Source: Gemmatimonadaceae bacterium
GTDB lineage: Bacteria > Gemmatimonadota > Gemmatimonadetes > Gemmatimonadales > Gemmatimonadaceae
Reading direction: 5' to 3'
Length of the DNA: 64,000 nt
Assembly (NCBI GenBank): GCA_020853635.1
Contig: JADYYN010000199.1
Span: 23,016-87,015 of the forward strand
Part shown: in pieces, positions 1 through 64,000 of the stretch
How the letters are laid out: each line of letters begins with the position of its first letter
Numbering within the stretch: the first letter of the stretch is position 1
Translations under genes and position numbers: made by a program
Notes under the pieces: model-generated
What the model was told of the DNA's origin: nothing
Database searches by the model: none
Seen by the model: the letters and a program-made list of their open reading frames with translations, nothing else

Positions 1-249
1 GAAGGCGGCGGGCCGGACCCGCGCTGCTATCGCGTGAGCTGCGACACGATCGCACGCGAGCTCCCGGCGTTCCAGCCGCAGTGGACGGTCCGCACGGGCA
101 TGGAGCAGCTGCTCGACGCCTACCGCACCTACGGGCTGACCAAGGACGCGTTCCTCGGTGACGATTACCTCCGCATCAAGCGCATCCGTGCGCTGCAGTC
201 GGCGGGGGATATCGACGACTCGCTGCGTCGCGCCGCAGCGCTGCGCTGA
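1..249 (+). CDS. NAD-dependent epimerase/dehydratase, C-terminal fragment (runs off window start)
   Basis: Frame 1 open from base 1: GPDPRCYRVSCDTI...FQPQWTVRTGMEQLLDAY, typical SDR epimerase C-terminus; precedes rfbF. Confidence 0.75.
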   Translation, partial: EGGGPDPRCYRVSCDTIARELPAFQPQWTVRTGMEQLLDAYRTYGLTKDAFLGDDYLRIKRIRALQSAGDIDDSLRRAAALR

Positions 250-261
250 CCGGGGCCTGCG

Positions 262-1059
262 ATGAAAGTCGTGCTCTTCTGCGGCGGGTTGGGACTCCGG
301 CTCCGTGAGTACTCCGAGACCGTGCCGAAGCCGATGGTCCCCATCGGCTATCGGCCGGTGCTGTGGCATCTGATGAAGTACTACGCGCACTACGGACACA
401 AGGACTTCATCCTGTGTCTCGGGCACCGCGCGGACGCGATCAAGGAGTATTTCCTGAACTACCAGGAGACGCTCTCCAATGACTTCGTCCTCACGGGCCA
501 CGGCAAACACGTCGAACTCCTCAAGAGCGACATCGACGACTGGCGCATCACGTTCGTCGACACGGGGCTCCACAGTAATCTCGGGGAGCGCCTCACGATG
601 GTGCGCGAGCATCTCGCCGGTGAGGAGACGTTCCTCGCGAACTACAGCGACGGGCTTAGCGATCTGCACCTGCCCGACATGCTCGCGCACTACGAGGCAT
701 CCAATTCCGTCGGCAGCTTCCTCTGCGCGCAGCCGTCGTTGAGCTTCCACTTCGTGTCGCTCGCACCCGATGGCCACGTGAAGGCGATCACCGACATCCA
801 CGGCTCAGGACTGCTCGTGAACGCCGGGTACTTCATCTTCAACAAGGCGATCTTCGACTACATCAAGCCTGGTGAGGAACTCGTCCTCGAACCGTTCGAG
901 CGCCTGATCCAGGCCGGCAAACTCGCCGCCTACAAGTACGACGGCTTCTGGCGCGGCATGGACACGTTCAAGGACAAGCAGGGACTCGACGACCTCTTCG
1001 CGCGCGGCAAGGCCCCGTGGGAAGTCTGGAAGCGCCCCGACCACGCGTGGGGCAAGTAG
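262..1059 (+). CDS. rfbF: Glucose-1-phosphate cytidylyltransferase
   Basis: MKVVLFCGGLGLRL...PKPMVPIG, ANYSDGLSD, GFWRGMDTFKD, APWEVW motifs. Confidence 0.9.
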   Translation: MKVVLFCGGLGLRLREYSETVPKPMVPIGYRPVLWHLMKYYAHYGHKDFILCLGHRADAIKEYFLNYQETLSNDFVLTGHGKHVELLKSDIDDWRITFVDTGLHSNLGERLTMVREHLAGEETFLANYSDGLSDLHLPDMLAHYEASNSVGSFLCAQPSLSFHFVSLAPDGHVKAITDIHGSGLLVNAGYFIFNKAIFDYIKPGEELVLEPFERLIQAGKLAAYKYDGFWRGMDTFKDKQGLDDLFARGKAPWEVWKRPDHAWGK

Positions 1060-1062
1060 GCG

Positions 1063-1722
1063 ATGCTCCCGCTCGCCCTCCGTCCGCCCGGACGACGCGC
1101 GCTCCGCGTCACCTGTCTCGGGGCGCACTCCGATGACATCGAGATCGGGTGCGGCGGTACGCTGCTCGCCCTGCAGGCGCAGGGGATCAAGCTCGAAGTC
1201 CGTTGGGTGGTGCTCACGGCGGCCGGTGCGCGTGCGACCGAAGCGCGGCGCGGCGCCGCGCGCTTCCTCAAGGGGGCGCAGCGGGCCGAGGTCACCCTTG
1301 GCGCGTTCCGGGATGGGTTCCTGCCGTTCGACGGCGCGGCGGTGAAGGAGTTCATCGAGGCCCATCGTCGCAGCGGGGACGAGCCCGACGTCGTCTTCAC
1401 GCACTTCCGTCACGATCGGCATCAGGACCATCGCCTGTTGTCGGACCTCGCGTGGAACACCTACCGCGACCAAGTGGTGCTCGAGTACGAGATCCCGAAG
1501 TGGGATGGCGACCTCGCCGTCCCGAACGCGTTCGTGCCGCTGCCGACGGCGATCGCGAAGCGGAAGGTCCGGCATCTGCAGGCGGTGTTCGCCACGCAGC
1601 GCTCCAAGCGCTGGTTCACCGACGAGACGTTCATGGGACTCATGCGACTGCGCGGAATCGAGTGTGGTGCGACGGATGGGTACGCGGAAGCCTTCCATGC
1701 ACGCAAACTCCGTCTCGTCTAA
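1063..1722 (+). CDS. PIG-L/LmbE family deacetylase
   Basis: GAHSDDIEIGCGGT and HQDH motifs; YEIPKWDGD. Confidence 0.88.
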   Translation: MLPLALRPPGRRALRVTCLGAHSDDIEIGCGGTLLALQAQGIKLEVRWVVLTAAGARATEARRGAARFLKGAQRAEVTLGAFRDGFLPFDGAAVKEFIEAHRRSGDEPDVVFTHFRHDRHQDHRLLSDLAWNTYRDQVVLEYEIPKWDGDLAVPNAFVPLPTAIAKRKVRHLQAVFATQRSKRWFTDETFMGLMRLRGIECGATDGYAEAFHARKLRLV

Positions 1723-2659
1723 GCCCGCTGCGTCGACGCCGGACGCGACACCGCTCACGGTGTCGCGGAGCACGCGCGCGCCGCGTGTCACCATCGGTGT
1801 GCCCGTCTACAACGGTGCCGCTACGCTGGAGTTCGCGCTCCGCTCGCTGATGTCGCAGACGTACCGCGACCTCGAGATCCTCATCAGCGACAACGGATCG
1901 ACCGACGACACGCCGCAGATCATCGCGCGCCTCGCGGCTGAGGACCCGCGCATCCGCGTCGTCCGCCAACTCACGAACCTCGGCGCCAACGGGAACTACA
2001 GCTTCGTCGCGCAGGAAGCCCGCGGCGAGTTCCTCAAGTGGGCGTCGGCGAGCGACTGGGTGCATCCGACGATGATCGAGAAGTGCGTCGCCGCGATCGA
2101 CACCGATCCCGGTGCCGTGCTCGCGGCGCCTCGGACGCGGTTGTTCCATGTCGACCTGGAACACACCGAGGAGTACCACCACGACCTGACCATCCTAGGG
2201 GACAGCCCACTCGACCGATTGTCGCAGTGGTTCGCGTTGAGCGCACTCAACAATGCGTTCAACGGTCTGATCCGCGTAAGCGCTCTTAGGCGCACCCGCT
2301 TCGTCCCGGCGTACATGAACGCCGATCTCGTGCTTATGGGACACCTCGCGCTGCTCGGACGGTTCGTCCTCGTCGACGAGCCGCTGTACTTCCGGCGCAT
2401 GGACATCGAGACCAGCACCTGCCTGCAGCCCGAGGCCGAGCGCATCCGACACCACTACCCGAAGGTGACGGCACGCACACTGTTCCAGGAATGGAAACAT
2501 CAATTCGGCTGGCTGCGCGTCGGACTCACGGCGCCGATGCCGCTCGGAGAACGCGTGCAGCTGCTGCTGTATCTGGCCCGGCGGTGCTTCTGGAAGCGCG
2601 CCGAGTTGTGGCATGACCTCAGCGGGGCCGTCCGCTTCGCCTTCAGCTCGCGTCGATGA
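1697..2659 (+). CDS. Glycosyltransferase family 2
   Basis: VTIGVPVYNG...ILISDNGSTDDT...NLGANGNY; start placed at ATG 1697 (uncertain). Confidence 0.88.
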   Translation: MHANSVSSKPAASTPDATPLTVSRSTRAPRVTIGVPVYNGAATLEFALRSLMSQTYRDLEILISDNGSTDDTPQIIARLAAEDPRIRVVRQLTNLGANGNYSFVAQEARGEFLKWASASDWVHPTMIEKCVAAIDTDPGAVLAAPRTRLFHVDLEHTEEYHHDLTILGDSPLDRLSQWFALSALNNAFNGLIRVSALRRTRFVPAYMNADLVLMGHLALLGRFVLVDEPLYFRRMDIETSTCLQPEAERIRHHYPKVTARTLFQEWKHQFGWLRVGLTAPMPLGERVQLLLYLARRCFWKRAELWHDLSGAVRFAFSSRR

Positions 2660-4038
2660 CCGGGATCAACGACCGCAACACCGCGATCGTCGATACGGAG
2701 ACCGCCGCCGCCGCGACCGCCGCCGGCAATGCCATGCACGAGCTGTTGCGCGAGTTGCTGCCGCTGCCGCGCAGCATCACCGGCGACGGGGTGCGTCAGA
2801 CCCTCGCCGCGCTGCACATGCGGCTCCCGCTGACCACCAGCGAGATTCCCAGCGGGACCGCGGTCTTCGACTGGACCGTCCCCGATGAGTGGCACATCGA
2901 GGACGCGTACATCGCCGACATGTCGGGACGACGTCTGGTCGATTTCCACGCGTCCGCGCTGCACGTCGTGGGCTACTCGACACCGGTGGATGCCACCTAC
3001 TCGCGCGATGAGCTGGAGCCGCATCTGCATTCGCTGCCCGACCAGCCTGATCTGATCCCGTATCGGACAGCGTACTATGCGCCGTCGTGGGGGTTCTGCC
3101 TGAGCCATCGCGTCCGCGAGTCGCTTGGGACTGGTCCGTTCCGTGTGGTCATCCGCTCGAGACTCGCGCCCGGACATCTCACGCTCGCGGAAGCCGTCAT
3201 CCCTGGTGCGACCGACGACGAAGTCCTGCTGTTCGCACATGATTGTCATCCGGCGCTCGCGAACGACAACTTGTCAGGCGTGCTCGTCGCGACGTGGGTC
3301 GGCCAGCATCTGCGGACGCGGCGGACCCGCTATACCTACCGGATCGTGTTCGCGCCGGCCACCATCGGCTCGATCACCTGGCTCGCCCATCGCCGCGACG
3401 TCCTGCCGCGGATCCGCCACGGACTCGTCCTCTCGCTCCTCGGCGGCCCCGGACGCTTCCACTACAAGCTCACGCGCGAGGGCACTCGCCCGATCGACCG
3501 CGCCGCATGGCATGTGGTCCACGCGACGGATGCGGCGGCGACGAGACTCCCGTTCTCGCCGTGGGGCTATGATGAACGGCAGTTCGGCTCCCCGGGCATC
3601 GACCTGCCGATGGGACGTCTCACACGGACGCCCAATGGCGCGTTCCCCGAGTACCACACCTCCGCCGACGACGCGACGTTGGTGACCGCCGCACAACTCG
3701 GCGAGTCGTGGCTCACGGTGCTGCGGATCCTCGACGTGCTCGAGCGCGATGCGACATACGTGAATCTCGCGCCCTACGGTGAACCGCAGCTCGGACGGCG
3801 AGGACTCTATCGCACGACCGGCGGTCACCAACACATCCCCGAGCGACAGCTCGCCCTGTTGTGGATGTTGAATCAGTCCGACGGCCGTGAGTCCGTGCTC
3901 GGCATCGCCGAACGCGCCGAACTGCCGTTCGCCGTGCTCGCCGATGCCGCGACGGACCTCGAGGCGGTCGGCCTCTTGCGCCGCCAGACCGATCGCGCCG
4001 AACGCGTGGTGAGTCTGTCCGCACCTGCACCACTCTGA
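2656..4038 (+). CDS. DUF4910-type aminopeptidase-like protein of polysaccharide loci, with C-terminal winged helix
   Basis: PRSITGDG, VFDWTVPDEW, HPALANDNLSG, YDERQF, PEYHTSADD, GEPQLGRRGLY motifs. Confidence 0.82.
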   Translation: MTGINDRNTAIVDTETAAAATAAGNAMHELLRELLPLPRSITGDGVRQTLAALHMRLPLTTSEIPSGTAVFDWTVPDEWHIEDAYIADMSGRRLVDFHASALHVVGYSTPVDATYSRDELEPHLHSLPDQPDLIPYRTAYYAPSWGFCLSHRVRESLGTGPFRVVIRSRLAPGHLTLAEAVIPGATDDEVLLFAHDCHPALANDNLSGVLVATWVGQHLRTRRTRYTYRIVFAPATIGSITWLAHRRDVLPRIRHGLVLSLLGGPGRFHYKLTREGTRPIDRAAWHVVHATDAAATRLPFSPWGYDERQFGSPGIDLPMGRLTRTPNGAFPEYHTSADDATLVTAAQLGESWLTVLRILDVLERDATYVNLAPYGEPQLGRRGLYRTTGGHQHIPERQLALLWMLNQSDGRESVLGIAERAELPFAVLADAATDLEAVGLLRRQTDRAERVVSLSAPAPL

Positions 4039-4054
4039 TACCGACGTCCATCCT

Positions 4055-5104
4055 GTGAGCGACCGCGTGCCCGATTCCAGACCACCCCTCGGCCTCCGCG
4101 CCGGTGACTGGGTCATCGTCCGATCGAAAGAAGAGATCCTCTCGACCCTCGACGAGAACGCTTGCCTCGAGCGACTCCCGTTCCAGCCGGAAATGCTCGC
4201 CTTTTGCGGTCGTCGCATGCAAGTGGCGAAGGTGGCGCACAAGACGTGTGACAACATCAAGAAGACAGGCGGCCGACGCATGCACGCCGCCGTGCACCTT
4301 GAGGGCGGACGCTGCGATGGCGCCCAACATGGCGGCTGCCAGGCGGACTGCGTCTTCTTCTGGAAGGAGGCCTGGCTACGTCGCGCGGACTCGGCAGAGT
4401 CCGCGGCACCCGCATGGCCCGCCGCCGCAGCGGCCGGCGTCATTAGCGAGGAGTTGGTGCAGATTCGTGCGCGCGCCCGAGGGAGCGAGACGTCCGACGA
4501 CCCGACATGGGTCTGTCAGACGACCGCACTCTACGACGCGACCGAGCTGCTGCCGTGGTGGGACCTGCGTCAGTATGTGCGCGATGTGACGTCAGGCAAC
4601 CACAGCGCCTGGCACATGACGAAGATCCTCATCGCCGCGACGTATCGGAAGTTCGTGGCCTTCGGCCCTGGCTATTCCGTCAAGATCAAGGCGTACAATG
4701 CGTTCCAGAGCCTCGTGGGTGGCAAGCCGTTCCCCGAAGTGAAGGCACAGGTCAAGCCGGGTGATAAGACGCCCACGGAGATCCTGAACCTGCAAGTGGG
4801 CGAACTCGTCGAAGTCCGCTCCGGCGACGAGATCGACGCCACCATCACCCCGGACGGCAAGAACCGCGGCATGCGCTACGACATGGAGATGCGCAAGTAC
4901 TCCGGGCATCGCTACCGCGTGCAGATGCGCGTCGACAAGCTCATCGACGAGAAGACGGGCAAGATGGTGCCCATGAAGAATCCCTGCATCCAACTCGAGA
5001 ACGTCTATTGCCGCGCCGAGTGCACGGACCGACGGCTCGGCTGCCCGCGCGCGTCCAATACCTACTGGCGCGAGATCTGGCTACGCCGCGTCGAGTCGCC
5101 GTGA
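4055..5104 (+). CDS. Uncharacterised Cys-rich protein with two internally repeated (possibly SH3-like) domains
   Basis: Repeat 1 LGLRAGDWVIVRSKEEI...FWKEAWLRR; repeat 2 LNLQVGELVEVRSGDEI...YWREIWLRR. Confidence 0.8.
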   Translation: MSDRVPDSRPPLGLRAGDWVIVRSKEEILSTLDENACLERLPFQPEMLAFCGRRMQVAKVAHKTCDNIKKTGGRRMHAAVHLEGGRCDGAQHGGCQADCVFFWKEAWLRRADSAESAAPAWPAAAAAGVISEELVQIRARARGSETSDDPTWVCQTTALYDATELLPWWDLRQYVRDVTSGNHSAWHMTKILIAATYRKFVAFGPGYSVKIKAYNAFQSLVGGKPFPEVKAQVKPGDKTPTEILNLQVGELVEVRSGDEIDATITPDGKNRGMRYDMEMRKYSGHRYRVQMRVDKLIDEKTGKMVPMKNPCIQLENVYCRAECTDRRLGCPRASNTYWREIWLRRVESP

Positions 5105-5940
5105 TACGCCGCGATCGTCGTCCACGCGAACGCCCCTAACAGGCGATCGATCCGCCCCAGCACGCCGGCCTGACCGGCGTAGTGGCGGATGCGCGTGAGC
5201 AGCGGGACATCCAGCACGGGTTGTCCCGGATCCCACTCCCACGGGTGGATGTAGAAGGTACCGGGTGCACCGCGGTCGTCGGATGAGCGTAGCGCTGCGT
5301 GGACCAGCGCGGGCGGCAGGATGCGGAAGTAGGCACCGCCCGCAGCCGGCAACGTCGCGCCCGCCAGTCGCAGCGTTGCCGGCGGATACTCTGCGATCCG
5401 CCCCGACGGTCGCTCGATCCAGTACGGATCGCGCGCACCGCCCGCATAACCGTAGCCGCGGCGGACCACCGGGAAGAGCGAGGAGTCATACTCGTGACCC
5501 TCCTCGATCAACAGGTCCAGCGCCCACTCCTCGCCGCGCACGATGGAGAAACTCGGCGCACGGAACCCGAGCACACGCTCCCCAGTGATCGACTCGAGGA
5601 TGCCCTTCGTGCGTCGAATCGACTCGCGGAACGCGTCGCGCGTCTGGTGCGTGATCCGCACGTGGTCGTACGTATGCGACGCGAGTTCATGTCCCGCCGC
5701 TGCGATGCGCTTCACCATCGCGGGATGACGCTCCGCGACCCAGCCCACCGTGAAGAACGTCCCGACCGCACCGTGTCGAGCCATGAGCGCGAGCAGTTCG
5801 TCGATCGACCGCTCCACCCGACTCTCGAACGACTCCCAAGTCGACATCGGTGCGTACGGTGACAACGCGACGACCTGGAAGTACTCCTCGACGTCGACCG
5901 TGAAGAAGTGCCGGACCTTCGAACGTGCGCTCGTACTCAA
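5062..5940 (-). CDS. Polysaccharide deacetylase, XrtA/PEP-CTERM-locus type (DUF3473)
   Basis: FTVDVEEYFQV, GHELASH, GFRAPSFSI, YDSSLFP, GGAYFR, YIHPWEWDP; TTG at 5940 overlaps the upstream stop; 3' end overlaps the convergent gene by 43 nt. Confidence 0.88.
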   Translation of the reverse strand: MSTSARSKVRHFFTVDVEEYFQVVALSPYAPMSTWESFESRVERSIDELLALMARHGAVGTFFTVGWVAERHPAMVKRIAAAGHELASHTYDHVRITHQTRDAFRESIRRTKGILESITGERVLGFRAPSFSIVRGEEWALDLLIEEGHEYDSSLFPVVRRGYGYAGGARDPYWIERPSGRIAEYPPATLRLAGATLPAAGGAYFRILPPALVHAALRSSDDRGAPGTFYIHPWEWDPGQPVLDVPLLTRIRHYAGQAGVLGRIDRLLGAFAWTTIAAYHGDSTRRSQISRQ

Positions 5941-6929
5941 CGCGCGGTCAGATCGAGCGACGATCGCGGCTTGAGACGCCACGCCCCGGTGCCGGTCGGC
6001 ACCAGGATGCCGCCGACGTCGAAGCGCCGAGTGGGGAGGTACACTCCCGGCGGCAAAGGCGCGCGGAAGCCGAGATCCGCCGCGCGATCGAGAATCACCA
6101 CCACGGCCCCCGAACCGTCGTTCATCGTCATCTGGAACTGGCCTGCGACGGTTGAGGTATCGACGACTTGTGCGTTCAGGATGCGGACCAGCGCGGCGTC
6201 GAGAGCCCCGGCCGTGCCGCCGGTCGCGGCCTGCTGCGTCGTAATGGTCGGTGCTGACGGGATCAGGGTCGGCGCGACCGCGTAGACCGCCGCCCCGTCG
6301 AGGACCCGCTGGCCGAGCCGTTCACCCACGCGGCCGCGCAACACCAGACTGTCGCCCGCGGCTATCGCGACCGCGCTCGGTTGCAAGCGAGTCACGCGGA
6401 TCGTTCCCGCCGTGTCGATCACGTGCAGTGTGGTGTCGCTGAAGATCGTCCGCGCGTGGAGTGCGATCGCCCGGATGAACACGGTGCTGCCCGGGGCGAG
6501 CGCGCGCGCCTCTGCCGTGGTGCGGCTCGGGTACGAGAGCGACGCGACATAGTCCGCCGAATCACCCGGTAGCAGCGTGATGCTCCGAGGGGCGGCGTCG
6601 ACCGCCTCGGCGCTGTCCGCACCGCTCGTCGGATCGATGACCACGGAGTAGCTCCCGACCGGGACACCGCTGATCAAGAAGAGCCCGTCATCGCTCGTCG
6701 TCGCACGGAACAGCGTGTCGCCACCCGCAGCCGACATCACGCGGATCCGAGCGCCACCGAAGAACACGTCCTCGGCATCGAGCGTACGTGAGCCGTTGAG
6801 GTCGAAGTACACCCGACCGCGCACCACCCCGGTCGCGGCCACACCCAGCGTGCGCGTCGCACCGCCGTTCTCGCATCCGGCCGTCGCCAATACCGCGGCG
6901 ACGGTCAGCACCAAACGCTTCATCGTCAT
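5937..6929 (-). CDS. Lipoprotein with SdrD-B/Cna-B-like N-terminal domain and OB-fold-like C-terminal part
   Basis: Lipobox LATAG-C; GRVYFDLNGSRTLDAED; C-terminal WRLKPRS. Confidence 0.7.
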   Translation of the reverse strand: MTMKRLVLTVAAVLATAGCENGGATRTLGVAATGVVRGRVYFDLNGSRTLDAEDVFFGGARIRVMSAAGGDTLFRATTSDDGLFLISGVPVGSYSVVIDPTSGADSAEAVDAAPRSITLLPGDSADYVASLSYPSRTTAEARALAPGSTVFIRAIALHARTIFSDTTLHVIDTAGTIRVTRLQPSAVAIAAGDSLVLRGRVGERLGQRVLDGAAVYAVAPTLIPSAPTITTQQAATGGTAGALDAALVRILNAQVVDTSTVAGQFQMTMNDGSGAVVVILDRAADLGFRAPLPPGVYLPTRRFDVGGILVPTGTGAWRLKPRSSLDLTAR

Positions 6930-9832
6930 CGTCCGATCCTCAGGCCCACGCGGAAGAGCATCCCCGGCGCGCGATCCGAGAGCAGCTCGCCGAAGTTCGG
7001 GTTCACCACCAGCGGCACCGACGTCACACCGGTGCCCGGGTTCGTCGTCAACACGCCGGTCCGGTCCACGAGATACAGGGCACGGTCGATCCGCCCCTCC
7101 GTCCCGGGGATCACGTTCATGGCGTCCAGTACCAGGTCGAGCGGCCCGCTCGAGAACGTACGCAGCCGGAACGAGGCACGAAGATCGAGGCGGTGGACCA
7201 TCTCGCCGCGACAGTCGTTGCGCAGCGCGAATGTTCCGCTTGAACGCTGCAAGCAGCTGTGTGAGACCAGGAGCGCGTCCATCCCAGGCACCGCCGGATC
7301 GACGAACGCCACATCGTTCCCTGCGACGCCATCACCGTCGACGTCGACCCCGTCGCGGAATCCCGGAGTGAACGGCGTACCGGAACGCAGACGATAGATG
7401 ACACCGAACCGCACGGCACCCGAGGGAGCGACGCTCCATTCTGCCGCGGCCAAGAGTCGATGCGGCACGTCGAGGTCGGCGATGCCCTCGGACGCGAGCC
7501 CGCCGGTGAAGGGCGAGAGCGGCGCATCGCCGCCCGCCAGGTTGTCCTCGGTCAGCGAATACGTGTAGTGCACACCGACACTGAAGCCGGTGGCCGTCAC
7601 ACGCTCGATGCCGATCGTCGCACCACGATACTCCGAGAAGCCGGTGACCTCGATCGCATGGACCGCGTCGAAGTCGGAGAATCGACGATTGCTCGCGGGC
7701 AGCGCCGCGACGAGGGACCCCACCTGTTGCAAGGTTCCGTAGAGCGGGCGACCATACTGATCGACCCCCACGGGCGACGACGACAGGTTCAAGTCGCGGC
7801 GCCGTGCGAGGAAGTCCGTCTGGCGATACACACCCTGCACATACGACGTCCAGTTGCCGAGCGCGCGCTGAACGGCGAACGACATCCGGCGCGTGCGCGG
7901 TCCCTCATAGCCGGGACCTAAGACGGAAAGGGCTTGGCCCCGCGACGGCGCGGTCACCGAATCCGGGACCGCGGGCCAGTTCGCGAAGGTGCCGATCGCC
8001 GAACGGACATCGACCCCACGGTCGAGCATCAAGGCCTCGCCCACATCACGGCGGTCGGGCAGGTCGTTGTACACGCCGGCACCGCCCTCGAGCAACCAGT
8101 TCCTCGCCGCCCCCAGTTCCCATCGGAAGCCGATTCGCGGTGCGACGCGCGAGCTCGTTTCCTGCACCGCCGTGTTGTCCAGCCCCGACCGCAGCAGCCA
8201 AGCCCCGTTCGGTTCGAGGTCAGAGAGCGTCACTCGGTTCGCGTCGAATCGCAGACCGAGCGTCAGATCGAAGCCCGGCGTGACCGCCCACGCATCTTGG
8301 ATGAAGATCGCGCGCTCGGACATCCGATAGCTGCCCGTTCCACCCGTCGCCGCCATGCCGCGCCAGGCGCCGGCTCCGAGTTCGAAGTCCGCCGCGTCGC
8401 CGAAGCGGTAGTCACTGCCCGATCCGATGGTGCCCTGCGATTCGAAACGGTGGCCGGCGAGCGCCGCACCCAGCTTCAGACGGTGCGCACCGAGGTCCCA
8501 ATGCAGCATCGCGCCGAGACGCGGCGTCGCACGCTGATCGGAGAACGGTTCAGCCGTGCTGGCACCCAGCGTAACGCCGCGACCAGCGAATCCGGTCGAC
8601 GCGAGCATCGGTCCTTCCGAACTGACGTCGCCCATCTCGCCGGAGACACGGATCTCACTCGTCAAACGGCGCGTGAGTCGCGTGACGACATCGACGGACG
8701 CCTGCGCGGCGAGTGCCTCATGCCTCGTCCCAAGCCCCGCCGACGCCCCCTCGAGCAGCGCAGGCTGCGACGCTGTCAGACGCGTACCGCCGGCACGCAT
8801 CGTCACCGCATAACGATCGCCGAGCTGCCAGTCGAGCCGTCCGAACGCGCTGATGCGTTCCTCGATTCGGGGCGTTTCGTTGCGGTACGCGTCGAGATTC
8901 GTTGCGAATGAATCGCGGGCGATATTGATCAGCGCGAGTCCCTCGGTGTCGTCGGCGAGGAACCACGCTGGGCGCGCCACCTCACTCCGTTGATAGTCGA
9001 CCCCCAAGAACGCGTGCGCAGTGTCACGCTGGATCGGACCACCGAAGACGGCCGCCGCACCGACGTCGCTCGATCCGCCGAAGACGGCACTGCGCTGACT
9101 CGGAGTGCTTCCTCCTCGCAGCGAAAGGGCGTTGAGTCCGACGCCCGTGCCACCCATCTCCACGTCGTACCCGAGCCCACCGACGCCGACGTTCGACACG
9201 GCACGCGACGGAACCGCGAGCGCGAAGGTCTCCACGCCGCGAGCACTCGGTGCCGACACACTCCCGAGACGCGCACCGTCGACCATCACATCGGCGAATC
9301 GCCAGGGCAGCCCCTCTACGCCACGTTCATCGGCGACCGGAGAGAGCGCGAGCGCGTCCGTCGCGATCCGACGGCCGATCGCCAACTCGCCGTACCCGCG
9401 CTCCTGCAACCACGCGAGAGGCGCGATCCGCGCCCCGGCAGCACGGACCGTGTCGACGCTCGACACCGGCGGAGTTTCACGACGGAGCGCCACGCGCAAG
9501 CTACCCGCATCGCCGGCCGCGACCGCGACCCCGAGATAGAGTACGGGACGATAGCCGAGCGCTTCGACCGCGACCTCGTACACGCCGGGACCCAGCAGCC
9601 CGAACCGAAACTCGCCATCTCGTGCCGTGATCAACGAGCGAACGGCGCCGCTCACACGATCAGTGACACGAATCTCGGCGTCGCGCACCGGAGCGCCGGC
9701 AGCGTCGCGCACGACACCCGCGAGAGAACCGTGCATCAAACTCTGGGCGGCAGACGCTCTACTCCCGAGTCCGAGCATCGACGCGACGAATACGAACGCT
9801 GAGAAAACACGGAGCAGCCGAGGGCTGGTCAC
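6926..9832 (-). CDS. TonB-dependent receptor, Oar-like, with carboxypeptidase-regulatory N-terminal domain
   Basis: Signal peptide, GSLAGVVRDAAG...GVYEVAVEALGY, FIQDAW...LTLGLRFD, APRIGFRW, C-terminal beta strand FRVGLRIG. Confidence 0.85.
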   Translation of the reverse strand: MTSPRLLRVFSAFVFVASMLGLGSRASAAQSLMHGSLAGVVRDAAGAPVRDAEIRVTDRVSGAVRSLITARDGEFRFGLLGPGVYEVAVEALGYRPVLYLGVAVAAGDAGSLRVALRRETPPVSSVDTVRAAGARIAPLAWLQERGYGELAIGRRIATDALALSPVADERGVEGLPWRFADVMVDGARLGSVSAPSARGVETFALAVPSRAVSNVGVGGLGYDVEMGGTGVGLNALSLRGGSTPSQRSAVFGGSSDVGAAAVFGGPIQRDTAHAFLGVDYQRSEVARPAWFLADDTEGLALINIARDSFATNLDAYRNETPRIEERISAFGRLDWQLGDRYAVTMRAGGTRLTASQPALLEGASAGLGTRHEALAAQASVDVVTRLTRRLTSEIRVSGEMGDVSSEGPMLASTGFAGRGVTLGASTAEPFSDQRATPRLGAMLHWDLGAHRLKLGAALAGHRFESQGTIGSGSDYRFGDAADFELGAGAWRGMAATGGTGSYRMSERAIFIQDAWAVTPGFDLTLGLRFDANRVTLSDLEPNGAWLLRSGLDNTAVQETSSRVAPRIGFRWELGAARNWLLEGGAGVYNDLPDRRDVGEALMLDRGVDVRSAIGTFANWPAVPDSVTAPSRGQALSVLGPGYEGPRTRRMSFAVQRALGNWTSYVQGVYRQTDFLARRRDLNLSSSPVGVDQYGRPLYGTLQQVGSLVAALPASNRRFSDFDAVHAIEVTGFSEYRGATIGIERVTATGFSVGVHYTYSLTEDNLAGGDAPLSPFTGGLASEGIADLDVPHRLLAAAEWSVAPSGAVRFGVIYRLRSGTPFTPGFRDGVDVDGDGVAGNDVAFVDPAVPGMDALLVSHSCLQRSSGTFALRNDCRGEMVHRLDLRASFRLRTFSSGPLDLVLDAMNVIPGTEGRIDRALYLVDRTGVLTTNPGTGVTSVPLVVNPNFGELLSDRAPGMLFRVGLRIGR

Positions 9833-9861
9833 CGATCAACCTCTTGAGTCAAAGTCCGACA

Positions 9862-9917
9862 GGGAAAGGTGGGCACGTTTCCATAAAAGCCGGGAACGTG
9901 GGCACGTATCTATAAAG
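9862..9917. repeat. Imperfect ~27-nt direct repeat upstream of the TonB receptor gene
   Basis: GGGAAAGGTGGGCACGTTTCCATAAA (9862-9887) vs GGGAACGTGGGCACGTATCTATAAA (9892-9916). Confidence 0.65.
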
Positions 9918-9949
9918 TATAGAGGCGATGAGACCACCGACTTGGTAAC

Positions 9950-9965
9950 AGCAAGACTCGCACCC
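9950..9965 (-). promoter_or_regulatory. Candidate sigma54 -24/-12 promoter of the TonB receptor operon
   Basis: Minus strand GGGTGCGAGTCTTGCT: GG-N10-GC with TTGC; -24 side is a weak match to TGGCAC. Confidence 0.35.
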
Positions 9966-10054
9966 TACGGTCCCCGCACGCCCGGTTCGTTCCAATCGTT
10001 GTCGCACCGGCGCAACGAAGTCGCACTTGTCTCGGATCAGTCACGGTCCAAGTA

Positions 10055-10086
10055 AGGTAGATTCAAGCCTACCTCAATCGAGGTAG
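10055..10086. promoter_or_regulatory. Candidate enhancer/UAS: three AGGTAG half-sites in alternating orientation
   Basis: AGGTAG(10055)-N8-CTACCTC-AATC-GAGGTAG(10086), lying between two divergent sigma54-like elements. Confidence 0.4.
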
Positions 10087-10104
10087 ACAACGTAAATTGT
10101 TTTC

Positions 10105-10117
10105 TATCAATCACTTA
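10105..10117 (+). promoter_or_regulatory. IHF binding site
   Basis: TATCAATCACTTA is an exact match to WATCAA-N4-TTR, in an AT-rich patch about 40 bp upstream of the -24 element. Confidence 0.6.
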
Positions 10118-10153
10118 CAGTAAACAGTTGACCCGCGGAGCATTCGGCGATTT

Positions 10154-10170
10154 TCGGCACCAGAGTTGCG
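10154..10170 (+). promoter_or_regulatory. sigma54 (-24/-12) promoter of lasso precursor A1
   Basis: TCGGCACCAGAGTTGCG: GG(10156-57)-N10-GC(10168-69), close to TGGCAC-N5-TTGC. Confidence 0.72.
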
Positions 10171-10180
10171 TTACACGTTT

Positions 10181-10247
10181 TCGGTACATCACGTACCCGG
10201 ACGCGTAGCGCGCGCGCCCGAACTCACCACCTCTGCAGAGGTTCACT
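10181..10247 (+). promoter_or_regulatory. Structured 5' UTR of precursor A1 (three hairpins, the last occluding the SD)
   Basis: GGTAC-atcac-GTACC; 23-nt hairpin 10198-10220; palindrome ACCTCTGCAGAGGT 10229-10242; all three conserved in the A2 leader. Confidence 0.6.
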
Positions 10248-10430
10248 GTGGCTTATCAGAAGCCGCTCGTGGAAAAGCTTGGTTCTTTCCGCGAGCTCAC
10301 CCGATTCGGGCTCGCCTCCGCTACGGACGGCGCCTCGATCTTCGGAATCGGCTCCCCGGGTTGCTCGACGACCTGGCTCGGGACGACGTACGAGATCGGT
10401 TGCCCTGAAGACGGTCCGACGACCTCCTGA
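10248..10430 (+). CDS. Lasso peptide precursor A1 (60 aa; predicted 41-aa core FGLASATDGASIFGIGSPGCSTTWLGTTYEIGCPEDGPTTS)
   Basis: GTG start with AGAGG SD; leader YQKP motif, Gly, Thr at -2; Asp at core position 8; upstream of the B1/B2/C genes; paralog of A2. Confidence 0.92.
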   Translation: MAYQKPLVEKLGSFRELTRFGLASATDGASIFGIGSPGCSTTWLGTTYEIGCPEDGPTTS

Positions 10431-10470
10431 GTCGTCGACCCGACTACTCGTCGGGTGCAAGTCAGGTAGT

Positions 10471-10510
10471 CGCAATGCCCGAATCGCACACAAGCGGTTC
10501 GGGCATTGCG
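10471..10510 (+). terminator. 17-bp stem-loop after A1 (terminator or 3' stabiliser)
   Basis: CGCAATGCCCGAATCGC-ACACAA-GCGGTTCGGGCATTGCG followed by TCGTTCT. Confidence 0.7.
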
Positions 10511-10737
10511 TCGTTCTCGTGTTGCTGGCCGTGTCGTCTTCGGCCTGTGTTTGTTGCTTCGCCAGCGTCCAAGTCGTCAAATATGTTGCTTCCGCGCGAC
10601 GCCTTCGGACGTTTGTTGCAGCGAAGAACTGCGTCAGATTCACGTGATTGCGCTCAGGAAAAACCCGACGAGCCGCTAACCTATTGGAAAGATGCGGGTT
10701 GCGCATGTGAACATCTGCTGAACAGCGTAGGACCAAC

Positions 10738-10754
10738 GGGGCCTAAAAGTTGCT
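10738..10754 (+). promoter_or_regulatory. sigma54 (-24/-12) promoter of lasso precursor A2 and the downstream operon
   Basis: GGGGCCTAAAAGTTGCT: GG(10740-41)-N10-GC(10752-53), exactly the same offset from the start codon as in A1. Confidence 0.65.
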
Positions 10755-10764
10755 GTTCGGGTCA

Positions 10765-10831
10765 TCGGTACTCTCGGTACCCGAGCATGTGGCGCGCATG
10801 CTCGAACCCGTCACCTCTGCAGAGGTACTAC
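10765..10831 (+). promoter_or_regulatory. Structured 5' UTR of precursor A2
   Basis: GGTAC-tctcg-GTACC; CGAGCATGTG-GCG-CGCATGCTCG (10782-10804); ACCTCTGCAGAGGT (10813-10826). Confidence 0.6.
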
Positions 10832-10993
10832 ATGGCGTATCAGAAGCCCCTTGTCGAGAAGTTCGGCTCGTTCCGCGAGCTCACGCAGCTCGGACTCTCG
10901 TCGGCGTCAGATGGCGCGTCGATCTTCGGAATCTCGGGTTGCCAGACCGGTCCGATCTCGCTCGGATGCCCCACCGACCCGACGACGTCCTGA
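10832..10993 (+). CDS. Lasso peptide precursor A2 (53 aa; predicted 34-aa core LGLSSASDGASIFGISGCQTGPISLGCPTDPTTS)
   Basis: ATG 10832 with AGAGG SD; leader MAYQKPLVEKFGSFRELTQ is 17/19 identical to that of A1; Asp8; hidden at the end of a longer track ORF. Confidence 0.92.
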   Translation: MAYQKPLVEKFGSFRELTQLGLSSASDGASIFGISGCQTGPISLGCPTDPTTS

Positions 10994-11037
10994 GTCGTAC
11001 GGCTGGCATTCCTGCTGGCCGCGCAATGGTAGATTAC

Positions 11038-11069
11038 GTGCCCGCGTCGCGTTCGCGCGACGCGGGCAC
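11038..11069 (+). terminator. Perfect 14-bp GC-rich stem-loop between A2 and B1 (mRNA stabiliser or attenuator)
   Basis: GTGCCCGCGTCGCG-TTCG-CGCGACGCGGGCAC; no U-tract. Confidence 0.65.
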
Positions 11070-11103
11070 TGACGCATCCTCTCCCAACGATCCGCTCAAC
11101 GCC

Positions 11104-11403
11104 GTGACGCTCCCCCGAACCAACCCCGGTGTCGTGTTTCAGAAGCTCGAAGAGGGCGCCGTGCTCTTCGCCCCGGCGACAGAACTCTATTTCGGGCTGA
11201 ACGACGTCGGCGCGATGATCTGGGAGCTGCTGCCACGGGCGCGCTCCCACGACGAAGTCTACACCACCCTGCACACCACCTTCCCCGACGTGGACCTCGG
11301 CGTGATTCGAGCGGACGTGGATGACCTCCTGGCCCGCCTGCTCGCCGAGGGGCTGCTCGTTGGCCCGGTGTCCTCCGGCGGTGATGACGCACCCGGCCGC
11401 TAA
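11104..11403 (+). CDS. Lasso peptide B1 protein (PqqD-family RiPP recognition element)
   Basis: EEGAVLF...YFGLNDVGAMIWELL...ADVDDLLARLLAEGLL; GTG start chosen downstream of the hairpin. Confidence 0.9.
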   Translation: MTLPRTNPGVVFQKLEEGAVLFAPATELYFGLNDVGAMIWELLPRARSHDEVYTTLHTTFPDVDLGVIRADVDDLLARLLAEGLLVGPVSSGGDDAPGR

Positions 11404-11824
11404 ACTCTTCGCGCTTGGCTTCAGCGGCTGGCGAGACCTTCTGAGAGCGCAGCGCGCACTCCTACGCGCGCGGCGACAGCTACGCACAGAGCCGCTCGGC
11501 TCACTCGCGATCCGGGCGTCCGTTGACCCTGCGACGGTCACCGGTGACGCTCGTCGTGCCAATGAAATCGCCCTCGCCGTCATGCGCACCGCCGAGCGCG
11601 GGCTCTTCAGGCCGTATTGCCTCGTGCAGAGCCTCGCGCTGCGCGAGCTCTTGCTCGCCGATGGCATCACCGGGGTGAGCATCCGCATCGGCGTCCGCCG
11701 GCACCGCGGGGTGTTCCAAGCACACGCGTGGGTGCGGTGGGGAGACGTCGTACTCGGCGACAGCGCCGAGCACGTGGCGACCTTCACCGAAGTGGATGAC
11801 CTGCGTGTGATGGGCGAGACATGA
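11384..11824 (+). CDS. Lasso peptide B2 leader peptidase (transglutaminase-like)
   Basis: CLVQSLAL and AHAWV catalytic Cys/His motifs; IGVR. Confidence 0.92.
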   Translation: MTHPAAKLFALGFSGWRDLLRAQRALLRARRQLRTEPLGSLAIRASVDPATVTGDARRANEIALAVMRTAERGLFRPYCLVQSLALRELLLADGITGVSIRIGVRRHRGVFQAHAWVRWGDVVLGDSAEHVATFTEVDDLRVMGET

Positions 11825-13773
11825 GCGCGGTCGCGGCGATCATCGGTGGTGATCTGCTGGCTGGGACGCAGACAACCGGTCGCGTCGAGCGCATGCTGCG
11901 CGCAATGGCCTCGACCGGGGGAACGGAGCAGCAGCTCATCGTGCCCTATCCGGCGGCCCCCGCGACCACGGTCGCGTTCGGGGTCCGTGCGCACCAGTGG
12001 GAACTCGCGTGGCGACCCTTCGCCGTCGCGACTGCGGGCGCACTCACCGTCGCGGCCGACGCCACGCTGTTCCACCGCGACGACCTGCTGCGGTCCCTTG
12101 AGCGGCCGACGGGGAGTGTGATGAACGATGCCGCGCTCATTCTCGCGGCCTACGCGCGGTGGGGCAGCGCCGGCATCGCACGACTCGAAGGCGAGTTCGC
12201 GTTCGTCCTCCACGACCGTGACACCGCACGTGTGATCGCGGGGCGTGACTTCGCCGGACTACGTCCGCTCGTGTTCGCGACCGTCGATGACACGATGCTG
12301 CTCGCCTCTCGCGCCGAGGGGTTACTGTGCGACCCCGCCGTCCCGCGCGCGCTCGACTACGCGAGCCTGACCACCGTAGCCGCGGGTCTCTGGAGCCACA
12401 GCCCACAGACCGTGTTCCGGTCGATCCGTGAGCTGCCCGCTGGTCATCTCGTCGTCGCCGAGTTGGACGCGACCGGGAGACTCCGGTCGGCGCCCCGCGT
12501 CGAAGCGTTCTGGTCGCCGCCACCACGCGTGGAGACGGGTCGACTCCCGTTGGGTCCTGCGGCGGAGGAGCTGCGCGCGCTGTTGATCGACGCGGTGCGC
12601 GAACGCATCGCTCCCGACGGCCCGACATCCATCTCACTGAGCGGTGGTTGGGATTCGTCGGCGGTGGGCAGCGCCGCGACGCTCGTGCTGTCGGGCGCGG
12701 ACCGCACGCGACTCCGTCCGGTGAGTATCTCGTATCCGCCCGGCGACCCCGGGCGCGAGGATGAGATCATCGAGACCGTCACCACGGCGTGGGGTGTCAC
12801 GCCCGCGTGGATCCCGGTGGACGAGATCCAGCTGCTCGGTGGAACGATCGGCGATCCGATCGCGGAGGCGGCCGCTCGCGCCTTGCCGTTCGCGCACAGC
12901 TACGAGCATTGGAATCGCGCGCTCTCCCGCCGCGCGCGCGCCGCGGGCTCGCGCGTGATCCTCGATGGCGTCGGCGGTGACCAGTTGTTCCAGGTCTCCG
13001 ACATCTACCTCGCCGATCTCTTCGCGCGTGGTCAGTGGCTCGAACTGGCGACCCAGTGGCGCGCACGCGGCGGACGGAGTCTTCGCGATCTGTGGCAGTG
13101 GGCCGTGCGCCCCGCATTGCCGGACGCACTGAACCACGGCTTCGCCCGGCTTCGCGGTGCACCGGCCGCGCCGGACTACCTGACCCGGCGCCCTCCGATG
13201 TGGTTCCGTGCGAAGTTCCTCGCGCAACACGATGTCATGGCGCGCGAACTCGCCTCGCGTCCCGTGGCCCCCCGGGGAGACCGCGTGCTCGTCGAGACGC
13301 ACGCGTTCCTGCGGTTCGCGTTCTTCACCCGCGTCGTTGCGCTGCTGCGCGGGTATGCACTCGAGGAAGGCGTCGCCCTGCGCTCGCCTCTCCTCGACGA
13401 CCGCGTGGTGCGCTTCGCCGCGCAGCGACCCTGGAGCGAACGGGCCGACCGCAAGGAGACCAAGATCCTTCTGCGCAAGGCGATGGAGGGTCTCATCCCG
13501 CCGCAGGTCATCGCCCCGCGCACGCACCGGACCGGGATCACGTCGGCATATTTCCTGCGCCAGTTGCGTGGTCCCGCCCGGCCCGTGCTCGAGTCGCTGC
13601 TCACGGACCCCGTGCTCGCGTCGATCGGGATGATCGATCCCGTGCGCCTGCGTCGGGCATGGGAGCACGTGCTTACGCACGACGACGATGAGACCGGCGC
13701 CCGCGTGTTCTTCACCCTGCAGACCGAACTCTGGCTGCGCAGTCGTTCCGATCTCCTTCCCCAGTCGACGTGA
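11821..13773 (+). CDS. Lasso peptide cyclase (asparagine synthetase-like C protein)
   Basis: SLSGGWDSS PP-loop, DGVGGDQLF, RSPLLDDRVV; RDFAGLRPL; no N-terminal catalytic Cys; coupled to B2 by ATGA overlap. Confidence 0.9.
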   Translation: MSAVAAIIGGDLLAGTQTTGRVERMLRAMASTGGTEQQLIVPYPAAPATTVAFGVRAHQWELAWRPFAVATAGALTVAADATLFHRDDLLRSLERPTGSVMNDAALILAAYARWGSAGIARLEGEFAFVLHDRDTARVIAGRDFAGLRPLVFATVDDTMLLASRAEGLLCDPAVPRALDYASLTTVAAGLWSHSPQTVFRSIRELPAGHLVVAELDATGRLRSAPRVEAFWSPPPRVETGRLPLGPAAEELRALLIDAVRERIAPDGPTSISLSGGWDSSAVGSAATLVLSGADRTRLRPVSISYPPGDPGREDEIIETVTTAWGVTPAWIPVDEIQLLGGTIGDPIAEAAARALPFAHSYEHWNRALSRRARAAGSRVILDGVGGDQLFQVSDIYLADLFARGQWLELATQWRARGGRSLRDLWQWAVRPALPDALNHGFARLRGAPAAPDYLTRRPPMWFRAKFLAQHDVMARELASRPVAPRGDRVLVETHAFLRFAFFTRVVALLRGYALEEGVALRSPLLDDRVVRFAAQRPWSERADRKETKILLRKAMEGLIPPQVIAPRTHRTGITSAYFLRQLRGPARPVLESLLTDPVLASIGMIDPVRLRRAWEHVLTHDDDETGARVFFTLQTELWLRSRSDLLPQST

Positions 13774-14744
13774 CGCTGGTCCACGCTTCGCACCGATACG
13801 CCGTGTATGGCGCCTGCCTCGCGTCGGAACTCCTGTTCCCGGAGTTGCCGTCGGCCGACGCCGGCGCGACGCCGCGCTGGGAGTTCACCACGACGCCGGC
13901 ACTCGCGCCCATGCAGGACGAGACCGCGATCGGAGACGACCATATCTACGGCAGCGTGCACGCGCGCCTCTTCGCGCACGCCACAGGGCATCGGATCGTC
14001 GTCGACGACACCGGCGTCTTCGACATCAGCTTGGACCGACGGCGACTGCAGTGGGAACAGCGCGCGGATGCGTGGCCGGACTTCGTGCGCTCCCATCTCA
14101 CCGGCCGCGTGATCGCGACGGCGCTGTATCTCGACGGCCTGCTGCCGTTGCACGGCAGTGCGGTCGAGACCGCCGACGGCGTGATCGGATTCCTCGCGCC
14201 CAAGGGGTACGGCAAGTCCACGCTCGCGTGGGCACTCACGCAAGCCGGCGCACGCCTCGTCACCGACGACACCCTTCCCGTCGAACTGCTCGCCCGCGAC
14301 ACCGACAGCTCACGGGCACCGAGCGTGATGGCGTGGCCCGGTGTGCACAGTATGCGCCTCAAGGAGGACACGCTCCGCGCGGTCGGCGATGCCCCGCAGA
14401 CGCTCGGCACCAATGAGGGCAAACAGGTCGTCACCGATCTCCCCGAGGCGCGCCGCCTCACACACCCGCGTCCGCTCGTCGCGCTCTATCTGCTCGACCC
14501 CGTGCATCCCGACGGCGTCGAGGTCCAGTGGACCGCACTGCCGCCCATGCTCGCGGCGATCAGCGTGGTCGCGCACGTAAAGATCGGCCGCATGCTCGGG
14601 GCCGCCGCCGCGCCGGTGATGCTCGAGCGCGCCGCCACCATCGCGCGCTCCGTTCCGGTGCGACGCCTCCAGATGCCGCGCGAGCTCACCCGCGTCCGCA
14701 CGATCGCTGACACCATCCTCTCGTGGCACGGCGGGGTCGCATGA
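13770..14744 (+). CDS. HprK-related lasso peptide kinase (PadeK/ThcoK-like)
   Basis: LHGSAV...APKGYGKST...LVTDD motifs; inside the lasso operon. Confidence 0.85.
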   Translation: MTLVHASHRYAVYGACLASELLFPELPSADAGATPRWEFTTTPALAPMQDETAIGDDHIYGSVHARLFAHATGHRIVVDDTGVFDISLDRRRLQWEQRADAWPDFVRSHLTGRVIATALYLDGLLPLHGSAVETADGVIGFLAPKGYGKSTLAWALTQAGARLVTDDTLPVELLARDTDSSRAPSVMAWPGVHSMRLKEDTLRAVGDAPQTLGTNEGKQVVTDLPEARRLTHPRPLVALYLLDPVHPDGVEVQWTALPPMLAAISVVAHVKIGRMLGAAAAPVMLERAATIARSVPVRRLQMPRELTRVRTIADTILSWHGGVA

Positions 14745-15757
14745 CGCTCATCACCATCGAAGGACTCTCCAAGCGCTTCCCCGTGCAGCGCACGTGGCGC
14801 GAGTCGGTGGCCGCGCCGTTCGCCCGCCCTACCGCGCCCGCGGTGAGCGACGTCTCCTTCAGCGTGGACGAAGGCGAGATCTTCGGTCTGCTCGGCCAGA
14901 ACGGCGCGGGCAAGACGACGTTGTTCAAGATGCTCTCGACGCTCATCCTGCCGGACGCCGGCGACGCGACCATCGCGGGTCATGATGTGCGCACGGAGCC
15001 CGATGCCGTGCGTCGACTGCTCGCGCCCGTCATCGCCAACGAGCGCACGCTGTACTGGCGTCTCTCCGCGCACGAGAACCTCCGGCTCTACACCTCGCTG
15101 CAAGGGGTGCACGGCGCCGCCGCGCGCGCGGAGATCACCCGCGTGCTCGGGGTCACCGGTCTTTCCGACACCGGCGAGAAGATGGTCGGACTCTTCTCGT
15201 CGGGGATGCGCCAGCGCCTCCTCATCGCGCGTGCCCTGCTGGCGCGGCCGCGGGTGCTGTTGCTCGATGAACCGACGCGGAGCCTCGACCCGATCTCCGC
15301 CCGCGACTTCCGCAGCTTCCTCCGCGAAACCGTGGTGCAGCGCGAGGGCTGCACGGTGCTGCTCGCCACACACGACGCGGACGAGGTTTGGGACCTCTGC
15401 GACCGGGTCGGCGTCCTGGAGCGCGGACGTCTGCTCGCCGTCGATGCGACCGCCGCGCTGCGACACCGCTCGGGCAGCGATGCGTATCGCGTGTGGTTGC
15501 GCGCGGAGGACGGTGAGGCGGCGGCCGCGGCCGCACGCGTCGCCGGGTTCGAACTCCGACGTCGCGGCGCGGCCCCGGAAGCCGGTTGGGAGGAATGGAG
15601 CTGTGCGATCGACGGTGGCGCGGAGGTGGCGGCCCGTGCACTCGCGGCGATCGGTGCCGACGGGCGCGCGGTGGCGCGATTCGAACGTGCGGCGCCCTCG
15701 CTCGCTGATCTCATCGAGCGCGTACTCATCGCGGCGAAGGCGGGCGCACATGCGTAG
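14741..15757 (+). CDS. ABC transporter ATP-binding protein
   Basis: GQNGAGKTT, FSSGMRQR, LLLDEPT. Confidence 0.92.
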   Translation: MTLITIEGLSKRFPVQRTWRESVAAPFARPTAPAVSDVSFSVDEGEIFGLLGQNGAGKTTLFKMLSTLILPDAGDATIAGHDVRTEPDAVRRLLAPVIANERTLYWRLSAHENLRLYTSLQGVHGAAARAEITRVLGVTGLSDTGEKMVGLFSSGMRQRLLIARALLARPRVLLLDEPTRSLDPISARDFRSFLRETVVQREGCTVLLATHDADEVWDLCDRVGVLERGRLLAVDATAALRHRSGSDAYRVWLRAEDGEAAAAAARVAGFELRRRGAAPEAGWEEWSCAIDGGAEVAARALAAIGADGRAVARFERAAPSLADLIERVLIAAKAGAHA

Positions 15758-16550
15758 CATCCTCGCACTCATGCGCGCGGCGTGGTTGACGGGCTTGAGC
15801 TACCGGCTCGCGACCGTGATCTCGCTGGCGGGACTGCTCGCCTCGGTGGTGCCCATCTATTTCATCTCGAACGCGGTACAGGACGTCGCGGAAGCGTCCA
15901 TCGCCCTTGAGGGCGGCCAGTATTTCGCGTTCATCGTCTTCGGCACCGCCGCCATGTATGTGCTCGCGGCGGCACTGTCCGCGCTGCCCTCCGCACTCTC
16001 GGGGAGCATTGGCAGCGGCACCTTCGAGTCGCTGTTGGTGACGCGCACCCCGCTGCCCTTGTTGCTCATCGGCATGGCAGGGTATCCGCTGCTGCAGAGT
16101 CTGCTCCGCGCCGCATTGCTCCTCGGCGGTGCGCTGGTGCTCGGGGTCCAGCTCCGCTGGACGATGCTGCCTCCCGCGCTCGGCATCGTCGCGCTCACCA
16201 TCACGGCGTACGCGTCGATCGGCCTGCTGGCGGCCTCGCTCATCCTCGTCTTCCGCACCGCCGGTCCGCTGATCACGGTGGTGACGTCGGGGTCCGCGCT
16301 GCTCGGCGGCGCGTACTACTCGACGACCGTGATCCCAGGGTGGCTGCAGTCGTTGTCCGGGATCGTGCCACTCACCTACGCGCTGCGTTCCGTTCGACGG
16401 CTGCTGCTCGGCGATGCATCGCTGGTGGATGTGTCCTCCGACGTGGGGATGCTCGCATTGCTCGCGGTCACCGGGCTCGCGATCGGCATGCTCGTCTTCG
16501 GCGCCGCGTTGCAGCACGCGCGCCGCGCGGGCACGCTCTCGCAGTACTGA
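15750..16550 (+). CDS. ABC-2 type permease
   Basis: About 6 TM segments, GTFESLLVT, VPLTYALRSVR; ATG at 15750. Confidence 0.88.
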   Translation: MRSILALMRAAWLTGLSYRLATVISLAGLLASVVPIYFISNAVQDVAEASIALEGGQYFAFIVFGTAAMYVLAAALSALPSALSGSIGSGTFESLLVTRTPLPLLLIGMAGYPLLQSLLRAALLLGGALVLGVQLRWTMLPPALGIVALTITAYASIGLLAASLILVFRTAGPLITVVTSGSALLGGAYYSTTVIPGWLQSLSGIVPLTYALRSVRRLLLGDASLVDVSSDVGMLALLAVTGLAIGMLVFGAALQHARRAGTLSQY

Positions 16551-16553
16551 GCG

Positions 16554-17762
16554 ATGGCACTCGAGGCTCCTCAGATCTCCGCTGAAGCGCGGCTCGTGTA
16601 TCGCTCGGCGGCGCAGCGCGGGAGTGATGCCGAGGTGTCGGCGCTCGTGGCGGCGGTCACCGATTGGGGGCGTGTCCTCCTTCTCGCCGAACGCGAGGTC
16701 GCGACGAGTGCGCTATGGCGCATGCTCAAGCCTCCGACCGCGACCGCGGTGCCTGACGGCGTGCCGACGGTCGTCGCGGATCACCTTCGGCGCAGCGCGA
16801 TGGTGAGTGACTTCCGCATGCAGATGCTCGCCCAGCGGCTGCAGTCGACGGTGGCGACGTTCCGTGCGGCGGGAGTCCCGGTGCTGCTGCTCAAGGGAGC
16901 CGCCGTGGGCGCCGTGGTCGACCCCACGTTCCGCACACGTCCGATGACGGACCTTGACGTCCTCATCTCGCGCGACGACATCGCGCGCGCCCGCGCGGCC
17001 CTTCTCTCGTGCGGATGGGCCGAGACGTCCGACACCGTGCTGCTCGAGTTGCTGCAGGACCATCATCATCTGCCGCCGTTCGTCGACGCGCAGAACCCCG
17101 GCACGCGTCTCGAGTTGCACATCGCGGCGTTGCCGCTCGACCATCGGTTCGCGCTCGACGATGCGGAACTCTGGCGCTCGTCGTTCGCGGCGGGGGAACC
17201 GTTCCTCGGCGCACGGGTGCCATCACCGGAGCTGTTCGTGCTGCACGCGTGCATCCATTTCGGGTGGGCGCACACGATGGCGTTCGGCGCGTGGCGGACG
17301 TTCCGTGCGATCAGTGCGTATCTGGATGGCGCGCCGATCGACTGGGACCGGTTCGTCGCGCTCGCGGAGCGCACGCGTGCGGCGTCGGTCTGTCACTGGA
17401 CGCTGCGCCTCGGCGCCCATCTCGCGGGGTTGCCGGTGCCGGCACGGGTGCTCGATCGACTGGAGCCGCCGGTGCTCGACGAACTCCACGCCGCACTCGA
17501 GCGGCACTTCATCGTCGGGATCGCCCCCGGTGAAGGCGTTGCGTGTCCGAGCGTGTGGCTCACGCATCGTCTCTGGCGCTTGGCGATCCGGCCGGGCTGG
17601 AGCGGGTTGGGCGCTGATCTGCGATGGGATCCCGAGCAACGCTGGGACCGTGCGCGTGGGATCGCCTCAACGGAGACGCGTGCGCAGCGGCTGGAGCGTC
17701 ATCTGTCGAGCCTCAGCGATTGGCAGCAGTTCCTTATGCGGACGATCCTGCGTCGTTCGTGA
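16554..17762 (+). CDS. Nucleotidyltransferase family protein (NTP_transf_5-like; PsmN/PadeN-like)
   Basis: LLLKGAA...RPMTDLDVLI, LELH motifs; last gene of the lasso operon. Confidence 0.82.
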   Translation: MALEAPQISAEARLVYRSAAQRGSDAEVSALVAAVTDWGRVLLLAEREVATSALWRMLKPPTATAVPDGVPTVVADHLRRSAMVSDFRMQMLAQRLQSTVATFRAAGVPVLLLKGAAVGAVVDPTFRTRPMTDLDVLISRDDIARARAALLSCGWAETSDTVLLELLQDHHHLPPFVDAQNPGTRLELHIAALPLDHRFALDDAELWRSSFAAGEPFLGARVPSPELFVLHACIHFGWAHTMAFGAWRTFRAISAYLDGAPIDWDRFVALAERTRAASVCHWTLRLGAHLAGLPVPARVLDRLEPPVLDELHAALERHFIVGIAPGEGVACPSVWLTHRLWRLAIRPGWSGLGADLRWDPEQRWDRARGIASTETRAQRLERHLSSLSDWQQFLMRTILRRS

Positions 17763-17763
17763 C

Positions 17764-17801
17764 CCGATGCGCGTGAGCGCGCGTGAGCGCGCGCGCATCG
17801 G
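17764..17801. terminator. Hairpin between convergent genes
   Basis: CCGATGCGCG ... CGCGCATCGG. Confidence 0.5.
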
Positions 17802-17810
17802 TCCACTCAC

Positions 17811-18197
17811 TCATCCGCGTGTGCGCGCGGCGAGTGCGAGCGCGATCCACCCCGCGATGAACGCCACCCCGCCCAGCGGTGTGATCGCGCCGAGTGCGCG
17901 GATGCCGCTGAGCGCCATCGCGTAGAGCGAACCCGAGAAGAGCAACGTCCCTGCGATGAAACACCATCCGCTGATGGTGGCGAGTCGCAGGGCGCTCGGC
18001 GACGCATCCGCGCGTGTGATCATCCAGGCGACGGCGAACAGCGCGAGCGCGTGGTACATCTGGTCCCGCGCGGCGGTCTCGAAGACCTCGAGCATGCGCG
18101 GCTCGAGTCGCGCGCGGAGGGCATGCGCGCCGAAGGCACCGGCAGCGACCGCGACCGCGCCGGAGAGCGCGCCAAGAAAAGCGAACGGATTGGCCAT
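17811..18197 (-). CDS. DUF423 (YgdD/TMEM256) membrane protein
   Basis: GAFGAHAL, QMYHALAL, LFSGSLY, GAITPLGG. Confidence 0.9.
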   Translation of the reverse strand: MANPFAFLGALSGAVAVAAGAFGAHALRARLEPRMLEVFETAARDQMYHALALFAVAWMITRADASPSALRLATISGWCFIAGTLLFSGSLYAMALSGIRALGAITPLGGVAFIAGWIALALAARTRG

Positions 18198-18396
18198 GCG
18201 GGATGATAGCGGATCGGGGCTGCGTTGGGCTATTGCGGCTCCTGCCAACTTATCGCGTCGCCTTTGTATCGATTTAATGTCTTTATGGTGTTGTCAATTA
18301 CATGATAGTGGCGCTTTAGTGCTGTTCTTTTTCTGTGATTATCGATTCATCGTGAAGTAAACAAGCAACCGGAGATCGAATAGGCCTCTTGCTATT

Positions 18397-18446
18397 TTCG
18401 GTATTTATTCGGTAATTACAGCCCGTTCTGTTCGGTATCTATTCGG
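18397..18446 (+). promoter_or_regulatory. Two copies of a TTCGG-N6-TTCGG direct-repeat box upstream of imuA (candidate SOS/LexA operator)
   Basis: TTCGGTATTTATTCGG (18397-18412) and TTCGGTATCTATTCGG (18431-18446). Confidence 0.55.
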
Positions 18447-18454
18447 GCAATCCG

Positions 18455-19396
18455 ATGTCCCTCGCCGTTCTCCGCCAGCAACTCGCCGCCGTCGTCGCCG
18501 GGACCCCGAGCTCCACACCCGGGCTCCCCACCGGCTTCGCCGCACTCGACACCATCCTCCCCGGTGGCGGCATCCCGCGCGGGCGACTCACCGAACTCCT
18601 CGCTCCGGCCGGCGCCGGCAAGACCACCATCGCCCGCGCCCTCGTCGCCGCGACCATCCGGCGTGGCGGTGGCGTCGCATGGATCGACGCCACGCGCACA
18701 CTCGACCCGCGTGACTTCGCTCCAGCGGTCGCCACATATCCCGGCGTCGTCGCGCAGCAGGGCCGTTCGCCCTGGGCCACCACCTCCATCGGTGGCACCC
18801 CGCACGGCACACTCACCGCCGCAGAACTCGAAGCGCTCTGGGTCGTGCGCCCCACGGATCCCGCGCGCGCCTCGTGGTGCGCCGATCTCCTGCTCCGCTC
18901 CAGCGCCTTCACGCTCGTCGTGCTCGACGGTGCGCCTGTCCTGCCACGCGCCGTCGGCGTGCGCCTCGCGCAACTCGCCCGTGAGTCCGACGCCGCGCTC
19001 CTCCTCCTCGGCGAGGGCACACGCGCCTCGGAGATCGGCGGCGCACTCCGACTCCGGCTCACCCCGGACGCACGCACCGTCGAGACACGCAGCGTCGATA
19101 GACGCAGCGTCGATAGACGCAGCGTCGATTCACGCAGCATCGACAAACCCAGCGCCGTCATCTCCCGTCCCGCGCCTCGCCCTGCGATGCAGCGGATCAC
19201 CGTCACGCTCGAGAAGGGCGGACCCTATCAACATGTGCAGGTGGAGGTCAATCGTGGCCACGGCATCACGCGTCGCTTGTGTGCGCATCCCGAGATTCCC
19301 GATCGGCGCGGTGTGGCTCGATCGCGCAAGCACACGGCCCCCCGGAGCCACCGTGCCGCCCAACCCGACTACCCGGCCCAGCACGGCGCGTCCTGA
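18455..19396 (+). CDS. imuA: ImuA-like RecA-family protein
   Basis: LPTGFAALD.ILPGGGIPRGRLTEL, AGAGKTT, VAWID, LVVLDG; first gene of the imuB-dnaE2 cassette. Confidence 0.8.
   Translation: MSLAVLRQQLAAVVAGTPSSTPGLPTGFAALDTILPGGGIPRGRLTELLAPAGAGKTTIARALVAATIRRGGGVAWIDATRTLDPRDFAPAVATYPGVVAQQGRSPWATTSIGGTPHGTLTAAELEALWVVRPTDPARASWCADLLLRSSAFTLVVLDGAPVLPRAVGVRLAQLARESDAALLLLGEGTRASEIGGALRLRLTPDARTVETRSVDRRSVDRRSVDSRSIDKPSAVISRPAPRPAMQRITVTLEKGGPYQHVQVEVNRGHGITRRLCAHPEIPDRRGVARSRKHTAPRSHRAAQPDYPAQHGAS
19087..19146 (+). repeat. In-frame 15-bp tandem repeat x4 in imuA, (RSVDR)-like
   Basis: ACGCAGCGTCGATAG x2, ACGCAGCGTCGATTC, ACGCAGCATCGACAA. Confidence 0.85.
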
Positions 19397-20918
19397 CGCT
19401 CCGCACGAGACCACACGGGATACGACGCGCGACTCGCACACGAACTGGGACGAACTCCCGCTCGCGCTCACCGCTGGCACCCTCGTGCGCGCCGCCACCG
19501 CGGCGGCCGCACACCTCGGCGTGCGCACCGGGATGACGCTCGCGCAGGCGCGGGCCAAGTGCGCGGGACTCATGCCCTATCCATGGGACACGGCCGTGAT
19601 CGGACGCGAGACAGCGCGCGCGAGTGCGGCGTTCCTCTCGGGCAGTCCGCAGGTCGCGCCCGCACGCGACACGCCCGGCATCTGGTGGGTGGGCGCCGAA
19701 GGATTCGAAGGCATCGGCGGTGAACGTGTACTCGCCGAGACGCTGCTGGCGTTGGCGCGCGTGTGGCATCCGCGTGCGCGGGTGGCGGTGGCGGATGCTT
19801 GCGTGACCGCACACGCTGCGACCTGGAGTGCGCGCGCTGCCGCCGGCCCGCTGCACATCGCCCCGCAAGGCGACGCCGAGTATCTCGCGCGTGTCCCCAT
19901 CGCGCTGCTGCCGATGGATATCGAGTTCCGCACCACGCTCGCGGCACTCGGGCTGCGCACGGCGGGTGCACTCGCGCGACTCGACCCACTCGAGGTGGAG
20001 CGTCGTTGGGGGAGTGATGGACTCACCGCGTGGCGCCTCGCGCGCGGTGACGATGCGCGTCGCCCCACACTCGCCCGCACCGACGACCCGCGCAGCATCG
20101 CGCACGACCTGGCGACGAGTGCCCAGACGATGGAGCCGATCCTCTTCCTCGTGCGCGCCTCGCTCGACCGACTCGTGCGTACACTCGCAGCGGAAGGACT
20201 CGCCGCGGCCTCGGTCGCGATCACCCTCACGATGGATGATGTCGGTGGCAGTCCCGGGCCCGCGCGTCGTGTGACACGCGAGGCGCGCCCAGCCCGCCCG
20301 ATGGCGCGCGTGGTACCACTCTTCGAACGGTGTCGTGCACTGCTCGATGCATGGACGCTCGACGCGCCCGTGCGTGCAGTAGAGGTGCGCATCGCGGCGA
20401 CGGCACCTTCGTCCGCAGAACAAGGCGATCTCCTCGCGCCCTCGTGGCGCGACCCGGCCGCTGCCGAGGCCGCTCTCGCGCGTCTGCGTGCCACCCTCGG
20501 CGCCGGCGGTGTGGTGCGCCCGGTGCAGCGCGATTCACACGCGCCCGAGCGGGCGGGTGTGTGGGAGGAAGTGGAACACGCGGAACTGCGCGCACCCACA
20601 CTCGATGCGCGTGAGGCCCGGCCATCGCTCGGCAACTCCACAGTGGTCGCAAGTACACCGCCCGCGGCGCGACTCCTCGAATCACCCGAGGCGATCACCG
20701 TTGCCACAGATAAACGCGGCGCACCGGTGCAGATGTTCTGGCGCACGCGTCGCCTCGCGCTCACGCGGGCACATGGGCCGGAGCGACTCTCGGGGGAATG
20801 GTGGCAGGCACAGCCGTTCGCGCGGGAGTACTGGCGCTGTGAGAGTGATGAGTTGGGGCAGGATCTGTTGTTGTACCGCGATGCGGGGGGATGGCGGTTG
20901 CATGGGTGGTATGACTGA
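19254..20918 (+). CDS. imuB: ImuB, inactive Y-family polymerase-like mutasome scaffold
   Basis: GGAGG SD then GTG 19254; ACVRIPRF, GVRTGMTLAQARAKC, QGDL clamp-like motif, GPERLSGEWW...REYW...WRLHGWYD; lacks the SIDE catalytic motif. Confidence 0.85.
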   Translation: MATASRVACVRIPRFPIGAVWLDRASTRPPGATVPPNPTTRPSTARPDAPHETTRDTTRDSHTNWDELPLALTAGTLVRAATAAAAHLGVRTGMTLAQARAKCAGLMPYPWDTAVIGRETARASAAFLSGSPQVAPARDTPGIWWVGAEGFEGIGGERVLAETLLALARVWHPRARVAVADACVTAHAATWSARAAAGPLHIAPQGDAEYLARVPIALLPMDIEFRTTLAALGLRTAGALARLDPLEVERRWGSDGLTAWRLARGDDARRPTLARTDDPRSIAHDLATSAQTMEPILFLVRASLDRLVRTLAAEGLAAASVAITLTMDDVGGSPGPARRVTREARPARPMARVVPLFERCRALLDAWTLDAPVRAVEVRIAATAPSSAEQGDLLAPSWRDPAAAEAALARLRATLGAGGVVRPVQRDSHAPERAGVWEEVEHAELRAPTLDAREARPSLGNSTVVASTPPAARLLESPEAITVATDKRGAPVQMFWRTRRLALTRAHGPERLSGEWWQAQPFAREYWRCESDELGQDLLLYRDAGGWRLHGWYD

Positions 20919-20932
20919 CCAAGGTCCGCTGA

Positions 20933-21268
20933 ACTGCTTTCACCACAGAGGGCACAGAGGACACAGAGCACTGCCACGGCAGACCACAGGGACACAGGGG
21001 ACGCAGGGGGGGTGCTGCAGTGGTCGGTACTGCGTCTGTGAAAACTTCTTCGTTGGAACAGCGTGCTGGCGACATCAGTCTGCTACATCACGCACCAATG
21101 AGAAAAGACAACATCGCTGCGACACCCGAGTGAACGCCCGAGACGAGCACTGTTACGGCTTTGTACTCCGTGTGCCCCTGTGCTCCCTGTGTCCCCTGTG
21201 TCCCTGTGGTAATCGCCGTTCCTCTGTGCCCTCTGTGTCCTCTGTGGTAACCGCCGTTGCCGTTCCCC
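20933..21268. repeat. Nested inverted-repeat element built of CACAG(A/G)G(G) ~9-nt units (intergenic imuB-dnaE2)
   Basis: Outer arms 20942-20968 / 21222-21248 and inner arms 20983-21008 / 21185-21210 are near-perfect reverse complements. Confidence 0.8.
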
Positions 21269-21289
21269 ACCCCCGCACCGTCCCTAGGA

Positions 21290-24200
21290 TTGTCCGCGTA
21301 CTCCGAACTCCACTGCCATTCCACCTTCTCTCTCCTCGACGGCGCCTCCGATCCGGAGCGTCTCGTAGAGCGGGCGGTGGCGCTCGGGCTGCATGCCTTG
21401 GCACTCACCGACCACGACGACGTGGGTGGTGCGGTGCGCTTCGCGACAGCGGCGAAGACGGCGGGACTGCCCGGTGTCCTCGGCGCGGAACTCACGGTGG
21501 ATGTGCCGCTGCCCACGGGCCTCGCCCCGGCACAGCTCGAAACACTGCCCAATCGCGTCTGTGGCGAAGACGGTGTGCCGAGGTTGCGCACGCATCTCGT
21601 CTGCCTCGTCGAGTCGCGCGAAGGCTGGGGCAACCTCTGCACGTTGATCACGCGGGCACGACTCGATCATCCGCGCGGACAACCGCGCGTCACACTCGAC
21701 CAACTCGCTGGCCATACGGCGGGGCTCTTCGCGCTCACCGGATGTCCGCGCGGCTGGGTGCCGCAACTGCTGGCCCTCGAGGCGCCCGGCGATACGGCAA
21801 CACCCTCTGTCCTCGGCGCAGCCTCCACCGGCACCGGGCGACGCGCGCACGACGCGTTGGGCACACTCGCCGAACTCTTCGATCGCCGGATCGCCGTGGA
21901 GTGCTGGGACCATTCGCTCCCTGAAGAGCGCCGCCTCGTGCGGGCACTGCTCCCGCTCGCACGTGCGCACGACCTCCCCTGGGTGGTGACCAACGACGTG
22001 CACTATGCTCGTGCACGTGGTCGCATCGCGCATGATGTGCTCGTCGCCCTGCGGCATGGCGCGACGCTCGACGAGATGGGCACACGGCTCCGCCCCAACG
22101 GCGAGTGGCATCTCAAGAGCTACGCGCAGCTCGCCACGCGATGGATCGGGCACGAGGAAGGGCTCGCCACGTCCGTGGCGATCGCCGATCGATGTGCGTT
22201 CCGGCTGGAGATGCTCAAGCCGCGCTTGCCGCATTTCCCTTTGCCGCAGGGTGTGAGCGAGGACGAGTATCTCGAACGGCTCGTGGAGGCCGGTGCGCAG
22301 GAGCGTTGGGGTTGGCGACGCACCGCCCGACACGACAAACAGATCGCGCACGAACTCACGCTCATCGCCAAGCTCGGACTCTCGGGCTACTTCCTGATCG
22401 TGTGGGACATCGTGCGCTTCGCGCGCCGCGAGGGGATCCTCTGCCAGGGCCGCGGCTCGGCAGCGAACAGTGTGGTCTGCTACTGCCTCGGGATCACCGC
22501 GGTCGATCCGATCAAGCTCGAACTGCTGTTCGAACGATTCCTGAGCGAGGAACGCGCCGAGGCGCCGGATATCGATATCGATTTCGCTCATCGGGAACGC
22601 GAGCGTGTGCTGCAGTATGTGTATACGCGTTACGGCCGCGAACACGCGGCGATGGTGTGCGAGCACATCACCTGGCGCGGGCGGAGTGCGGTGCGCGATG
22701 CGGCGCGTGTGTTGGGGTTCTCTCCCGAGCAGGCCGGTGTGTTGGCGAGCTTCAGCGACCGCTTCAGTGCCCGCAACACGGCGGCGGCGTTGCGTGTGGG
22801 CACACCGGGTGCAGCGATCGACGACGAGATACTCGCGGCCGCGCAGGAGGCGAATCCGTTCGCACCCGAGCGCGCGGATGCCGCAGGGCCCGCGAACTAC
22901 TCCAAGCGCGCGCTGCGTGACGCACCGCAGAGCATCGAGGCGAAAGCGCAGAAGACCGGCGCTCGCGCCGTCGCGGCGACGCTGCTCGACGCCGTCTCGA
23001 GCGACCTGATCGTCGGCACCCACGCAAGCACGCTCATCAAGGAGTCACGCGAAGCTCACCGAAAGCTGCGCAGCGACTCGTCCGCTGGAGGGGAGGGCCT
23101 GGGCGCCATCCCCGCGATGCGGCCGCAGGACCGCGCAGCGGTCCGAGAGCATCGCGGGGGAGGCGCCCAGGCCCGACCCGACACAACCAACACAGCAGAC
23201 GCCGAGTCGTTGCTCAAACGCGCCAATCTCGACCCGAACGACCCGCGCGTGCAGCGCCTCGCCGACATCGTCGAGGGGCTCGACGCGGCTCCACGGCATC
23301 GCGGCATCCACGTGGGCGGCTTCGTGCTCACCGAGGAGCCGCTGCGCACCGTGGTGCCCATCGAGCCCGCGAGCATGGAGGACCGCACCGTCATCCAGTG
23401 GGAGAAGGACGATCTCGATCCGGTCGGGTTGGTGAAGATCGACCTGCTTGGACTCGGCATGCTCACGGTGGTGCAGGATTGTCTCGCGTATGTGCGACGC
23501 ACGCGCGGTGTGGCGATCGACCTCGGGCAACTCGATTGCGCGGACCAGGCGGTGTACGATGATCTGTGTCGTGCGGATACGATCGGTGTGTTCCAGGTGG
23601 AGAGTCGCGCGCAGATGAACACGCTGCCGCGGCTCAAGCCGCGCTGCTTCTATGATCTCGTGGTGGAGGTGGCACTCATCCGGCCCGGTCCGATCCAGGG
23701 TGACATGGTGCATCCGTACCTACGACGGCGCGCGGGGCTCGAGCCAGTGACGTATCCGCATCCGTCGTTGGAGCCGATCCTCAAACGCACCATGGGCGTG
23801 CCGCTCTTTCAAGAACAAGGCATGCAGGTGGCGATCGCGGCGGCGGGATTCACGCCGGGTGAGTCGGATCTACTGCGCAAGGCGATGGGGCATAAGCGCA
23901 GTGCGGAGCGCATGGCGGACATCAGCCAGAAGATGTTGCGCGGCATGGAAGCCAACGGAATCGCGCCGGATCTCGCGCAGCGGATCTACAACCAGATCAA
24001 CGCGTTCGCAGACTACGGATTCCCGGAGAGCCATGCGGCGAGTTTCGCACTCATCGTGTATTCGAGTGCGTACCTGCGGCACTACTACGCGCCGGAGTTC
24101 CTCTGCGCGATCCTCAATGCGCAGCCGATGGGGTTCTATGCGCCGGGCACACTCATCGAGGACGCGAAGCGGCACGGGGTGAAGGTGCTACCCGTGGATG

Positions 24201-25360
24201 TGACGCGGAGTCTGTGGGACCATACGCTCGAACCGCAGGGTGGGCGTTTGCCGCCGGCGGTGCGGCTCGGGGTGCGGTCGGTGCTGGGGTTGGGGGGGAA
24301 TGCGCGGGTCAAGATCGAAACGGCAACGGCTGGGACCACAGGGGCGCAGGGAACTCAGGGAACGGCAACTGCCGGGGGAACGGCAACGGCGGTTACCACA
24401 GAGGGCACAGAGGGCACAGAGAACGGCAACAGCAACGGCAACGGCAACTTCAAGAGGAACGACAACAGCAACAACAAGCACCACAAGGACAACAACAAGG
24501 ACAACAACACGGACAACAACAAGATCAACAACAAGATCAACAGCAACAACGGCGACGAACCTTCGCGCGACGACACCCCCTGTGCGCCCTGTGTCCCCTG
24601 TGTCCCTGTGGTCCACGCCGTTCCCACCGACACAGCGCCCTCCAGCACCTCCGCCGTTCCTCCGCAGTCCTCTGTGCCCTCTGTGCCCTCTGTGGTAAAT
24701 GCAGTCCCCCGCATCGCCCCATTCGAGAGCATCCACGACTTCGTCCACCGCACGAAACTCGACCGCCGCGCCCTGCGCGCCCTCGCCGAGTCGGGCGCGT
24801 TCGATGCGTTCGTGCAGGACGAACCCCCCGCGCGGCGACGGCGTGTGGCGCTGTGGCGTGTGCTCGAGGCAGAACGTGAACCGGCCGGCCCGCTCGCGCT
24901 CTTCCCGGAGTCGCGCGTGCCACCGCATCTCCCGGCCTTCGCCGCACCGGAACTCACCGAAGCCGACTACCGACTCACCGGGCTCTCACTCAACGGCCAC
25001 CCGATGCGACATCTTCGCACGCTGCTCGCGCCCAACGGTGTGCGCAGTGCGCGCGAGATCCTCACGTTGCGCGACGGCGAACCGGTCGCGCACGCGGGAT
25101 TGGTGATCTGCCGACAGCGGCCCGGCACCGCGAAGGGTTTCGTCTTTCTCACGCTCGAGGACGAAACGGGCACGATCAACGTGGTCATCACCCCGCAGCG
25201 CTTCGAGCGGCAGGCCCTGCTCATCTCACGCACACCGCTCCTGCTTGTGCGCGGTGTACTTCAGGTGGAAAGCGGTGTCTACAACATCCGCGCGAAGTCG
25301 TTCGCGCCGCTCAAGGCGGGGGCGGGGGAAGACTCCGTCAAAGGGCATAATTATAGGTAG
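21290..25360 (+). CDS. dnaE2: Error-prone DNA polymerase III alpha subunit DnaE2, with two large insertions
   Basis: ELHCHSTFSLLDGAS, GRGSAANS, PDIDIDF, KIDLLGLG, YGFPESHA, QRPGTAKG; start TTG 21290 (alternative 21257). Confidence 0.93.
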   Translation: MSAYSELHCHSTFSLLDGASDPERLVERAVALGLHALALTDHDDVGGAVRFATAAKTAGLPGVLGAELTVDVPLPTGLAPAQLETLPNRVCGEDGVPRLRTHLVCLVESREGWGNLCTLITRARLDHPRGQPRVTLDQLAGHTAGLFALTGCPRGWVPQLLALEAPGDTATPSVLGAASTGTGRRAHDALGTLAELFDRRIAVECWDHSLPEERRLVRALLPLARAHDLPWVVTNDVHYARARGRIAHDVLVALRHGATLDEMGTRLRPNGEWHLKSYAQLATRWIGHEEGLATSVAIADRCAFRLEMLKPRLPHFPLPQGVSEDEYLERLVEAGAQERWGWRRTARHDKQIAHELTLIAKLGLSGYFLIVWDIVRFARREGILCQGRGSAANSVVCYCLGITAVDPIKLELLFERFLSEERAEAPDIDIDFAHRERERVLQYVYTRYGREHAAMVCEHITWRGRSAVRDAARVLGFSPEQAGVLASFSDRFSARNTAAALRVGTPGAAIDDEILAAAQEANPFAPERADAAGPANYSKRALRDAPQSIEAKAQKTGARAVAATLLDAVSSDLIVGTHASTLIKESREAHRKLRSDSSAGGEGLGAIPAMRPQDRAAVREHRGGGAQARPDTTNTADAESLLKRANLDPNDPRVQRLADIVEGLDAAPRHRGIHVGGFVLTEEPLRTVVPIEPASMEDRTVIQWEKDDLDPVGLVKIDLLGLGMLTVVQDCLAYVRRTRGVAIDLGQLDCADQAVYDDLCRADTIGVFQVESRAQMNTLPRLKPRCFYDLVVEVALIRPGPIQGDMVHPYLRRRAGLEPVTYPHPSLEPILKRTMGVPLFQEQGMQVAIAAAGFTPGESDLLRKAMGHKRSAERMADISQKMLRGMEANGIAPDLAQRIYNQINAFADYGFPESHAASFALIVYSSAYLRHYYAPEFLCAILNAQPMGFYAPGTLIEDAKRHGVKVLPVDVTRSLWDHTLEPQGGRLPPAVRLGVRSVLGLGGNARVKIETATAGTTGAQGTQGTATAGGTATAVTTEGTEGTENGNSNGNGNFKRNDNSNNKHHKDNNKDNNTDNNKINNKINSNNGDEPSRDDTPCAPCVPCVPVVHAVPTDTAPSSTSAVPPQSSVPSVPSVVNAVPRIAPFESIHDFVHRTKLDRRALRALAESGAFDAFVQDEPPARRRRVALWRVLEAEREPAGPLALFPESRVPPHLPAFAAPELTEADYRLTGLSLNGHPMRHLRTLLAPNGVRSAREILTLRDGEPVAHAGLVICRQRPGTAKGFVFLTLEDETGTINVVITPQRFERQALLISRTPLLLVRGVLQVESGVYNIRAKSFAPLKAGAGEDSVKGHNYR
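24335..24705. repeat. Second nonamer inverted-repeat element with AAC-rich core, inserted in-frame in dnaE2
   Basis: ACCACAGAGGGCACAGAGGGCACAGAG (24395-24421) / CTCTGTGCCCTCTGTGCCCTCTGTGGT (24670-24696); 12-nt AAG-NNC-AAC-AAC-type units at about 24470-24550. Confidence 0.8.
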
Positions 25361-25514
25361 ATGGGAGATGGTGGATTGGGGATAGTGGATGAGATGGTAG
25401 ATGGTGGAAAACAGCCAGCGTGCCCCCGACCACGCGACTAACTTCTGGTCAGCCAACGGAAGGCCGGCGATCGCGCTGCCTTCCGCCATCCACCCTCTGC
25501 CATCTGCCTCTCCC

Positions 25515-26138
25515 ATGTTCATCGCGCTCTTCGGTGCCACCGGTCGTGTCGGTGGTCGCTTCCTCGACTATGCCCTCGCCGACGGCCATCGCGTGCGCGC
25601 GCTCGTGCGTGACGCGAAGAAGCTCGCGCCGCGTGATGGGCTCGAGATCGTCCAAGGTGATGTGCTCGACGCGGCCACTGTCGCGCGCGTGATCGCGGGG
25701 ACCGACGCGGTCGTATCGGGACTCGGTGGCGCCGGCGTCGAGGATCCGGGCGAAGCCCAATCGCAGGGCATGCGCAACATCGTCGCTGGCATGGCGCAAC
25801 ACGGTGTGCGTCGCGTCCTCGGCGTGGCGGGTGGCGGGATCCTCGATTCCGTGAACGGCGGACTGCGTCACGACCAGCCCACCTTCCCCGCGGTCTTCAA
25901 GAAGGTCAGCAGCCGCCACAAGGAAGCCTGGCACGCGATGCGCGACAGCGGACTCGACTGGACCATGGTCGCCACCGGCGACATCGTGCCCGGCGAACGC
26001 ACCGGTGTCTACCGCACGCTCGAGGACTTCCTCCCCGACGGCGGGCGGAAGATCTCCGTGGAGGACGTCGCGGACTTCCTCATCCGCTCACTGCGCGACG
26101 GCACACACAAACAGAAGCGCGTGGGCGCGGGATACTAG
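25515..26138 (+). CDS. NAD(P)H-binding flavin reductase/BVR-B-like protein
   Basis: IALFGATGRVG, LDWTMV, ISVEDVADF. Confidence 0.88.
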   Translation: MFIALFGATGRVGGRFLDYALADGHRVRALVRDAKKLAPRDGLEIVQGDVLDAATVARVIAGTDAVVSGLGGAGVEDPGEAQSQGMRNIVAGMAQHGVRRVLGVAGGGILDSVNGGLRHDQPTFPAVFKKVSSRHKEAWHAMRDSGLDWTMVATGDIVPGERTGVYRTLEDFLPDGGRKISVEDVADFLIRSLRDGTHKQKRVGAGY

Positions 26139-26222
26139 AACGGCAGAGGGGAGATGGGACTGGCAACACATACCACCCTCTCACCTCTAACCTCTCACCG
26201 CTCACCGCTCACCGCTCGTCCG

Positions 26223-26963
26223 TCACCTCGCCACGTACCCGCCGTCCACCAGATAGCTCGCGCCGGTCAGGAACGACGCTTCATCAGCCGCGAGGAACGC
26301 GATCAGCGCCGCGACTTCCTCCGGCGTGCCGATGCGACCCAGCGCGTGCAACGGCGCGACGCCCTCCTCCATGCCCGCGATCATCGGTGTCTTGATGAAT
26401 GCCGGTGCGACCGCCACAACCCGATACCCCTCGGCGCCGAGTTCGAGGGCGGCCGCTTTGGTGAGACCGAGCACACCGTGCTTGCTCGCGGTGTAGGCCG
26501 CCGCGTTCGCGAACCCGACGTGCCCGAGGATCGACGCGATGTTGACGATCACACCGGGTTTCCCCGCTGCGCGCATCACACGCACCGCATGTTTCAGACC
26601 GAGGAACACCCCGGTGAGGTTCACATCGATGATGCGCTGCCACACGGCGAGATCGACGGTATCGATGGCTCCCTGCACACCACCGACGCCCGCGTTGTTG
26701 ACCATCACGTCGAGTCCGCCGAACGCACTCATCGCACGATCGGCCATCGCCGCGACATGCGACTCGTCGCTGACGTCCACGCGCAGTGCGAGCGCGCGTG
26801 CCCCAGAAGCGCTCAACGCACTCGCGATCGACTGCGCCGCCGCTTCATCGATGTCCGCGACCACCACCGCGGCCCCCTCAGCGGCGAATCGACGTGCTAC
26901 CGCCGCACCGATGCCACTCCCGCCGCCGGTCACCACCGCGACCTTCCCGCTGAAACGACCCAT
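26223..26963 (-). CDS. SDR family oxidoreductase
   Basis: TGGGSGIG, NNAG, YTASK, VDGGY; ATG 26963 after GAGG. Confidence 0.92.
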   Translation of the reverse strand: MGRFSGKVAVVTGGGSGIGAAVARRFAAEGAAVVVADIDEAAAQSIASALSASGARALALRVDVSDESHVAAMADRAMSAFGGLDVMVNNAGVGGVQGAIDTVDLAVWQRIIDVNLTGVFLGLKHAVRVMRAAGKPGVIVNIASILGHVGFANAAAYTASKHGVLGLTKAAALELGAEGYRVVAVAPAFIKTPMIAGMEEGVAPLHALGRIGTPEEVAALIAFLAADEASFLTGASYLVDGGYVAR

Positions 26964-27130
26964 ACCTCGCTCCGGTTGCCAGTCGAGTGCAAGGTCGACC
27001 CGGTGCTGAGCGCGGTACATCAGGCGGCTCACACTTCCGACGTGCTGGCTTCCCGTGCGTGGACGACAGGCAATGCCGTAGGGGGAACGGTGCGAAGCCC
27101 GCGATGTGTCATGGACACGAGACGGACCGC

Positions 27131-28033
27131 TCAACCAGCCAAGCGACTCCGGATCCACGCGCCCGCCTGACGCACCGCGTCCACATCGATGTGCGTCTCG
27201 TAACCGCGAGCGCCGAGATGCTCGAGGACAGACTCGGTCGCCACATTGCCGGTCGCACCGGGTGCGAACGGACATCCACCCAACCCGGCCGCGCTCGAAT
27301 CGAAGCTGCGCACGCCGAGCGCAAGACACGCATCGATGTTCACGAGTGCGCGCTGATACGTGTCGTGGAAGTGTCCGTTCACGCGGGATGACTCAGTGAG
27401 CGCGAGCACCGCATCGAACACGCGTGACGTCGCGTCAGGCGTGCCAACGCCGATGGTGTCGGCGATACTGAGTTCATCGACGCCCATCTCCAGCAACTCC
27501 CGCGCGACGCCCACCACCGCCTCTGGTGCGACCTCCCCTTCGTACGGACAGCCGAGTGCGCAGGACACGGTGCCGCGCACATGCAGTCCCGCCGCTCTCG
27601 CTGCCGCGACGACCGGGCGGAAACGCTCAAGCGACTCGGCGATGGAACAGTTGATGTTCTTCTGCGAGAAGCTCTCGCTCGCCGACCCGAACACGCAGAT
27701 GGAGTCCGCCTTGGCCGCGAGGGCACCCTCGAGGCCACGCTGATTCGGCGTCAGCACCGCATAGCGCACGCCGGCACGACGCGTGATGCCCGCCATCACC
27801 TCCGCGGCGTCGGCCATCTGCGGGACGGCCTTCGGCGACACGAACGAGGTCACCTCGATGGTGCGGAATGCGGCGGCGCTCAGCCGATCGACGAGCGCGA
27901 TCTTGTCCGCAGCGGGCAGCAGGGTCTTCTCGTTCTGCAAGCCGTCGCGCGGTGAGACTTCGACGATATGGACGTAGCGGTCGGCAGCGGGCACGAGAGG
28001 TGGGTGAGGTGTGACACGTTCGGCGGAGTCCAC
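27131..28033 (-). CDS. hmgL: Hydroxymethylglutaryl-CoA lyase
   Basis: EVSPRDGLQNE, ADTIG, HFHDT, GLGGCPFAPGATGNVATE. Confidence 0.92.
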   Translation of the reverse strand: MDSAERVTPHPPLVPAADRYVHIVEVSPRDGLQNEKTLLPAADKIALVDRLSAAAFRTIEVTSFVSPKAVPQMADAAEVMAGITRRAGVRYAVLTPNQRGLEGALAAKADSICVFGSASESFSQKNINCSIAESLERFRPVVAAARAAGLHVRGTVSCALGCPYEGEVAPEAVVGVARELLEMGVDELSIADTIGVGTPDATSRVFDAVLALTESSRVNGHFHDTYQRALVNIDACLALGVRSFDSSAAGLGGCPFAPGATGNVATESVLEHLGARGYETHIDVDAVRQAGAWIRSRLAG

Positions 28034-28134
28034 ACGAGGTACGCAGTCCCCCTACAATCTGGTCGGTGTTCCTCGCGTTGTCAGTCGGCGGCACTGACGC
28101 GACATTTCCCTTCTACCCGCCGCAGGAGCAGAGC

Positions 28135-28758
28135 ATGTCCACCACACGCCGTCTCCGCACGTTCGTCCTTCGCGTGTCCGTCGTCGTCATCGGGGTCGCA
28201 AACGCCTGCGCGCGCCCCGCGGACTCCAACGTCGCCCCGGTCGCGGACTCGGCCTCCGTCGCGCGTGCGCGGGCCGCGGCCGATTCGCTCGGGCCCGCGC
28301 TCATGGGCAAGCTGGTCGGCGCGTTGGACTCGGATGGACCCGATGCCGCGATCACCTTTTGCGCCGACTCCGCACAGGCGCTCACCGCGCGTTTCGCCCA
28401 CGATGGGGTGATGATCCGGCGTGTGGGGACCCGCGTGCGCAATCCTCTCAACGCACCCGACTCGCTCGAACAACGCATCCTCGCCTACTACGACGCGGAA
28501 CGCGCCGCCGGCCGGCCGATGCTGGAAGTGCGTGAGGTCGCGCGGACCGCCGACGATGGCGGTTGGGAACTCCGGCTGCTGCGCCCGGTCACCGTACTCG
28601 AGCGCTGCACGACCTGTCACGGGTCGACCGACCAGATCCCGGCCTCGACCGCCGCGCTCATCGCCGCACGCTACCCTGACGACAAGGCTGTGGGTTACGC
28701 AGCAGGCGACCTGCGCGGCGCGATCACGGTACGCATCGCACTGCCCACCGCGCGATGA
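28135..28758 (+). CDS. DUF3365 c-type heme lipoprotein
   Basis: Lipobox-like ANAC, RNPLNAPD, CTTCH, YPDDKAVGY..GDLRGA. Confidence 0.85.
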   Translation: MSTTRRLRTFVLRVSVVVIGVANACARPADSNVAPVADSASVARARAAADSLGPALMGKLVGALDSDGPDAAITFCADSAQALTARFAHDGVMIRRVGTRVRNPLNAPDSLEQRILAYYDAERAAGRPMLEVREVARTADDGGWELRLLRPVTVLERCTTCHGSTDQIPASTAALIAARYPDDKAVGYAAGDLRGAITVRIALPTAR

Positions 28759-29642
28759 CGCTTCAGGCGCCTCGCGCGGGGTTCCGCACGCGCTTCGCGC
28801 CCGCGCCGACAGGACACCTTCACCTCGGCCACGCGGTGAACGCGGTGTGGGTCTGGGGACTCGCTCAGGCCTTCGATGGCCGCGTGCTGCTCCGGCTCGA
28901 GGACCACGACCGTGGTCGCTGCCGCGCAGAGTACGAGACGTCCATCCTCGACGACCTCGACTGGCTCGGCCTCGTCCCCGACGGCGCGACGACGGCCACG
29001 TTCCGCACTGGCCCCCACGCGCAGCGACAGAGCGACAACACCGCACGCTACGACGCGCGTCTCGCCGCACTCGATGCGCGCGGTCTCGTATACACTTGCC
29101 GCTGTTCACGCGCGGAGATCGCGTCATCGGTGTATCCCGGCACGTGTCGGCACACTGCGGTGCCTGCGGAGTCGACGCCGGCTCGTCGCGTAATCATGGA
29201 TGGCACCGCGGCGGAGAGCTTCGACGACCTGCGACTCGGCACGCAATCACAAGACCCGATGACGCAGTGCGGCGACCTGCTCGTGCGCGATCGAGCCGGG
29301 AACTGGACCTACCAGTTCGCCGTGGTGGTCGATGATCTCGAACAGGGCATCGATCTCATCATCCGCGGCGAGGACCTCCTCGATTCCACCGGACGGCAGT
29401 TCCGCCTCGCACAACTCCTCGGTCGAGACACGATGCCGAGTGTACTGCATCATCCGCTCGTGAGTCATCCGGACGGTCGCAAACTGAGCAAGTCGGCTGG
29501 CGACACCGGGCTCCGGGAGCTGCGAGCCGCCGGCCGCAGCCCGGCGGAAGTGCTCGGCCGTGCGGCGCATCTCGGTGGTCTTGCCGATTCACCGCGTCCG
29601 ATCCCGGCGAGTGCGCTCGGCGACCTGTTCCGCGGTGCCTGA
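28755..29642 (+). CDS. gluQ: tRNA glutamyl-Q(34) synthetase GluQRS-like
   Basis: RFAPAPTGHLHLGH, YQFAVVVDD, IIRGEDL, KLSKS; no anticodon-binding domain. Confidence 0.85.
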   Translation: MTLQAPRAGFRTRFAPAPTGHLHLGHAVNAVWVWGLAQAFDGRVLLRLEDHDRGRCRAEYETSILDDLDWLGLVPDGATTATFRTGPHAQRQSDNTARYDARLAALDARGLVYTCRCSRAEIASSVYPGTCRHTAVPAESTPARRVIMDGTAAESFDDLRLGTQSQDPMTQCGDLLVRDRAGNWTYQFAVVVDDLEQGIDLIIRGEDLLDSTGRQFRLAQLLGRDTMPSVLHHPLVSHPDGRKLSKSAGDTGLRELRAAGRSPAEVLGRAAHLGGLADSPRPIPASALGDLFRGA

Positions 29643-29687
29643 AGGCGCGAGATTGCGCGGCATGATCCCCCCGCGTTCTCTCGCTCG

Positions 29688-31058
29688 GTGAACCTGACAC
29701 TCATCGCGCTGCCCGCGTTCCTCGCGCTGCAGTTGGGTATCGGCGTATGGGTGTCGCGCCGCATCGCGTCGGAGAGCGACTACCTCGTCGCGGGGCGGAA
29801 GCTCGGCTACGTGCTCACCACGGCGTCGATCTTCGCCACATGGTTCGGCGCCGAGACGATCATCGGATCCGCCGGCGAGGTCTACAGCAACGGACTCTCG
29901 CTGGCCTCGGCCGAGCCGTTCGGCTACGGGCTCTGTCTGGTGCTCATGGGCGGCTTCCTCGCGCGAGCCTTCTGGAATCGCGGACTCACGACGGTCGCGG
30001 ACCTGTATCGCCAGCGATTCGGAGTGCCGGTGGAGCGTCTCGCGGCGGTGATGCTCATCCCGAGTTCGGTGCTCTGGGCGGCGGCCCAGGTGCGCGCGTT
30101 CGGCACGGTGATCGCGACCACGACGCCGATCTCCGTCGAGCTCGCTATCACGTTCGCGGCGGTGTTCATCGTCGCCTACACCGCGTGGGGCGGCTTGATG
30201 GCCGACGCGGTGACCGATGTGCTGCAAGGCGGCGTGCTGACGTTCGGCCTCGTCGCGATGCTCGTCGCCGTGGTGATGCAAGTCGGCGGCCCTGGAGAGG
30301 CGTGGACGATCATCGCCGCGACCGACCGGATCGATCTCACGCCAGCGGCGGCCGGGCCCTGGCTCGAGACCGTCGAAGCGTGGGCGATCCCGGTGTTCGG
30401 ATCGCTCACCGCCGCCGAGATCGTGAGTCGTGTGATCGCGGCGCGCACGCCGACCGTCGCGCAACGTTCGTCGCTGCTGGCGGGCGCCTTCTATATCACG
30501 ATCGGGCTCATCCCCGTGACGATCGCCCTGCTCGGTGTGCACGTTGTCCCGGCCCTGGACAACCCGGAGCAGCTCCTGCCGACCATCGCGCGCGACGCGC
30601 TGCCGCCGCTGCTCTTCGCTGTCTTCATGGGCGGACTGATCTCGGCCATCCTCTCGACGGTCGACTCGACGCTCCTTGTCGCATCGGGCCTGTTGTCACA
30701 CAACCTCATCATCCCGCTCGCGCGGATCACGGATGAGCAGCAGAAACTGCGATTGGCCCGGTACACGGTCGGGTTCTTCGGACTCGTCGCGTACGCGCTC
30801 GCGCTCGGTGCGGAGGGCGTGTTCGCGCTGGTGGAAGAAGCGTCGGCGTTCGGGAGCGCCGGCATCGTGGTGACGGTGTTGTTCGCGTTGCTCACGCCTT
30901 GGGGCTCGGCGCGCACGGCGGCGATGACACTGCTCAGTGGTGTTCTGTCCTACGTCGGCGCAGTGGCGCTGGGTGCGACGACGCCGTTCATCCTCTCGCT
31001 CGCTGCATCACTTCTCATCTGGGGCCTCGGATGCCTGATCGACGCAAAAGCGCGCTGA
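29688..31058 (+). CDS. Sodium:solute symporter family protein
   Basis: DYLVAGRKLG, ATWFGAE, SAILSTVDS; multiple TM segments. Confidence 0.9.
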   Translation: MNLTLIALPAFLALQLGIGVWVSRRIASESDYLVAGRKLGYVLTTASIFATWFGAETIIGSAGEVYSNGLSLASAEPFGYGLCLVLMGGFLARAFWNRGLTTVADLYRQRFGVPVERLAAVMLIPSSVLWAAAQVRAFGTVIATTTPISVELAITFAAVFIVAYTAWGGLMADAVTDVLQGGVLTFGLVAMLVAVVMQVGGPGEAWTIIAATDRIDLTPAAAGPWLETVEAWAIPVFGSLTAAEIVSRVIAARTPTVAQRSSLLAGAFYITIGLIPVTIALLGVHVVPALDNPEQLLPTIARDALPPLLFAVFMGGLISAILSTVDSTLLVASGLLSHNLIIPLARITDEQQKLRLARYTVGFFGLVAYALALGAEGVFALVEEASAFGSAGIVVTVLFALLTPWGSARTAAMTLLSGVLSYVGAVALGATTPFILSLAASLLIWGLGCLIDAKAR

Positions 31059-32218
31059 TCGGCGCGGCCTTCCTCATGGCGACGTCGGCGGTCGGCCCTG
31101 GGTTCCTCACGCAGACGGCGGTGTTCACTGAGCGGCTCGGACCGAGCTTCGGGTTCGCGATCCTCGTGAGCATCGTGATCGACCTCGTGGCACAGCTGAA
31201 CATCTGGCGTGTGCTCACGGTCACCGGCAAGCGCGCTGGCGACGTGGCGAACGCGGTCACGCCCGGGCTCGGCACCGTACTCGCCGTGCTTGTCGCTTTG
31301 GGCGGGCTCGCCTTCAACATCGGCAACGTGGCGGGCGCCGGACTCGGATTGGAAGTCGCGTTCGGCGTGCCGTTGTGGCTCGGTGCCGTGCTCAGCGCGA
31401 CGCTGGCGGTCGCACTGTTCCTCGTGAAGGAGGCAGGTCGAGCGATGGATCGATTCGCCATCGCACTGGGTTTCGTGCTGGTCGCGCTGACGTGGTACGT
31501 CGCGTTCGCGTCGTCACCGCCGATCGTCGAAGCGGCACAGCGCACGTTCGCGCCATCCACGATCGATATCCTCTCCATCGTCACCATCGTCGGTGGGACG
31601 GTCGGCGGCTACATCACATTCGCCGGAGCCCATCGGTTGGTGGACGCGGGTGTGCACGGCATCGATGCCCTGCCCACGGTCACTCGCTCGGCTACCACAG
31701 CCATCGGGATCGCGTCGCTGATGCGTGCGGTGTTGTTCCTCGCGGCGTTGGGCGTGGTGAGTCGTGGACTCGCCCTCGACGCGGCGAACCCGCCGGCCTC
31801 GGTGTTCCGTCACGCCACCGGGGAACTCGGCTACCGCATCTTCGGCATCGTGATGTGGAGTGCGGCCATCACCTCAGTCGTGGGCGCGGCGTACACGTCG
31901 GTGAGTTTCCTGCGCGGACTGCATCCGGCGCTCGAGCAGCATTGGTCGCGCGTGGTGATCGTGTTCATCGCCGTCTCCACCTTGAGCTTCTTGTGGATCG
32001 GTCGCCCGGTGAAGACCCTGGTGCTAGTGGGCGCGCTGAACGGATTCATTCTGCCGCTGGCGCTCGGTGCGATGCTCCTGGCGGCGCATCAGACACGCAT
32101 CGTCGGCGCATATCGGCATCCGAAGGCGCTCACTGCGCTCGGGTGGCTCGTCACCGTGGTGATGGCCGCCGCCGGTGGCTGGGTACTCTGGCGCGACCTA
32201 CCGTCGCTCTTCCGCTAG
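31031..32218 (+). CDS. NRAMP-like YcsG-family transporter
   Basis: GAAFLMATSAVGPGFLTQT, GGTVGGYITFAGAHR. Confidence 0.88.
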   Translation: MPDRRKSALIGAAFLMATSAVGPGFLTQTAVFTERLGPSFGFAILVSIVIDLVAQLNIWRVLTVTGKRAGDVANAVTPGLGTVLAVLVALGGLAFNIGNVAGAGLGLEVAFGVPLWLGAVLSATLAVALFLVKEAGRAMDRFAIALGFVLVALTWYVAFASSPPIVEAAQRTFAPSTIDILSIVTIVGGTVGGYITFAGAHRLVDAGVHGIDALPTVTRSATTAIGIASLMRAVLFLAALGVVSRGLALDAANPPASVFRHATGELGYRIFGIVMWSAAITSVVGAAYTSVSFLRGLHPALEQHWSRVVIVFIAVSTLSFLWIGRPVKTLVLVGALNGFILPLALGAMLLAAHQTRIVGAYRHPKALTALGWLVTVVMAAAGGWVLWRDLPSLFR

Positions 32219-32306
32219 CGCGTCGCCTCGGAGTGCGCCTCGCGGCACGCCTCGCCACCGACTCCCCCGCGCTGTACTTTCTCCGCGACCCCTTCCGGAG
32301 CCGGTG

Positions 32307-33455
32307 ATGAGTCAGGACCGTCGGTCGTTCCTTCGCACGCTGGGTGTCGGTGGTGCTGGCGTGCTCTCGATGCCGGCGTGGATCAATGCGCGCGGCCTCG
32401 AAGCCGGCACGCACGCCGAGGCGAGCGCGGTCGCGGCCACCGCACGCGCCAACGGCGTCATCAAGCTGGATTCCAACGAGAATCCCAACGGACCGGTGCC
32501 CGCCGTGATCCGCGAAGTCCAGAAGAACTTCCGCGCGGCGGCCCTCTACCCCGCTCGCTCCGAACAGCCGGTGCGCGATGCGATCGCGAAAGCGAACGCA
32601 CTGGCAAGCGACCAGGTCATGCTCGGCTGCGGGTCCGGTGAGGTACTGCGCTTGGCGGTGCAGGCGTTCTGTTCACCCTCGAAGCATCTCGTGTCGGCTC
32701 TGCCGAGTTTCGAATCGCCGGCGCAGTACGCGCGCGTGCTGGGCCTGCCGGTGCGGGAGATCCCGCTCGACAGCGAGTTGCGGATCGACCTCGCTGCGAT
32801 GGCGCGGGAATCGCGTGGCGCAGGGCTCGTCTTCCTATGCAATCCGAACAATCCCACCGGGCACGTGCACAGCGCAGCGGCCGTGAAGGGCTTCATCGAG
32901 GAAGTCCTGCGCACCGACCCTGAAGTGGTCGTGCTGGTCGACGAAGCGTACCACGAGTTCGTCGATGACCCCGCATATGCCTCCGCCGCGCCGATGATCG
33001 CCAACACACCACGGGTCTTCGTGTCACGGACGTTCTCGAAGATCTACGGCATCGCCGGCATGCGACTCGGCTATGCGCTGGGTGCGCCGGCGACCCTCAC
33101 CAAGATGGAACGTCTCCGTCTGCCGAACGGCATCGGTGGCCTGACGCAGGTCGCTGGCATCGCCGCGCTCAGCGAGCCGGCGCAGCTCGCGAAGGAACAG
33201 CGCGACAACCGTGCCGCGCGTGCGTTCACGACGAAGTGGTTCACGGACGCGGGATACACCGTGGTGCCATCGCAGGCGAACTTCGTGCTCGTACAGCTCA
33301 AGCGCGACGCCGGCGCATTCCGCGACGCTTGTGCGAAGCACGATGTCCTTGTGGGGCGCGTGTTCCCGCCGCTCACCACGCACTCCCGCATCTCCATCGG
33401 CACCATGGATGAGATGCAGCGGGCCGTGCAGGTGTTCAAGCAAGTGCTCGGGTAG
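32307..33455 (+). CDS. HisC-like class I/II PLP aminotransferase with a twin-arginine signal
   Basis: DRRSFL Tat motif; SNENP, CNPNNPTG, DEAY, RTFSKIYG..GMRLG. Confidence 0.85.
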   Translation: MSQDRRSFLRTLGVGGAGVLSMPAWINARGLEAGTHAEASAVAATARANGVIKLDSNENPNGPVPAVIREVQKNFRAAALYPARSEQPVRDAIAKANALASDQVMLGCGSGEVLRLAVQAFCSPSKHLVSALPSFESPAQYARVLGLPVREIPLDSELRIDLAAMARESRGAGLVFLCNPNNPTGHVHSAAAVKGFIEEVLRTDPEVVVLVDEAYHEFVDDPAYASAAPMIANTPRVFVSRTFSKIYGIAGMRLGYALGAPATLTKMERLRLPNGIGGLTQVAGIAALSEPAQLAKEQRDNRAARAFTTKWFTDAGYTVVPSQANFVLVQLKRDAGAFRDACAKHDVLVGRVFPPLTTHSRISIGTMDEMQRAVQVFKQVLG

Positions 33456-33472
33456 GGAAGGCGTCGCGAACC

Positions 33473-34609
33473 GTGCGCGCGTCGAACCGCCCTCGCTGGG
33501 ACGACCATCCAGACCTCGCCCTTCCCTCACTCACCGGTGAGCAGGAGGCCGAGGTCTGCGTCGTCGGGCTCGGCGGGACGGGACTGTCCTGCATCACGGA
33601 AGCGTTGGCACTCGGCGCGCAGTCCGTGATCGGGATCGATGCCGTGGGTATCGCGGCGGGCGCGGCCGGGCGGAACGGTGGCCTCTTGCTCTCCGGCACC
33701 GCCGAATACCACCACGATGCCGTAGCGCGGTTCGGTCGTGAGCGCGCGGTGACGATGACGCGACTCACGCTTGATGAGATCGAGCGGATCCGAGCGGAAG
33801 TGCCGGATGCGGTGCGCGTCACGGGATCGCTGCGCATCGCGTCGGACGCCGCCGAGCTCGATGACTGCGAACGGCAGCGCGCGCAGATGACCGCCGATGG
33901 GTTCGCCTGCGAAACGTACATCGGCACGGAGGGTCACGGCATCGTGATGCACAATGATGCCGTCTTCAATCCCTTGCGTCGGGCGCGCACCATCGCGGAG
34001 CGCGCGCTCCACGCGGGTGCGCGACTCTTCGGTGGCTCGCCCGTGCATGCCATCGAATCCGGCGACGGGCCGCACGTGCGCACCGACGCGGGCGTGGTCC
34101 GTGCGAAGCACCTCATCATCTGCGTGGACGGACACCTCGAACAACTCGTGCCCGCGCTCGGGGGCGAGGTCCGCACCGCGCGCCTGCAGATGCTGGCGAC
34201 GGCGCCCGAGCAGTCGGTGCGCTTCACGCGCCCGGTTTCGACGCGCGATGGCTTCGACTACTGGCAACAGCTCCCGGATGGCTGCATCACCCTCGGCGGC
34301 GGGCGCGACATCACACCCGACACCGAGTGGACACACGACGCCACGCCGACGCCCGTCATCCAGCAGTATCTCGAACAGACACTCCGCCAGAAACTCGGCG
34401 TGCACGCACCGATCACGCACCGCTGGGCGGCGTCGGTCGGCTACACCAGCACCGGACTGCCCGTGTTCCGGTCGCTCGGCGATGGCGTGCAGGTCATCGG
34501 TGGGTACAACGGGACCGGCAACGTCGTCGGCGCGTTGCTGGGGCGCGCGGCGGCGCAGCGAGCACTCACCGGACGATCATCGATCGCCGAGGCGTTCCTC
34601 CCCGCCTGA
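33473..34609 (+). CDS. FAD-dependent oxidoreductase (DAO/PuuB-like)
   Basis: VVGLGGTG, GAAGRNGG, GGYNGTG. Confidence 0.85.
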   Translation: MRASNRPRWDDHPDLALPSLTGEQEAEVCVVGLGGTGLSCITEALALGAQSVIGIDAVGIAAGAAGRNGGLLLSGTAEYHHDAVARFGRERAVTMTRLTLDEIERIRAEVPDAVRVTGSLRIASDAAELDDCERQRAQMTADGFACETYIGTEGHGIVMHNDAVFNPLRRARTIAERALHAGARLFGGSPVHAIESGDGPHVRTDAGVVRAKHLIICVDGHLEQLVPALGGEVRTARLQMLATAPEQSVRFTRPVSTRDGFDYWQQLPDGCITLGGGRDITPDTEWTHDATPTPVIQQYLEQTLRQKLGVHAPITHRWAASVGYTSTGLPVFRSLGDGVQVIGGYNGTGNVVGALLGRAAAQRALTGRSSIAEAFLPA

Positions 34610-34615
34610 CCTCCG

Positions 34616-36244
34616 TCAGCGCGATCCGGCGTCGCCGCGCGGACCGTCCTGCCGGAGCATGAGCGTCTGCGTCGGGAACGCGAAACTGGCACCCGCACCC
34701 TCGACGATGCGCATGATGCTCAGGAGCAACTCCTCGCGCACGATGCGGAACTCGTTGATGTCGGAGACGGTGAGCCAACAGAACACCTCGATATCGAGCG
34801 ACGACGCGCCGAACTGGAAGAACCGCACCGCGACGAAGTCGGTCCACAACTTCGGATGGGCGCGGAGCATCGCGTCGATCCCATCACGCACCGTTGTCAG
34901 CTGCGCTGCCGTCGTACCGTATTCGAGACCGATCACCGTGCGGAACCGGAACCGGTCACGTGACCCGAAGTTCTCGGCGCGTGAGTCCGCAAGGATGCCG
35001 TTGGGCATCGTCACAACGGTGCGGTCAAGCGTCCGGATCCGCGTCGACCGCAATCCGATGGACTCCACTTCGCCATCCACATCGCCGATCCGTACATAGT
35101 CGCCCACGCGGAACGGTTGATCGATCCCGATCGACACGGAGCCGAAGAAGTGTTCGAGCGATTTCTGCGCGCCGAGCGCGACCGCGATACCGCCGATGCC
35201 GAGACCGGCGAGCAGTGTGGCGATCTCGTAGCCGAAGCTGGCGATGACCGCGAGCAGCCCGAGGAGCAGGACGAGGAGCCGCGCGATCCGTGCGCCGAGC
35301 GGGATGAGCGAGCGCAGCGCCGGATGCGTGGCACCCCATGCACTCACCGGCAACGCCGACTGCAGCACGGTGATGATGCGCAGGATGATCCAGAACAACG
35401 CGACGACGGCCGTCGCTCGCTGCAGATCCACCACGAACGACTCGGCGGGCGCCGGCAAGGCGATCCAGCGCAACAGCAACCGCGACGTGATGGCGCCGAG
35501 GAGCAGCACGATCGGACCGCGGATCGACGCGACGAGCAGATCGTCGAGATCGGTATCGGTGCGACTGACGAGCCGTTTGAGTGTGGCCTGTGTGGGTCCG
35601 GCCAGCAGCAGTCCGGCGAGTCCCGCGAGCGGGATCAGGATGAGGAGCGCGATCCACTGCCACCACTGGACGTCGAACGGCCCTGAGTCGAGCAGGATCG
35701 GCGGCAGATGTTCACGGATCCAGGAGTCTGACAGCGCACCGTACATTGCGTCGATCTCGGCCACGGTCCCCGACGAGAAGACCCAGCGGAGGACGCCATC
35801 GCGACGGAGGCGCGCGAGCCGGATCGAGACGGTTCGGTCCTCGACCGCCACGGTTCCGAGAAGCTCACGGTCGTCCGGCAGGCCGTCCGCCGTGTCACCG
35901 ATCGCCGCGGGACTCAATCGCTCCAGGTCCAACCAGAGTCGCGCGTCGAGGACCGCCGACAGGCGCCGCGCGAGGTCGCCCGACCGGGCGGTATCGACGC
36001 CACTGAGGTCGAGGGCGGCAGCGGCCCGCGGAAGATCGTTCGCCCGCATCGCCGCAAGGAAGCCCTCGATGGCCGCGCGCGGCGAATTAGCATCGACCAC
36101 CGTCGCCACCTCCGGTGGCGCGGTGTCCGGAGACGGTCCCTGACCGCGGCTGAGCAAGCCTTGTGCGGGGAGAACCACAGTACTGACGGCGCTGAACGCG
36201 GCCAGCGCGGAGAATCGACGGAGCTGAACGGAAAACGAGGCCAT
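34616..36244 (-). CDS. mscS: Mechanosensitive channel, MscS family, with periplasmic N-terminal domain
   Basis: LLAGLGIGGIAVALGAQ, QPFRVGD, IGLRSTRIRT, FAFPTQ. Confidence 0.88.
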   Translation of the reverse strand: MASFSVQLRRFSALAAFSAVSTVVLPAQGLLSRGQGPSPDTAPPEVATVVDANSPRAAIEGFLAAMRANDLPRAAAALDLSGVDTARSGDLARRLSAVLDARLWLDLERLSPAAIGDTADGLPDDRELLGTVAVEDRTVSIRLARLRRDGVLRWVFSSGTVAEIDAMYGALSDSWIREHLPPILLDSGPFDVQWWQWIALLILIPLAGLAGLLLAGPTQATLKRLVSRTDTDLDDLLVASIRGPIVLLLGAITSRLLLRWIALPAPAESFVVDLQRATAVVALFWIILRIITVLQSALPVSAWGATHPALRSLIPLGARIARLLVLLLGLLAVIASFGYEIATLLAGLGIGGIAVALGAQKSLEHFFGSVSIGIDQPFRVGDYVRIGDVDGEVESIGLRSTRIRTLDRTVVTMPNGILADSRAENFGSRDRFRFRTVIGLEYGTTAAQLTTVRDGIDAMLRAHPKLWTDFVAVRFFQFGASSLDIEVFCWLTVSDINEFRIVREELLLSIMRIVEGAGASFAFPTQTLMLRQDGPRGDAGSR

Positions 36245-36327
36245 TCCGCAACCTCGGCAGTGTACGCCGCCACCGCAACCCTCGCGCGACACGCTAACTT
36301 TCACCCCAGACCCTGACCCCGCGACCG

Positions 36328-38097
36328 ATGGCCACCTCGCCCAACGCCCCGCATCTCGCCGATCCGGATACCAACCCCTCGTTCACGCGCGGCGTGTTCC
36401 AGGGAGAGATCCGCGAAGACCTCGTCTTCCCGTTCCCGGAACCGAGCACCGAGGAGCGTGAATCCCTCACGCAGATCCTCGATGCATTCCGGAGCTGGGC
36501 CAAGGACACCCTCGATCCCGCGCAGCTCGACCACGACGGCAAGTTCCCCGACGCCGTGCGTCAGGGAATGGCCGAACTCGGGCTCATGGGCCTCAACATT
36601 CCCGAGGCGTACGGCGGCTTCGGTGCGTCGACCATGGTCTTCACCCGTGTGTTCGGTGAGATCGGTGCGCACGACGCCGCTCTCGCGGTGTACTTCGGCG
36701 CGCACCAGAGCATCGGCATCAAGGGCATCATCCTCTTCGGCACCGAGGAGCAGAAGCAGGAGTGGTTGCCCCGCTGCGCGAGCGGCGAACTCATCGGCGC
36801 GTTCTGCCTCACGGAGCCGGGCTCCGGCTCCGACGCGCAAGCGATGCTCACCACCGCCGTCCCCGACGGTGACGACTATGTACTCAACGGCACCAAGATC
36901 TGGATCTCCAACGCCGGCTATGCGGGCGTGTTCACCGTGTTCGCGAAGGTCCCCGTCACCATCGATGGCAAGGAGAAGCAGCGCGTCACCGCGTTCATCG
37001 TCGACGCCCACGCGCCCGGCATCTCACTCGGCAAGATCGAGGAGAAGATGGGCATCAAGGCCAGCGACACGCGCAGCGTAACGTTCGAGAACGTACGTGT
37101 GCCCAAGAGGAACCTGCTCGGCGAGGTGGGCGGCGGATTCAAGATCGCGCTCGAGATCCTCAACTCCGGGCGCCTGGGCTTGTCGGCCGGGTCGTCCCGC
37201 GGCACCCGCATGATGATGAAGACCGCGATCGAGTACGCGAAGCAGCGCGAGCAGTTCGGACGACCCATCGGCTCGTTCGAGATGATCCAGCGCAAGATCG
37301 CGATGGCAGCGGCCGACTGTTACGCCGCCGATGCGGGCTGGATGCTCTGCGCCGGCATGGTGGACAAGGGCGGCGTGGACTTCTCGCTCGAGACCGCGGC
37401 CTGCAAGATCTACGCGTCCGAGCTCGCCTTCCGCACTGCCAACGAGGCCCTGCAGATCGCCGGCGGCATCGGCTACTCCAAGGAGTATCCGTACGAGCGC
37501 GCGGTGCGCGACTCGCGCATCAATCTCATCTTCGAAGGCACCAACGAGATCCTGCGCGCACTCATCGCGCTCATGGGTCTGCAGCAGCCGGGTGAGGAGC
37601 TCAAGGCGGTGGGCAAGGCGTTCAAGGATCCGCTGCACTCCATCGGCGCGATCTCGAGCTATCTCACCGGCCGTGTGAAGCGCACGCTCGTGAAGCCGGA
37701 GTTCACCAAGGTGCACGAACTCCTCGCCGACGAAGCCGATCTCGTCGCCGACAACATCCATGGGCTCGCGATGGCCGTGGAGAAGGCGCTGATCGAACAC
37801 GGCAAGGCGATCATCGAGCGGCAGATGCTGCAGGAGCGCATGGCCAACGCGGCGATCGACATCTACCTGTCGACTGCAGTGCTCGCCCGCGCCACCGCCG
37901 CCATCAAGAAGCACGGAGAGGCCGGTGCCGCCGCGGATCTCGAAGCGGCGCGACTCTTCATCCCCACGTCGATGCGTCGTACGCGTCGCGCCATCCGCGC
38001 CCTCGAGCGCAACGCCGATGACACCGTGCGCGCGATCGCGCAGCGCGCGCTCGACACCGGCGACCTCACCGTTCCCACGCCCACCGACGTTCCGTGA
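36328..38097 (+). CDS. Acyl-CoA dehydrogenase (VLCAD/ACAD9-like)
   Basis: AFCLTEPGSGSDA, NGTKIWISN, RDSRINLIFEGTNEI, C-terminal extension. Confidence 0.92.
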   Translation: MATSPNAPHLADPDTNPSFTRGVFQGEIREDLVFPFPEPSTEERESLTQILDAFRSWAKDTLDPAQLDHDGKFPDAVRQGMAELGLMGLNIPEAYGGFGASTMVFTRVFGEIGAHDAALAVYFGAHQSIGIKGIILFGTEEQKQEWLPRCASGELIGAFCLTEPGSGSDAQAMLTTAVPDGDDYVLNGTKIWISNAGYAGVFTVFAKVPVTIDGKEKQRVTAFIVDAHAPGISLGKIEEKMGIKASDTRSVTFENVRVPKRNLLGEVGGGFKIALEILNSGRLGLSAGSSRGTRMMMKTAIEYAKQREQFGRPIGSFEMIQRKIAMAAADCYAADAGWMLCAGMVDKGGVDFSLETAACKIYASELAFRTANEALQIAGGIGYSKEYPYERAVRDSRINLIFEGTNEILRALIALMGLQQPGEELKAVGKAFKDPLHSIGAISSYLTGRVKRTLVKPEFTKVHELLADEADLVADNIHGLAMAVEKALIEHGKAIIERQMLQERMANAAIDIYLSTAVLARATAAIKKHGEAGAAADLEAARLFIPTSMRRTRRAIRALERNADDTVRAIAQRALDTGDLTVPTPTDVP

Positions 38098-40031
38098 CCG
38101 TCATCTCCTGCTCCAACGTCGGCATCTCGTTCGGCGCAACTGAACTCCTGAAGGACATCACCTTCACCGTCGGCGACGGCGACCGCTGGGGCATCATCGG
38201 GCGCAACGGCGCGGGGAAGTCGTCGCTGTTCAAGGTCTTCACCGGCGACCTCAAGCCCACCGCCGGCACGGTCGCCCGACGTCCAGGCCTGCGACTCGCC
38301 CTGCTCGACCAGCACCGCGCCGTCGAAGGCGCCACCACCGTGTGGCAGGCGGCCGCCGCCGCGTGGAAGGAAGTCATCGCGCTCGAACAGAGCATCGGTG
38401 AGCAGGCCATCCAGCTCGGTGAACTCGGCGAGAAGGTCACCGACGAGTTCCTCGAACGCTTCGGCCACGATCAAGAGCGCTTCGCCGACCTCGGTGGCTA
38501 CATCTACCACGCGCGCGTCGACGCCGTGCTCCAGGGCTTGGACTTCGACGCCGAGGAGTCCAAGACGCGGCTCGTGTCGTCGCTCTCGGGCGGCGAGCGC
38601 GGCCGCGTGGGCTTGGCGGCGCAGCTCATCGCGCCCGCGGATCTCCTGCTGCTCGACGAACCGACCAACCACCTCGACCTCGACACCACCACCTGGCTGC
38701 AGGAATGGCTGCGCGACGCGAACGAGACGGTCATCGTGGTCTCACACGACCGCGCGTTCCTTGACGCGATCTGTTCGCACATCCTGCACATCGAAGCGCG
38801 CTCGAGCGAGTGGTACAAGGGCAACTACAGTCAGTTCGTCCCCCAACGCGCCGAGCGACGCCTCACGCGAGAGCGCGAGCTGCAGAAGCAGATCGCGTAT
38901 GTGAAGAAGGAAGAGGAGTACATCCGGCGGAACCTCGCGGGCGTGAACTCCTTCCAAGCCAAGGGCAAGCGCAAGCGACTCGAGCGTCTGCCGCGTCTCG
39001 CACCGCCTCCGGGCGATCCGGCGGCGATGAACCTCCGCTTCGAACCCGCGGATCGCGGTGGCGATCAGGTCATCGCCATCAAGGATCTGCGCGTCGAAGT
39101 GCCGGACCGCGTGCTCGTCGAGGAGTTCACGGCCGTGCTGCGTCGTAATGACTTAGTCGCACTCGTCGGACCCCACGGCGCCGGCAAGAGTTAGTTCATC
39201 TCCACGATCCTCGGCGACCGCAAGGCGGCGGCGGGTGAGAGCCGCATCGGCGGGTCCATCGTGCCGGCGTGGTTCCGTCAGGACCTCGCCGACTTGCCAC
39301 TGCGCAAGTCACTCATGGACGCGATCCTCGATCAGCGCCCGCTCTGGAGCCGCGGCTCGGTGCAGAACCATTTGGGCGCGTTCGGCTTCAGCGGCGACGA
39401 GGTGTTCCGCGAGATCGGCACGCTGTCCGGCGGCGAGCGCGCGCGCATGGCGATGGCACTCATCTGCCTCGCGCATGCAAACCTCCTCGTACTCGACGAA
39501 CCGACCAACCATCTCGACGTCGAGAACATCGAAGCGCTTGAAGACGCACTCGAGGAGTACGACGGGACCGTCTTGCTGGTGAGTCACGATCGCGCGTTCC
39601 TCCGTGAGGTCGCCACGCGCGTGTGGGCGTTCGATGGCTCACGACTGGTCGACTTCGACGGCCCGTTCGTCGACTGGGAAGCCGATCGTGCGTCAAAAGC
39701 TCAGCAGGCTTCGCGCGCCGAGCTCGACGCGGCCGAAGCGCGCAAGAAGGTCGAGAAGGAACGCGCGAAGAAGAACGCGGCGGCGCAGGACGACGATCAT
39801 GCGGCCCGACGCGCGCAGAAGCGCGCCGCCGAGGACGCGGAGAAGGCCGTCGCGCGGCACGAAGCGAAGGTCAAGGACCTTGAGGGCCAGCTCGCCGACG
39901 CCGATCTGTATGACGGCTCACCGGCGAACGCGAAGAAGGCGGCTCAGCTGGATCAGGCACTCGCCCGTGCACGCAAAGAGCTCGACGCGGCGATGGCCGC
40001 GTGGGCCGAGGCGGTGGAGTCGGCCCGGTAG
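38094..40031 (+). pseudogene. ABC-F family ATPase interrupted by an in-frame TAG at 39192-39194 (pseudogene or sequencing error)
   Basis: Two ABC cassettes (LSGGE, LDEPTNHLD x2) in one frame; second Walker A reads GPHGAGKS*FIST; track ORFs 38094 and 39261 are in frame. Confidence 0.8.
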
Positions 40032-40045
40032 CGCTTCGCTCGCGC

Positions 40046-40513
40046 TTACGACGCTTCGGGGCGGAGCTTGTGGTACGCCCCGAGCGCCTGCTTCAGCGCC
40101 AGTCGCGCCGACATCTCGAGCTCGAACTCCACATTGATCTCGTTGAGCTGCTCGGCGCCGTGCTTCTTCAGGCGTGTGGCGATCGCGTCGCTCTGCGCGT
40201 GCCGACGGCAGTACTCACGGCTCGCCATCCACAGCGCGTTGGCCGCGTGCCAGAGGTCTTCGTCGACCTTGCCGCGCCCGGCGGCCGCGGTCGACTCGTA
40301 GCGCGTGGTCGCATCGGCCAGCAGACGGTCGCAGAGATCGACCACTTCGGCCACACCACCGAGCTCCGTGTCATCAAGGCCGTGCCCGAGCACGCGCTGC
40401 AGACGGCCGTGTTGGTGACAGCTCTCGTGCGCGGCGCGGTAGAGCGCGTCAGCGGCATCGCGGACGGGCGTCGCAGAGGGCTTCGGCGGACGAACAGTAG
40501 CTTTGGACGGCAT
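40046..40513 (-). CDS. Hypothetical helical protein
   Basis: ORF with typical codon usage filling the gap between neighbours; ATG 40513. Confidence 0.6.
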   Translation of the reverse strand: MPSKATVRPPKPSATPVRDAADALYRAAHESCHQHGRLQRVLGHGLDDTELGGVAEVVDLCDRLLADATTRYESTAAAGRGKVDEDLWHAANALWMASREYCRRHAQSDAIATRLKKHGAEQLNEINVEFELEMSARLALKQALGAYHKLRPEAS

Positions 40514-40590
40514 CAGGCTGGAACCGGTGTGGGGGATGTCTGAACTCTGGTCAGACGGGCGTGCGCCGCGCAAGGCAACACGCGATATCC

Positions 40591-41349
40591 CTACCGCAGC
40601 TCTCCCGCACGGATCGCGATGGGCCAGCGGATGGTGCGCCGCGCCGGCGTGCCCCACGCCTCGGCCAGCGTCTGCTCGAAACGGCGGATCGCCTCGTCCC
40701 CGCGTTGCGCGATGTAGCGCTGCGTCGCCGACCACGAGCGCAGGTACCCCGTGAACCCGGCGAGCGACCAGTCCTCGTGCATCTCGAGCGGCGGCGGGGC
40801 GAGTTCATCGATCGGCAGCGCGAGCGTGCGATAGCCGTCGAGCAGCGTCTCGCGTCCGGTGGGCCAGTGCGCGCCGAGTGTGACGTCATGGTGATGCCGC
40901 ACGACGGCATCGATGTCCGGCGTGACCGCGCTGTGCTGGTACGCGAACGCGGCAAGGACCGCACCCGGCTGGCGGACGCGCTTCGCCTCTTTCAGAAACT
41001 TCGGCAGGTCGAACCAGTGCAGCGCCTGGCCGACGGTGATCAACTGCACCGAGCCATCGGCGAGTGCGGTGTCGTACGTCGCGACACGATACTCGATGCG
41101 CGGATGTGCGATGGCTTCCGCGATCTGCTCGGTGCTAGCATCGGTAGCGTGCACGCGCGAGAACCGCGTCACGAGACCGGTCGCCACCTGTCCGTTCCCG
41201 GTCCCGGCATCCCACGCGAGGGCGGTGCCCGGTGCGACCACGGCCAACCAATGGAACAGCGCGACCGGATACCGCGGACGATGTTTCGCGTACATCGCCG
41301 CATGCGCCGAGAAGTGGTCGGCGAACGCGGCACTCTCGCGATGCCTCAC
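40591..41349 (-). CDS. Class I SAM-dependent methyltransferase
   Basis: FADHFS..A..YAKHRPRYP, WDAGTGNGQ, VGQALHWFD. Confidence 0.9.
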   Translation of the reverse strand: MRHRESAAFADHFSAHAAMYAKHRPRYPVALFHWLAVVAPGTALAWDAGTGNGQVATGLVTRFSRVHATDASTEQIAEAIAHPRIEYRVATYDTALADGSVQLITVGQALHWFDLPKFLKEAKRVRQPGAVLAAFAYQHSAVTPDIDAVVRHHHDVTLGAHWPTGRETLLDGYRTLALPIDELAPPPLEMHEDWSLAGFTGYLRSWSATQRYIAQRGDEAIRRFEQTLAEAWGTPARRTIRWPIAIRAGELR

Positions 41350-42257
41350 GGCGTCGGGTCGTCTGCGACGAACGCGATACGATCACCGGTCGGACTCAGC
41401 GCGATTCGTGACATGCCCTTCACGCCCAACTCGGTGAAGTCGGCCAGCACATCCCAGCGATCCCCGACGCGGATCATGAGGCGCGTACCGGACGTGGCGA
41501 TGAGCTGCCCGTTCGGTGTCCACACGTGGTACTCACCGCGCTCCGGCACCGGCGCGATGCGGCGGAGACTGCTCGTTCGCACGTCGACCTCGGAGATCCA
41601 CGTCGTATCACGTCCCATCTGCACGAACGTGAACGCGTCACGGCCCGGCACACGCGCCAACGCACGACCGATCCCGCGCGCGAGTGTGTCAGCGCGCTCG
41701 GTGCGCGGATCGACCAAGACCAGCGCATTCGGGTCGCGCGGCGCGGTCCGTTGCGCCAACACGAACGTGCCGAGCCGCGCTTCGTTCACCCACACGTGGT
41801 AGCCGACCGGCCGCAGTGCTGTCAGCACGAGCGACGGAGCACCGCCGTCCCAGGGGAACTGCCACAGTCGCTGCGTAGAATCAGCCTCGACGCGGATCAC
41901 CGAGAAGCCGCGGCCATTGGGCGTGGGTGTCGCCGAATACTCGCTCTCAGGCGTGGACGTGAGACGCGTGTGCGCCCCTCCGTTCACACTCACTCGCCAG
42001 ATGTCCGCCTGCGCGTCCTCTCGTGTGCTGGTGAACATCACGGCGCGGCCGTCGGGCGTGAACGCGGGCTGGTTGTCGTAGCCCGCGCGCCGCGTGACGT
42101 TCGTCGGACGACCGATGCTCACGTGCGTGCCGACCTCATGGAACGTCGCGACCCAGATATCGGTGCCGCCCTGCGCCTGCGCGGGGCAGGCGGTCGCCGT
42201 GAGCAGTAAGCCGGCGACCATCCCGGTGGTGAAGGCCTTCATCACTTTCGTCTGCAT
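41346..42257 (-). CDS. Secreted TolB-like (PD40 repeat) beta-propeller protein
   Basis: Signal peptide; GYDNQPAFTPDG, ESEYSATPTP, LSPTGDRIAFV. Confidence 0.8.
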   Translation of the reverse strand: MQTKVMKAFTTGMVAGLLLTATACPAQAQGGTDIWVATFHEVGTHVSIGRPTNVTRRAGYDNQPAFTPDGRAVMFTSTREDAQADIWRVSVNGGAHTRLTSTPESEYSATPTPNGRGFSVIRVEADSTQRLWQFPWDGGAPSLVLTALRPVGYHVWVNEARLGTFVLAQRTAPRDPNALVLVDPRTERADTLARGIGRALARVPGRDAFTFVQMGRDTTWISEVDVRTSSLRRIAPVPERGEYHVWTPNGQLIATSGTRLMIRVGDRWDVLADFTELGVKGMSRIALSPTGDRIAFVADDPTP

Positions 42258-42285
42258 CGCGCGCTCCATCGGCCTCACGGCCGCG

Positions 42286-43602
42286 TCACCCCTGCGCCGG
42301 CAGCACCGCACCACGGCATTCGCCGAAGCCGATCCGTCGACGTCCTGCTGTCTCGCACCATCCGCGGACGATCACCTCATCGCCATCCGCGAGGAAACTG
42401 CGCTGCTCCCCGTTGGGCAGCAACACCGGTTCGGTCCCGCGCCAGCTCAACTCGAGGAGACACCCGCGCGCGTCCCGCGTCGGCCCGGACACCGTACCGC
42501 TCGCGAGCAGATCCCCCGGCCGCAGGTCGCAGCCATTGCTCGCATGATGCGTGACCATCTGCGCCATCGTCCAGTACATGCGCGCGAACTCACCGCGGCT
42601 CAGTCGCACGGCTTCGACGCCCTGCGCCCGCATGGTCGCCGTGCGCAGCCACACCTCGAGCGTGATGTCGAACGCACCGCGCGCGCGATCCTGCTCGTGC
42701 ACCAGGTAAGGCAGCAGCGCGGGATCCTCTGCGCCACGCTCGCGCGACGGCGCGCGGAACGGTTCCAAGGCATCCAGCGTCACCACCCACGGCGAGATGC
42801 TCGTGGCGAAGTTCTTCGCGAGGAACGGTCCGAGCGGCTGGTATTCCCACGTCTGTAGATCGCGGGCCGACCAGTCGTTCACCAACACCAGACCGGCGAC
42901 ATGCGACTCGGCGTCGGCGAGCGGGATCGGCGATCCCAGGCTGTTCCCCGCGCCGATGACCGCCCCGACTTCCAGCTCATAGTCCATACGCGCACTCGGC
43001 CCCCACGCGGGCGGACCGGCGGGTGCCGCGCTCGTCTGCCCGTGCGGACGACGCACGTCGGTGCCGCTCACCACGATGGACGACGCACGTCCGTGGTAGC
43101 CGATCGGCAGATGCTTGTAGTTGGGCAGCAACGGATTGTCGGGACGGAACATCGACCCGACGTTCGTCGCGTGATCGATCGAGGCATAGAAGTCGGTATA
43201 GTCGCCGATCGTCGTCGGCAGGCGCATGGTCGCCCCTTCGCGCGGCAGCAGCAGCGCGGTGTCCCGCTGCGCGCGCGCACCCTCCGCGGTATCGGCGCGC
43301 AGCGAGGTGCTCAGCCGTCCGCGCATCGCACAGAGCGCCGACCGACCGAGCGCGAACAACGCATTGAGCGTCCGCTCGCCGAGCGCCGCGGCGATGTTGG
43401 GCGCGAGGCCCTCGAAGTATCCACGATCGCGCGCCACCACGAGGTCGAGGATGCGGTCACCGATCGCGACCCCGATACGCGGCGTGCCATCGCGCAGGAA
43501 CACGCCGAACGGCAGGTTCTGCACCGGGAAGTCCGCCCCGTCGGTGTTCGCCGACTCCACCCAGGATCGGAGCGACGCGTCGTGTGTGATATCGATAGGC
43601 AT
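42286..43602 (-). CDS. fahA: Fumarylacetoacetase
   Basis: DFPVQNLPFG, DYTDFY, DYELE, NDWSARD.Q.WEY.PLGPFLAKNF. Confidence 0.95.
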   Translation of the reverse strand: MPIDITHDASLRSWVESANTDGADFPVQNLPFGVFLRDGTPRIGVAIGDRILDLVVARDRGYFEGLAPNIAAALGERTLNALFALGRSALCAMRGRLSTSLRADTAEGARAQRDTALLLPREGATMRLPTTIGDYTDFYASIDHATNVGSMFRPDNPLLPNYKHLPIGYHGRASSIVVSGTDVRRPHGQTSAAPAGPPAWGPSARMDYELEVGAVIGAGNSLGSPIPLADAESHVAGLVLVNDWSARDLQTWEYQPLGPFLAKNFATSISPWVVTLDALEPFRAPSRERGAEDPALLPYLVHEQDRARGAFDITLEVWLRTATMRAQGVEAVRLSRGEFARMYWTMAQMVTHHASNGCDLRPGDLLASGTVSGPTRDARGCLLELSWRGTEPVLLPNGEQRSFLADGDEVIVRGWCETAGRRRIGFGECRGAVLPAQG

Positions 43603-43603
43603 G

Positions 43604-44491
43604 TCAGAGCAACCGGAGCGAGTGGAGGTCCTCGACGGGTTCGGCGAACGAACACGAGCCGAACGAGGCCGCGAGCACCGTGCGCGCGGTAGCGAGTTGC
43701 GCGGTCGTCACCGTGAGACCGCGCCACGTGATGCCGGTGGGTGTGACCACCAACGACGCGGCGGCGCGTTCCTCGAGCAGCGGCGCGACGGCCGCCGCCG
43801 GATGGCCCACGCGCAACATCGCCGCCGCGAGGAAGATGTTGATGAACCCGTACATCGTCCCCTCAGCGGCATCCGCCGCATAGGTCAACCGATATTCGCC
43901 GCGCAGCGGGTGATGCAGCCCGGCCGTCGCCTTGAACGGGACGCCCATCTCCACACTCGCCACGAGGAAGCGCATCACCTCGGCCGGAGACGGGAACGCG
44001 TCGGCGGTCACGCCGCCGGTCCGGATCTTCGCGCGCAACCCGACCGCCGCGAGTGCCGCGACGAACGGCACGGGGTCGCTGCGCAGCGGGACCTCGACGT
44101 ACACCGTGTACTGTGCACCGAGCGCGGTGGCGATCGCCGGGATCTGCGCCGGATCATCCGCCTTGGTCTCGATGGTATCGATCACCATGGTCCCACCGTG
44201 TCGCGCGGCGAACGCGCGCACCGTCGCCGCATCCGCCGCACCGGCGAGCACCGCCACGCGCCAGGGACGCGACGCGCTCGGACGACGGTCGCCGAGTCCG
44301 TCGAGGGCCGCAGCCAGTTCATCGAGCCGCGCGAGCGGGACGATGAACCGACCCAACCACCGTCGGTCTGCACCGGAGGTGTACTGCGCGTGGTTCGCGA
44401 CCGCATCCGCCATCGACAAGGCTGCGGGTGGGAAGAGGCCCGCGTAGTCGATCAGCTCGGCGAGCAGCGTCTCCAGCGCCGGTGTCCCCAC
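43604..44491 (-). CDS. Conserved hypothetical protein (possible TIM-barrel), fahA-linked
   Basis: LIDYAGLFPP, AKIRTGG, PFKATAGLHHP, FGSCSF.EP motifs. Confidence 0.75.
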   Translation of the reverse strand: MGTPALETLLAELIDYAGLFPPAALSMADAVANHAQYTSGADRRWLGRFIVPLARLDELAAALDGLGDRRPSASRPWRVAVLAGAADAATVRAFAARHGGTMVIDTIETKADDPAQIPAIATALGAQYTVYVEVPLRSDPVPFVAALAAVGLRAKIRTGGVTADAFPSPAEVMRFLVASVEMGVPFKATAGLHHPLRGEYRLTYAADAAEGTMYGFINIFLAAAMLRVGHPAAAVAPLLEERAAASLVVTPTGITWRGLTVTTAQLATARTVLAASFGSCSFAEPVEDLHSLRLL

Positions 44492-45232
44492 TCAGCCCTC
44501 CGAGGGACCGTGCAACTGCACCGGCGCCGGCTTCTTGCTCAGGCGGATATTCAATGTCTCCACCGCCACCGAGAACGCCATCGCGAAGTACGTGTAGCCC
44601 TTCGGGATGTGGTAGCCGAAGCCTTCGATGAAGAGGTTGCCGCCGATCATCACAAGGAACGCGAGCGCGAGGATCTTCACCGTGGGGTGACGGTCGACGA
44701 ACGCGGAGATCGGTCCCGCGGCCGCGAGCATCACGAAGAGGGCGACGACGTTCGCGGCGATCATCACGCCGACGTTCGATACCATCCCGACCGCGGTGAT
44801 GACCGAGTCGATGGAGAAGACGATGTCGACGACCATGATCTGCGAGACGACGCCGAACAACGTCGCGCGACCGGCCGTGCTCTTGGCATCCTCGTGCCCG
44901 CCCTCGAGCTTGGAGTGGATCTCGAACGTCGCCTTCCCGATGAGAAACAGCCCGCCGATGATCAGGATGAGGTCGCGACCGGAGAACCCGTTCTCCATCA
45001 CCGTGAACAACGGGCGCTCGAGCCGCATGATCCACGAGATCGAGAGCAGGAACAGGATCCGCGTGACCAACGCACCGGTCAACCCGAGCTTGCGCGCCTT
45101 GGACTGTTCGTGCTGCGGCAACCGCGAGGCGAGGATCGCGATGAAGATGATGTTGTCGATGCCGAGGACGAGCTCGAGCGCGGTGAGCGTGAGCAAGCCG
45201 ATGTAGATCTGCGGATCAGCGAGCCATTCCAT
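44492..45232 (-). CDS. TerC family membrane protein
   Basis: LELVLGIDNIIFI, DIVFSIDSVITAVG, IPKGY. Confidence 0.92.
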   Translation of the reverse strand: MEWLADPQIYIGLLTLTALELVLGIDNIIFIAILASRLPQHEQSKARKLGLTGALVTRILFLLSISWIMRLERPLFTVMENGFSGRDLILIIGGLFLIGKATFEIHSKLEGGHEDAKSTAGRATLFGVVSQIMVVDIVFSIDSVITAVGMVSNVGVMIAANVVALFVMLAAAGPISAFVDRHPTVKILALAFLVMIGGNLFIEGFGYHIPKGYTYFAMAFSVAVETLNIRLSKKPAPVQLHGPSEG

Positions 45233-45281
45233 CGGAGGCAGGGTCAGAGTGAGAGCGACAGGAGAGCTGACGCGCGACGCG

Positions 45282-46241
45282 TCAGCGCAAGGCGCGGAAC
45301 GTCAACGACCAACGGCGAGGTTCGTTCGGAGCGAGCCAGGTGACCGACTGCCATTCGCCCAGTGCGTCCGCATAGCGGTCGGGCGCTCCGAGCGACGGCG
45401 CGAGCGCGAGAGCAGGTGCGGCCCGCCGGGCGAACGCACCGCGCGCGCCGTGACGCAGTCCGCCGCGATCGACCGCGACGCCGCAGAACGGTACACCTTC
45501 GCCGTCGGTCGTGATCGCCAACGTGAGCTCGCCTTCCTGGATCTGCACCGTCGCTTGGCCACCCGTGAGGTCCGCCCACCCCTGCAGCACCCGCCCCTTG
45601 GGCAGCATCCACGGAGCACTGAGGTCGAGCACCTGCTTCCCCAGTTCGTATCGCGGCCATGGTGTCGTCACCTCGATCGGGACACGGTCACCCACCTCCG
45701 CACCCGTGACCCGGAACCGGCTCGCATCCGGCAGGCGAAGTCGCGTCTGTTTGGAGAGCGGCAACAGCAGGTGCGCACTCCAGAGGAACGGCAGGCGCTG
45801 CTTGGCGAGCGAGACCGCCTCGTAGCTCGCCTCCACCACGCCGTCGCGCCGCACCAGAAGCGTGCGCGTCAGCGTCCACGGCAGGGCGTCACCCTGCCAC
45901 TGAGTGCGGAGGGCATGGCCCTCGATCGTCGTCTGCAGGTCAATGGAAGGGCGTTGCAACCGGGTTTCCCCTCCGCGCGCGATCGTCCGCGACCGCTGGC
46001 CTTTCACGACCTCCGGCAGCGGACCGCCCCCTGCCGCGGGCGCGCACTCATCCCAGCCGCCGCCCGCGAGGACCGACTCCTCCGCACTCGGCGCAGTTGC
46101 CGACCTGGGTGGCATCAACCACTCCCGCCCCCCCACCCGGAGCGCGCTGACGCGCCCGCCGTGCGCGGGCACGACCGTCACACGCGCGTCGCCACCTTCG
46201 AGCACGATCGTTCCCGGCACCTCCGCGCGCACGACGGTCAT
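45282..46241 (-). CDS. Galactose mutarotase/aldose epimerase-like protein
   Basis: GGRVSAL, GGWDECAP, PFLWSAH. Confidence 0.7.
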   Translation of the reverse strand: MTVVRAEVPGTIVLEGGDARVTVVPAHGGRVSALRVGGREWLMPPRSATAPSAEESVLAGGGWDECAPAAGGGPLPEVVKGQRSRTIARGGETRLQRPSIDLQTTIEGHALRTQWQGDALPWTLTRTLLVRRDGVVEASYEAVSLAKQRLPFLWSAHLLLPLSKQTRLRLPDASRFRVTGAEVGDRVPIEVTTPWPRYELGKQVLDLSAPWMLPKGRVLQGWADLTGGQATVQIQEGELTLAITTDGEGVPFCGVAVDRGGLRHGARGAFARRAAPALALAPSLGAPDRYADALGEWQSVTWLAPNEPRRWSLTFRALR

Positions 46242-46269
46242 CGGTACGCAAGGGAGCGCAGGAGCGATC

Positions 46270-47484
46270 TCAAACGATCGAGGCGAGATCCACGCCGCGC
46301 GTCGTGAACACGCGCGCGACGGTCTCGCCGATCTTGTTGTTTGGCGTGCTCGCGCCCGCCGTGAGTCCCACGCGCACCGGGCGATCCATCGGCAGCCAGT
46401 CCATGGTCTCGACTTCTTTCCCCGTGGCGAGGTCGCGGTGCCGGATGAGCGGGCGCTCCGTATCGATCCCGGCCGCGTCGCCGATGTGGAACGTCCGCAC
46501 CTTCTCCGCGCACAACGCCGCGAGCGAGATGGTATTGCTCGAGTTGTAACCGCCCACCACGAGCATCACGTCGAGCGGTTCCAGCAGCAAGGCGTTCACC
46601 GCATCCTGTCGGTCCTGCGTCGCCGAGCAGATCGTGTCGAACGTGCGGAAATGCGACGCGCGATGCTCCTCGCCGTAGCGCCGCGCCATCGCCTGCCCCA
46701 CGGCTTCACCGATCGCGAGCGACTCGCGCGCCAGCATCGTCGTCTGGTTCGCCACACCGATCCGCAGCAGATGCTCGTCAGGATCGAAGTGCGGAGAGGC
46801 CGCGTGCGCATACTTCGCGACGAATGCGTCCTTCCCCCCGACGAACGTCCCCTCGATATACGCCATCACATCCTCGGCCTGTGCCATGTCGCGCACGACG
46901 AGATACGTCCCGCCGGGGAACCGCTCCACCTGCGACGCCGTCGCGCGGGTCTCCTCATGGTAGTACTTGCCGTGGATGAGCGAGGTGAAGCCGTCCTTCG
47001 CATATGACTCGACGCGCTTCCACACGTTGAGCACGGACCCGCAGGTGGTATCGACCATCACGCAGCCCAGCGCGCGCAGTGTCTCGAAGTCGTGGATGGT
47101 CACGCCGAACGCCGGCAGGATCACCACGTCCTCGGGTCGCACACTCGAATAGTCGAAGCCCTTCTCGCTCGCGCCAAGGAAGACGATGCCCATCTCCTTG
47201 AGTTTGGCGTTCACGTGCGGGTTGTGGATGATCTCACCGGCCAGGCAGATGCGGCGATCCGGGAACTTCGCGCGCGTCTGGTACGCATACTCGACCGCGC
47301 GCTCCACACCGTAGCAGAAGCCGAACTCCTTCGCCAAGCGGATCGTGACCGGCCCCGCCACGAGTGTGTGCTCGCGCGCGAGGAGAAGGTCGACCAGTTG
47401 ACCATCGTAGTCGGCGGTGAGGGTGTCCTGCACCTCGGACTTGAGGCCGAACCCTTTTCGAAAGTACGTGGACTCAGGAGCCAT
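46270..47484 (-). CDS. ispH: 4-hydroxy-3-methylbut-2-enyl diphosphate reductase
   Basis: FGFCYGVERA, EIIHNP, DTTC, DTICSATQDRQ, GGYNSSNT, TAGASTP. Confidence 0.95.
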   Translation of the reverse strand: MAPESTYFRKGFGLKSEVQDTLTADYDGQLVDLLLAREHTLVAGPVTIRLAKEFGFCYGVERAVEYAYQTRAKFPDRRICLAGEIIHNPHVNAKLKEMGIVFLGASEKGFDYSSVRPEDVVILPAFGVTIHDFETLRALGCVMVDTTCGSVLNVWKRVESYAKDGFTSLIHGKYYHEETRATASQVERFPGGTYLVVRDMAQAEDVMAYIEGTFVGGKDAFVAKYAHAASPHFDPDEHLLRIGVANQTTMLARESLAIGEAVGQAMARRYGEEHRASHFRTFDTICSATQDRQDAVNALLLEPLDVMLVVGGYNSSNTISLAALCAEKVRTFHIGDAAGIDTERPLIRHRDLATGKEVETMDWLPMDRPVRVGLTAGASTPNNKIGETVARVFTTRGVDLASIV

Positions 47485-47581
47485 GGGAGGAAAGATAAGG
47501 ACGACCCCGGACGACCGCTGGGTGGAGAACGCGACCGGGGCCGCTCGCGCCGCGGCCCCGGCCGGGATAACTTCGCGGGGA

Positions 47582-49054
47582 ATGACCGACCACTTCGACC
47601 TCTGTGTCATCGGCGGCGGCCCGGCCGGCGAAAAGGGCGCCGCGCAAGCCGCGTACTTCGGGAAGTCCGTCTGTCTCATCGAACGCGCCCCGAAGCCCGG
47701 TGGTGCCGCGGTGAACACGGGGACCATCCCGTCCAAGACCCTCCGCGAGACCGCGCTCTACTTCAGCGGCCTCCGGCAGCGCGGCCTGTATGGCGTCGAG
47801 TACCGAGTGAAGTCCGACATCACCATCGGCGACTTCATGTTCCGTGAGCGGTTGGTCGTCGATGCGGCCTGGCAGCAGATCGAGCAGAACCTCGACCGGC
47901 ACCACATCACGCGCGTCCAGGGTCACGCGCACTTCGTTAGTCCGGAGACTGTCGAGGTCGATCGCTACAAGGAGACCGCGCGCCGAATCAGCGCCGAGGT
48001 CTTCCTCATCGCCACGGGTTCACAACCGTCCCATCCGCCCGAGATCCCCTTCGACGGCCGTGTGGTCGTCAACTCGGACGACATCCTCAGCCTGCCGGCC
48101 ATCCCCGAGCGGCTCATCGTCATCGGCGGCGGAGTGATCGGCTGCGAGTACGCCAGCATCTTCGCCGCGCTCGGCGTGCGCGTGACCATCGTGAACGCGC
48201 GCGAACGCTTGCTCACTCAGCTCGACGCCGACCTCTCGGATGCGCTCCGGCAGGAGCTGACGCGACGGCTCGGCGTGCAGGTCATGCTCGACGCGACGGT
48301 GACCCGCGTGACCACCGACGGGCATCTGGCGACAGTCACACTCAACGACGGCCGCGAAATCAACGCCGACTGCGTGCTCTACTGTGCGGGCCGGGAAGGA
48401 CACACCCTCGACCTCGGCCTGCAGACGGCCGGGGTCGACGTGAACCCGCGCGGGTTCATCAAGGTCGACGAACACTTCCGCACCGCACGCACGCATATCT
48501 TCGCCGCCGGCGATGTCATCGGCTTCCCGGCCCTCGCCAGCACCGCGATGGAACAGGCACGCGTGGCGATGTGTCACGCGTTCGACCTCAAGTACAAGAC
48601 CAACGTCTCCAACGTCCTGCCCTACGGCGTGTGGACGATCCCCGAGATCGCCACCGTCGGGCTCGGTGAGGACGCGGCCCGTGCCCGCGGCATGTCGGTC
48701 GAAGTCGGCAAGGCCTCGTTCCGCGAGAATCCCCGCGGTCAGATCATCGGCGAGACGGAAGGCTTCGTGAAGCTCATCTTCCGCACCGACGATCATCGCC
48801 TGGTCGGCGCGAGTGTGCTCGGCGAGGGCGCCTGCGAACTGGTCCACATCCCGGCGGCAGTCATCCAGCTCGGCGGGACGCTCGACTATTTCATCCAGTG
48901 CGTCTTCAACTACCCGACGCTCTCCGACGCCTTCAAGTACGCGGCCTACGACGGCCTGCAGCGTCTGACGAAGCGCGTGAGCAAGGCCATGGAGCCGCGC
49001 AGTCGCAGCTCCTCAGGCGAACACGCTAGCGCGCCGACACCAGATACGGCCTGA
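47582..49054 (+). CDS. sthA: Soluble (Si-specific) NAD(P)+ transhydrogenase
   Basis: GGGPAG, NTGTIPSKTLRE (no redox Cys pair), GDVIGFPALAS, FNYPTL. Confidence 0.92.
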   Translation: MTDHFDLCVIGGGPAGEKGAAQAAYFGKSVCLIERAPKPGGAAVNTGTIPSKTLRETALYFSGLRQRGLYGVEYRVKSDITIGDFMFRERLVVDAAWQQIEQNLDRHHITRVQGHAHFVSPETVEVDRYKETARRISAEVFLIATGSQPSHPPEIPFDGRVVVNSDDILSLPAIPERLIVIGGGVIGCEYASIFAALGVRVTIVNARERLLTQLDADLSDALRQELTRRLGVQVMLDATVTRVTTDGHLATVTLNDGREINADCVLYCAGREGHTLDLGLQTAGVDVNPRGFIKVDEHFRTARTHIFAAGDVIGFPALASTAMEQARVAMCHAFDLKYKTNVSNVLPYGVWTIPEIATVGLGEDAARARGMSVEVGKASFRENPRGQIIGETEGFVKLIFRTDDHRLVGASVLGEGACELVHIPAAVIQLGGTLDYFIQCVFNYPTLSDAFKYAAYDGLQRLTKRVSKAMEPRSRSSSGEHASAPTPDTA

Positions 49055-49466
49055 GCGCATCCTTCACGAAGTCCGGCAACGGCCGCTTCGTGATCGTCTC
49101 CTTCTCCACGCATACCACGGTCAGCGTCGCCGATGCGCGATGCACCAGATCGCGTGCACGAAACGCCTCGAAGCACAACGTGAGCGAGGTCTCGCCGAAG
49201 CGTGCGACGCCTACGCGGATCTCCATCAGCTCGTCCATCTCGGCGGGCGAGTGGAACTCCACCTGGAACGCCTTGCGCGGCAACTGCACCTGCCGCTGCA
49301 CACGCATCACCTCGTACGGCAGTCCCGCTGCGCGGAACATCTCGTGCTCCGCGGCCTCGAAGAACCGGACGTACGTCCCGTAATAGATGATGCCCAGCGG
49401 ATCGCAGTCGCTCCAGCGGACGCGCTCCTGCACGGCGAACGGGAGAGGGGGGCCGGCAATTGTCAC
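49026..49466 (-). CDS. Acyl-CoA thioesterase (4HBT/YbgC family)
   Basis: VRWSDCDPLGIIYYGTY..FFE. Confidence 0.88.
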   Translation of the reverse strand: MTIAGPPLPFAVQERVRWSDCDPLGIIYYGTYVRFFEAAEHEMFRAAGLPYEVMRVQRQVQLPRKAFQVEFHSPAEMDELMEIRVGVARFGETSLTLCFEAFRARDLVHRASATLTVVCVEKETITKRPLPDFVKDALRPYLVSAR

Positions 49467-49582
49467 GGGAGGTCACCTGACAACGGGTAAGTGAGAACGC
49501 CTACTGGCGCGCGCTGCGCGAACAGTAACTTGCTTACAGGCGGGTGCGATGGGCACCCGCTTCCCCTCAACCGGAGCGGCAC

Positions 49583-50503
49583 ATGCTGCGCACCCTCCTG
49601 GTCCCCCTCGACGGTTCCACGCTCGCCGAGCGTGCCTTGCCGATCGCCTGCGACATCGCACGACGTACCGGCGGTGTCGTCCATCTCGTCCGCACACACG
49701 TCCCGATCGCCGTCGTCGGAGCCACCGCCGAGGGCGCGATCTTCTCGCAGGACATGCTCGCCGCCGACGACGCGCTCCGACAGCGGGCGCGCAAGTACAC
49801 CGAAGAGCTGAGCACCCGACTCGGCGCCGAGTGGGGGCTCCGCGTGCAGTGGCACGTCGAGGACGGCACGCCCGCCGGCCTGGTCACCGACGTCGCCGAC
49901 CGCATCGATGCCGACCTCATCGTGATGACCACTCACGGCGCGGGCGGGTTCACGCCCGACTGGCTCGGCTCGGTCGCCGATTCGGTCATCCGGCACTCGC
50001 ACCGTCCGGTGCTCGCTCTTCCGGAGAACGACGCGCACCTCGGCGAGCCGTTCACGCCGCGACGCGTGCTCGTCACACTCGACGGCAGCACCCGCGCCGA
50101 GACCATCCTTCCGGTCGTGCGCGATCTGGCCATCGCCTTCGGGGCCCACATCGAACTCGTGCGCGTCGTCGCACCGTACGTCCCGGGTGACTCGCTCGAC
50201 ATCCTCTCGGCCGAGCGCCCGGACCCGTTCGGCGTCGACGCCGAGACGGTCACGGCGAAGGCGAGCCTCGACCGCATCGCGAAGGTGCTTGAGGCCGCCG
50301 GCGTGAAAGCGACGGCGACCGTGCGGGTCGAACTCTCGCCCACCCGCACACTCATCGATCACGTGAAGGAAACCAATCCCGACTGCCTCGCGATCGCGAC
50401 GCAGGGGCGTGGCTTCTCGCGGATCTTCTTGGGCTCGGTGGCCGACAAGCTCATTCGTTCGGCGCAGCGTCCGGTGCTGGTGCTGCGACCGCCGAAGGGC
50501 TGA
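49583..50503 (+). CDS. Universal stress protein (tandem Usp domains)
   Basis: LLVPLDGS...LIVMTTHG...LGSVA, repeated twice. Confidence 0.92.
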   Translation: MLRTLLVPLDGSTLAERALPIACDIARRTGGVVHLVRTHVPIAVVGATAEGAIFSQDMLAADDALRQRARKYTEELSTRLGAEWGLRVQWHVEDGTPAGLVTDVADRIDADLIVMTTHGAGGFTPDWLGSVADSVIRHSHRPVLALPENDAHLGEPFTPRRVLVTLDGSTRAETILPVVRDLAIAFGAHIELVRVVAPYVPGDSLDILSAERPDPFGVDAETVTAKASLDRIAKVLEAAGVKATATVRVELSPTRTLIDHVKETNPDCLAIATQGRGFSRIFLGSVADKLIRSAQRPVLVLRPPKG

Positions 50504-51038
50504 CCGCGTAGAGGGCGGGGGTCACGAACGGGGCCATCGCGTAGGTGACGAGTACTTCGTATGCCGCCTGACGATCGATGCGCCCCGCGGTGAGGATGCC
50601 GACCGCACCCTTGCCGTGTTTGGTCCCGCGCTCGGCGACGAGCGCGTCCATGGCGTGACCGAGTTCCATGCCGGCGCGGACCATGGCCGCCACCGCGTCG
50701 GGCAGCGGCATGGCGAGCGACCCACCGACACCCTCGCGCCCATCGCGGTGCACCACAACGCACCAGGCACAGGAGCGCATGCCCGTCGCCGACTCCACGA
50801 CGCCGCCCTCGAGCCCCACGCCGAGGTCGGCGTCGAGCGCTTCTCGGGCGGCGCGCGCGCGATTGCGCGCGCCGGAGATGGTCTCGTCGTCGCCGAACGG
50901 TTGGTCGGGCACGCCGGACGGCACGGCGATCGGCTCGACGGTCGCCGTCGGGGTCGCCCACGCAAGCACGGCACGCACGGCGCCCAGCTTCACTGGATTG
51001 GCCGAACCCACGGCGACGCGAAGGATGCGGTCGGTCAT
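50451..51038 (-). CDS. yjjX: Inosine/xanthosine triphosphatase
   Basis: VGSANPVK, SGVPDQP, GARNRA, GLEGG, GAVGILT. Confidence 0.88.
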   Translation of the reverse strand: MTDRILRVAVGSANPVKLGAVRAVLAWATPTATVEPIAVPSGVPDQPFGDDETISGARNRARAAREALDADLGVGLEGGVVESATGMRSCAWCVVVHRDGREGVGGSLAMPLPDAVAAMVRAGMELGHAMDALVAERGTKHGKGAVGILTAGRIDRQAAYEVLVTYAMAPFVTPALYAVSPSAVAAPAPDAAPNE

Positions 51039-51074
51039 CCGCCAAATCTGACGGGTCGGCGCTATCTTCGCTCG

Positions 51075-51719
51075 ATGCCCCAGCGCCCGCGCCAGGAGAG
51101 CGGACCGGAACCCGTCTTCATCGGCGGACGGCTCTGGCTCGACTTCGTCAACACCGACGACGCGCGACTCGGCGTCCGGGTCGATACCATCGCGTCGTTC
51201 GAGCAGTTCGTCCGTTGGCTCGCCGCCGCGCATGTGATCGACGCCGAGCGCGCCGCCGCGCTGCTCCGCCGCGCGGCAGAACAACCCTCGGGTGCGACGG
51301 CCGCGTTGGTGGAGACGCGGCGGGTGCGGGCGGCGCTGCGTGCCTTGGTCGAACGCGGCCGCAGCGAGACCGCCGAGCGGGTGCGCGACGCCGCGCTCGC
51401 GGAGATCAATCGCGTGCTCGGGCGCTCGGTGGGCACACGACGCGTCGAGTCACGTGCCGATGGCGGCTACGTGCGGAGCTTCGTCCCCGTGGGAGACGTG
51501 TTCGGCGGGCTGGTGATCCCGGTGGTCGAGTCCGCCGTCGATTCGCTGGTGAACGACGAGCTCTCACGCATCCATCGCTGCGCCGACCGGCGCTGCCCGC
51601 GCCACTTCATCGACCTCACCCGCTCCCACACGCGCCGCTGGTGCGACATGCGCACCTGCGGTAATCGTGCTAAAGCGCAGCGCTCACGGCAGCAGGGACG
51701 CCGGCCTTCGCGGGCTTGA
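51075..51719 (+). CDS. ABATE/CGNR zinc-finger protein
   Basis: LDFVNT; C..RRCPRHFIDLTRSHTRRWCDMRTCGNRAK. Confidence 0.9.
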   Translation: MPQRPRQESGPEPVFIGGRLWLDFVNTDDARLGVRVDTIASFEQFVRWLAAAHVIDAERAAALLRRAAEQPSGATAALVETRRVRAALRALVERGRSETAERVRDAALAEINRVLGRSVGTRRVESRADGGYVRSFVPVGDVFGGLVIPVVESAVDSLVNDELSRIHRCADRRCPRHFIDLTRSHTRRWCDMRTCGNRAKAQRSRQQGRRPSRA

Positions 51720-52305
51720 TGTAGCCCATCAGCTCGGCGTAGTCGCGCAGCTGCGTCTGCAGCAAGCGGCGACCGCGGAACAGTCGCGACTTCACCGTGC
51801 CTTCCGGCACACCGAGCACCTGGGCGATCTCGGCGTACTTGAGCCCGTGCAGATCGCTCATCACCACCGCCGAGCGGTACTCGTCCGGCAACGCGTGGAT
51901 CGCTTCGACGATCTCGGCGTCGAGGAACGAATCGTAGAACGTGCCTTCCGGGTCGGCGTCACCCACCGGCTCGAACACCGCGCGGCCTTCTTCGTCCTCG
52001 AGCGGCTGCACTTCACGCGCGTCGATGCGACGCTTCCGGGACACGAAGGCGTGGTAGAGGATGGTGAACAGCCACGCCCGGATGTTGGTGCCGAGGCGGT
52101 ACTGCTCCCAGCGTTGGAAGGCGCGGAGCATCGTGTCGGACACGAGATCCTCGGCTTCGTCGCGCGCGCGCGTGAGCTTGAGCGCGAACGAGTAGAGCGC
52201 GTCGAGGTGACGCACCGCCTCGTCATCGAACTTCGCGCGCGCTTCCGTGCGCTCGCGTTCCGGCGAGCGTTCGAAGATGCCGTAACCAGCGGCTATGGAT
52301 GCCAT
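51670..52305 (-). CDS. ECF sigma-70 factor (SigR/SigH-like)
   Basis: AEDLVSDT, GTNIRAWLFTIL, GTVKSRLFRGR. Confidence 0.92.
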   Translation of the reverse strand: MASIAAGYGIFERSPERERTEARAKFDDEAVRHLDALYSFALKLTRARDEAEDLVSDTMLRAFQRWEQYRLGTNIRAWLFTILYHAFVSRKRRIDAREVQPLEDEEGRAVFEPVGDADPEGTFYDSFLDAEIVEAIHALPDEYRSAVVMSDLHGLKYAEIAQVLGVPEGTVKSRLFRGRRLLQTQLRDYAELMGYIKPAKAGVPAAVSAAL

Positions 52306-52322
52306 TGTGCTCTCCCCGCGAC

Positions 52323-52919
52323 CTAGTAGGAGACCGGGCGACGCACATGCCCGGCCACGAACCGCTTCAGATCCATCGCCACACCGTGCATCACGCTCAC
52401 GTCGCGCTTCATGCGCGCCATGGTCGTGGCCCCTTCGAGCGTCGCCACGATGAACCGCGCGAGACGCTTGGGCTCCGCGTCCTCCTCCAATCGGTCGCGC
52501 ACCTGCTCCAACAACTCGGCGATCTCGGTCGTCCAGTTGCGGAACACCCGCGCGATGCGGATCCGGAACCCTTCCTCCTTCTCGGCCATCTCGGTCGCCA
52601 GAGCGCCGAACGGCGACCCCGCCTTCATGCCGCGCTCCACCTGCATCGCGACCACGGAGTCGATGAAGACATTCAGTCGCTCGATCGGGTCGAGCGTACT
52701 CTCGCGCAGGATCGCGAGACCGCGCTCACCGACTAGGTCGAGCTGCCGGGCGAGCACCTCGTGCCCGAGCTCTTCCTTCGACTTGAAGTAGTGATAGAAG
52801 TGGCTCTTGCCGCTAAGACCGGCACGAGCGATAACGTCGTCCACTGAGGTCTGGACGAAGCCCTTCTCGGCGATGAGCTCCGAGGCGGCGTCTAGGATTT
52901 GAAATCGGCGCGGGTTCAC
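52323..52919 (-). CDS. TetR/AcrR family regulator (NemR/LmrA-like)
   Basis: N-terminal HTH TSVDDVI...FYHYFKSKEEL; GTG 52919. Confidence 0.88.
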   Translation of the reverse strand: MNPRRFQILDAASELIAEKGFVQTSVDDVIARAGLSGKSHFYHYFKSKEELGHEVLARQLDLVGERGLAILRESTLDPIERLNVFIDSVVAMQVERGMKAGSPFGALATEMAEKEEGFRIRIARVFRNWTTEIAELLEQVRDRLEEDAEPKRLARFIVATLEGATTMARMKRDVSVMHGVAMDLKRFVAGHVRRPVSY

Positions 52920-52930
52920 GGCGGGAATTA

Positions 52931-52948
52931 TAGGACCGTACGGTACAA
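52931..52948. promoter_or_regulatory. Palindrome just upstream of the TetR gene (probable autoregulatory operator)
   Basis: TAGG-ACCGTACGGT-ACAA; perfect 10-bp core 52935-52944. Confidence 0.5.
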
Positions 52949-53085
52949 GCTCCAAATTGAACAGATCAACATTCGTTAAGCTGTTATCAATACATAAGTT
53001 AGATGCTGGACAACAAATAGGACCGCTAGCGATATTTTCGCCGCGGTCCCGAAACATGCACCCAGAGTACTAAACCCGTGTCTGC

Positions 53086-55710
53086 TCAGCGCCGACGACG
53101 GCCACGACGCGGGTCGAATGGTGGTCGGCCGTGCTTCTTCTTCGGGCGGCGCTCACGCTCATCGTCCATCCACGGCATCCGCAACGCCTCCTGCACCTCG
53201 GCCAGTGTCGCACCGCGCACGGTCCCCCGCGCGCCGCGCGTCACCACGAACCGCAGCGGCCGATCGAGCACCGGCAACTCCTCCTCGACGAGTGTGCGCG
53301 CGAGCTTCTCCGGCATCTGCAAACGCACCACTCCGAGCACCGTCCCGTCCGGCTGCTCTTCCACCTCGTAGTGCATCGCGACGGTGCGGTCGCGCAGCTC
53401 CACCGCGCCAGGCAACGCCATCCAACGTGCGCGCTCGGCGGCCGGGACGAACGTGTCGGGGTCGAAGCGCAGAGCGGCAGAGCGCAGGCCGTGCAGATCG
53501 GTCACGTCGCGCAACTGTTCCGCATACCACGCGGCGAGTTCCGGCAGCCCAAGCCGCGGCGTCCGGCCGCCCGAGCGACGATACACCTCGCGCACTTCGT
53601 CGATTGCCGGGCGATTGCGCGGCACCGCGTGATGCCGCGCCTCGAACTTCGCCAGGCTCTCAGCGATCACCTGCCGCGCCTGCGCGAGGTGCTCCGCCGG
53701 GATGTCGCTCAGCAGCTCCCGCTCGTACTCCAGCTCGAAGCCGAAGTACGTGAGCTTACGCTCCAGCGCGAGCGGACGATCGCGCTTGGAGGGATCATAA
53801 ACGAGCCGCGGCGGGTGACGCTCGGCGTAACGTCGCACGAGATCGGCCGGCAACTGCGTGCCCTCGATCGCCGCACGCGGCACTCCGAACTTGTCAGCGA
53901 AGTAGCGCAACGTCCCGGCGATCACGCCCCAACTGCCGCACACACTCGTCTTCGAGACCCGCGCTTCGTCGCCGGTGACGGTCTGCTCGTCGATCACCAG
54001 CGAGAACGGCTGGATGCGTGCCAACAGCTCGACCCACTTCCGCTCCACCGCCGACGAGACCCGCGGCATCTTCGCCGGCAACGGCAGGCGCACCGCACGG
54101 TAGATGCTCGCCATCGCCAGCGCGGCATCCTCCACCGCCTTCACCAGTACACCGCGCCCCTCCGCCCATCGCTCGATGCTCGGATCGAACAACTGCCGCG
54201 GCAACCCGTACACCTCGCCGAGGAATCCGCACTTCTCGAACGCCTCGGCGTACACGTTGTACGTCGAGAGATGGTCGCTACCCGGCACGATGAGCCCGCT
54301 CAACTCACGGTCCTCGCGCGTCATGCGGTGCAGTGACTCGACGCTCGCCATCACCGCCACGTACGGCAGCAGCTCGTCGTCGCAATGCACCAACAACTCG
54401 GCCCACGCACGATCGACCGGCATCGCTTCGACCGACTTGCCGTACGTTGTGAGCTTGCCCTGCTCCACGATGCCGCGCGATTCGAGGAACGCGAGTGCGG
54501 CACGGTAACTCGCGCGGTCGAGCGCCACGGGCAGATCGAGCTCGTCCGCACGCACGCCGAGGGCCGCACACGTGAGCGCCACGCGTTCGGAGTCGCCCGC
54601 AAGCTGGAACTCCGGGGCGGTGGGTTCGAGCTTCTCGAATCGGATGTCGCGGTCGCTGAGGATGAACACACGCCCGCCGGCCACGCGGCCATGCACACGC
54701 CCCGCCATCTGCAGGATCTCATTCGCGCCGAGGTGCAGGCGCGTGAGCACGTTGCGCCCGTGCTCGACGACGTTCGTGAAGCGCGTATCGTCGATGACGA
54801 CCGTGTCGAGCCCGCGCACGTTGAGCGCACTCTGCCCGGCGGCCGTCATCGCAAGCAGGAACGGCTTCTCCACCTCACCCTCGAGGAAGGGCCGGATCAC
54901 GCGGATGGGCTCTCCTCCGTGGTAGAACGCGACCTGCATGCGCGGATAGCGCGCGCCCACGTCGGACGCGACCTCCTCCACGCCGGCGCGCGTCGGCAGG
55001 AACACGCCGATGCCGCGCTTCTCCTTGATCGCCTTCTGCAGAAAGCGGTCGTCGAGGAAGTAGACCGGCTTCTTCCGTTCGACCTCGACCTTCGCCGCCT
55101 TGGTGGGATCGAAGGCACTCGACTCGATCACTTCAGCCGCATGCAGGTACTTCGAGTAGAACGATGGATCGACCGTCGCCGAGAGCCAGATGAACCGGCA
55201 TCCGGTGCGCTTGCCGAGCGCGAGGCAGAGCTCGAGCTCCGCGCTCGTCTGGTGGATCTCGTCGACGACGAGCGTGTCGTGCGGCCGGATGTCGCCGTCC
55301 TGGAACCAGCGTCGCGCGATGCCGGTGGTCACGATCACCACGTTCCAGCTCGGCGTCTCCGGGGTCGCTTCGCGTTCGCGGTTCACCACGCCCACGCGCA
55401 GCGTGTCGGTGGCGAGCAACGCCTTCGCGATGGGTTTGACCGCGAGCGTCTTGCCGGTGCCCGTCCCCGCGACGATGCCGAAGCCTTGGCGCGGCCGCAC
55501 ACTCGACGTCGCGAGTCGCTCGGCGAGGTCGGTGAGTTCACCACCGCGGGTCTTCCAGAGCAGCGTCTCGATGTCGAGCCCGAATCCCAACTCGATCGTC
55601 TCGCAGGCGGCACGTGTGGGCGCGATGACGATGATGCGACCACGATCACCGCCGCCGCGCACGAACGCATCGTGATCGGGCGGGAGATACGGATCGCGGA
55701 CCGGGCGCAC
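53086..55710 (-). CDS. SF2 DExH-box helicase (HrpB-like, divergent)
   Basis: GTGTGKT, DEIH, SAT, FLPT, QMAGR motifs; HrpB-like C-terminus. Confidence 0.85.
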   Translation of the reverse strand: MRPVRDPYLPPDHDAFVRGGGDRGRIIVIAPTRAACETIELGFGLDIETLLWKTRGGELTDLAERLATSSVRPRQGFGIVAGTGTGKTLAVKPIAKALLATDTLRVGVVNREREATPETPSWNVVIVTTGIARRWFQDGDIRPHDTLVVDEIHQTSAELELCLALGKRTGCRFIWLSATVDPSFYSKYLHAAEVIESSAFDPTKAAKVEVERKKPVYFLDDRFLQKAIKEKRGIGVFLPTRAGVEEVASDVGARYPRMQVAFYHGGEPIRVIRPFLEGEVEKPFLLAMTAAGQSALNVRGLDTVVIDDTRFTNVVEHGRNVLTRLHLGANEILQMAGRVHGRVAGGRVFILSDRDIRFEKLEPTAPEFQLAGDSERVALTCAALGVRADELDLPVALDRASYRAALAFLESRGIVEQGKLTTYGKSVEAMPVDRAWAELLVHCDDELLPYVAVMASVESLHRMTREDRELSGLIVPGSDHLSTYNVYAEAFEKCGFLGEVYGLPRQLFDPSIERWAEGRGVLVKAVEDAALAMASIYRAVRLPLPAKMPRVSSAVERKWVELLARIQPFSLVIDEQTVTGDEARVSKTSVCGSWGVIAGTLRYFADKFGVPRAAIEGTQLPADLVRRYAERHPPRLVYDPSKRDRPLALERKLTYFGFELEYERELLSDIPAEHLAQARQVIAESLAKFEARHHAVPRNRPAIDEVREVYRRSGGRTPRLGLPELAAWYAEQLRDVTDLHGLRSAALRFDPDTFVPAAERARWMALPGAVELRDRTVAMHYEVEEQPDGTVLGVVRLQMPEKLARTLVEEELPVLDRPLRFVVTRGARGTVRGATLAEVQEALRMPWMDDERERRPKKKHGRPPFDPRRGRRRR

Positions 55711-55727
55711 CGGCTCAGGCGTGAGTG

Positions 55728-56267
55728 CTACGGGAGCTCCGGCTTCTTTTTCGGGGGATCGCTGGGCGGCAGTTTCACCGGCGGCTTCTCCGCCCGCACC
55801 GCGGGCGTGCCAATCGGCACCGTTTTCACGGCCGGCTTGCTCGCCTCGCGCTCGCGTTCCGCACGGACCGCAGCGCGTTTGTCAGTCTCGGCTTTCGGAT
55901 CGCGCTCCCGATCGCGGGACGTCGCCTTCCCTTCCACGGTCGGCACCGCGACGCGGGGTTCGCGCGCGCTCGTCGTACCCGAAGACTCACGCCCAACCGC
56001 AGGATCGAACCGTCCCGCGCTGCTCCGCTTGAGCGGCGGTCCGTAGAGGATCACGCTGTTCGCGCTACGCTGCCGCAGCGCCGTCGGGCAATCGGTCGCT
56101 GCCGGTTGCTGAGCGGGGGCCACGCCGGTGATCCAGATCCGACACTTGCCGGCCGGCGGCAACATCGCCGTGGGCACCGTGTCGCGCGAACCCGGACGCA
56201 CTTGCGCCGCCGTCGTCGTCGGGACGACCAGCAGAGCAACGGCAGCGGGGATCAAGGCATGGCGCAT
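55728..56267 (-). CDS. Secreted hypothetical protein
   Basis: Signal peptide; PPAGKCRIWITGVAPAQQPAATDC motif; low-complexity tail. Confidence 0.65.
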   Translation of the reverse strand: MRHALIPAAVALLVVPTTTAAQVRPGSRDTVPTAMLPPAGKCRIWITGVAPAQQPAATDCPTALRQRSANSVILYGPPLKRSSAGRFDPAVGRESSGTTSAREPRVAVPTVEGKATSRDRERDPKAETDKRAAVRAEREREASKPAVKTVPIGTPAVRAEKPPVKLPPSDPPKKKPELP

Positions 56268-56358
56268 GAGCGGGACCGACGAGGGGATGAGAGAAGATAC
56301 CCCCTTCGCACCGTGACGTTCAGTCCCGCCGCACGACAGAGTGACGAACGGTGCCACC

Positions 56359-57438
56359 TCAGTCGCCGAACGAGATGCCGACCGCACGCGCCGTGCGCAC
56401 CACGTCGTGGTTGGGGTCCACGCGCTTCGGCGTCTGCAACGCCTCGGTGATCGGCACCGTCACGATGTTCGGCGTCTGCAGGGCGACCATGTGCCCCCAC
56501 TTGCTGTCGGCCACGGCCTGCGCCGCCGCGCCACCGAAACGCGTCGCGAGCAGGCGATCGTAGCCCGTGGGCATGCCGCCGCGCTGCAGGTGCCCGAGCA
56601 CCATCGACCGGCACTCCTTGCCCGTGCGGTCCTGGATCACCTTCGCGAGCCGCTGCGCGATGCCGCCCACTCGACGGTCCTGTCCCGGCATGGACTCACC
56701 AAGGATCGACGCCTCACCGTTCTCGTCGGTCGCGCCTTCCGCGACGACGATGATCGCGAACTTCCTGCCGCTACGGTCGCGATCCATCACCGCCTTGCAG
56801 ATGTTGTCGATCCGCCATGGGATCTCGGGAATGAGCACCACATCCGCCGTACCCGAGAGTCCCGAGTGCAGTGCGATGACCCCCGCGTCGCGCCCCATCA
56901 CCTCGAGCACCATCACACGGTCATGGCTCTCGGCGGTGGTGTGCAGCTTGTCGATGGCTTCGATCGCCGTCTGAACCGCCGTGTCGAATCCGAACGGCGT
57001 CACGGTCCCGGAGACGTCATTGTCGATCGTCTTCGGCACACCGACGATGCGCATGCCCTTCTCTACCAGTCGCTGCGCGATCGCGAGCGACCCGTCGCCA
57101 CCGATCGAGATCATCGCCTGGATGCCGAGGTTGCGCGCGTTGTCGATCAGCTCGTCGGAGCGGTCCACTTCGACCCACGAGCCGTCGGCCTGCTGCTTGG
57201 GGAAGGAGAACGGATTCCCGCGATTGGTCGTCCGCAGGATGGTGCCACCCAGGTGCGCGATCCCGCGCACCGTGTCGGCCGTGAGCGGGATGACTTCGTC
57301 GTCGCCGAGCAGGCCGGCATAGCCACGCTTGATACCGAGCACCGTCCAGCCGCGCGCGATGGCCGAGAGGGTCGCGGCGCGGATGACGGCGTTGAGACCC
57401 GGCGCATCACCGCCGCCGGTGGAGATCGCGATTCGCAT
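56359..57438 (-). CDS. pfkA: 6-phosphofructokinase (PfkA family)
   Basis: GGGDAPGLNAVIR, GGTIL, IGGDGS, PKTIDND, EVMGR, LGHLQRGG. Confidence 0.95.
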   Translation of the reverse strand: MRIAISTGGGDAPGLNAVIRAATLSAIARGWTVLGIKRGYAGLLGDDEVIPLTADTVRGIAHLGGTILRTTNRGNPFSFPKQQADGSWVEVDRSDELIDNARNLGIQAMISIGGDGSLAIAQRLVEKGMRIVGVPKTIDNDVSGTVTPFGFDTAVQTAIEAIDKLHTTAESHDRVMVLEVMGRDAGVIALHSGLSGTADVVLIPEIPWRIDNICKAVMDRDRSGRKFAIIVVAEGATDENGEASILGESMPGQDRRVGGIAQRLAKVIQDRTGKECRSMVLGHLQRGGMPTGYDRLLATRFGGAAAQAVADSKWGHMVALQTPNIVTVPITEALQTPKRVDPNHDVVRTARAVGISFGD

Positions 57439-57499
57439 CTGAGGAGAAGAGAGGGAAGGAGCGAGTGGGGGGATTCGGTGGAGCAGAGTACCGCGCGAT

Positions 57500-57745
57500 T
57501 CAGCGTGCGTACGGGACGCCCGCGAGATTCGCGAGCTTGTAGAGGACCGAGTCCTGCTTCGCCACGACCTGCCGCAGCGAATCGAGCGTGAACTGGAGTT
57601 CGGACGTGCGATTGGCGAGTTCGTTCATGGTGTTCGCGACGTCGAGCTGCTCCTGCATCTGGTCGAGCTGGGCGTTCGGGTCCTGATAGCAGCTCGCGGT
57701 CACCAGCACGGTGGCGGCGAGCAGAAGGAGACGGGGCTTCGGCAT
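57500..57745 (-). CDS. Small coiled-coil lipoprotein
   Basis: Lipobox VTAS-C followed by heptad-rich helix. Confidence 0.65.
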   Translation of the reverse strand: MPKPRLLLLAATVLVTASCYQDPNAQLDQMQEQLDVANTMNELANRTSELQFTLDSLRQVVAKQDSVLYKLANLAGVPYAR

Positions 57746-57830
57746 GGGAAGGTCCGGTGTGCAAGGTTTCGCGTATGGCCGCTCGGGCCAATCTACGCAA
57801 CGTGGCGGTCCCTCGTCATGGAGCGCCACG

Positions 57831-58259
57831 GTGCCTCGCCCCGGTCTCACCCTCGCCGAACTCGTCGTCACCTGCACCTTCCTCGCGCTCCTGATCGGAG
57901 TCGCGGCCCCTCGTCTGAACCACCTGTTCGACGGGATCCGCGTCGACCAAGCCGCACACGAAGTGGCCGGTGCCCTCACCCTCGCCCGTGCCGCCGCCAT
58001 CCGACGCGCGGAGTACGCGCGACTGGTCGTGGACGAACCCACCGGCGTCCTGCGCGTGGAGTGTGGCGCGGATACCCTGCTGCAACGTGACCTGCGCGGT
58101 ATCAATCACGTCACGCTGCGCGCGAGCCGCGACACCATCACCTACGCACCCAACGGACTCGGCCACGGCGTCGCCAACTCCACCATCGTGGTCAGTATCG
58201 GCCAGCGGGCGGAAACGGTGACGGTCAGCCGCCTGGGACGCATGCGACGCTCGTGGTGA
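57831..58259 (+). CDS. GspH/FimT-like minor pilin
   Basis: G-LTLAEL prepilin site plus hydrophobic helix, ARAAAIRR, C-terminal VSRLGR; GGAG SD before GTG 57831. Confidence 0.82.
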   Translation: MPRPGLTLAELVVTCTFLALLIGVAAPRLNHLFDGIRVDQAAHEVAGALTLARAAAIRRAEYARLVVDEPTGVLRVECGADTLLQRDLRGINHVTLRASRDTITYAPNGLGHGVANSTIVVSIGQRAETVTVSRLGRMRRSW

Positions 58260-58301
58260 ACGCGCGGCGCGGGGTCGCGCACGGCGTGGTCCGGCGCCGC
58301 C

Positions 58302-59540
58302 TCAGGTCCCGAAATCGTATCCGGTCACCGAGATGCGCGGGATCTCCTGGCCGATCACACGTTCGATCGTCCGGACCATGCCGATCTCGTCCGCGCACAT
58401 GAACGTGAAGGCGTCACCTTCCTTCGCCGCGCGCCCGGTGCGTCCGATGCGGTGCACGTAGTCCTCGGCCTGCTGGGGCACGTCGTAGTTCACCACGTGC
58501 GAGATGCCCGAGATGTCGAGGCCGCGCTGCGCGATGTCGGTCGCGACGAGCAATCGTGTGGTGCCCGCCTTGAAGCGCGCCAAGGCCTGCTCGCGCTGCC
58601 CCTGCGACTTGTCGGCGTGCAGCGCATCGGCCTTGAAGCCGTGCGTCTCGAGATGCTGCACCACTTTGTCCGCACCGTGTTTGGTGCGGGTGAAGACAAG
58701 GATGGAATCCTCCTGCTTGAGCGACTGCAGGAGATGCGTGAGCAGCTCCGCCTTGCGATGCTTGGGCACCGGGTAGACGAAGTGACGCACCGTGGTCGCC
58801 GCTGCGGAGCGACGTCCCACCTGCACCACCGTCGGCTTGCGCAGATACTTGCGGGCCAGCGCTTCCACCTCGGGCGGCATCGTGGCCGAGAAGAGCAGCG
58901 TCTGGCGGTAGGGATGGATCTGCGCGACGATGCGATTGATCTGCGGCGCGAATCCCATGTCGAGCATGCGGTCGGCTTCGTCGAGCACGAGCACTTCGAG
59001 CTCGTCGAATACCACGTTCTGCTTCTCGAGATGGTCGATCAACCGGCCCGGCGTCGCGACGATCACGTCGACACCGGCGCGGAGTGCGTTGGTCTGCGTG
59101 TCGTAGCCCACGCCGCCGTACACCGAGATGACCTCGAGCCCGGTGCCGGTGCCGTACTTCCGGAAGCTCTCCTCGACCTGCTGGCAGAGTTCACGCGTGG
59201 GGGTGAGGATGAGCGCACGCGTGCGCTTCGGTCCGCCCATCAGGCGTTCGATGATCGGGATGGTGAACGCCGCCGTCTTGCCGGTGCCCGTCTGTGCGAG
59301 CCCCATGAGATCGCGCCCCTTGAGCGCGAGCGGGACGGCCTGCGACTGGATGGGCGTGGGCCGCGTGTAGCCGGCGGCCGCGAGCGACTCGAGCATCGGG
59401 CCCGAGAGCCCGAGGTCGGCGAACGTGATGTCGGAGGTGCTCGCTTCGGCCTGCGCGAGGGTCTGGGCGGGGGCCGCGTCCGACGGCGGCGGTGGCGTCT
59501 GCTCGGGCGCATCCGCGGCGCCCTTCTTCTTTCGTGTCAT
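58302..59540 (-). CDS. rhlE: DEAD-box RNA helicase (RhlE-like)
   Basis: Q-motif PTPIQ, AQTGTGKT, PTRE, DEAD, SAT, HRIGRTGR. Confidence 0.9.
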   Translation of the reverse strand: MTRKKKGAADAPEQTPPPPSDAAPAQTLAQAEASTSDITFADLGLSGPMLESLAAAGYTRPTPIQSQAVPLALKGRDLMGLAQTGTGKTAAFTIPIIERLMGGPKRTRALILTPTRELCQQVEESFRKYGTGTGLEVISVYGGVGYDTQTNALRAGVDVIVATPGRLIDHLEKQNVVFDELEVLVLDEADRMLDMGFAPQINRIVAQIHPYRQTLLFSATMPPEVEALARKYLRKPTVVQVGRRSAAATTVRHFVYPVPKHRKAELLTHLLQSLKQEDSILVFTRTKHGADKVVQHLETHGFKADALHADKSQGQREQALARFKAGTTRLLVATDIAQRGLDISGISHVVNYDVPQQAEDYVHRIGRTGRAAKEGDAFTFMCADEIGMVRTIERVIGQEIPRISVTGYDFGT

Positions 59541-59573
59541 TGCGTTCAATCTAGCGGAACCGCTGCGGGCGCG

Positions 59574-60413
59574 TCAGCGCGCGTCGGCGAGCGCGTCGAG
59601 GATGAGGGTGTTGATGCGCTCGGGCACCTCCTCCATCACCACGTGCCCGCCATCGTCGATCCACGTGAGTCGACCCTGCGGCAGTGCCGCCGCCAGCGGG
59701 GCCGCGTGCGTCGGACGTACGGTCCGATCACGCGTGCCGAACACGACGTGCGTGGGCACCGAGCAGGCGGCGAGCGCCTGCGGTTCCCACGGACTCCAGT
59801 CGAACTCCTTCAGCATCTGCAGTTGAGCGCGCACCACGTCGGGGAACTGCGTCGGTGCCCAGTATTCGTCCACATCGCGCGCCGAGAACCAGCCGAGTTT
59901 GCCGTAGACGCGATACTGAACGAACTCCACCACACGGCGCGGCACCAAGAGTGAAGGCACGCTCCCCGGCAGCAGGGGCATCAACGGCGCGAGCGCCTGC
60001 CACGGGGGGATCAGGCCGAAGCCGACCGGACCGAAGAGCAACAGCGCGCGGACTCGGGCCGGTGACCGCCGCGCGAACTCCAGCGCGACCTTGCCGGCCA
60101 TCGACTGCGCCGCGATCGCCGTGCGCGCGATCCCGAGCGCATCCAGCGCGGCCTCGAGATGCTCGACGAAACGGTCGAGTGTGTACGCACCCGCCGAGCC
60201 TGGTGCGTCCGACGCACCGTGCCCCGGCAGATCGATCGACGTGACGCGATACCCGGCGGCCGCGAGCGGCAGGATGTTGTGCCGCCAGAGATACGAGCTC
60301 ACACCCCAACCGTGCAGCAGCACGATCGAGGGCGCGTCGCTCGCGCCAGCGCAGAGCACGCGCAGCGTGATCCCCGTGCGCAACGCGAGGCGCTGCACGC
60401 TGATCCCCGCCAC
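59574..60413 (-). CDS. Alpha/beta fold hydrolase
   Basis: LLHGWG, DLPGHGAS, nucleophile AQSMAG, GH; true start may lie slightly upstream. Confidence 0.88.
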   Translation of the reverse strand: MAGISVQRLALRTGITLRVLCAGASDAPSIVLLHGWGVSSYLWRHNILPLAAAGYRVTSIDLPGHGASDAPGSAGAYTLDRFVEHLEAALDALGIARTAIAAQSMAGKVALEFARRSPARVRALLLFGPVGFGLIPPWQALAPLMPLLPGSVPSLLVPRRVVEFVQYRVYGKLGWFSARDVDEYWAPTQFPDVVRAQLQMLKEFDWSPWEPQALAACSVPTHVVFGTRDRTVRPTHAAPLAAALPQGRLTWIDDGGHVVMEEVPERINTLILDALADAR

Positions 60414-60464
60414 ACCGGCGGGGAACCATTGATCGAGTGGAAGCCGCTCCAGTGCCCGACGCGC

Positions 60465-61601
60465 CTAGATCAGGTCGATCGGTCGTCCCGAGAGTCGTCC
60501 GATGAGTCCGATCCGGAACGTCACGTCGCTCCACCGCTCGTCGCCACCGTGCACCGACTCGAGTGGGTACATGGGCCAGACGTACGGATTCGTGCTCTTC
60601 GGCATCGCGAGACCCTTGTGTGGATGCCACACGCCATCGCGCCCGCAGTCGTCGACGAACCGCTCGTACATCTTCGTCCAGTTCTCATTGCGACGCAGGA
60701 AGCCAAGCCGCGCCATCAACTCGAGCCACGCGAGCGCGAACGGCACGTCCGCCTCCACCGCGTTGCGATGCGGCAGCAGGTCGCCGAGCACGAGGTTGGG
60801 CATGTCGAGCAGCTGCGTGCCGATCTGCTGCACCGACTCCTGTCGGGGGAGCGGACGCGTGAGATACTCGTACAGCAGTTCCATCGCCTCGAAGTGCTCG
60901 CTCTGGAACAACGGCATGTGCGCGAGCAGATGCAGCGTGTTGATCGTCGGCGGATGTGCTTCGGGATGCAGCACCTGCTTGTTACCAACACGGATCCACG
61001 GCTTCTCCGCGAGCGGCGAACGCAGGAACTCGGCCACGCGGTCGAGCGTGCGACGCGCCAAGCCGCGCAGACGCGGATCGCCCTCGAAGCCCGCGCCCGC
61101 GAGCGCCGCACCCGCCGACTCACGCAGCGTCTGACGCTGCAGCAGCGCGAACTCATACTCGACCTTCTTGGTGGGAAGGAACTCGTAGAGCTGCGAGCGA
61201 TCCATGTCCTCGGCGAGCAGTCGGAACAACACGCGACGCGTGTGAACGAGCGGCGGCGCGTCCTTGTCCCACCCGCACTCCGTCAGCCGACGGAACGCCG
61301 GGATGGTCCCGACCCCCTCGAAGTGCTCGGCGCGCTGCGACGGGATGCTGAGCATGGAAGCATTCCACACGCCGTCGATCGCCGCCTGACAGGCCAACGT
61401 CAGCGCCTGCCGATCGGTGTACGGCAGGTTGTGGATGCCGGGACCGACCTTCGACCCAAGCTTCGCTACATCAATGATGGCGCGATACTGGATTGGTGCT
61501 GCCGCGTGATCGAGCAGCCACTCAAGCGGAAACGACACCGCCGGAGGGGGTGGCGGCGGCGGAGCGAAGATCGAAACGGGCGTAACGACTGGAAGAGTCA
61601 A
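60465..61601 (-). CDS. Conserved hypothetical protein
   Basis: Long ORF with strong GC3 codon bias; family not recognised. Confidence 0.7.
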   Translation of the reverse strand: MTLPVVTPVSIFAPPPPPPPAVSFPLEWLLDHAAAPIQYRAIIDVAKLGSKVGPGIHNLPYTDRQALTLACQAAIDGVWNASMLSIPSQRAEHFEGVGTIPAFRRLTECGWDKDAPPLVHTRRVLFRLLAEDMDRSQLYEFLPTKKVEYEFALLQRQTLRESAGAALAGAGFEGDPRLRGLARRTLDRVAEFLRSPLAEKPWIRVGNKQVLHPEAHPPTINTLHLLAHMPLFQSEHFEAMELLYEYLTRPLPRQESVQQIGTQLLDMPNLVLGDLLPHRNAVEADVPFALAWLELMARLGFLRRNENWTKMYERFVDDCGRDGVWHPHKGLAMPKSTNPYVWPMYPLESVHGGDERWSDVTFRIGLIGRLSGRPIDLI

Positions 61602-61728
61602 CGAGAGATTCCGTGTCTAATGCGTTGCCAATCAACGGGATGGGCCGAGGCCGCGCCACGAACCACCCTGTACCCCGCGGAAAGGGTAAAGGATACCATT
61701 TTGTACCGAAAGCGCCAGATTCCCCGCG

Positions 61729-62553
61729 ATGCGAGGTGAGTTCGTCGATATCGGGGGCCGACGCCTCTACTACTACGCGGCGGGCTCCCGCGGTTCCGGT
61801 GTCCCCGTGCTCTTCCTCCACGGGTTCCCCGTCGCCAGTCGCCTCTGGCACACGGTCACCCGTGACTTCCCCGAGCCGCACCGGCTCGTGGTGTGCGACC
61901 TCCCAGGCTTCGGGCGATCCGAGCCGTGCCCCACTCCGGACTGCCCCTCACACGCGGCGGCCGTCCTCGCGCTCCTTGATGACCTCCGCATCGAGCGCGC
62001 AGCGATCGTCGGCCACGGCCTGGGCGGCGCTGTCGCACAGGCCCTCGCGCTCCAAGCACCGGCCAGGGTCTCGCATCTCGCCCTGCTTGACTGCCCTGCC
62101 TTCGGTGTCGCACCCGGCCGACTGAGTCGACTCGCCCGCCTCGCACGACTCCTCGGCCCCCTCGTCCGCCGGCTGCCGCCGACCCTACTCGCCGGACTCG
62201 TGCACGGCACGGTCATCCGCGGCTTCGCGGTCCCCGAGCGCAGCCGACTCACGCTCGACGCCGGACTCCAGCCCTTCACGACCAGCGCCGGACGCGACGC
62301 GCTCGTGGCACATCTCGCGCGCCTCGACGACGACATCACCGCCACGCTCAGCCCTCGCCTCGCGTCGCTTCAGATTCCTACCGCGATCCTCTGGGGCGCT
62401 GACGACGCGTTCTATCCACCCGCGCTCGGCGAGCGACTGCAGCAGACGATTCCGGGCGCGACACTCGACCTTATCGCCGGCGCGGGACATTTCCTGCCCG
62501 AGGACGCGCCCGAGCGGGTCATCGCACGGCTCACGGAACTGCTCAGTCGCTGA
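61729..62553 (+). CDS. Alpha/beta fold hydrolase
   Basis: FLHGFP, DLPGFGRS, GHGLGG (Gly at the nucleophile position), GHFLPED. Confidence 0.85.
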   Translation: MRGEFVDIGGRRLYYYAAGSRGSGVPVLFLHGFPVASRLWHTVTRDFPEPHRLVVCDLPGFGRSEPCPTPDCPSHAAAVLALLDDLRIERAAIVGHGLGGAVAQALALQAPARVSHLALLDCPAFGVAPGRLSRLARLARLLGPLVRRLPPTLLAGLVHGTVIRGFAVPERSRLTLDAGLQPFTTSAGRDALVAHLARLDDDITATLSPRLASLQIPTAILWGADDAFYPPALGERLQQTIPGATLDLIAGAGHFLPEDAPERVIARLTELLSR

Positions 62554-62599
62554 ACCACCATCCGCGAGTGCTCGCCATACGCGTGCGGCCCCGCGGCGG

Positions 62600-64000
62600 T
62601 CAGAACTCCTTGCGCGTCTCTTCCATCGCGTCCGCCGCTCGCTGCACGTCGCGCGCGATGGCACGCATCTCCTGCGTCCCCGCCCCGCTGTCCGCGAGCC
62701 GCGACTCGAGCCCGGAGCTCCGCAGCCGCATCAGATCGAGCTTCATCGACTCGAGCACCAGCAGCGCGTTCTCCAACTGATGCGCCAGCGCACTGCGACG
62801 CTCGCCCAACTCGCCGAGCGTGCGCTCCTGGCGCTGCAGCAGTTCGAGCCGACGTTCGCGCTCCGGCGCATCCGCGGGCAACGCCTCCACCTCGGCGACG
62901 CGGGCACGCAGTTTCACCACCGCATCCGGTGAGGTCTCACTGTCGAGCGAGTGCAGCGCACCGGCGAGCGTGCGCACCCGCTCCACCAACGACTCCACGG
63001 TGGGCGCGATGTCAGGCAGCAACGCCTTCTCGCTCTCGGGAAGGCGATCGAGGACCGCGCGAATCTGTGCGTGCGCCGCGAACGCGTCGCGCAGCTTGGA
63101 GCCATGCGGTCCCTGCAGGATCTCGCGCGGCACATTGTCGAGCAGGCGCTCCACGGTGGTCGCGGTGGACGCGAGCGCGCCCGTGGAGAGCCGCGGCGCC
63201 GGTGCGCCCGATGCGAGCCCCGCCGACCGATCGGGGCGACGGAAGACCGCACGGATGGGGATGCCGTCGGCCCAGAGGTCGCTCAGGCGCTTGAAGATCC
63301 CGAGACTCATGCCGAGCGCCGGGAAGAGCACCCACGGGAACTGCGGCGAGAACATGAAGTTGATCACCGCGAGGAATCCGACGGTTCCCACCGTGCCCAC
63401 GATCCGCCGCCGCACCCCGGCGATCCGCTCCTCCGGCGTGCGACGCGCGAGTTCGTACTCCTGCATCGCCACGGCCGCTTCGCGCAGCGCGAGCGGTGGT
63501 CCAACGGCGACTCCGCCGCGGACCTGATCGCGCCAGCGTCGCTGCTCATCGCGCCAGCGTCGCAGGACCTCGCGCCCATGTTCACGCGTGGTCGGGTCGA
63601 ACATCCAGTCGCGCGGCAACGGCGGGAACGGCGGCGCCGGCAACGGCGTGTCGCGCTGCAGTCGCTCGATCGCGTCGATCTCCTCGCTGCGATGCCCCTT
63701 CACGGTCCCGACCGTCGCGGGGTGACTGTGGCGCGGCGTGGGTCGCGATGCTGGGAGCTCGGCGATCGGCGCGTCGACGGCGACCGCCGCCGCGAACGTC
63801 GCGGCATCCGTCCACCGCTCCTCACGGCCCTTCGCGAGCGCACGATCGATCGCCTGCACGAGATTCTGCGGCAAGTCCGGCCGCACCTGCGCGAGCGGAC
63901 GCGGCCGTTCGCTGAGGTGCTTCATGAGCATCGCCGGCGTGTTGGTCGCCTGGAACGGCAACTCGCCCGACAGCATCTGGTAGCCGACGATGCCAAGCGC
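62600..64000 (-). CDS. Ser/Thr protein kinase with 2TM domain, C-terminal part (runs off window end)
   Basis: ALGIVGYQMLSGELPF...RALAK..EERW kinase C-lobe; FLAVINF...PWVLFPALG 2TM domain; coiled-coil C-terminus. Confidence 0.85.
   Translation of the reverse strand, partial: ALGIVGYQMLSGELPFQATNTPAMLMKHLSERPRPLAQVRPDLPQNLVQAIDRALAKGREERWTDAATFAAAVAVDAPIAELPASRPTPRHSHPATVGTVKGHRSEEIDAIERLQRDTPLPAPPFPPLPRDWMFDPTTREHGREVLRRWRDEQRRWRDQVRGGVAVGPPLALREAAVAMQEYELARRTPEERIAGVRRRIVGTVGTVGFLAVINFMFSPQFPWVLFPALGMSLGIFKRLSDLWADGIPIRAVFRRPDRSAGLASGAPAPRLSTGALASTATTVERLLDNVPREILQGPHGSKLRDAFAAHAQIRAVLDRLPESEKALLPDIAPTVESLVERVRTLAGALHSLDSETSPDAVVKLRARVAEVEALPADAPERERRLELLQRQERTLGELGERRSALAHQLENALLVLESMKLDLMRLRSSGLESRLADSGAGTQEMRAIARDVQRAADAMEETRKEF

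What the first reader, a model, noticed from the sequence alone, without database searches (positions are those of the whole stretch)
10154..17762. Complete two-precursor lasso-peptide cluster combining a tail disulfide, kinase and nucleotidyltransferase in a probable Gemmatimonadota genome
Seen: A1, A2, B1 (RRE), B2 (CLVQS/AHAW), C (SGGWDS), HprK-like kinase, ABC ATPase and permease, and a nucleotidyltransferase. The genes from B1 onward overlap or abut, implying one operon. Established: kinase plus nucleotidyltransferase clusters (paeninodin, pseudomycoidin) give C-terminal Ser phosphorylation and, for pseudomycoidin, further hexosylation. Tail-only disulfides define class IV lasso peptides (LP2006, pandonodin). 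Inference: I know of no characterised lasso peptide combining both features, or one from this phylum, so this may be a new subfamily. Automated callers could miss both precursors (A1 has a GTG start; A2 is buried in a longer spurious ORF).
Basis: partly seen in the sequence, partly recalled or inferred. Interest (0 to 1): 0.92.

Follow-up and report, generated by a model that had tools for sequence, protein, structure and literature searches.

The report
Disulfide-tailed, phosphate-capped lasso peptide cluster
A Gemmatimonadota bacterium carries an intact, conserved nine-gene cluster predicted to make two unusually long knotted (lasso) peptides that likely combine a disulfide-closed variable tail loop with a phosphate-capped, and probably sugar-capped, last serine; every enzyme is of a known type and one of the two peptides is already in a published prediction table, but I found no characterised peptide with this combination.

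Summary
Two lasso precursors (60 and 53 aa), B1, B2, cyclase, HPr-type kinase, ABC-2 exporter pair and a PsmN-like nucleotidyltransferase are all present, uninterrupted and translationally coupled, with catalytic residues intact. Orthologous cyclases occur in 14 of 36 same-genus genomes, and related precursors in 57 of 401 phylum genomes. Leader geometry puts cleavage before Phe1/Leu1, giving an 8-residue ring to Asp8 and cores of 41 and 34 aa. In the best 120 homologues Gly2, Asp8 and the terminal Ser are invariant; 103 have exactly two tail cysteines, none has one, and the loop between them varies (99 distinct in 103). The predicted products are class IV-like lassos with a phospho(glyco)sylated C-terminal Ser; no product is shown. 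Corrections: gene callers did not miss the precursors (both are in NCBI nr at the right length), A2 is already in the LassoPred table, and lasso clusters are already reported in this phylum. The scan found this family before on other genomes. I found no characterised lasso combining both features: a new variant of a known kind, moderate interest.

The parts
10164..10247 (+). Upstream 84 nt of A1, duplicated ahead of A2 (57 of 84 identical); ends in a short palindrome over the ribosome-binding site
   Evidence: not conserved in relatives, folding z-scores -1.7 and -1.3, no Rfam match near a gathering score
10248..10430 (+). Precursor A1, 60 aa: 19-aa leader; predicted 41-aa core from 10305 (Phe1, Asp8, Cys20, Cys33, Ser41)
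   Evidence: NF033521 above cut-off; Tyr-17/Pro-14/Val-12/Thr-2 register; exact protein in NCBI nr
10471..10510 (+). Strong hairpin after A1, without a U-tract; likely transcript stabiliser or attenuator (inferred)
   Evidence: 17-nt arms; z = -6.0 for 10428-10530; not scored as an intrinsic terminator
10748..10831 (+). Upstream 84 nt of A2 (second copy of the duplicated unit)
10832..10993 (+). Precursor A2, 53 aa: 19-aa leader; predicted 34-aa core from 10889 (Leu1, Asp8, Cys18, Cys27, Ser34)
   Evidence: NF033521 above cut-off; coding score; identical entry in LassoPred table row 1293
11038..11069 (+). Perfect 14-bp hairpin between A2 and B1
   Evidence: z = -2.9 for 10990-11110
11104..11403 (+). 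B1, leader-binding RRE (99 aa from GTG 11104; an ATG at 11026 would give 125 aa)
   Evidence: PF05402 50.6 bits; homologues align from the first residues of the 11104 start
11384..11824 (+). B2, leader peptidase (Cys79, His114, Asp126)
   Evidence: NF033537 above cut-off; triad kept in 32, 33 and 32 of 33 orthologues
11821..13773 (+). C, lasso cyclase (macrolactam synthetase), 650 aa
   Evidence: PF00733; best NCBIfam model NF033535, under cut-off; SGGxDS in 46 of 48 orthologues, 2 gapped
13770..14744 (+). K, HPr-kinase-like peptide kinase (His128, Lys149, Asp166, Asp167)
   Evidence: weak PF07475/TIGR04352 and weak PDB HprK match; four residues in 49 of 49 orthologues; spacing equals BsfK H148/K169/D186/D187
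14741..15757 (+). ABC exporter ATPase (DrrA-like)
15750..16550 (+). ABC-2 permease
   Evidence: PF01061
16554..17762 (+). N, PsmN-like nucleotidyltransferase-fold enzyme (Asp133, Asp135)
   Evidence: PF14907 112 bits; DxD in 41 of 41 orthologues; model pLDDT 92.8, best fold match ANT(2'')-Ia 4xje Z 11.9, rmsd 3.1, 166 aligned, tied with MenT1 Z 11.8

Best explanation
This is an intact, conserved lasso-peptide operon of the pseudomycoidin/paeninodin gene set whose two precursors are predicted to become 41- and 34-residue lassos closed from Phe1 or Leu1 to Asp8, likely phosphorylated and probably then hexosylated on the last serine, exported, and likely locked by a disulfide between two tail cysteines. 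Steps: (1) B1 binds the YxxPxV leader (motif shown, binding inferred from the family). (2) K phosphorylates the C-terminal Ser of the precursor, as PadeK, ThcoK, SyanK and PsmK do (residues shown, site inferred, about 0.8). (3) B2 cuts after the residue following Thr-2 and C joins the new amine to Asp8 while the cysteines are still reduced in the cytoplasm (register well supported, about 0.9; reaction inferred). The ring most likely grips the conserved Ile12-Phe13 pair, leaving a tail of about 28 residues in A1 (inferred, about 0.65). (4) N adds hexose to the phosphate, or activates it for a sugar transfer (inferred from PsmN, about 0.55). (5) The ABC-2 pair exports the peptide and the cysteines oxidise outside the cytoplasm into a stapled hairpin below the ring (inferred, about 0.85). 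The constant ring and neck with a variable stapled loop suggest an exported recognition or surface peptide whose loop sets specificity, rather than a broad antibiotic (weakest step, about 0.4).
For: Gene set, coupling and intact frames. Catalytic residues conserved in 33-49 orthologues per enzyme. Register: Tyr-17, Pro-14, Val-12, Thr-2 match the spacing given in PMC10368454; the MS-271 precursor in PDB 8itg aligns in the same register, though only at E 1.1; LassoPred lists the same split and ring for A2; Trp1 and Tyr1 rings are shown for fusilassin, cellulassin and halolassin. In the best 120 of 240 homologues: Gly2, Asp8, Gly9 and terminal Ser 120 of 120, residue 1 W/L/I/F/V, two tail Cys 103, none 14, three 3, one 0; Ile12 108 of 120. 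In 55 precursors from 49 loci none has a single Cys; 30 have Asp8, two tail Cys and terminal Ser, 23 of them with C, K and N in the same locus. A1 versus A2, codons 2-35: 13 synonymous, 6 non-synonymous differences, 18 of 25 changes at third positions. N folds most like ANT(2'')-Ia, entries 4xje and 5cfs, the same templates reported for PsmN, and its DxD sits at 133/135 against 134/136 in PsmN. No oxidoreductase gene is in the cluster, as for LP2006 and pandonodin, and the genome has four DsbA-family matches. Inter-Cys loops: 99 distinct among 103; entropy 1.5 bits per position against 0.8 for leader and neck; a low-confidence model shows a two-strand hairpin between the cysteines.
Against: No product or enzyme activity is shown. 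C and K score under their family cut-offs. The 120 homologues are the best scorers to a profile built from 13 family members, so their conservation is inflated, and the 14 Cys-free ones look like one clade. Across the phylum 7 of 55 precursors do not end in Ser, 6 of them beside a kinase, and BsfK phosphorylates a ring Ser instead; A1 has 12 and A2 11 Ser/Thr in the core. LppN did nothing in a heterologous host, the bsf cluster gave no lasso, and unmodified pseudomycoidin was an unthreaded branched cycle. LassoPred's plug guesses for close relatives range from 13 to 40, so the ring could lie past the cysteines. The A1 model has mean pLDDT 57. Three related loci lack a cyclase next to A-B1-B2-K-N (L069, L096, L104).
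Confidence: 0.6

Rival explanations
1. Same pathway, different topology: the ring grips the short stretch after the second cysteine, so the disulfide hairpin lies in a very large loop and the phosphoglycan cap itself is the lower plug; or the peptide unthreads to a branched cycle.
For: The pseudomycoidin authors propose the cap as a steric lock and found the uncapped peptide unthreaded; the stretch after the second Cys is mostly 7-8 small residues ending in Ser; LassoPred offers late plugs (29-40) for relatives.
Against: Known loops are 3-20 residues and this would need 25 or more in A1; residues 9-15 are far more conserved than the distal tail and hold the only conserved bulky pair; LassoPred's first choice for A2 is plug 13.
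Confidence: 0.2
2. The kinase acts on a ring or neck Ser/Thr (as BsfK does on Ser3), and the terminal Ser is kept for another reason such as export or N recognition.
For: BsfK precedent in a Gram-negative cluster that also has N; position 7 is Ser/Thr in 117 and position 11 Ser in 111 of 120; 6 precursors not ending in Ser sit beside K.
Against: The terminal residue is Ser, never Thr, in 120 of 120 cores of 33-57 aa; BsfA ends in Asp, and all other characterised lasso kinases cited act on a terminal Ser.
Confidence: 0.12
3. N is a true nucleotidyltransferase: it adds a nucleoside monophosphate to the phospho-Ser, and any sugar comes from a separate glycosyltransferase, possibly of the neighbouring polysaccharide island, tying the peptide to the cell-surface matrix.
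For: All top fold matches of N transfer NMP (ANT(2''), MenT, LnuA); PMC9266682 leaves this route open for PsmN; the cluster borders about 26 kb of polysaccharide genes and 6 of 8 same-genus loci have such a marker within 5 kb; Bacillota paeninodin clusters also lie in capsule loci.
Against: Outside the genus only 5 of 36 loci have such a marker, against about 7% of random 10-kb windows in this genome, with some markers taken from those very loci; PsmN-dependent products showed hexose masses, not NMP masses.
Confidence: 0.25
4. The cyclase is dispensable or inactive and the real product is a linear, phosphorylated, disulfide-looped peptide like the LPPs.
For: L069 holds a close relative of these precursors with B1, B2, K, ABC and N but no cyclase between them; L096 and L104 likewise; C is under the NF033535 cut-off.
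Against: C is full length, coupled and keeps its ATP-binding motifs in 46 of 48 orthologues; Asp8 is invariant; 44 of 49 precursor loci hold C; the L069 genome has a cyclase at another locus, L106; L096 and L104 cores are short and lack Asp8.
Confidence: 0.07

Closest known systems
Pseudomycoidin cluster psmCAKB1B2ND, Bacillus pseudomycoides (PMC6993621; passages read)
   Same: Split B1/B2, cyclase, HPr-type kinase, NTP_transf_5-type N with the same DxD position and the same fold templates, ABC exporter, terminal Ser.
   Different: Here two precursors, bulky residue 1, Asp8 ring (Ala1-Asp9 there), two tail cysteines, 34-41 aa cores, two-gene ABC-2 exporter, gene order A-A-B1-B2-C-K-ABC-N, other phylum.
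Paeninodin, ThcoA and SyanA kinase clusters (PMC9266682; passages read)
   Same: His-Lys-Asp-Asp kinase, terminal Ser, modification expected on the precursor.
   Different: Paeninodin is class II (no disulfide) and its cluster lacks N.
Class IV lassos LP2006, pandonodin, felipeptins (PMC9266682, PMC7689547, PMC13352647; passages read)
   Same: One cysteine pair wholly after the ring; no dedicated oxidoreductase needed; pandonodin also has a long tail.
   Different: No kinase or N in their clusters; felipeptin loops enclose 3 residues, against 8-16 here; pandonodin is 33 aa with an 18-aa tail, given as the longest tail, while 119 of 120 cores here exceed 33 aa.
bsf cluster, Bradymonas sediminis (PMC10368454; passages read)
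   Same: Gram-negative cluster with B1, B2, C, K, N and exporter; kinase residue spacing matches.
   Different: Ile-2, Gly1, terminal Asp, phosphate on ring Ser3.
Predicted Gemmatimonadota lasso peptides in LassoPred Supplementary Data (PMC12214591; passages and 31 supplement rows read)
   Same: A2 itself and four close relatives are listed with the same cleavage site, ring 8 and two Cys.
   Different: Table rows only: no family name, no tailoring genes, no experiment; A1 is not among the rows hit; the main text does not name the phylum.
LPP linear polyphosphorylated peptides, Bacillota (PMC13381572; passages read, supplements searched)
   Same: RRE, HPr-type kinase, NTP transferase, exporter; often in polysaccharide loci.
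   Different: No cyclase, signal-peptidase-type protease; this cluster has B2 and C.

Membership tests
Lasso peptide gene cluster | Precursor with YxxPxL-type leader and Thr-2 | tested here: met
   NF033521 above cut-off for both; Tyr-17, Pro-14, Val-12, Thr-2
Lasso peptide gene cluster | Asp/Glu acceptor at core position 7-9 | tested here: met
   Asp8 in both and in 120 of 120 homologues
Lasso peptide gene cluster | RRE and leader peptidase with Cys-His-Asp triad | tested here: met
   PF05402; NF033537 above cut-off; Cys79/His114/Asp126 conserved
Lasso peptide gene cluster | Asparagine-synthetase-like cyclase | tested here: met
   PF00733 above cut-off, SGGxDS conserved, coupled to B2; best NCBIfam model is the lasso cyclase but under its cut-off
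Lasso peptide | Isopeptide ring with threaded tail in the product | not testable with these tools
   Needs MS and NMR; AlphaFold2 does not model lariat knots (PMC12214591)
Class IV lasso peptide | Exactly two cysteines, none in the ring | tested here: met
   Cys20/33 and Cys18/27; 103 of 120 homologues
Class IV lasso peptide | Disulfide formed and lying below the ring | tested here: inconclusive
   Both-or-none pattern supports pairing; low-confidence hairpin model; threading position unknown
Phosphorylated (paeninodin-type) lasso peptide | HPr-type kinase with His-Lys-Asp-Asp | tested here: met
   His128, Lys149, Asp166, Asp167 in 49 of 49; profile scores under cut-off
Phosphorylated (paeninodin-type) lasso peptide | Conserved C-terminal Ser | tested here: met
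   120 of 120 close homologues; 48 of 55 across the loci fetched
Phosphorylated (paeninodin-type) lasso peptide | Phosphate on that Ser in the product | not testable with these tools
   Needs kinase assay and MS/MS
Phosphoglycosylated (pseudomycoidin-type) lasso peptide | PsmN-like enzyme with DxD | tested here: met
   PF14907; Asp133/Asp135 in 41 of 41; fold nearest 4xje/5cfs. No direct alignment to PsmN was made.
Phosphoglycosylated (pseudomycoidin-type) lasso peptide | Hexose on the phosphate | not testable with these tools
   Needs MS; LppN was inactive in a foreign host
LPP linear polyphosphorylated peptides | SipW-like peptidase and no cyclase | tested here: not met
   B2 and C are present; none of the nine genes is a signal peptidase

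The most novel reading that the evidence does not exclude
A phylum-wide family of the longest natural lassos, locked three ways (isopeptide ring, tail disulfide, phosphoglycan end cap) and using a constant knot to display an interchangeable 8-16-residue disulfide-stapled hairpin: a natural peptide display scaffold that serves strain-specific recognition at the cell surface, with a cyclase that accepts five bulky first residues and tails of up to about 45 residues.
Probability: 0.3. Interest if true: 0.7.

Novelty: new variant of a known kind. Interest (0 to 1): 0.45.

Why it matters
If the predictions hold, these would be the first lassos I could find that join a class IV disulfide with terminal phosphoglycosylation, the first characterised from Gemmatimonadota, and longer (41 aa) than the 14-33 aa of solved structures. 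They would test directly whether the phosphoglycan cap or the disulfide keeps a long tail threaded, an open point raised for pseudomycoidin, and what PsmN-type enzymes really transfer. A cyclase that tolerates W/L/I/F/V at position 1 and freely varying stapled loops would be useful for grafting. The limits: no new enzyme class, one precursor already in a public prediction table, and no known activity.

Tried and rejected
Missed by gene callers: rejected. Gly1-Asp7 ring: rejected, it would need Thr at -3, and relatives without Gly2 keep the Thr-2 register. A conserved RNA element upstream of the precursors: rejected; the repeat is a local duplication, relatives do not share it, no Rfam family, weak folding. 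A phylum-wide tie to polysaccharide loci: not supported (5 of 36 loci outside the genus, about 7% background). The divergent TonB-type receptor and lipoprotein as dedicated partners: not supported; the lipoprotein gene is in 13 of 36 same-genus genomes, 11 of them among the 14 with the cyclase, but lies 19 and 34 kb from the cyclase in G028 and G007, and no receptor of this type was found in the loci fetched from other genera. Expression: no RNA holder listed; the one run (probably DNA) held contigs of a roughly 91% identical relative and says nothing on expression. AlphaFold2 of A1: pLDDT 57, not searched further. PDB sequence searches gave nothing useful for B2, N or the cores and only asparagine-synthetase relatives for C. 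The GTDB contig scan returned only 2 loci. The primary pandonodin paper was not held, so its figures come from a review passage. No complex prediction was run. Supplements of PMC12480086 (one file unreadable) and PMC13381572 had no Gemmatimonadota entry; bioRxiv supplements and the original RODEO and RRE-Finder tables were not seen and may list A1 or discuss the family.


Full report
Observation. Searches show nine open, co-oriented genes from 10248 to 17762. From B2 to N each overlaps the previous gene by 4-20 nt or follows after 3 nt; B1 follows A2 after 110 nt if it starts at the GTG at 11104, the start favoured by alignments of relatives. Both precursors pass the curated cut-off of NF033521 and B2 that of NF033537; B1 is PqqD/RRE, N is NTP_transf_5, the ABC pair is DrrAB-like. 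C matches the lasso cyclase model best but under cut-off (195.8 of 525 bits); K matches HPr kinase models only weakly. A genome-trained coding score favours the precursor frames and rejects the upstream part of the 172-codon ORF that contains A2. A1 and A2 come from a local duplication that includes 84 upstream bases; over codons 2-35 they differ at 13 synonymous and 6 non-synonymous codons, as expected of protein-level selection.

Taxonomy. The two named loci with an orthologous cyclase (54% and 50%) are titled Gemmatimonadaceae; the 3 of 120 precursor homologues with a family name are from Gemmatimonadota; a published table row identical to A2 gives Gemmatimonadota. No marker gene of the window itself was tested.

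Distribution. Of 36 same-genus genomes, 14 have an orthologous cyclase (48-62% identity, some as contig-end fragments), and 2 of 24 genomes of other families. Of the 15 same-genus loci fetched, 8 show the whole B1-B2-C-K-ABC-ABC-N order, 6 are cut by contig ends, and L029 lacks the ABC pair. A profile of 13 precursors hit 57 of 401 phylum genomes, 32 of 93 in the own family (this tally includes the window's genome and the unpublished G201). I fetched the 39 best-ranked places not already held, leaving out G201 and weaker hits. With the earlier loci this gave 55 precursors in 49 loci; 44 loci hold C, 44 K, 39 N, 36 all three. These are kin, not independent samples.

Core. Counting from Phe/Leu after Thr-x puts Tyr at -17, Pro at -14, Val at -12 and Thr at -2, the spacing stated in PMC10368454. 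The ring is then residue 1 to Asp8; cores are 41 and 34 aa. The protein search found 240 homologues among 671 candidates; in the best 120, which include the window's own peptides and profile members, Gly2, Asp8, Gly9 and the terminal Ser are invariant (Thr-2 was required by my parsing and is not a result), residue 1 is W 51, L 36, I 19, F 8, V 6, and core length is 33-57, median 41. Cysteines: two in the tail 103, none 14, three 3, one 0. The first Cys always follows Gly, the second precedes Pro in 90 of 103; loops are 8-16 residues, 99 distinct. In the 62 twelve-residue loops fixed Thr, Thr, Ile, Gly alternate with variable positions, which fits a stapled hairpin; mean entropy is 1.5 bits against 0.8 in leader and neck, so the loop is variable but not free. 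AlphaFold2 drew a two-strand hairpin there at low confidence. In the wider phylum set the pattern loosens: 32 of 55 have two tail Cys, 8 none, 8 one ring plus one tail, 7 three; 48 end in Ser; 53 have Asp/Glu at 7-9.

Enzymes. B2 Cys79/His114/Asp126, K His128/Lys149/Asp166/Asp167, N Asp133/Asp135 and C SGGxDS are conserved in nearly all orthologues. K's spacing equals that of BsfK and the His-Lys-Asp-Asp motif named for PadeK-type kinases. The N model is confident (pLDDT 92.8); Foldseek gave no match at E 0.001, with ANT(2'')-Ia and MenT1 leading, and VIA-align gave 4xje Z 11.9 and 8an4 Z 11.8. The pseudomycoidin paper names 5cfs and 4xje as templates for PsmN and Asp134/Asp136 as essential, so N looks like PsmN; a shared fold does not show the reaction.

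Mechanism. Shown: genes, motifs, conservation. Inferred from named families: K phosphorylates the terminal Ser of the precursor; B1/B2 remove the leader; C closes and threads the ring; N installs hexose or activates the phosphate; the ABC-2 pair exports. Inferred by me: cysteines stay reduced during threading and oxidise after export (no oxidoreductase in the cluster; four DsbA-family matches in the genome); the ring sits near Ile12-Phe13; the hairpins after A1 and A2 raise precursor over enzyme transcript; the cap and disulfide protect and lock a long tail. Even if the ring sat just before Cys20, A1's tail would be 22 residues, over the 18 given as the record; if it sat past Cys33 the peptide would not be class IV. 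The biological role is the weakest step. Unmodified pseudomycoidin and its threaded variant did not inhibit three test strains and the role of paeninodins is stated as unknown. I favour an exported recognition or surface peptide because knot and neck are constant and the loop varies.

Context. The cluster closes a polysaccharide island of about 26 kb (glycosyltransferases, UDP-sugar dehydrogenase, flippase, C-methyltransferase, epimerase, XrtA-type deacetylase) and is followed by DUF423 and an imuA-imuB-dnaE2-like cassette. Six of 8 same-genus loci have a polysaccharide marker within 5 kb, but only 5 of 36 loci elsewhere (4 of 40 left out for short flanks), against about 7% of random windows. 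This is genus-level synteny, not a general link.

Comparison and novelty. It works like the pseudomycoidin cluster and meets every gene-level test of a kinase/N-type lasso cluster; its cores meet the sequence test of class IV; product-level features are untested. Nine full-text searches (most seen as listings only) and passages of ten papers (PMC9266682, PMC11316326, PMC6993621, PMC13381572, PMC13352647, PMC10368454, PMC12214591, PMC8498205, PMC7689547, bioRxiv 2020.11.25.399105) showed no characterised lasso with both a tail disulfide and a phospho-Ser end, and none from this phylum; subscription papers are mostly outside the library. But the family is not hidden: lasso clusters were counted in 29 Gemmatimonadota MAGs, NCBI names relatives as lasso precursors, both window peptides are in nr, and the LassoPred table has 31 Gemmatimonadota rows, among them A2 itself (row 1293) and four close relatives with the same split. 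Earlier notes of this scan describe the same family on other genomes; I treat them as leads, not support.

Verdict. Real, intact, well conserved; a new variant of a known kind that is easy to test. Interest 0.45; boldest surviving reading 0.3 likely, 0.7 if true.

Noticed in passing
L111:8311-13873 (own genome, contig C105), minus strand: A second lasso-like locus: short leader-bearing ORF (13688-13873), SAM methyltransferase, cyclase-like gene (NF033535 180 bits, under cut-off), HPr-like kinase, a second short ORF with an NF033521 match near 9446-9600, and an NTP_transf_5 gene. Both short ORFs end in RRTG; no B1 or B2 was called in the locus, so it may borrow them from the main cluster.
   Followed up: partly
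L071-L074, L076, L077, L080, L100: In other genera the related cluster lies in or beside the str ribosomal operon: rpsL is a near neighbour in 7 loci, and fusA follows the cluster in L074, L077, L080 and L100, so in L074, L080 and L100 it sits between rpsL/rpsG and fusA.
   Followed up: partly
L069, L096, L104: Loci with A-B1-B2-K-(ABC)-N but no adjacent cyclase. L069's precursor is a close relative of A1 and its genome has a cyclase elsewhere (L106); L096 and L104 have 13- and 11-residue cores without Asp8.
   Followed up: partly
L029:8225-8407 and 14 of proteins P0001-P0120: A cysteine-free branch with the same ring and terminal Ser but a Trp-rich, acidic tail of 42-57 residues; L029's cluster lacks the ABC pair.
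   Followed up: no
L070-L073, L075, L084, L102; L074, L077, L078, L080, L089, L092: Other cysteine patterns in the same family: three tail Cys (7 of 55) and one ring plus one tail Cys, class III-like (8 of 55).
   Followed up: no
L031:18056-19301: The precursor has moved downstream of the cluster and sits with a second kinase copy.
   Followed up: no
window 10229-10242 and 10813-10826: An identical 14-nt palindrome covers the ribosome-binding site of both precursors and could hide it in a hairpin; not seen in the relatives inspected.
   Followed up: partly
window 10434-11028: One contig of run X1 joins the end of A1 to the B1 region, suggesting a relative with a single precursor; short side (42 nt), low depth, metagenome.
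   Followed up: no
window 262-9832 and L087: Polysaccharide island with an XrtA-type deacetylase, a 349-aa protein without Pfam or NCBIfam match (4055-5104), a lipoprotein-like gene and a carboxypeptidase-domain outer-membrane barrel protein transcribed away from the lasso cluster.
   Followed up: partly
window 18455-25360: imuA-imuB-dnaE2-like mutagenesis cassette; the polymerase gene holds a low-complexity Asn/Thr/Gly-rich insertion.
   Followed up: no
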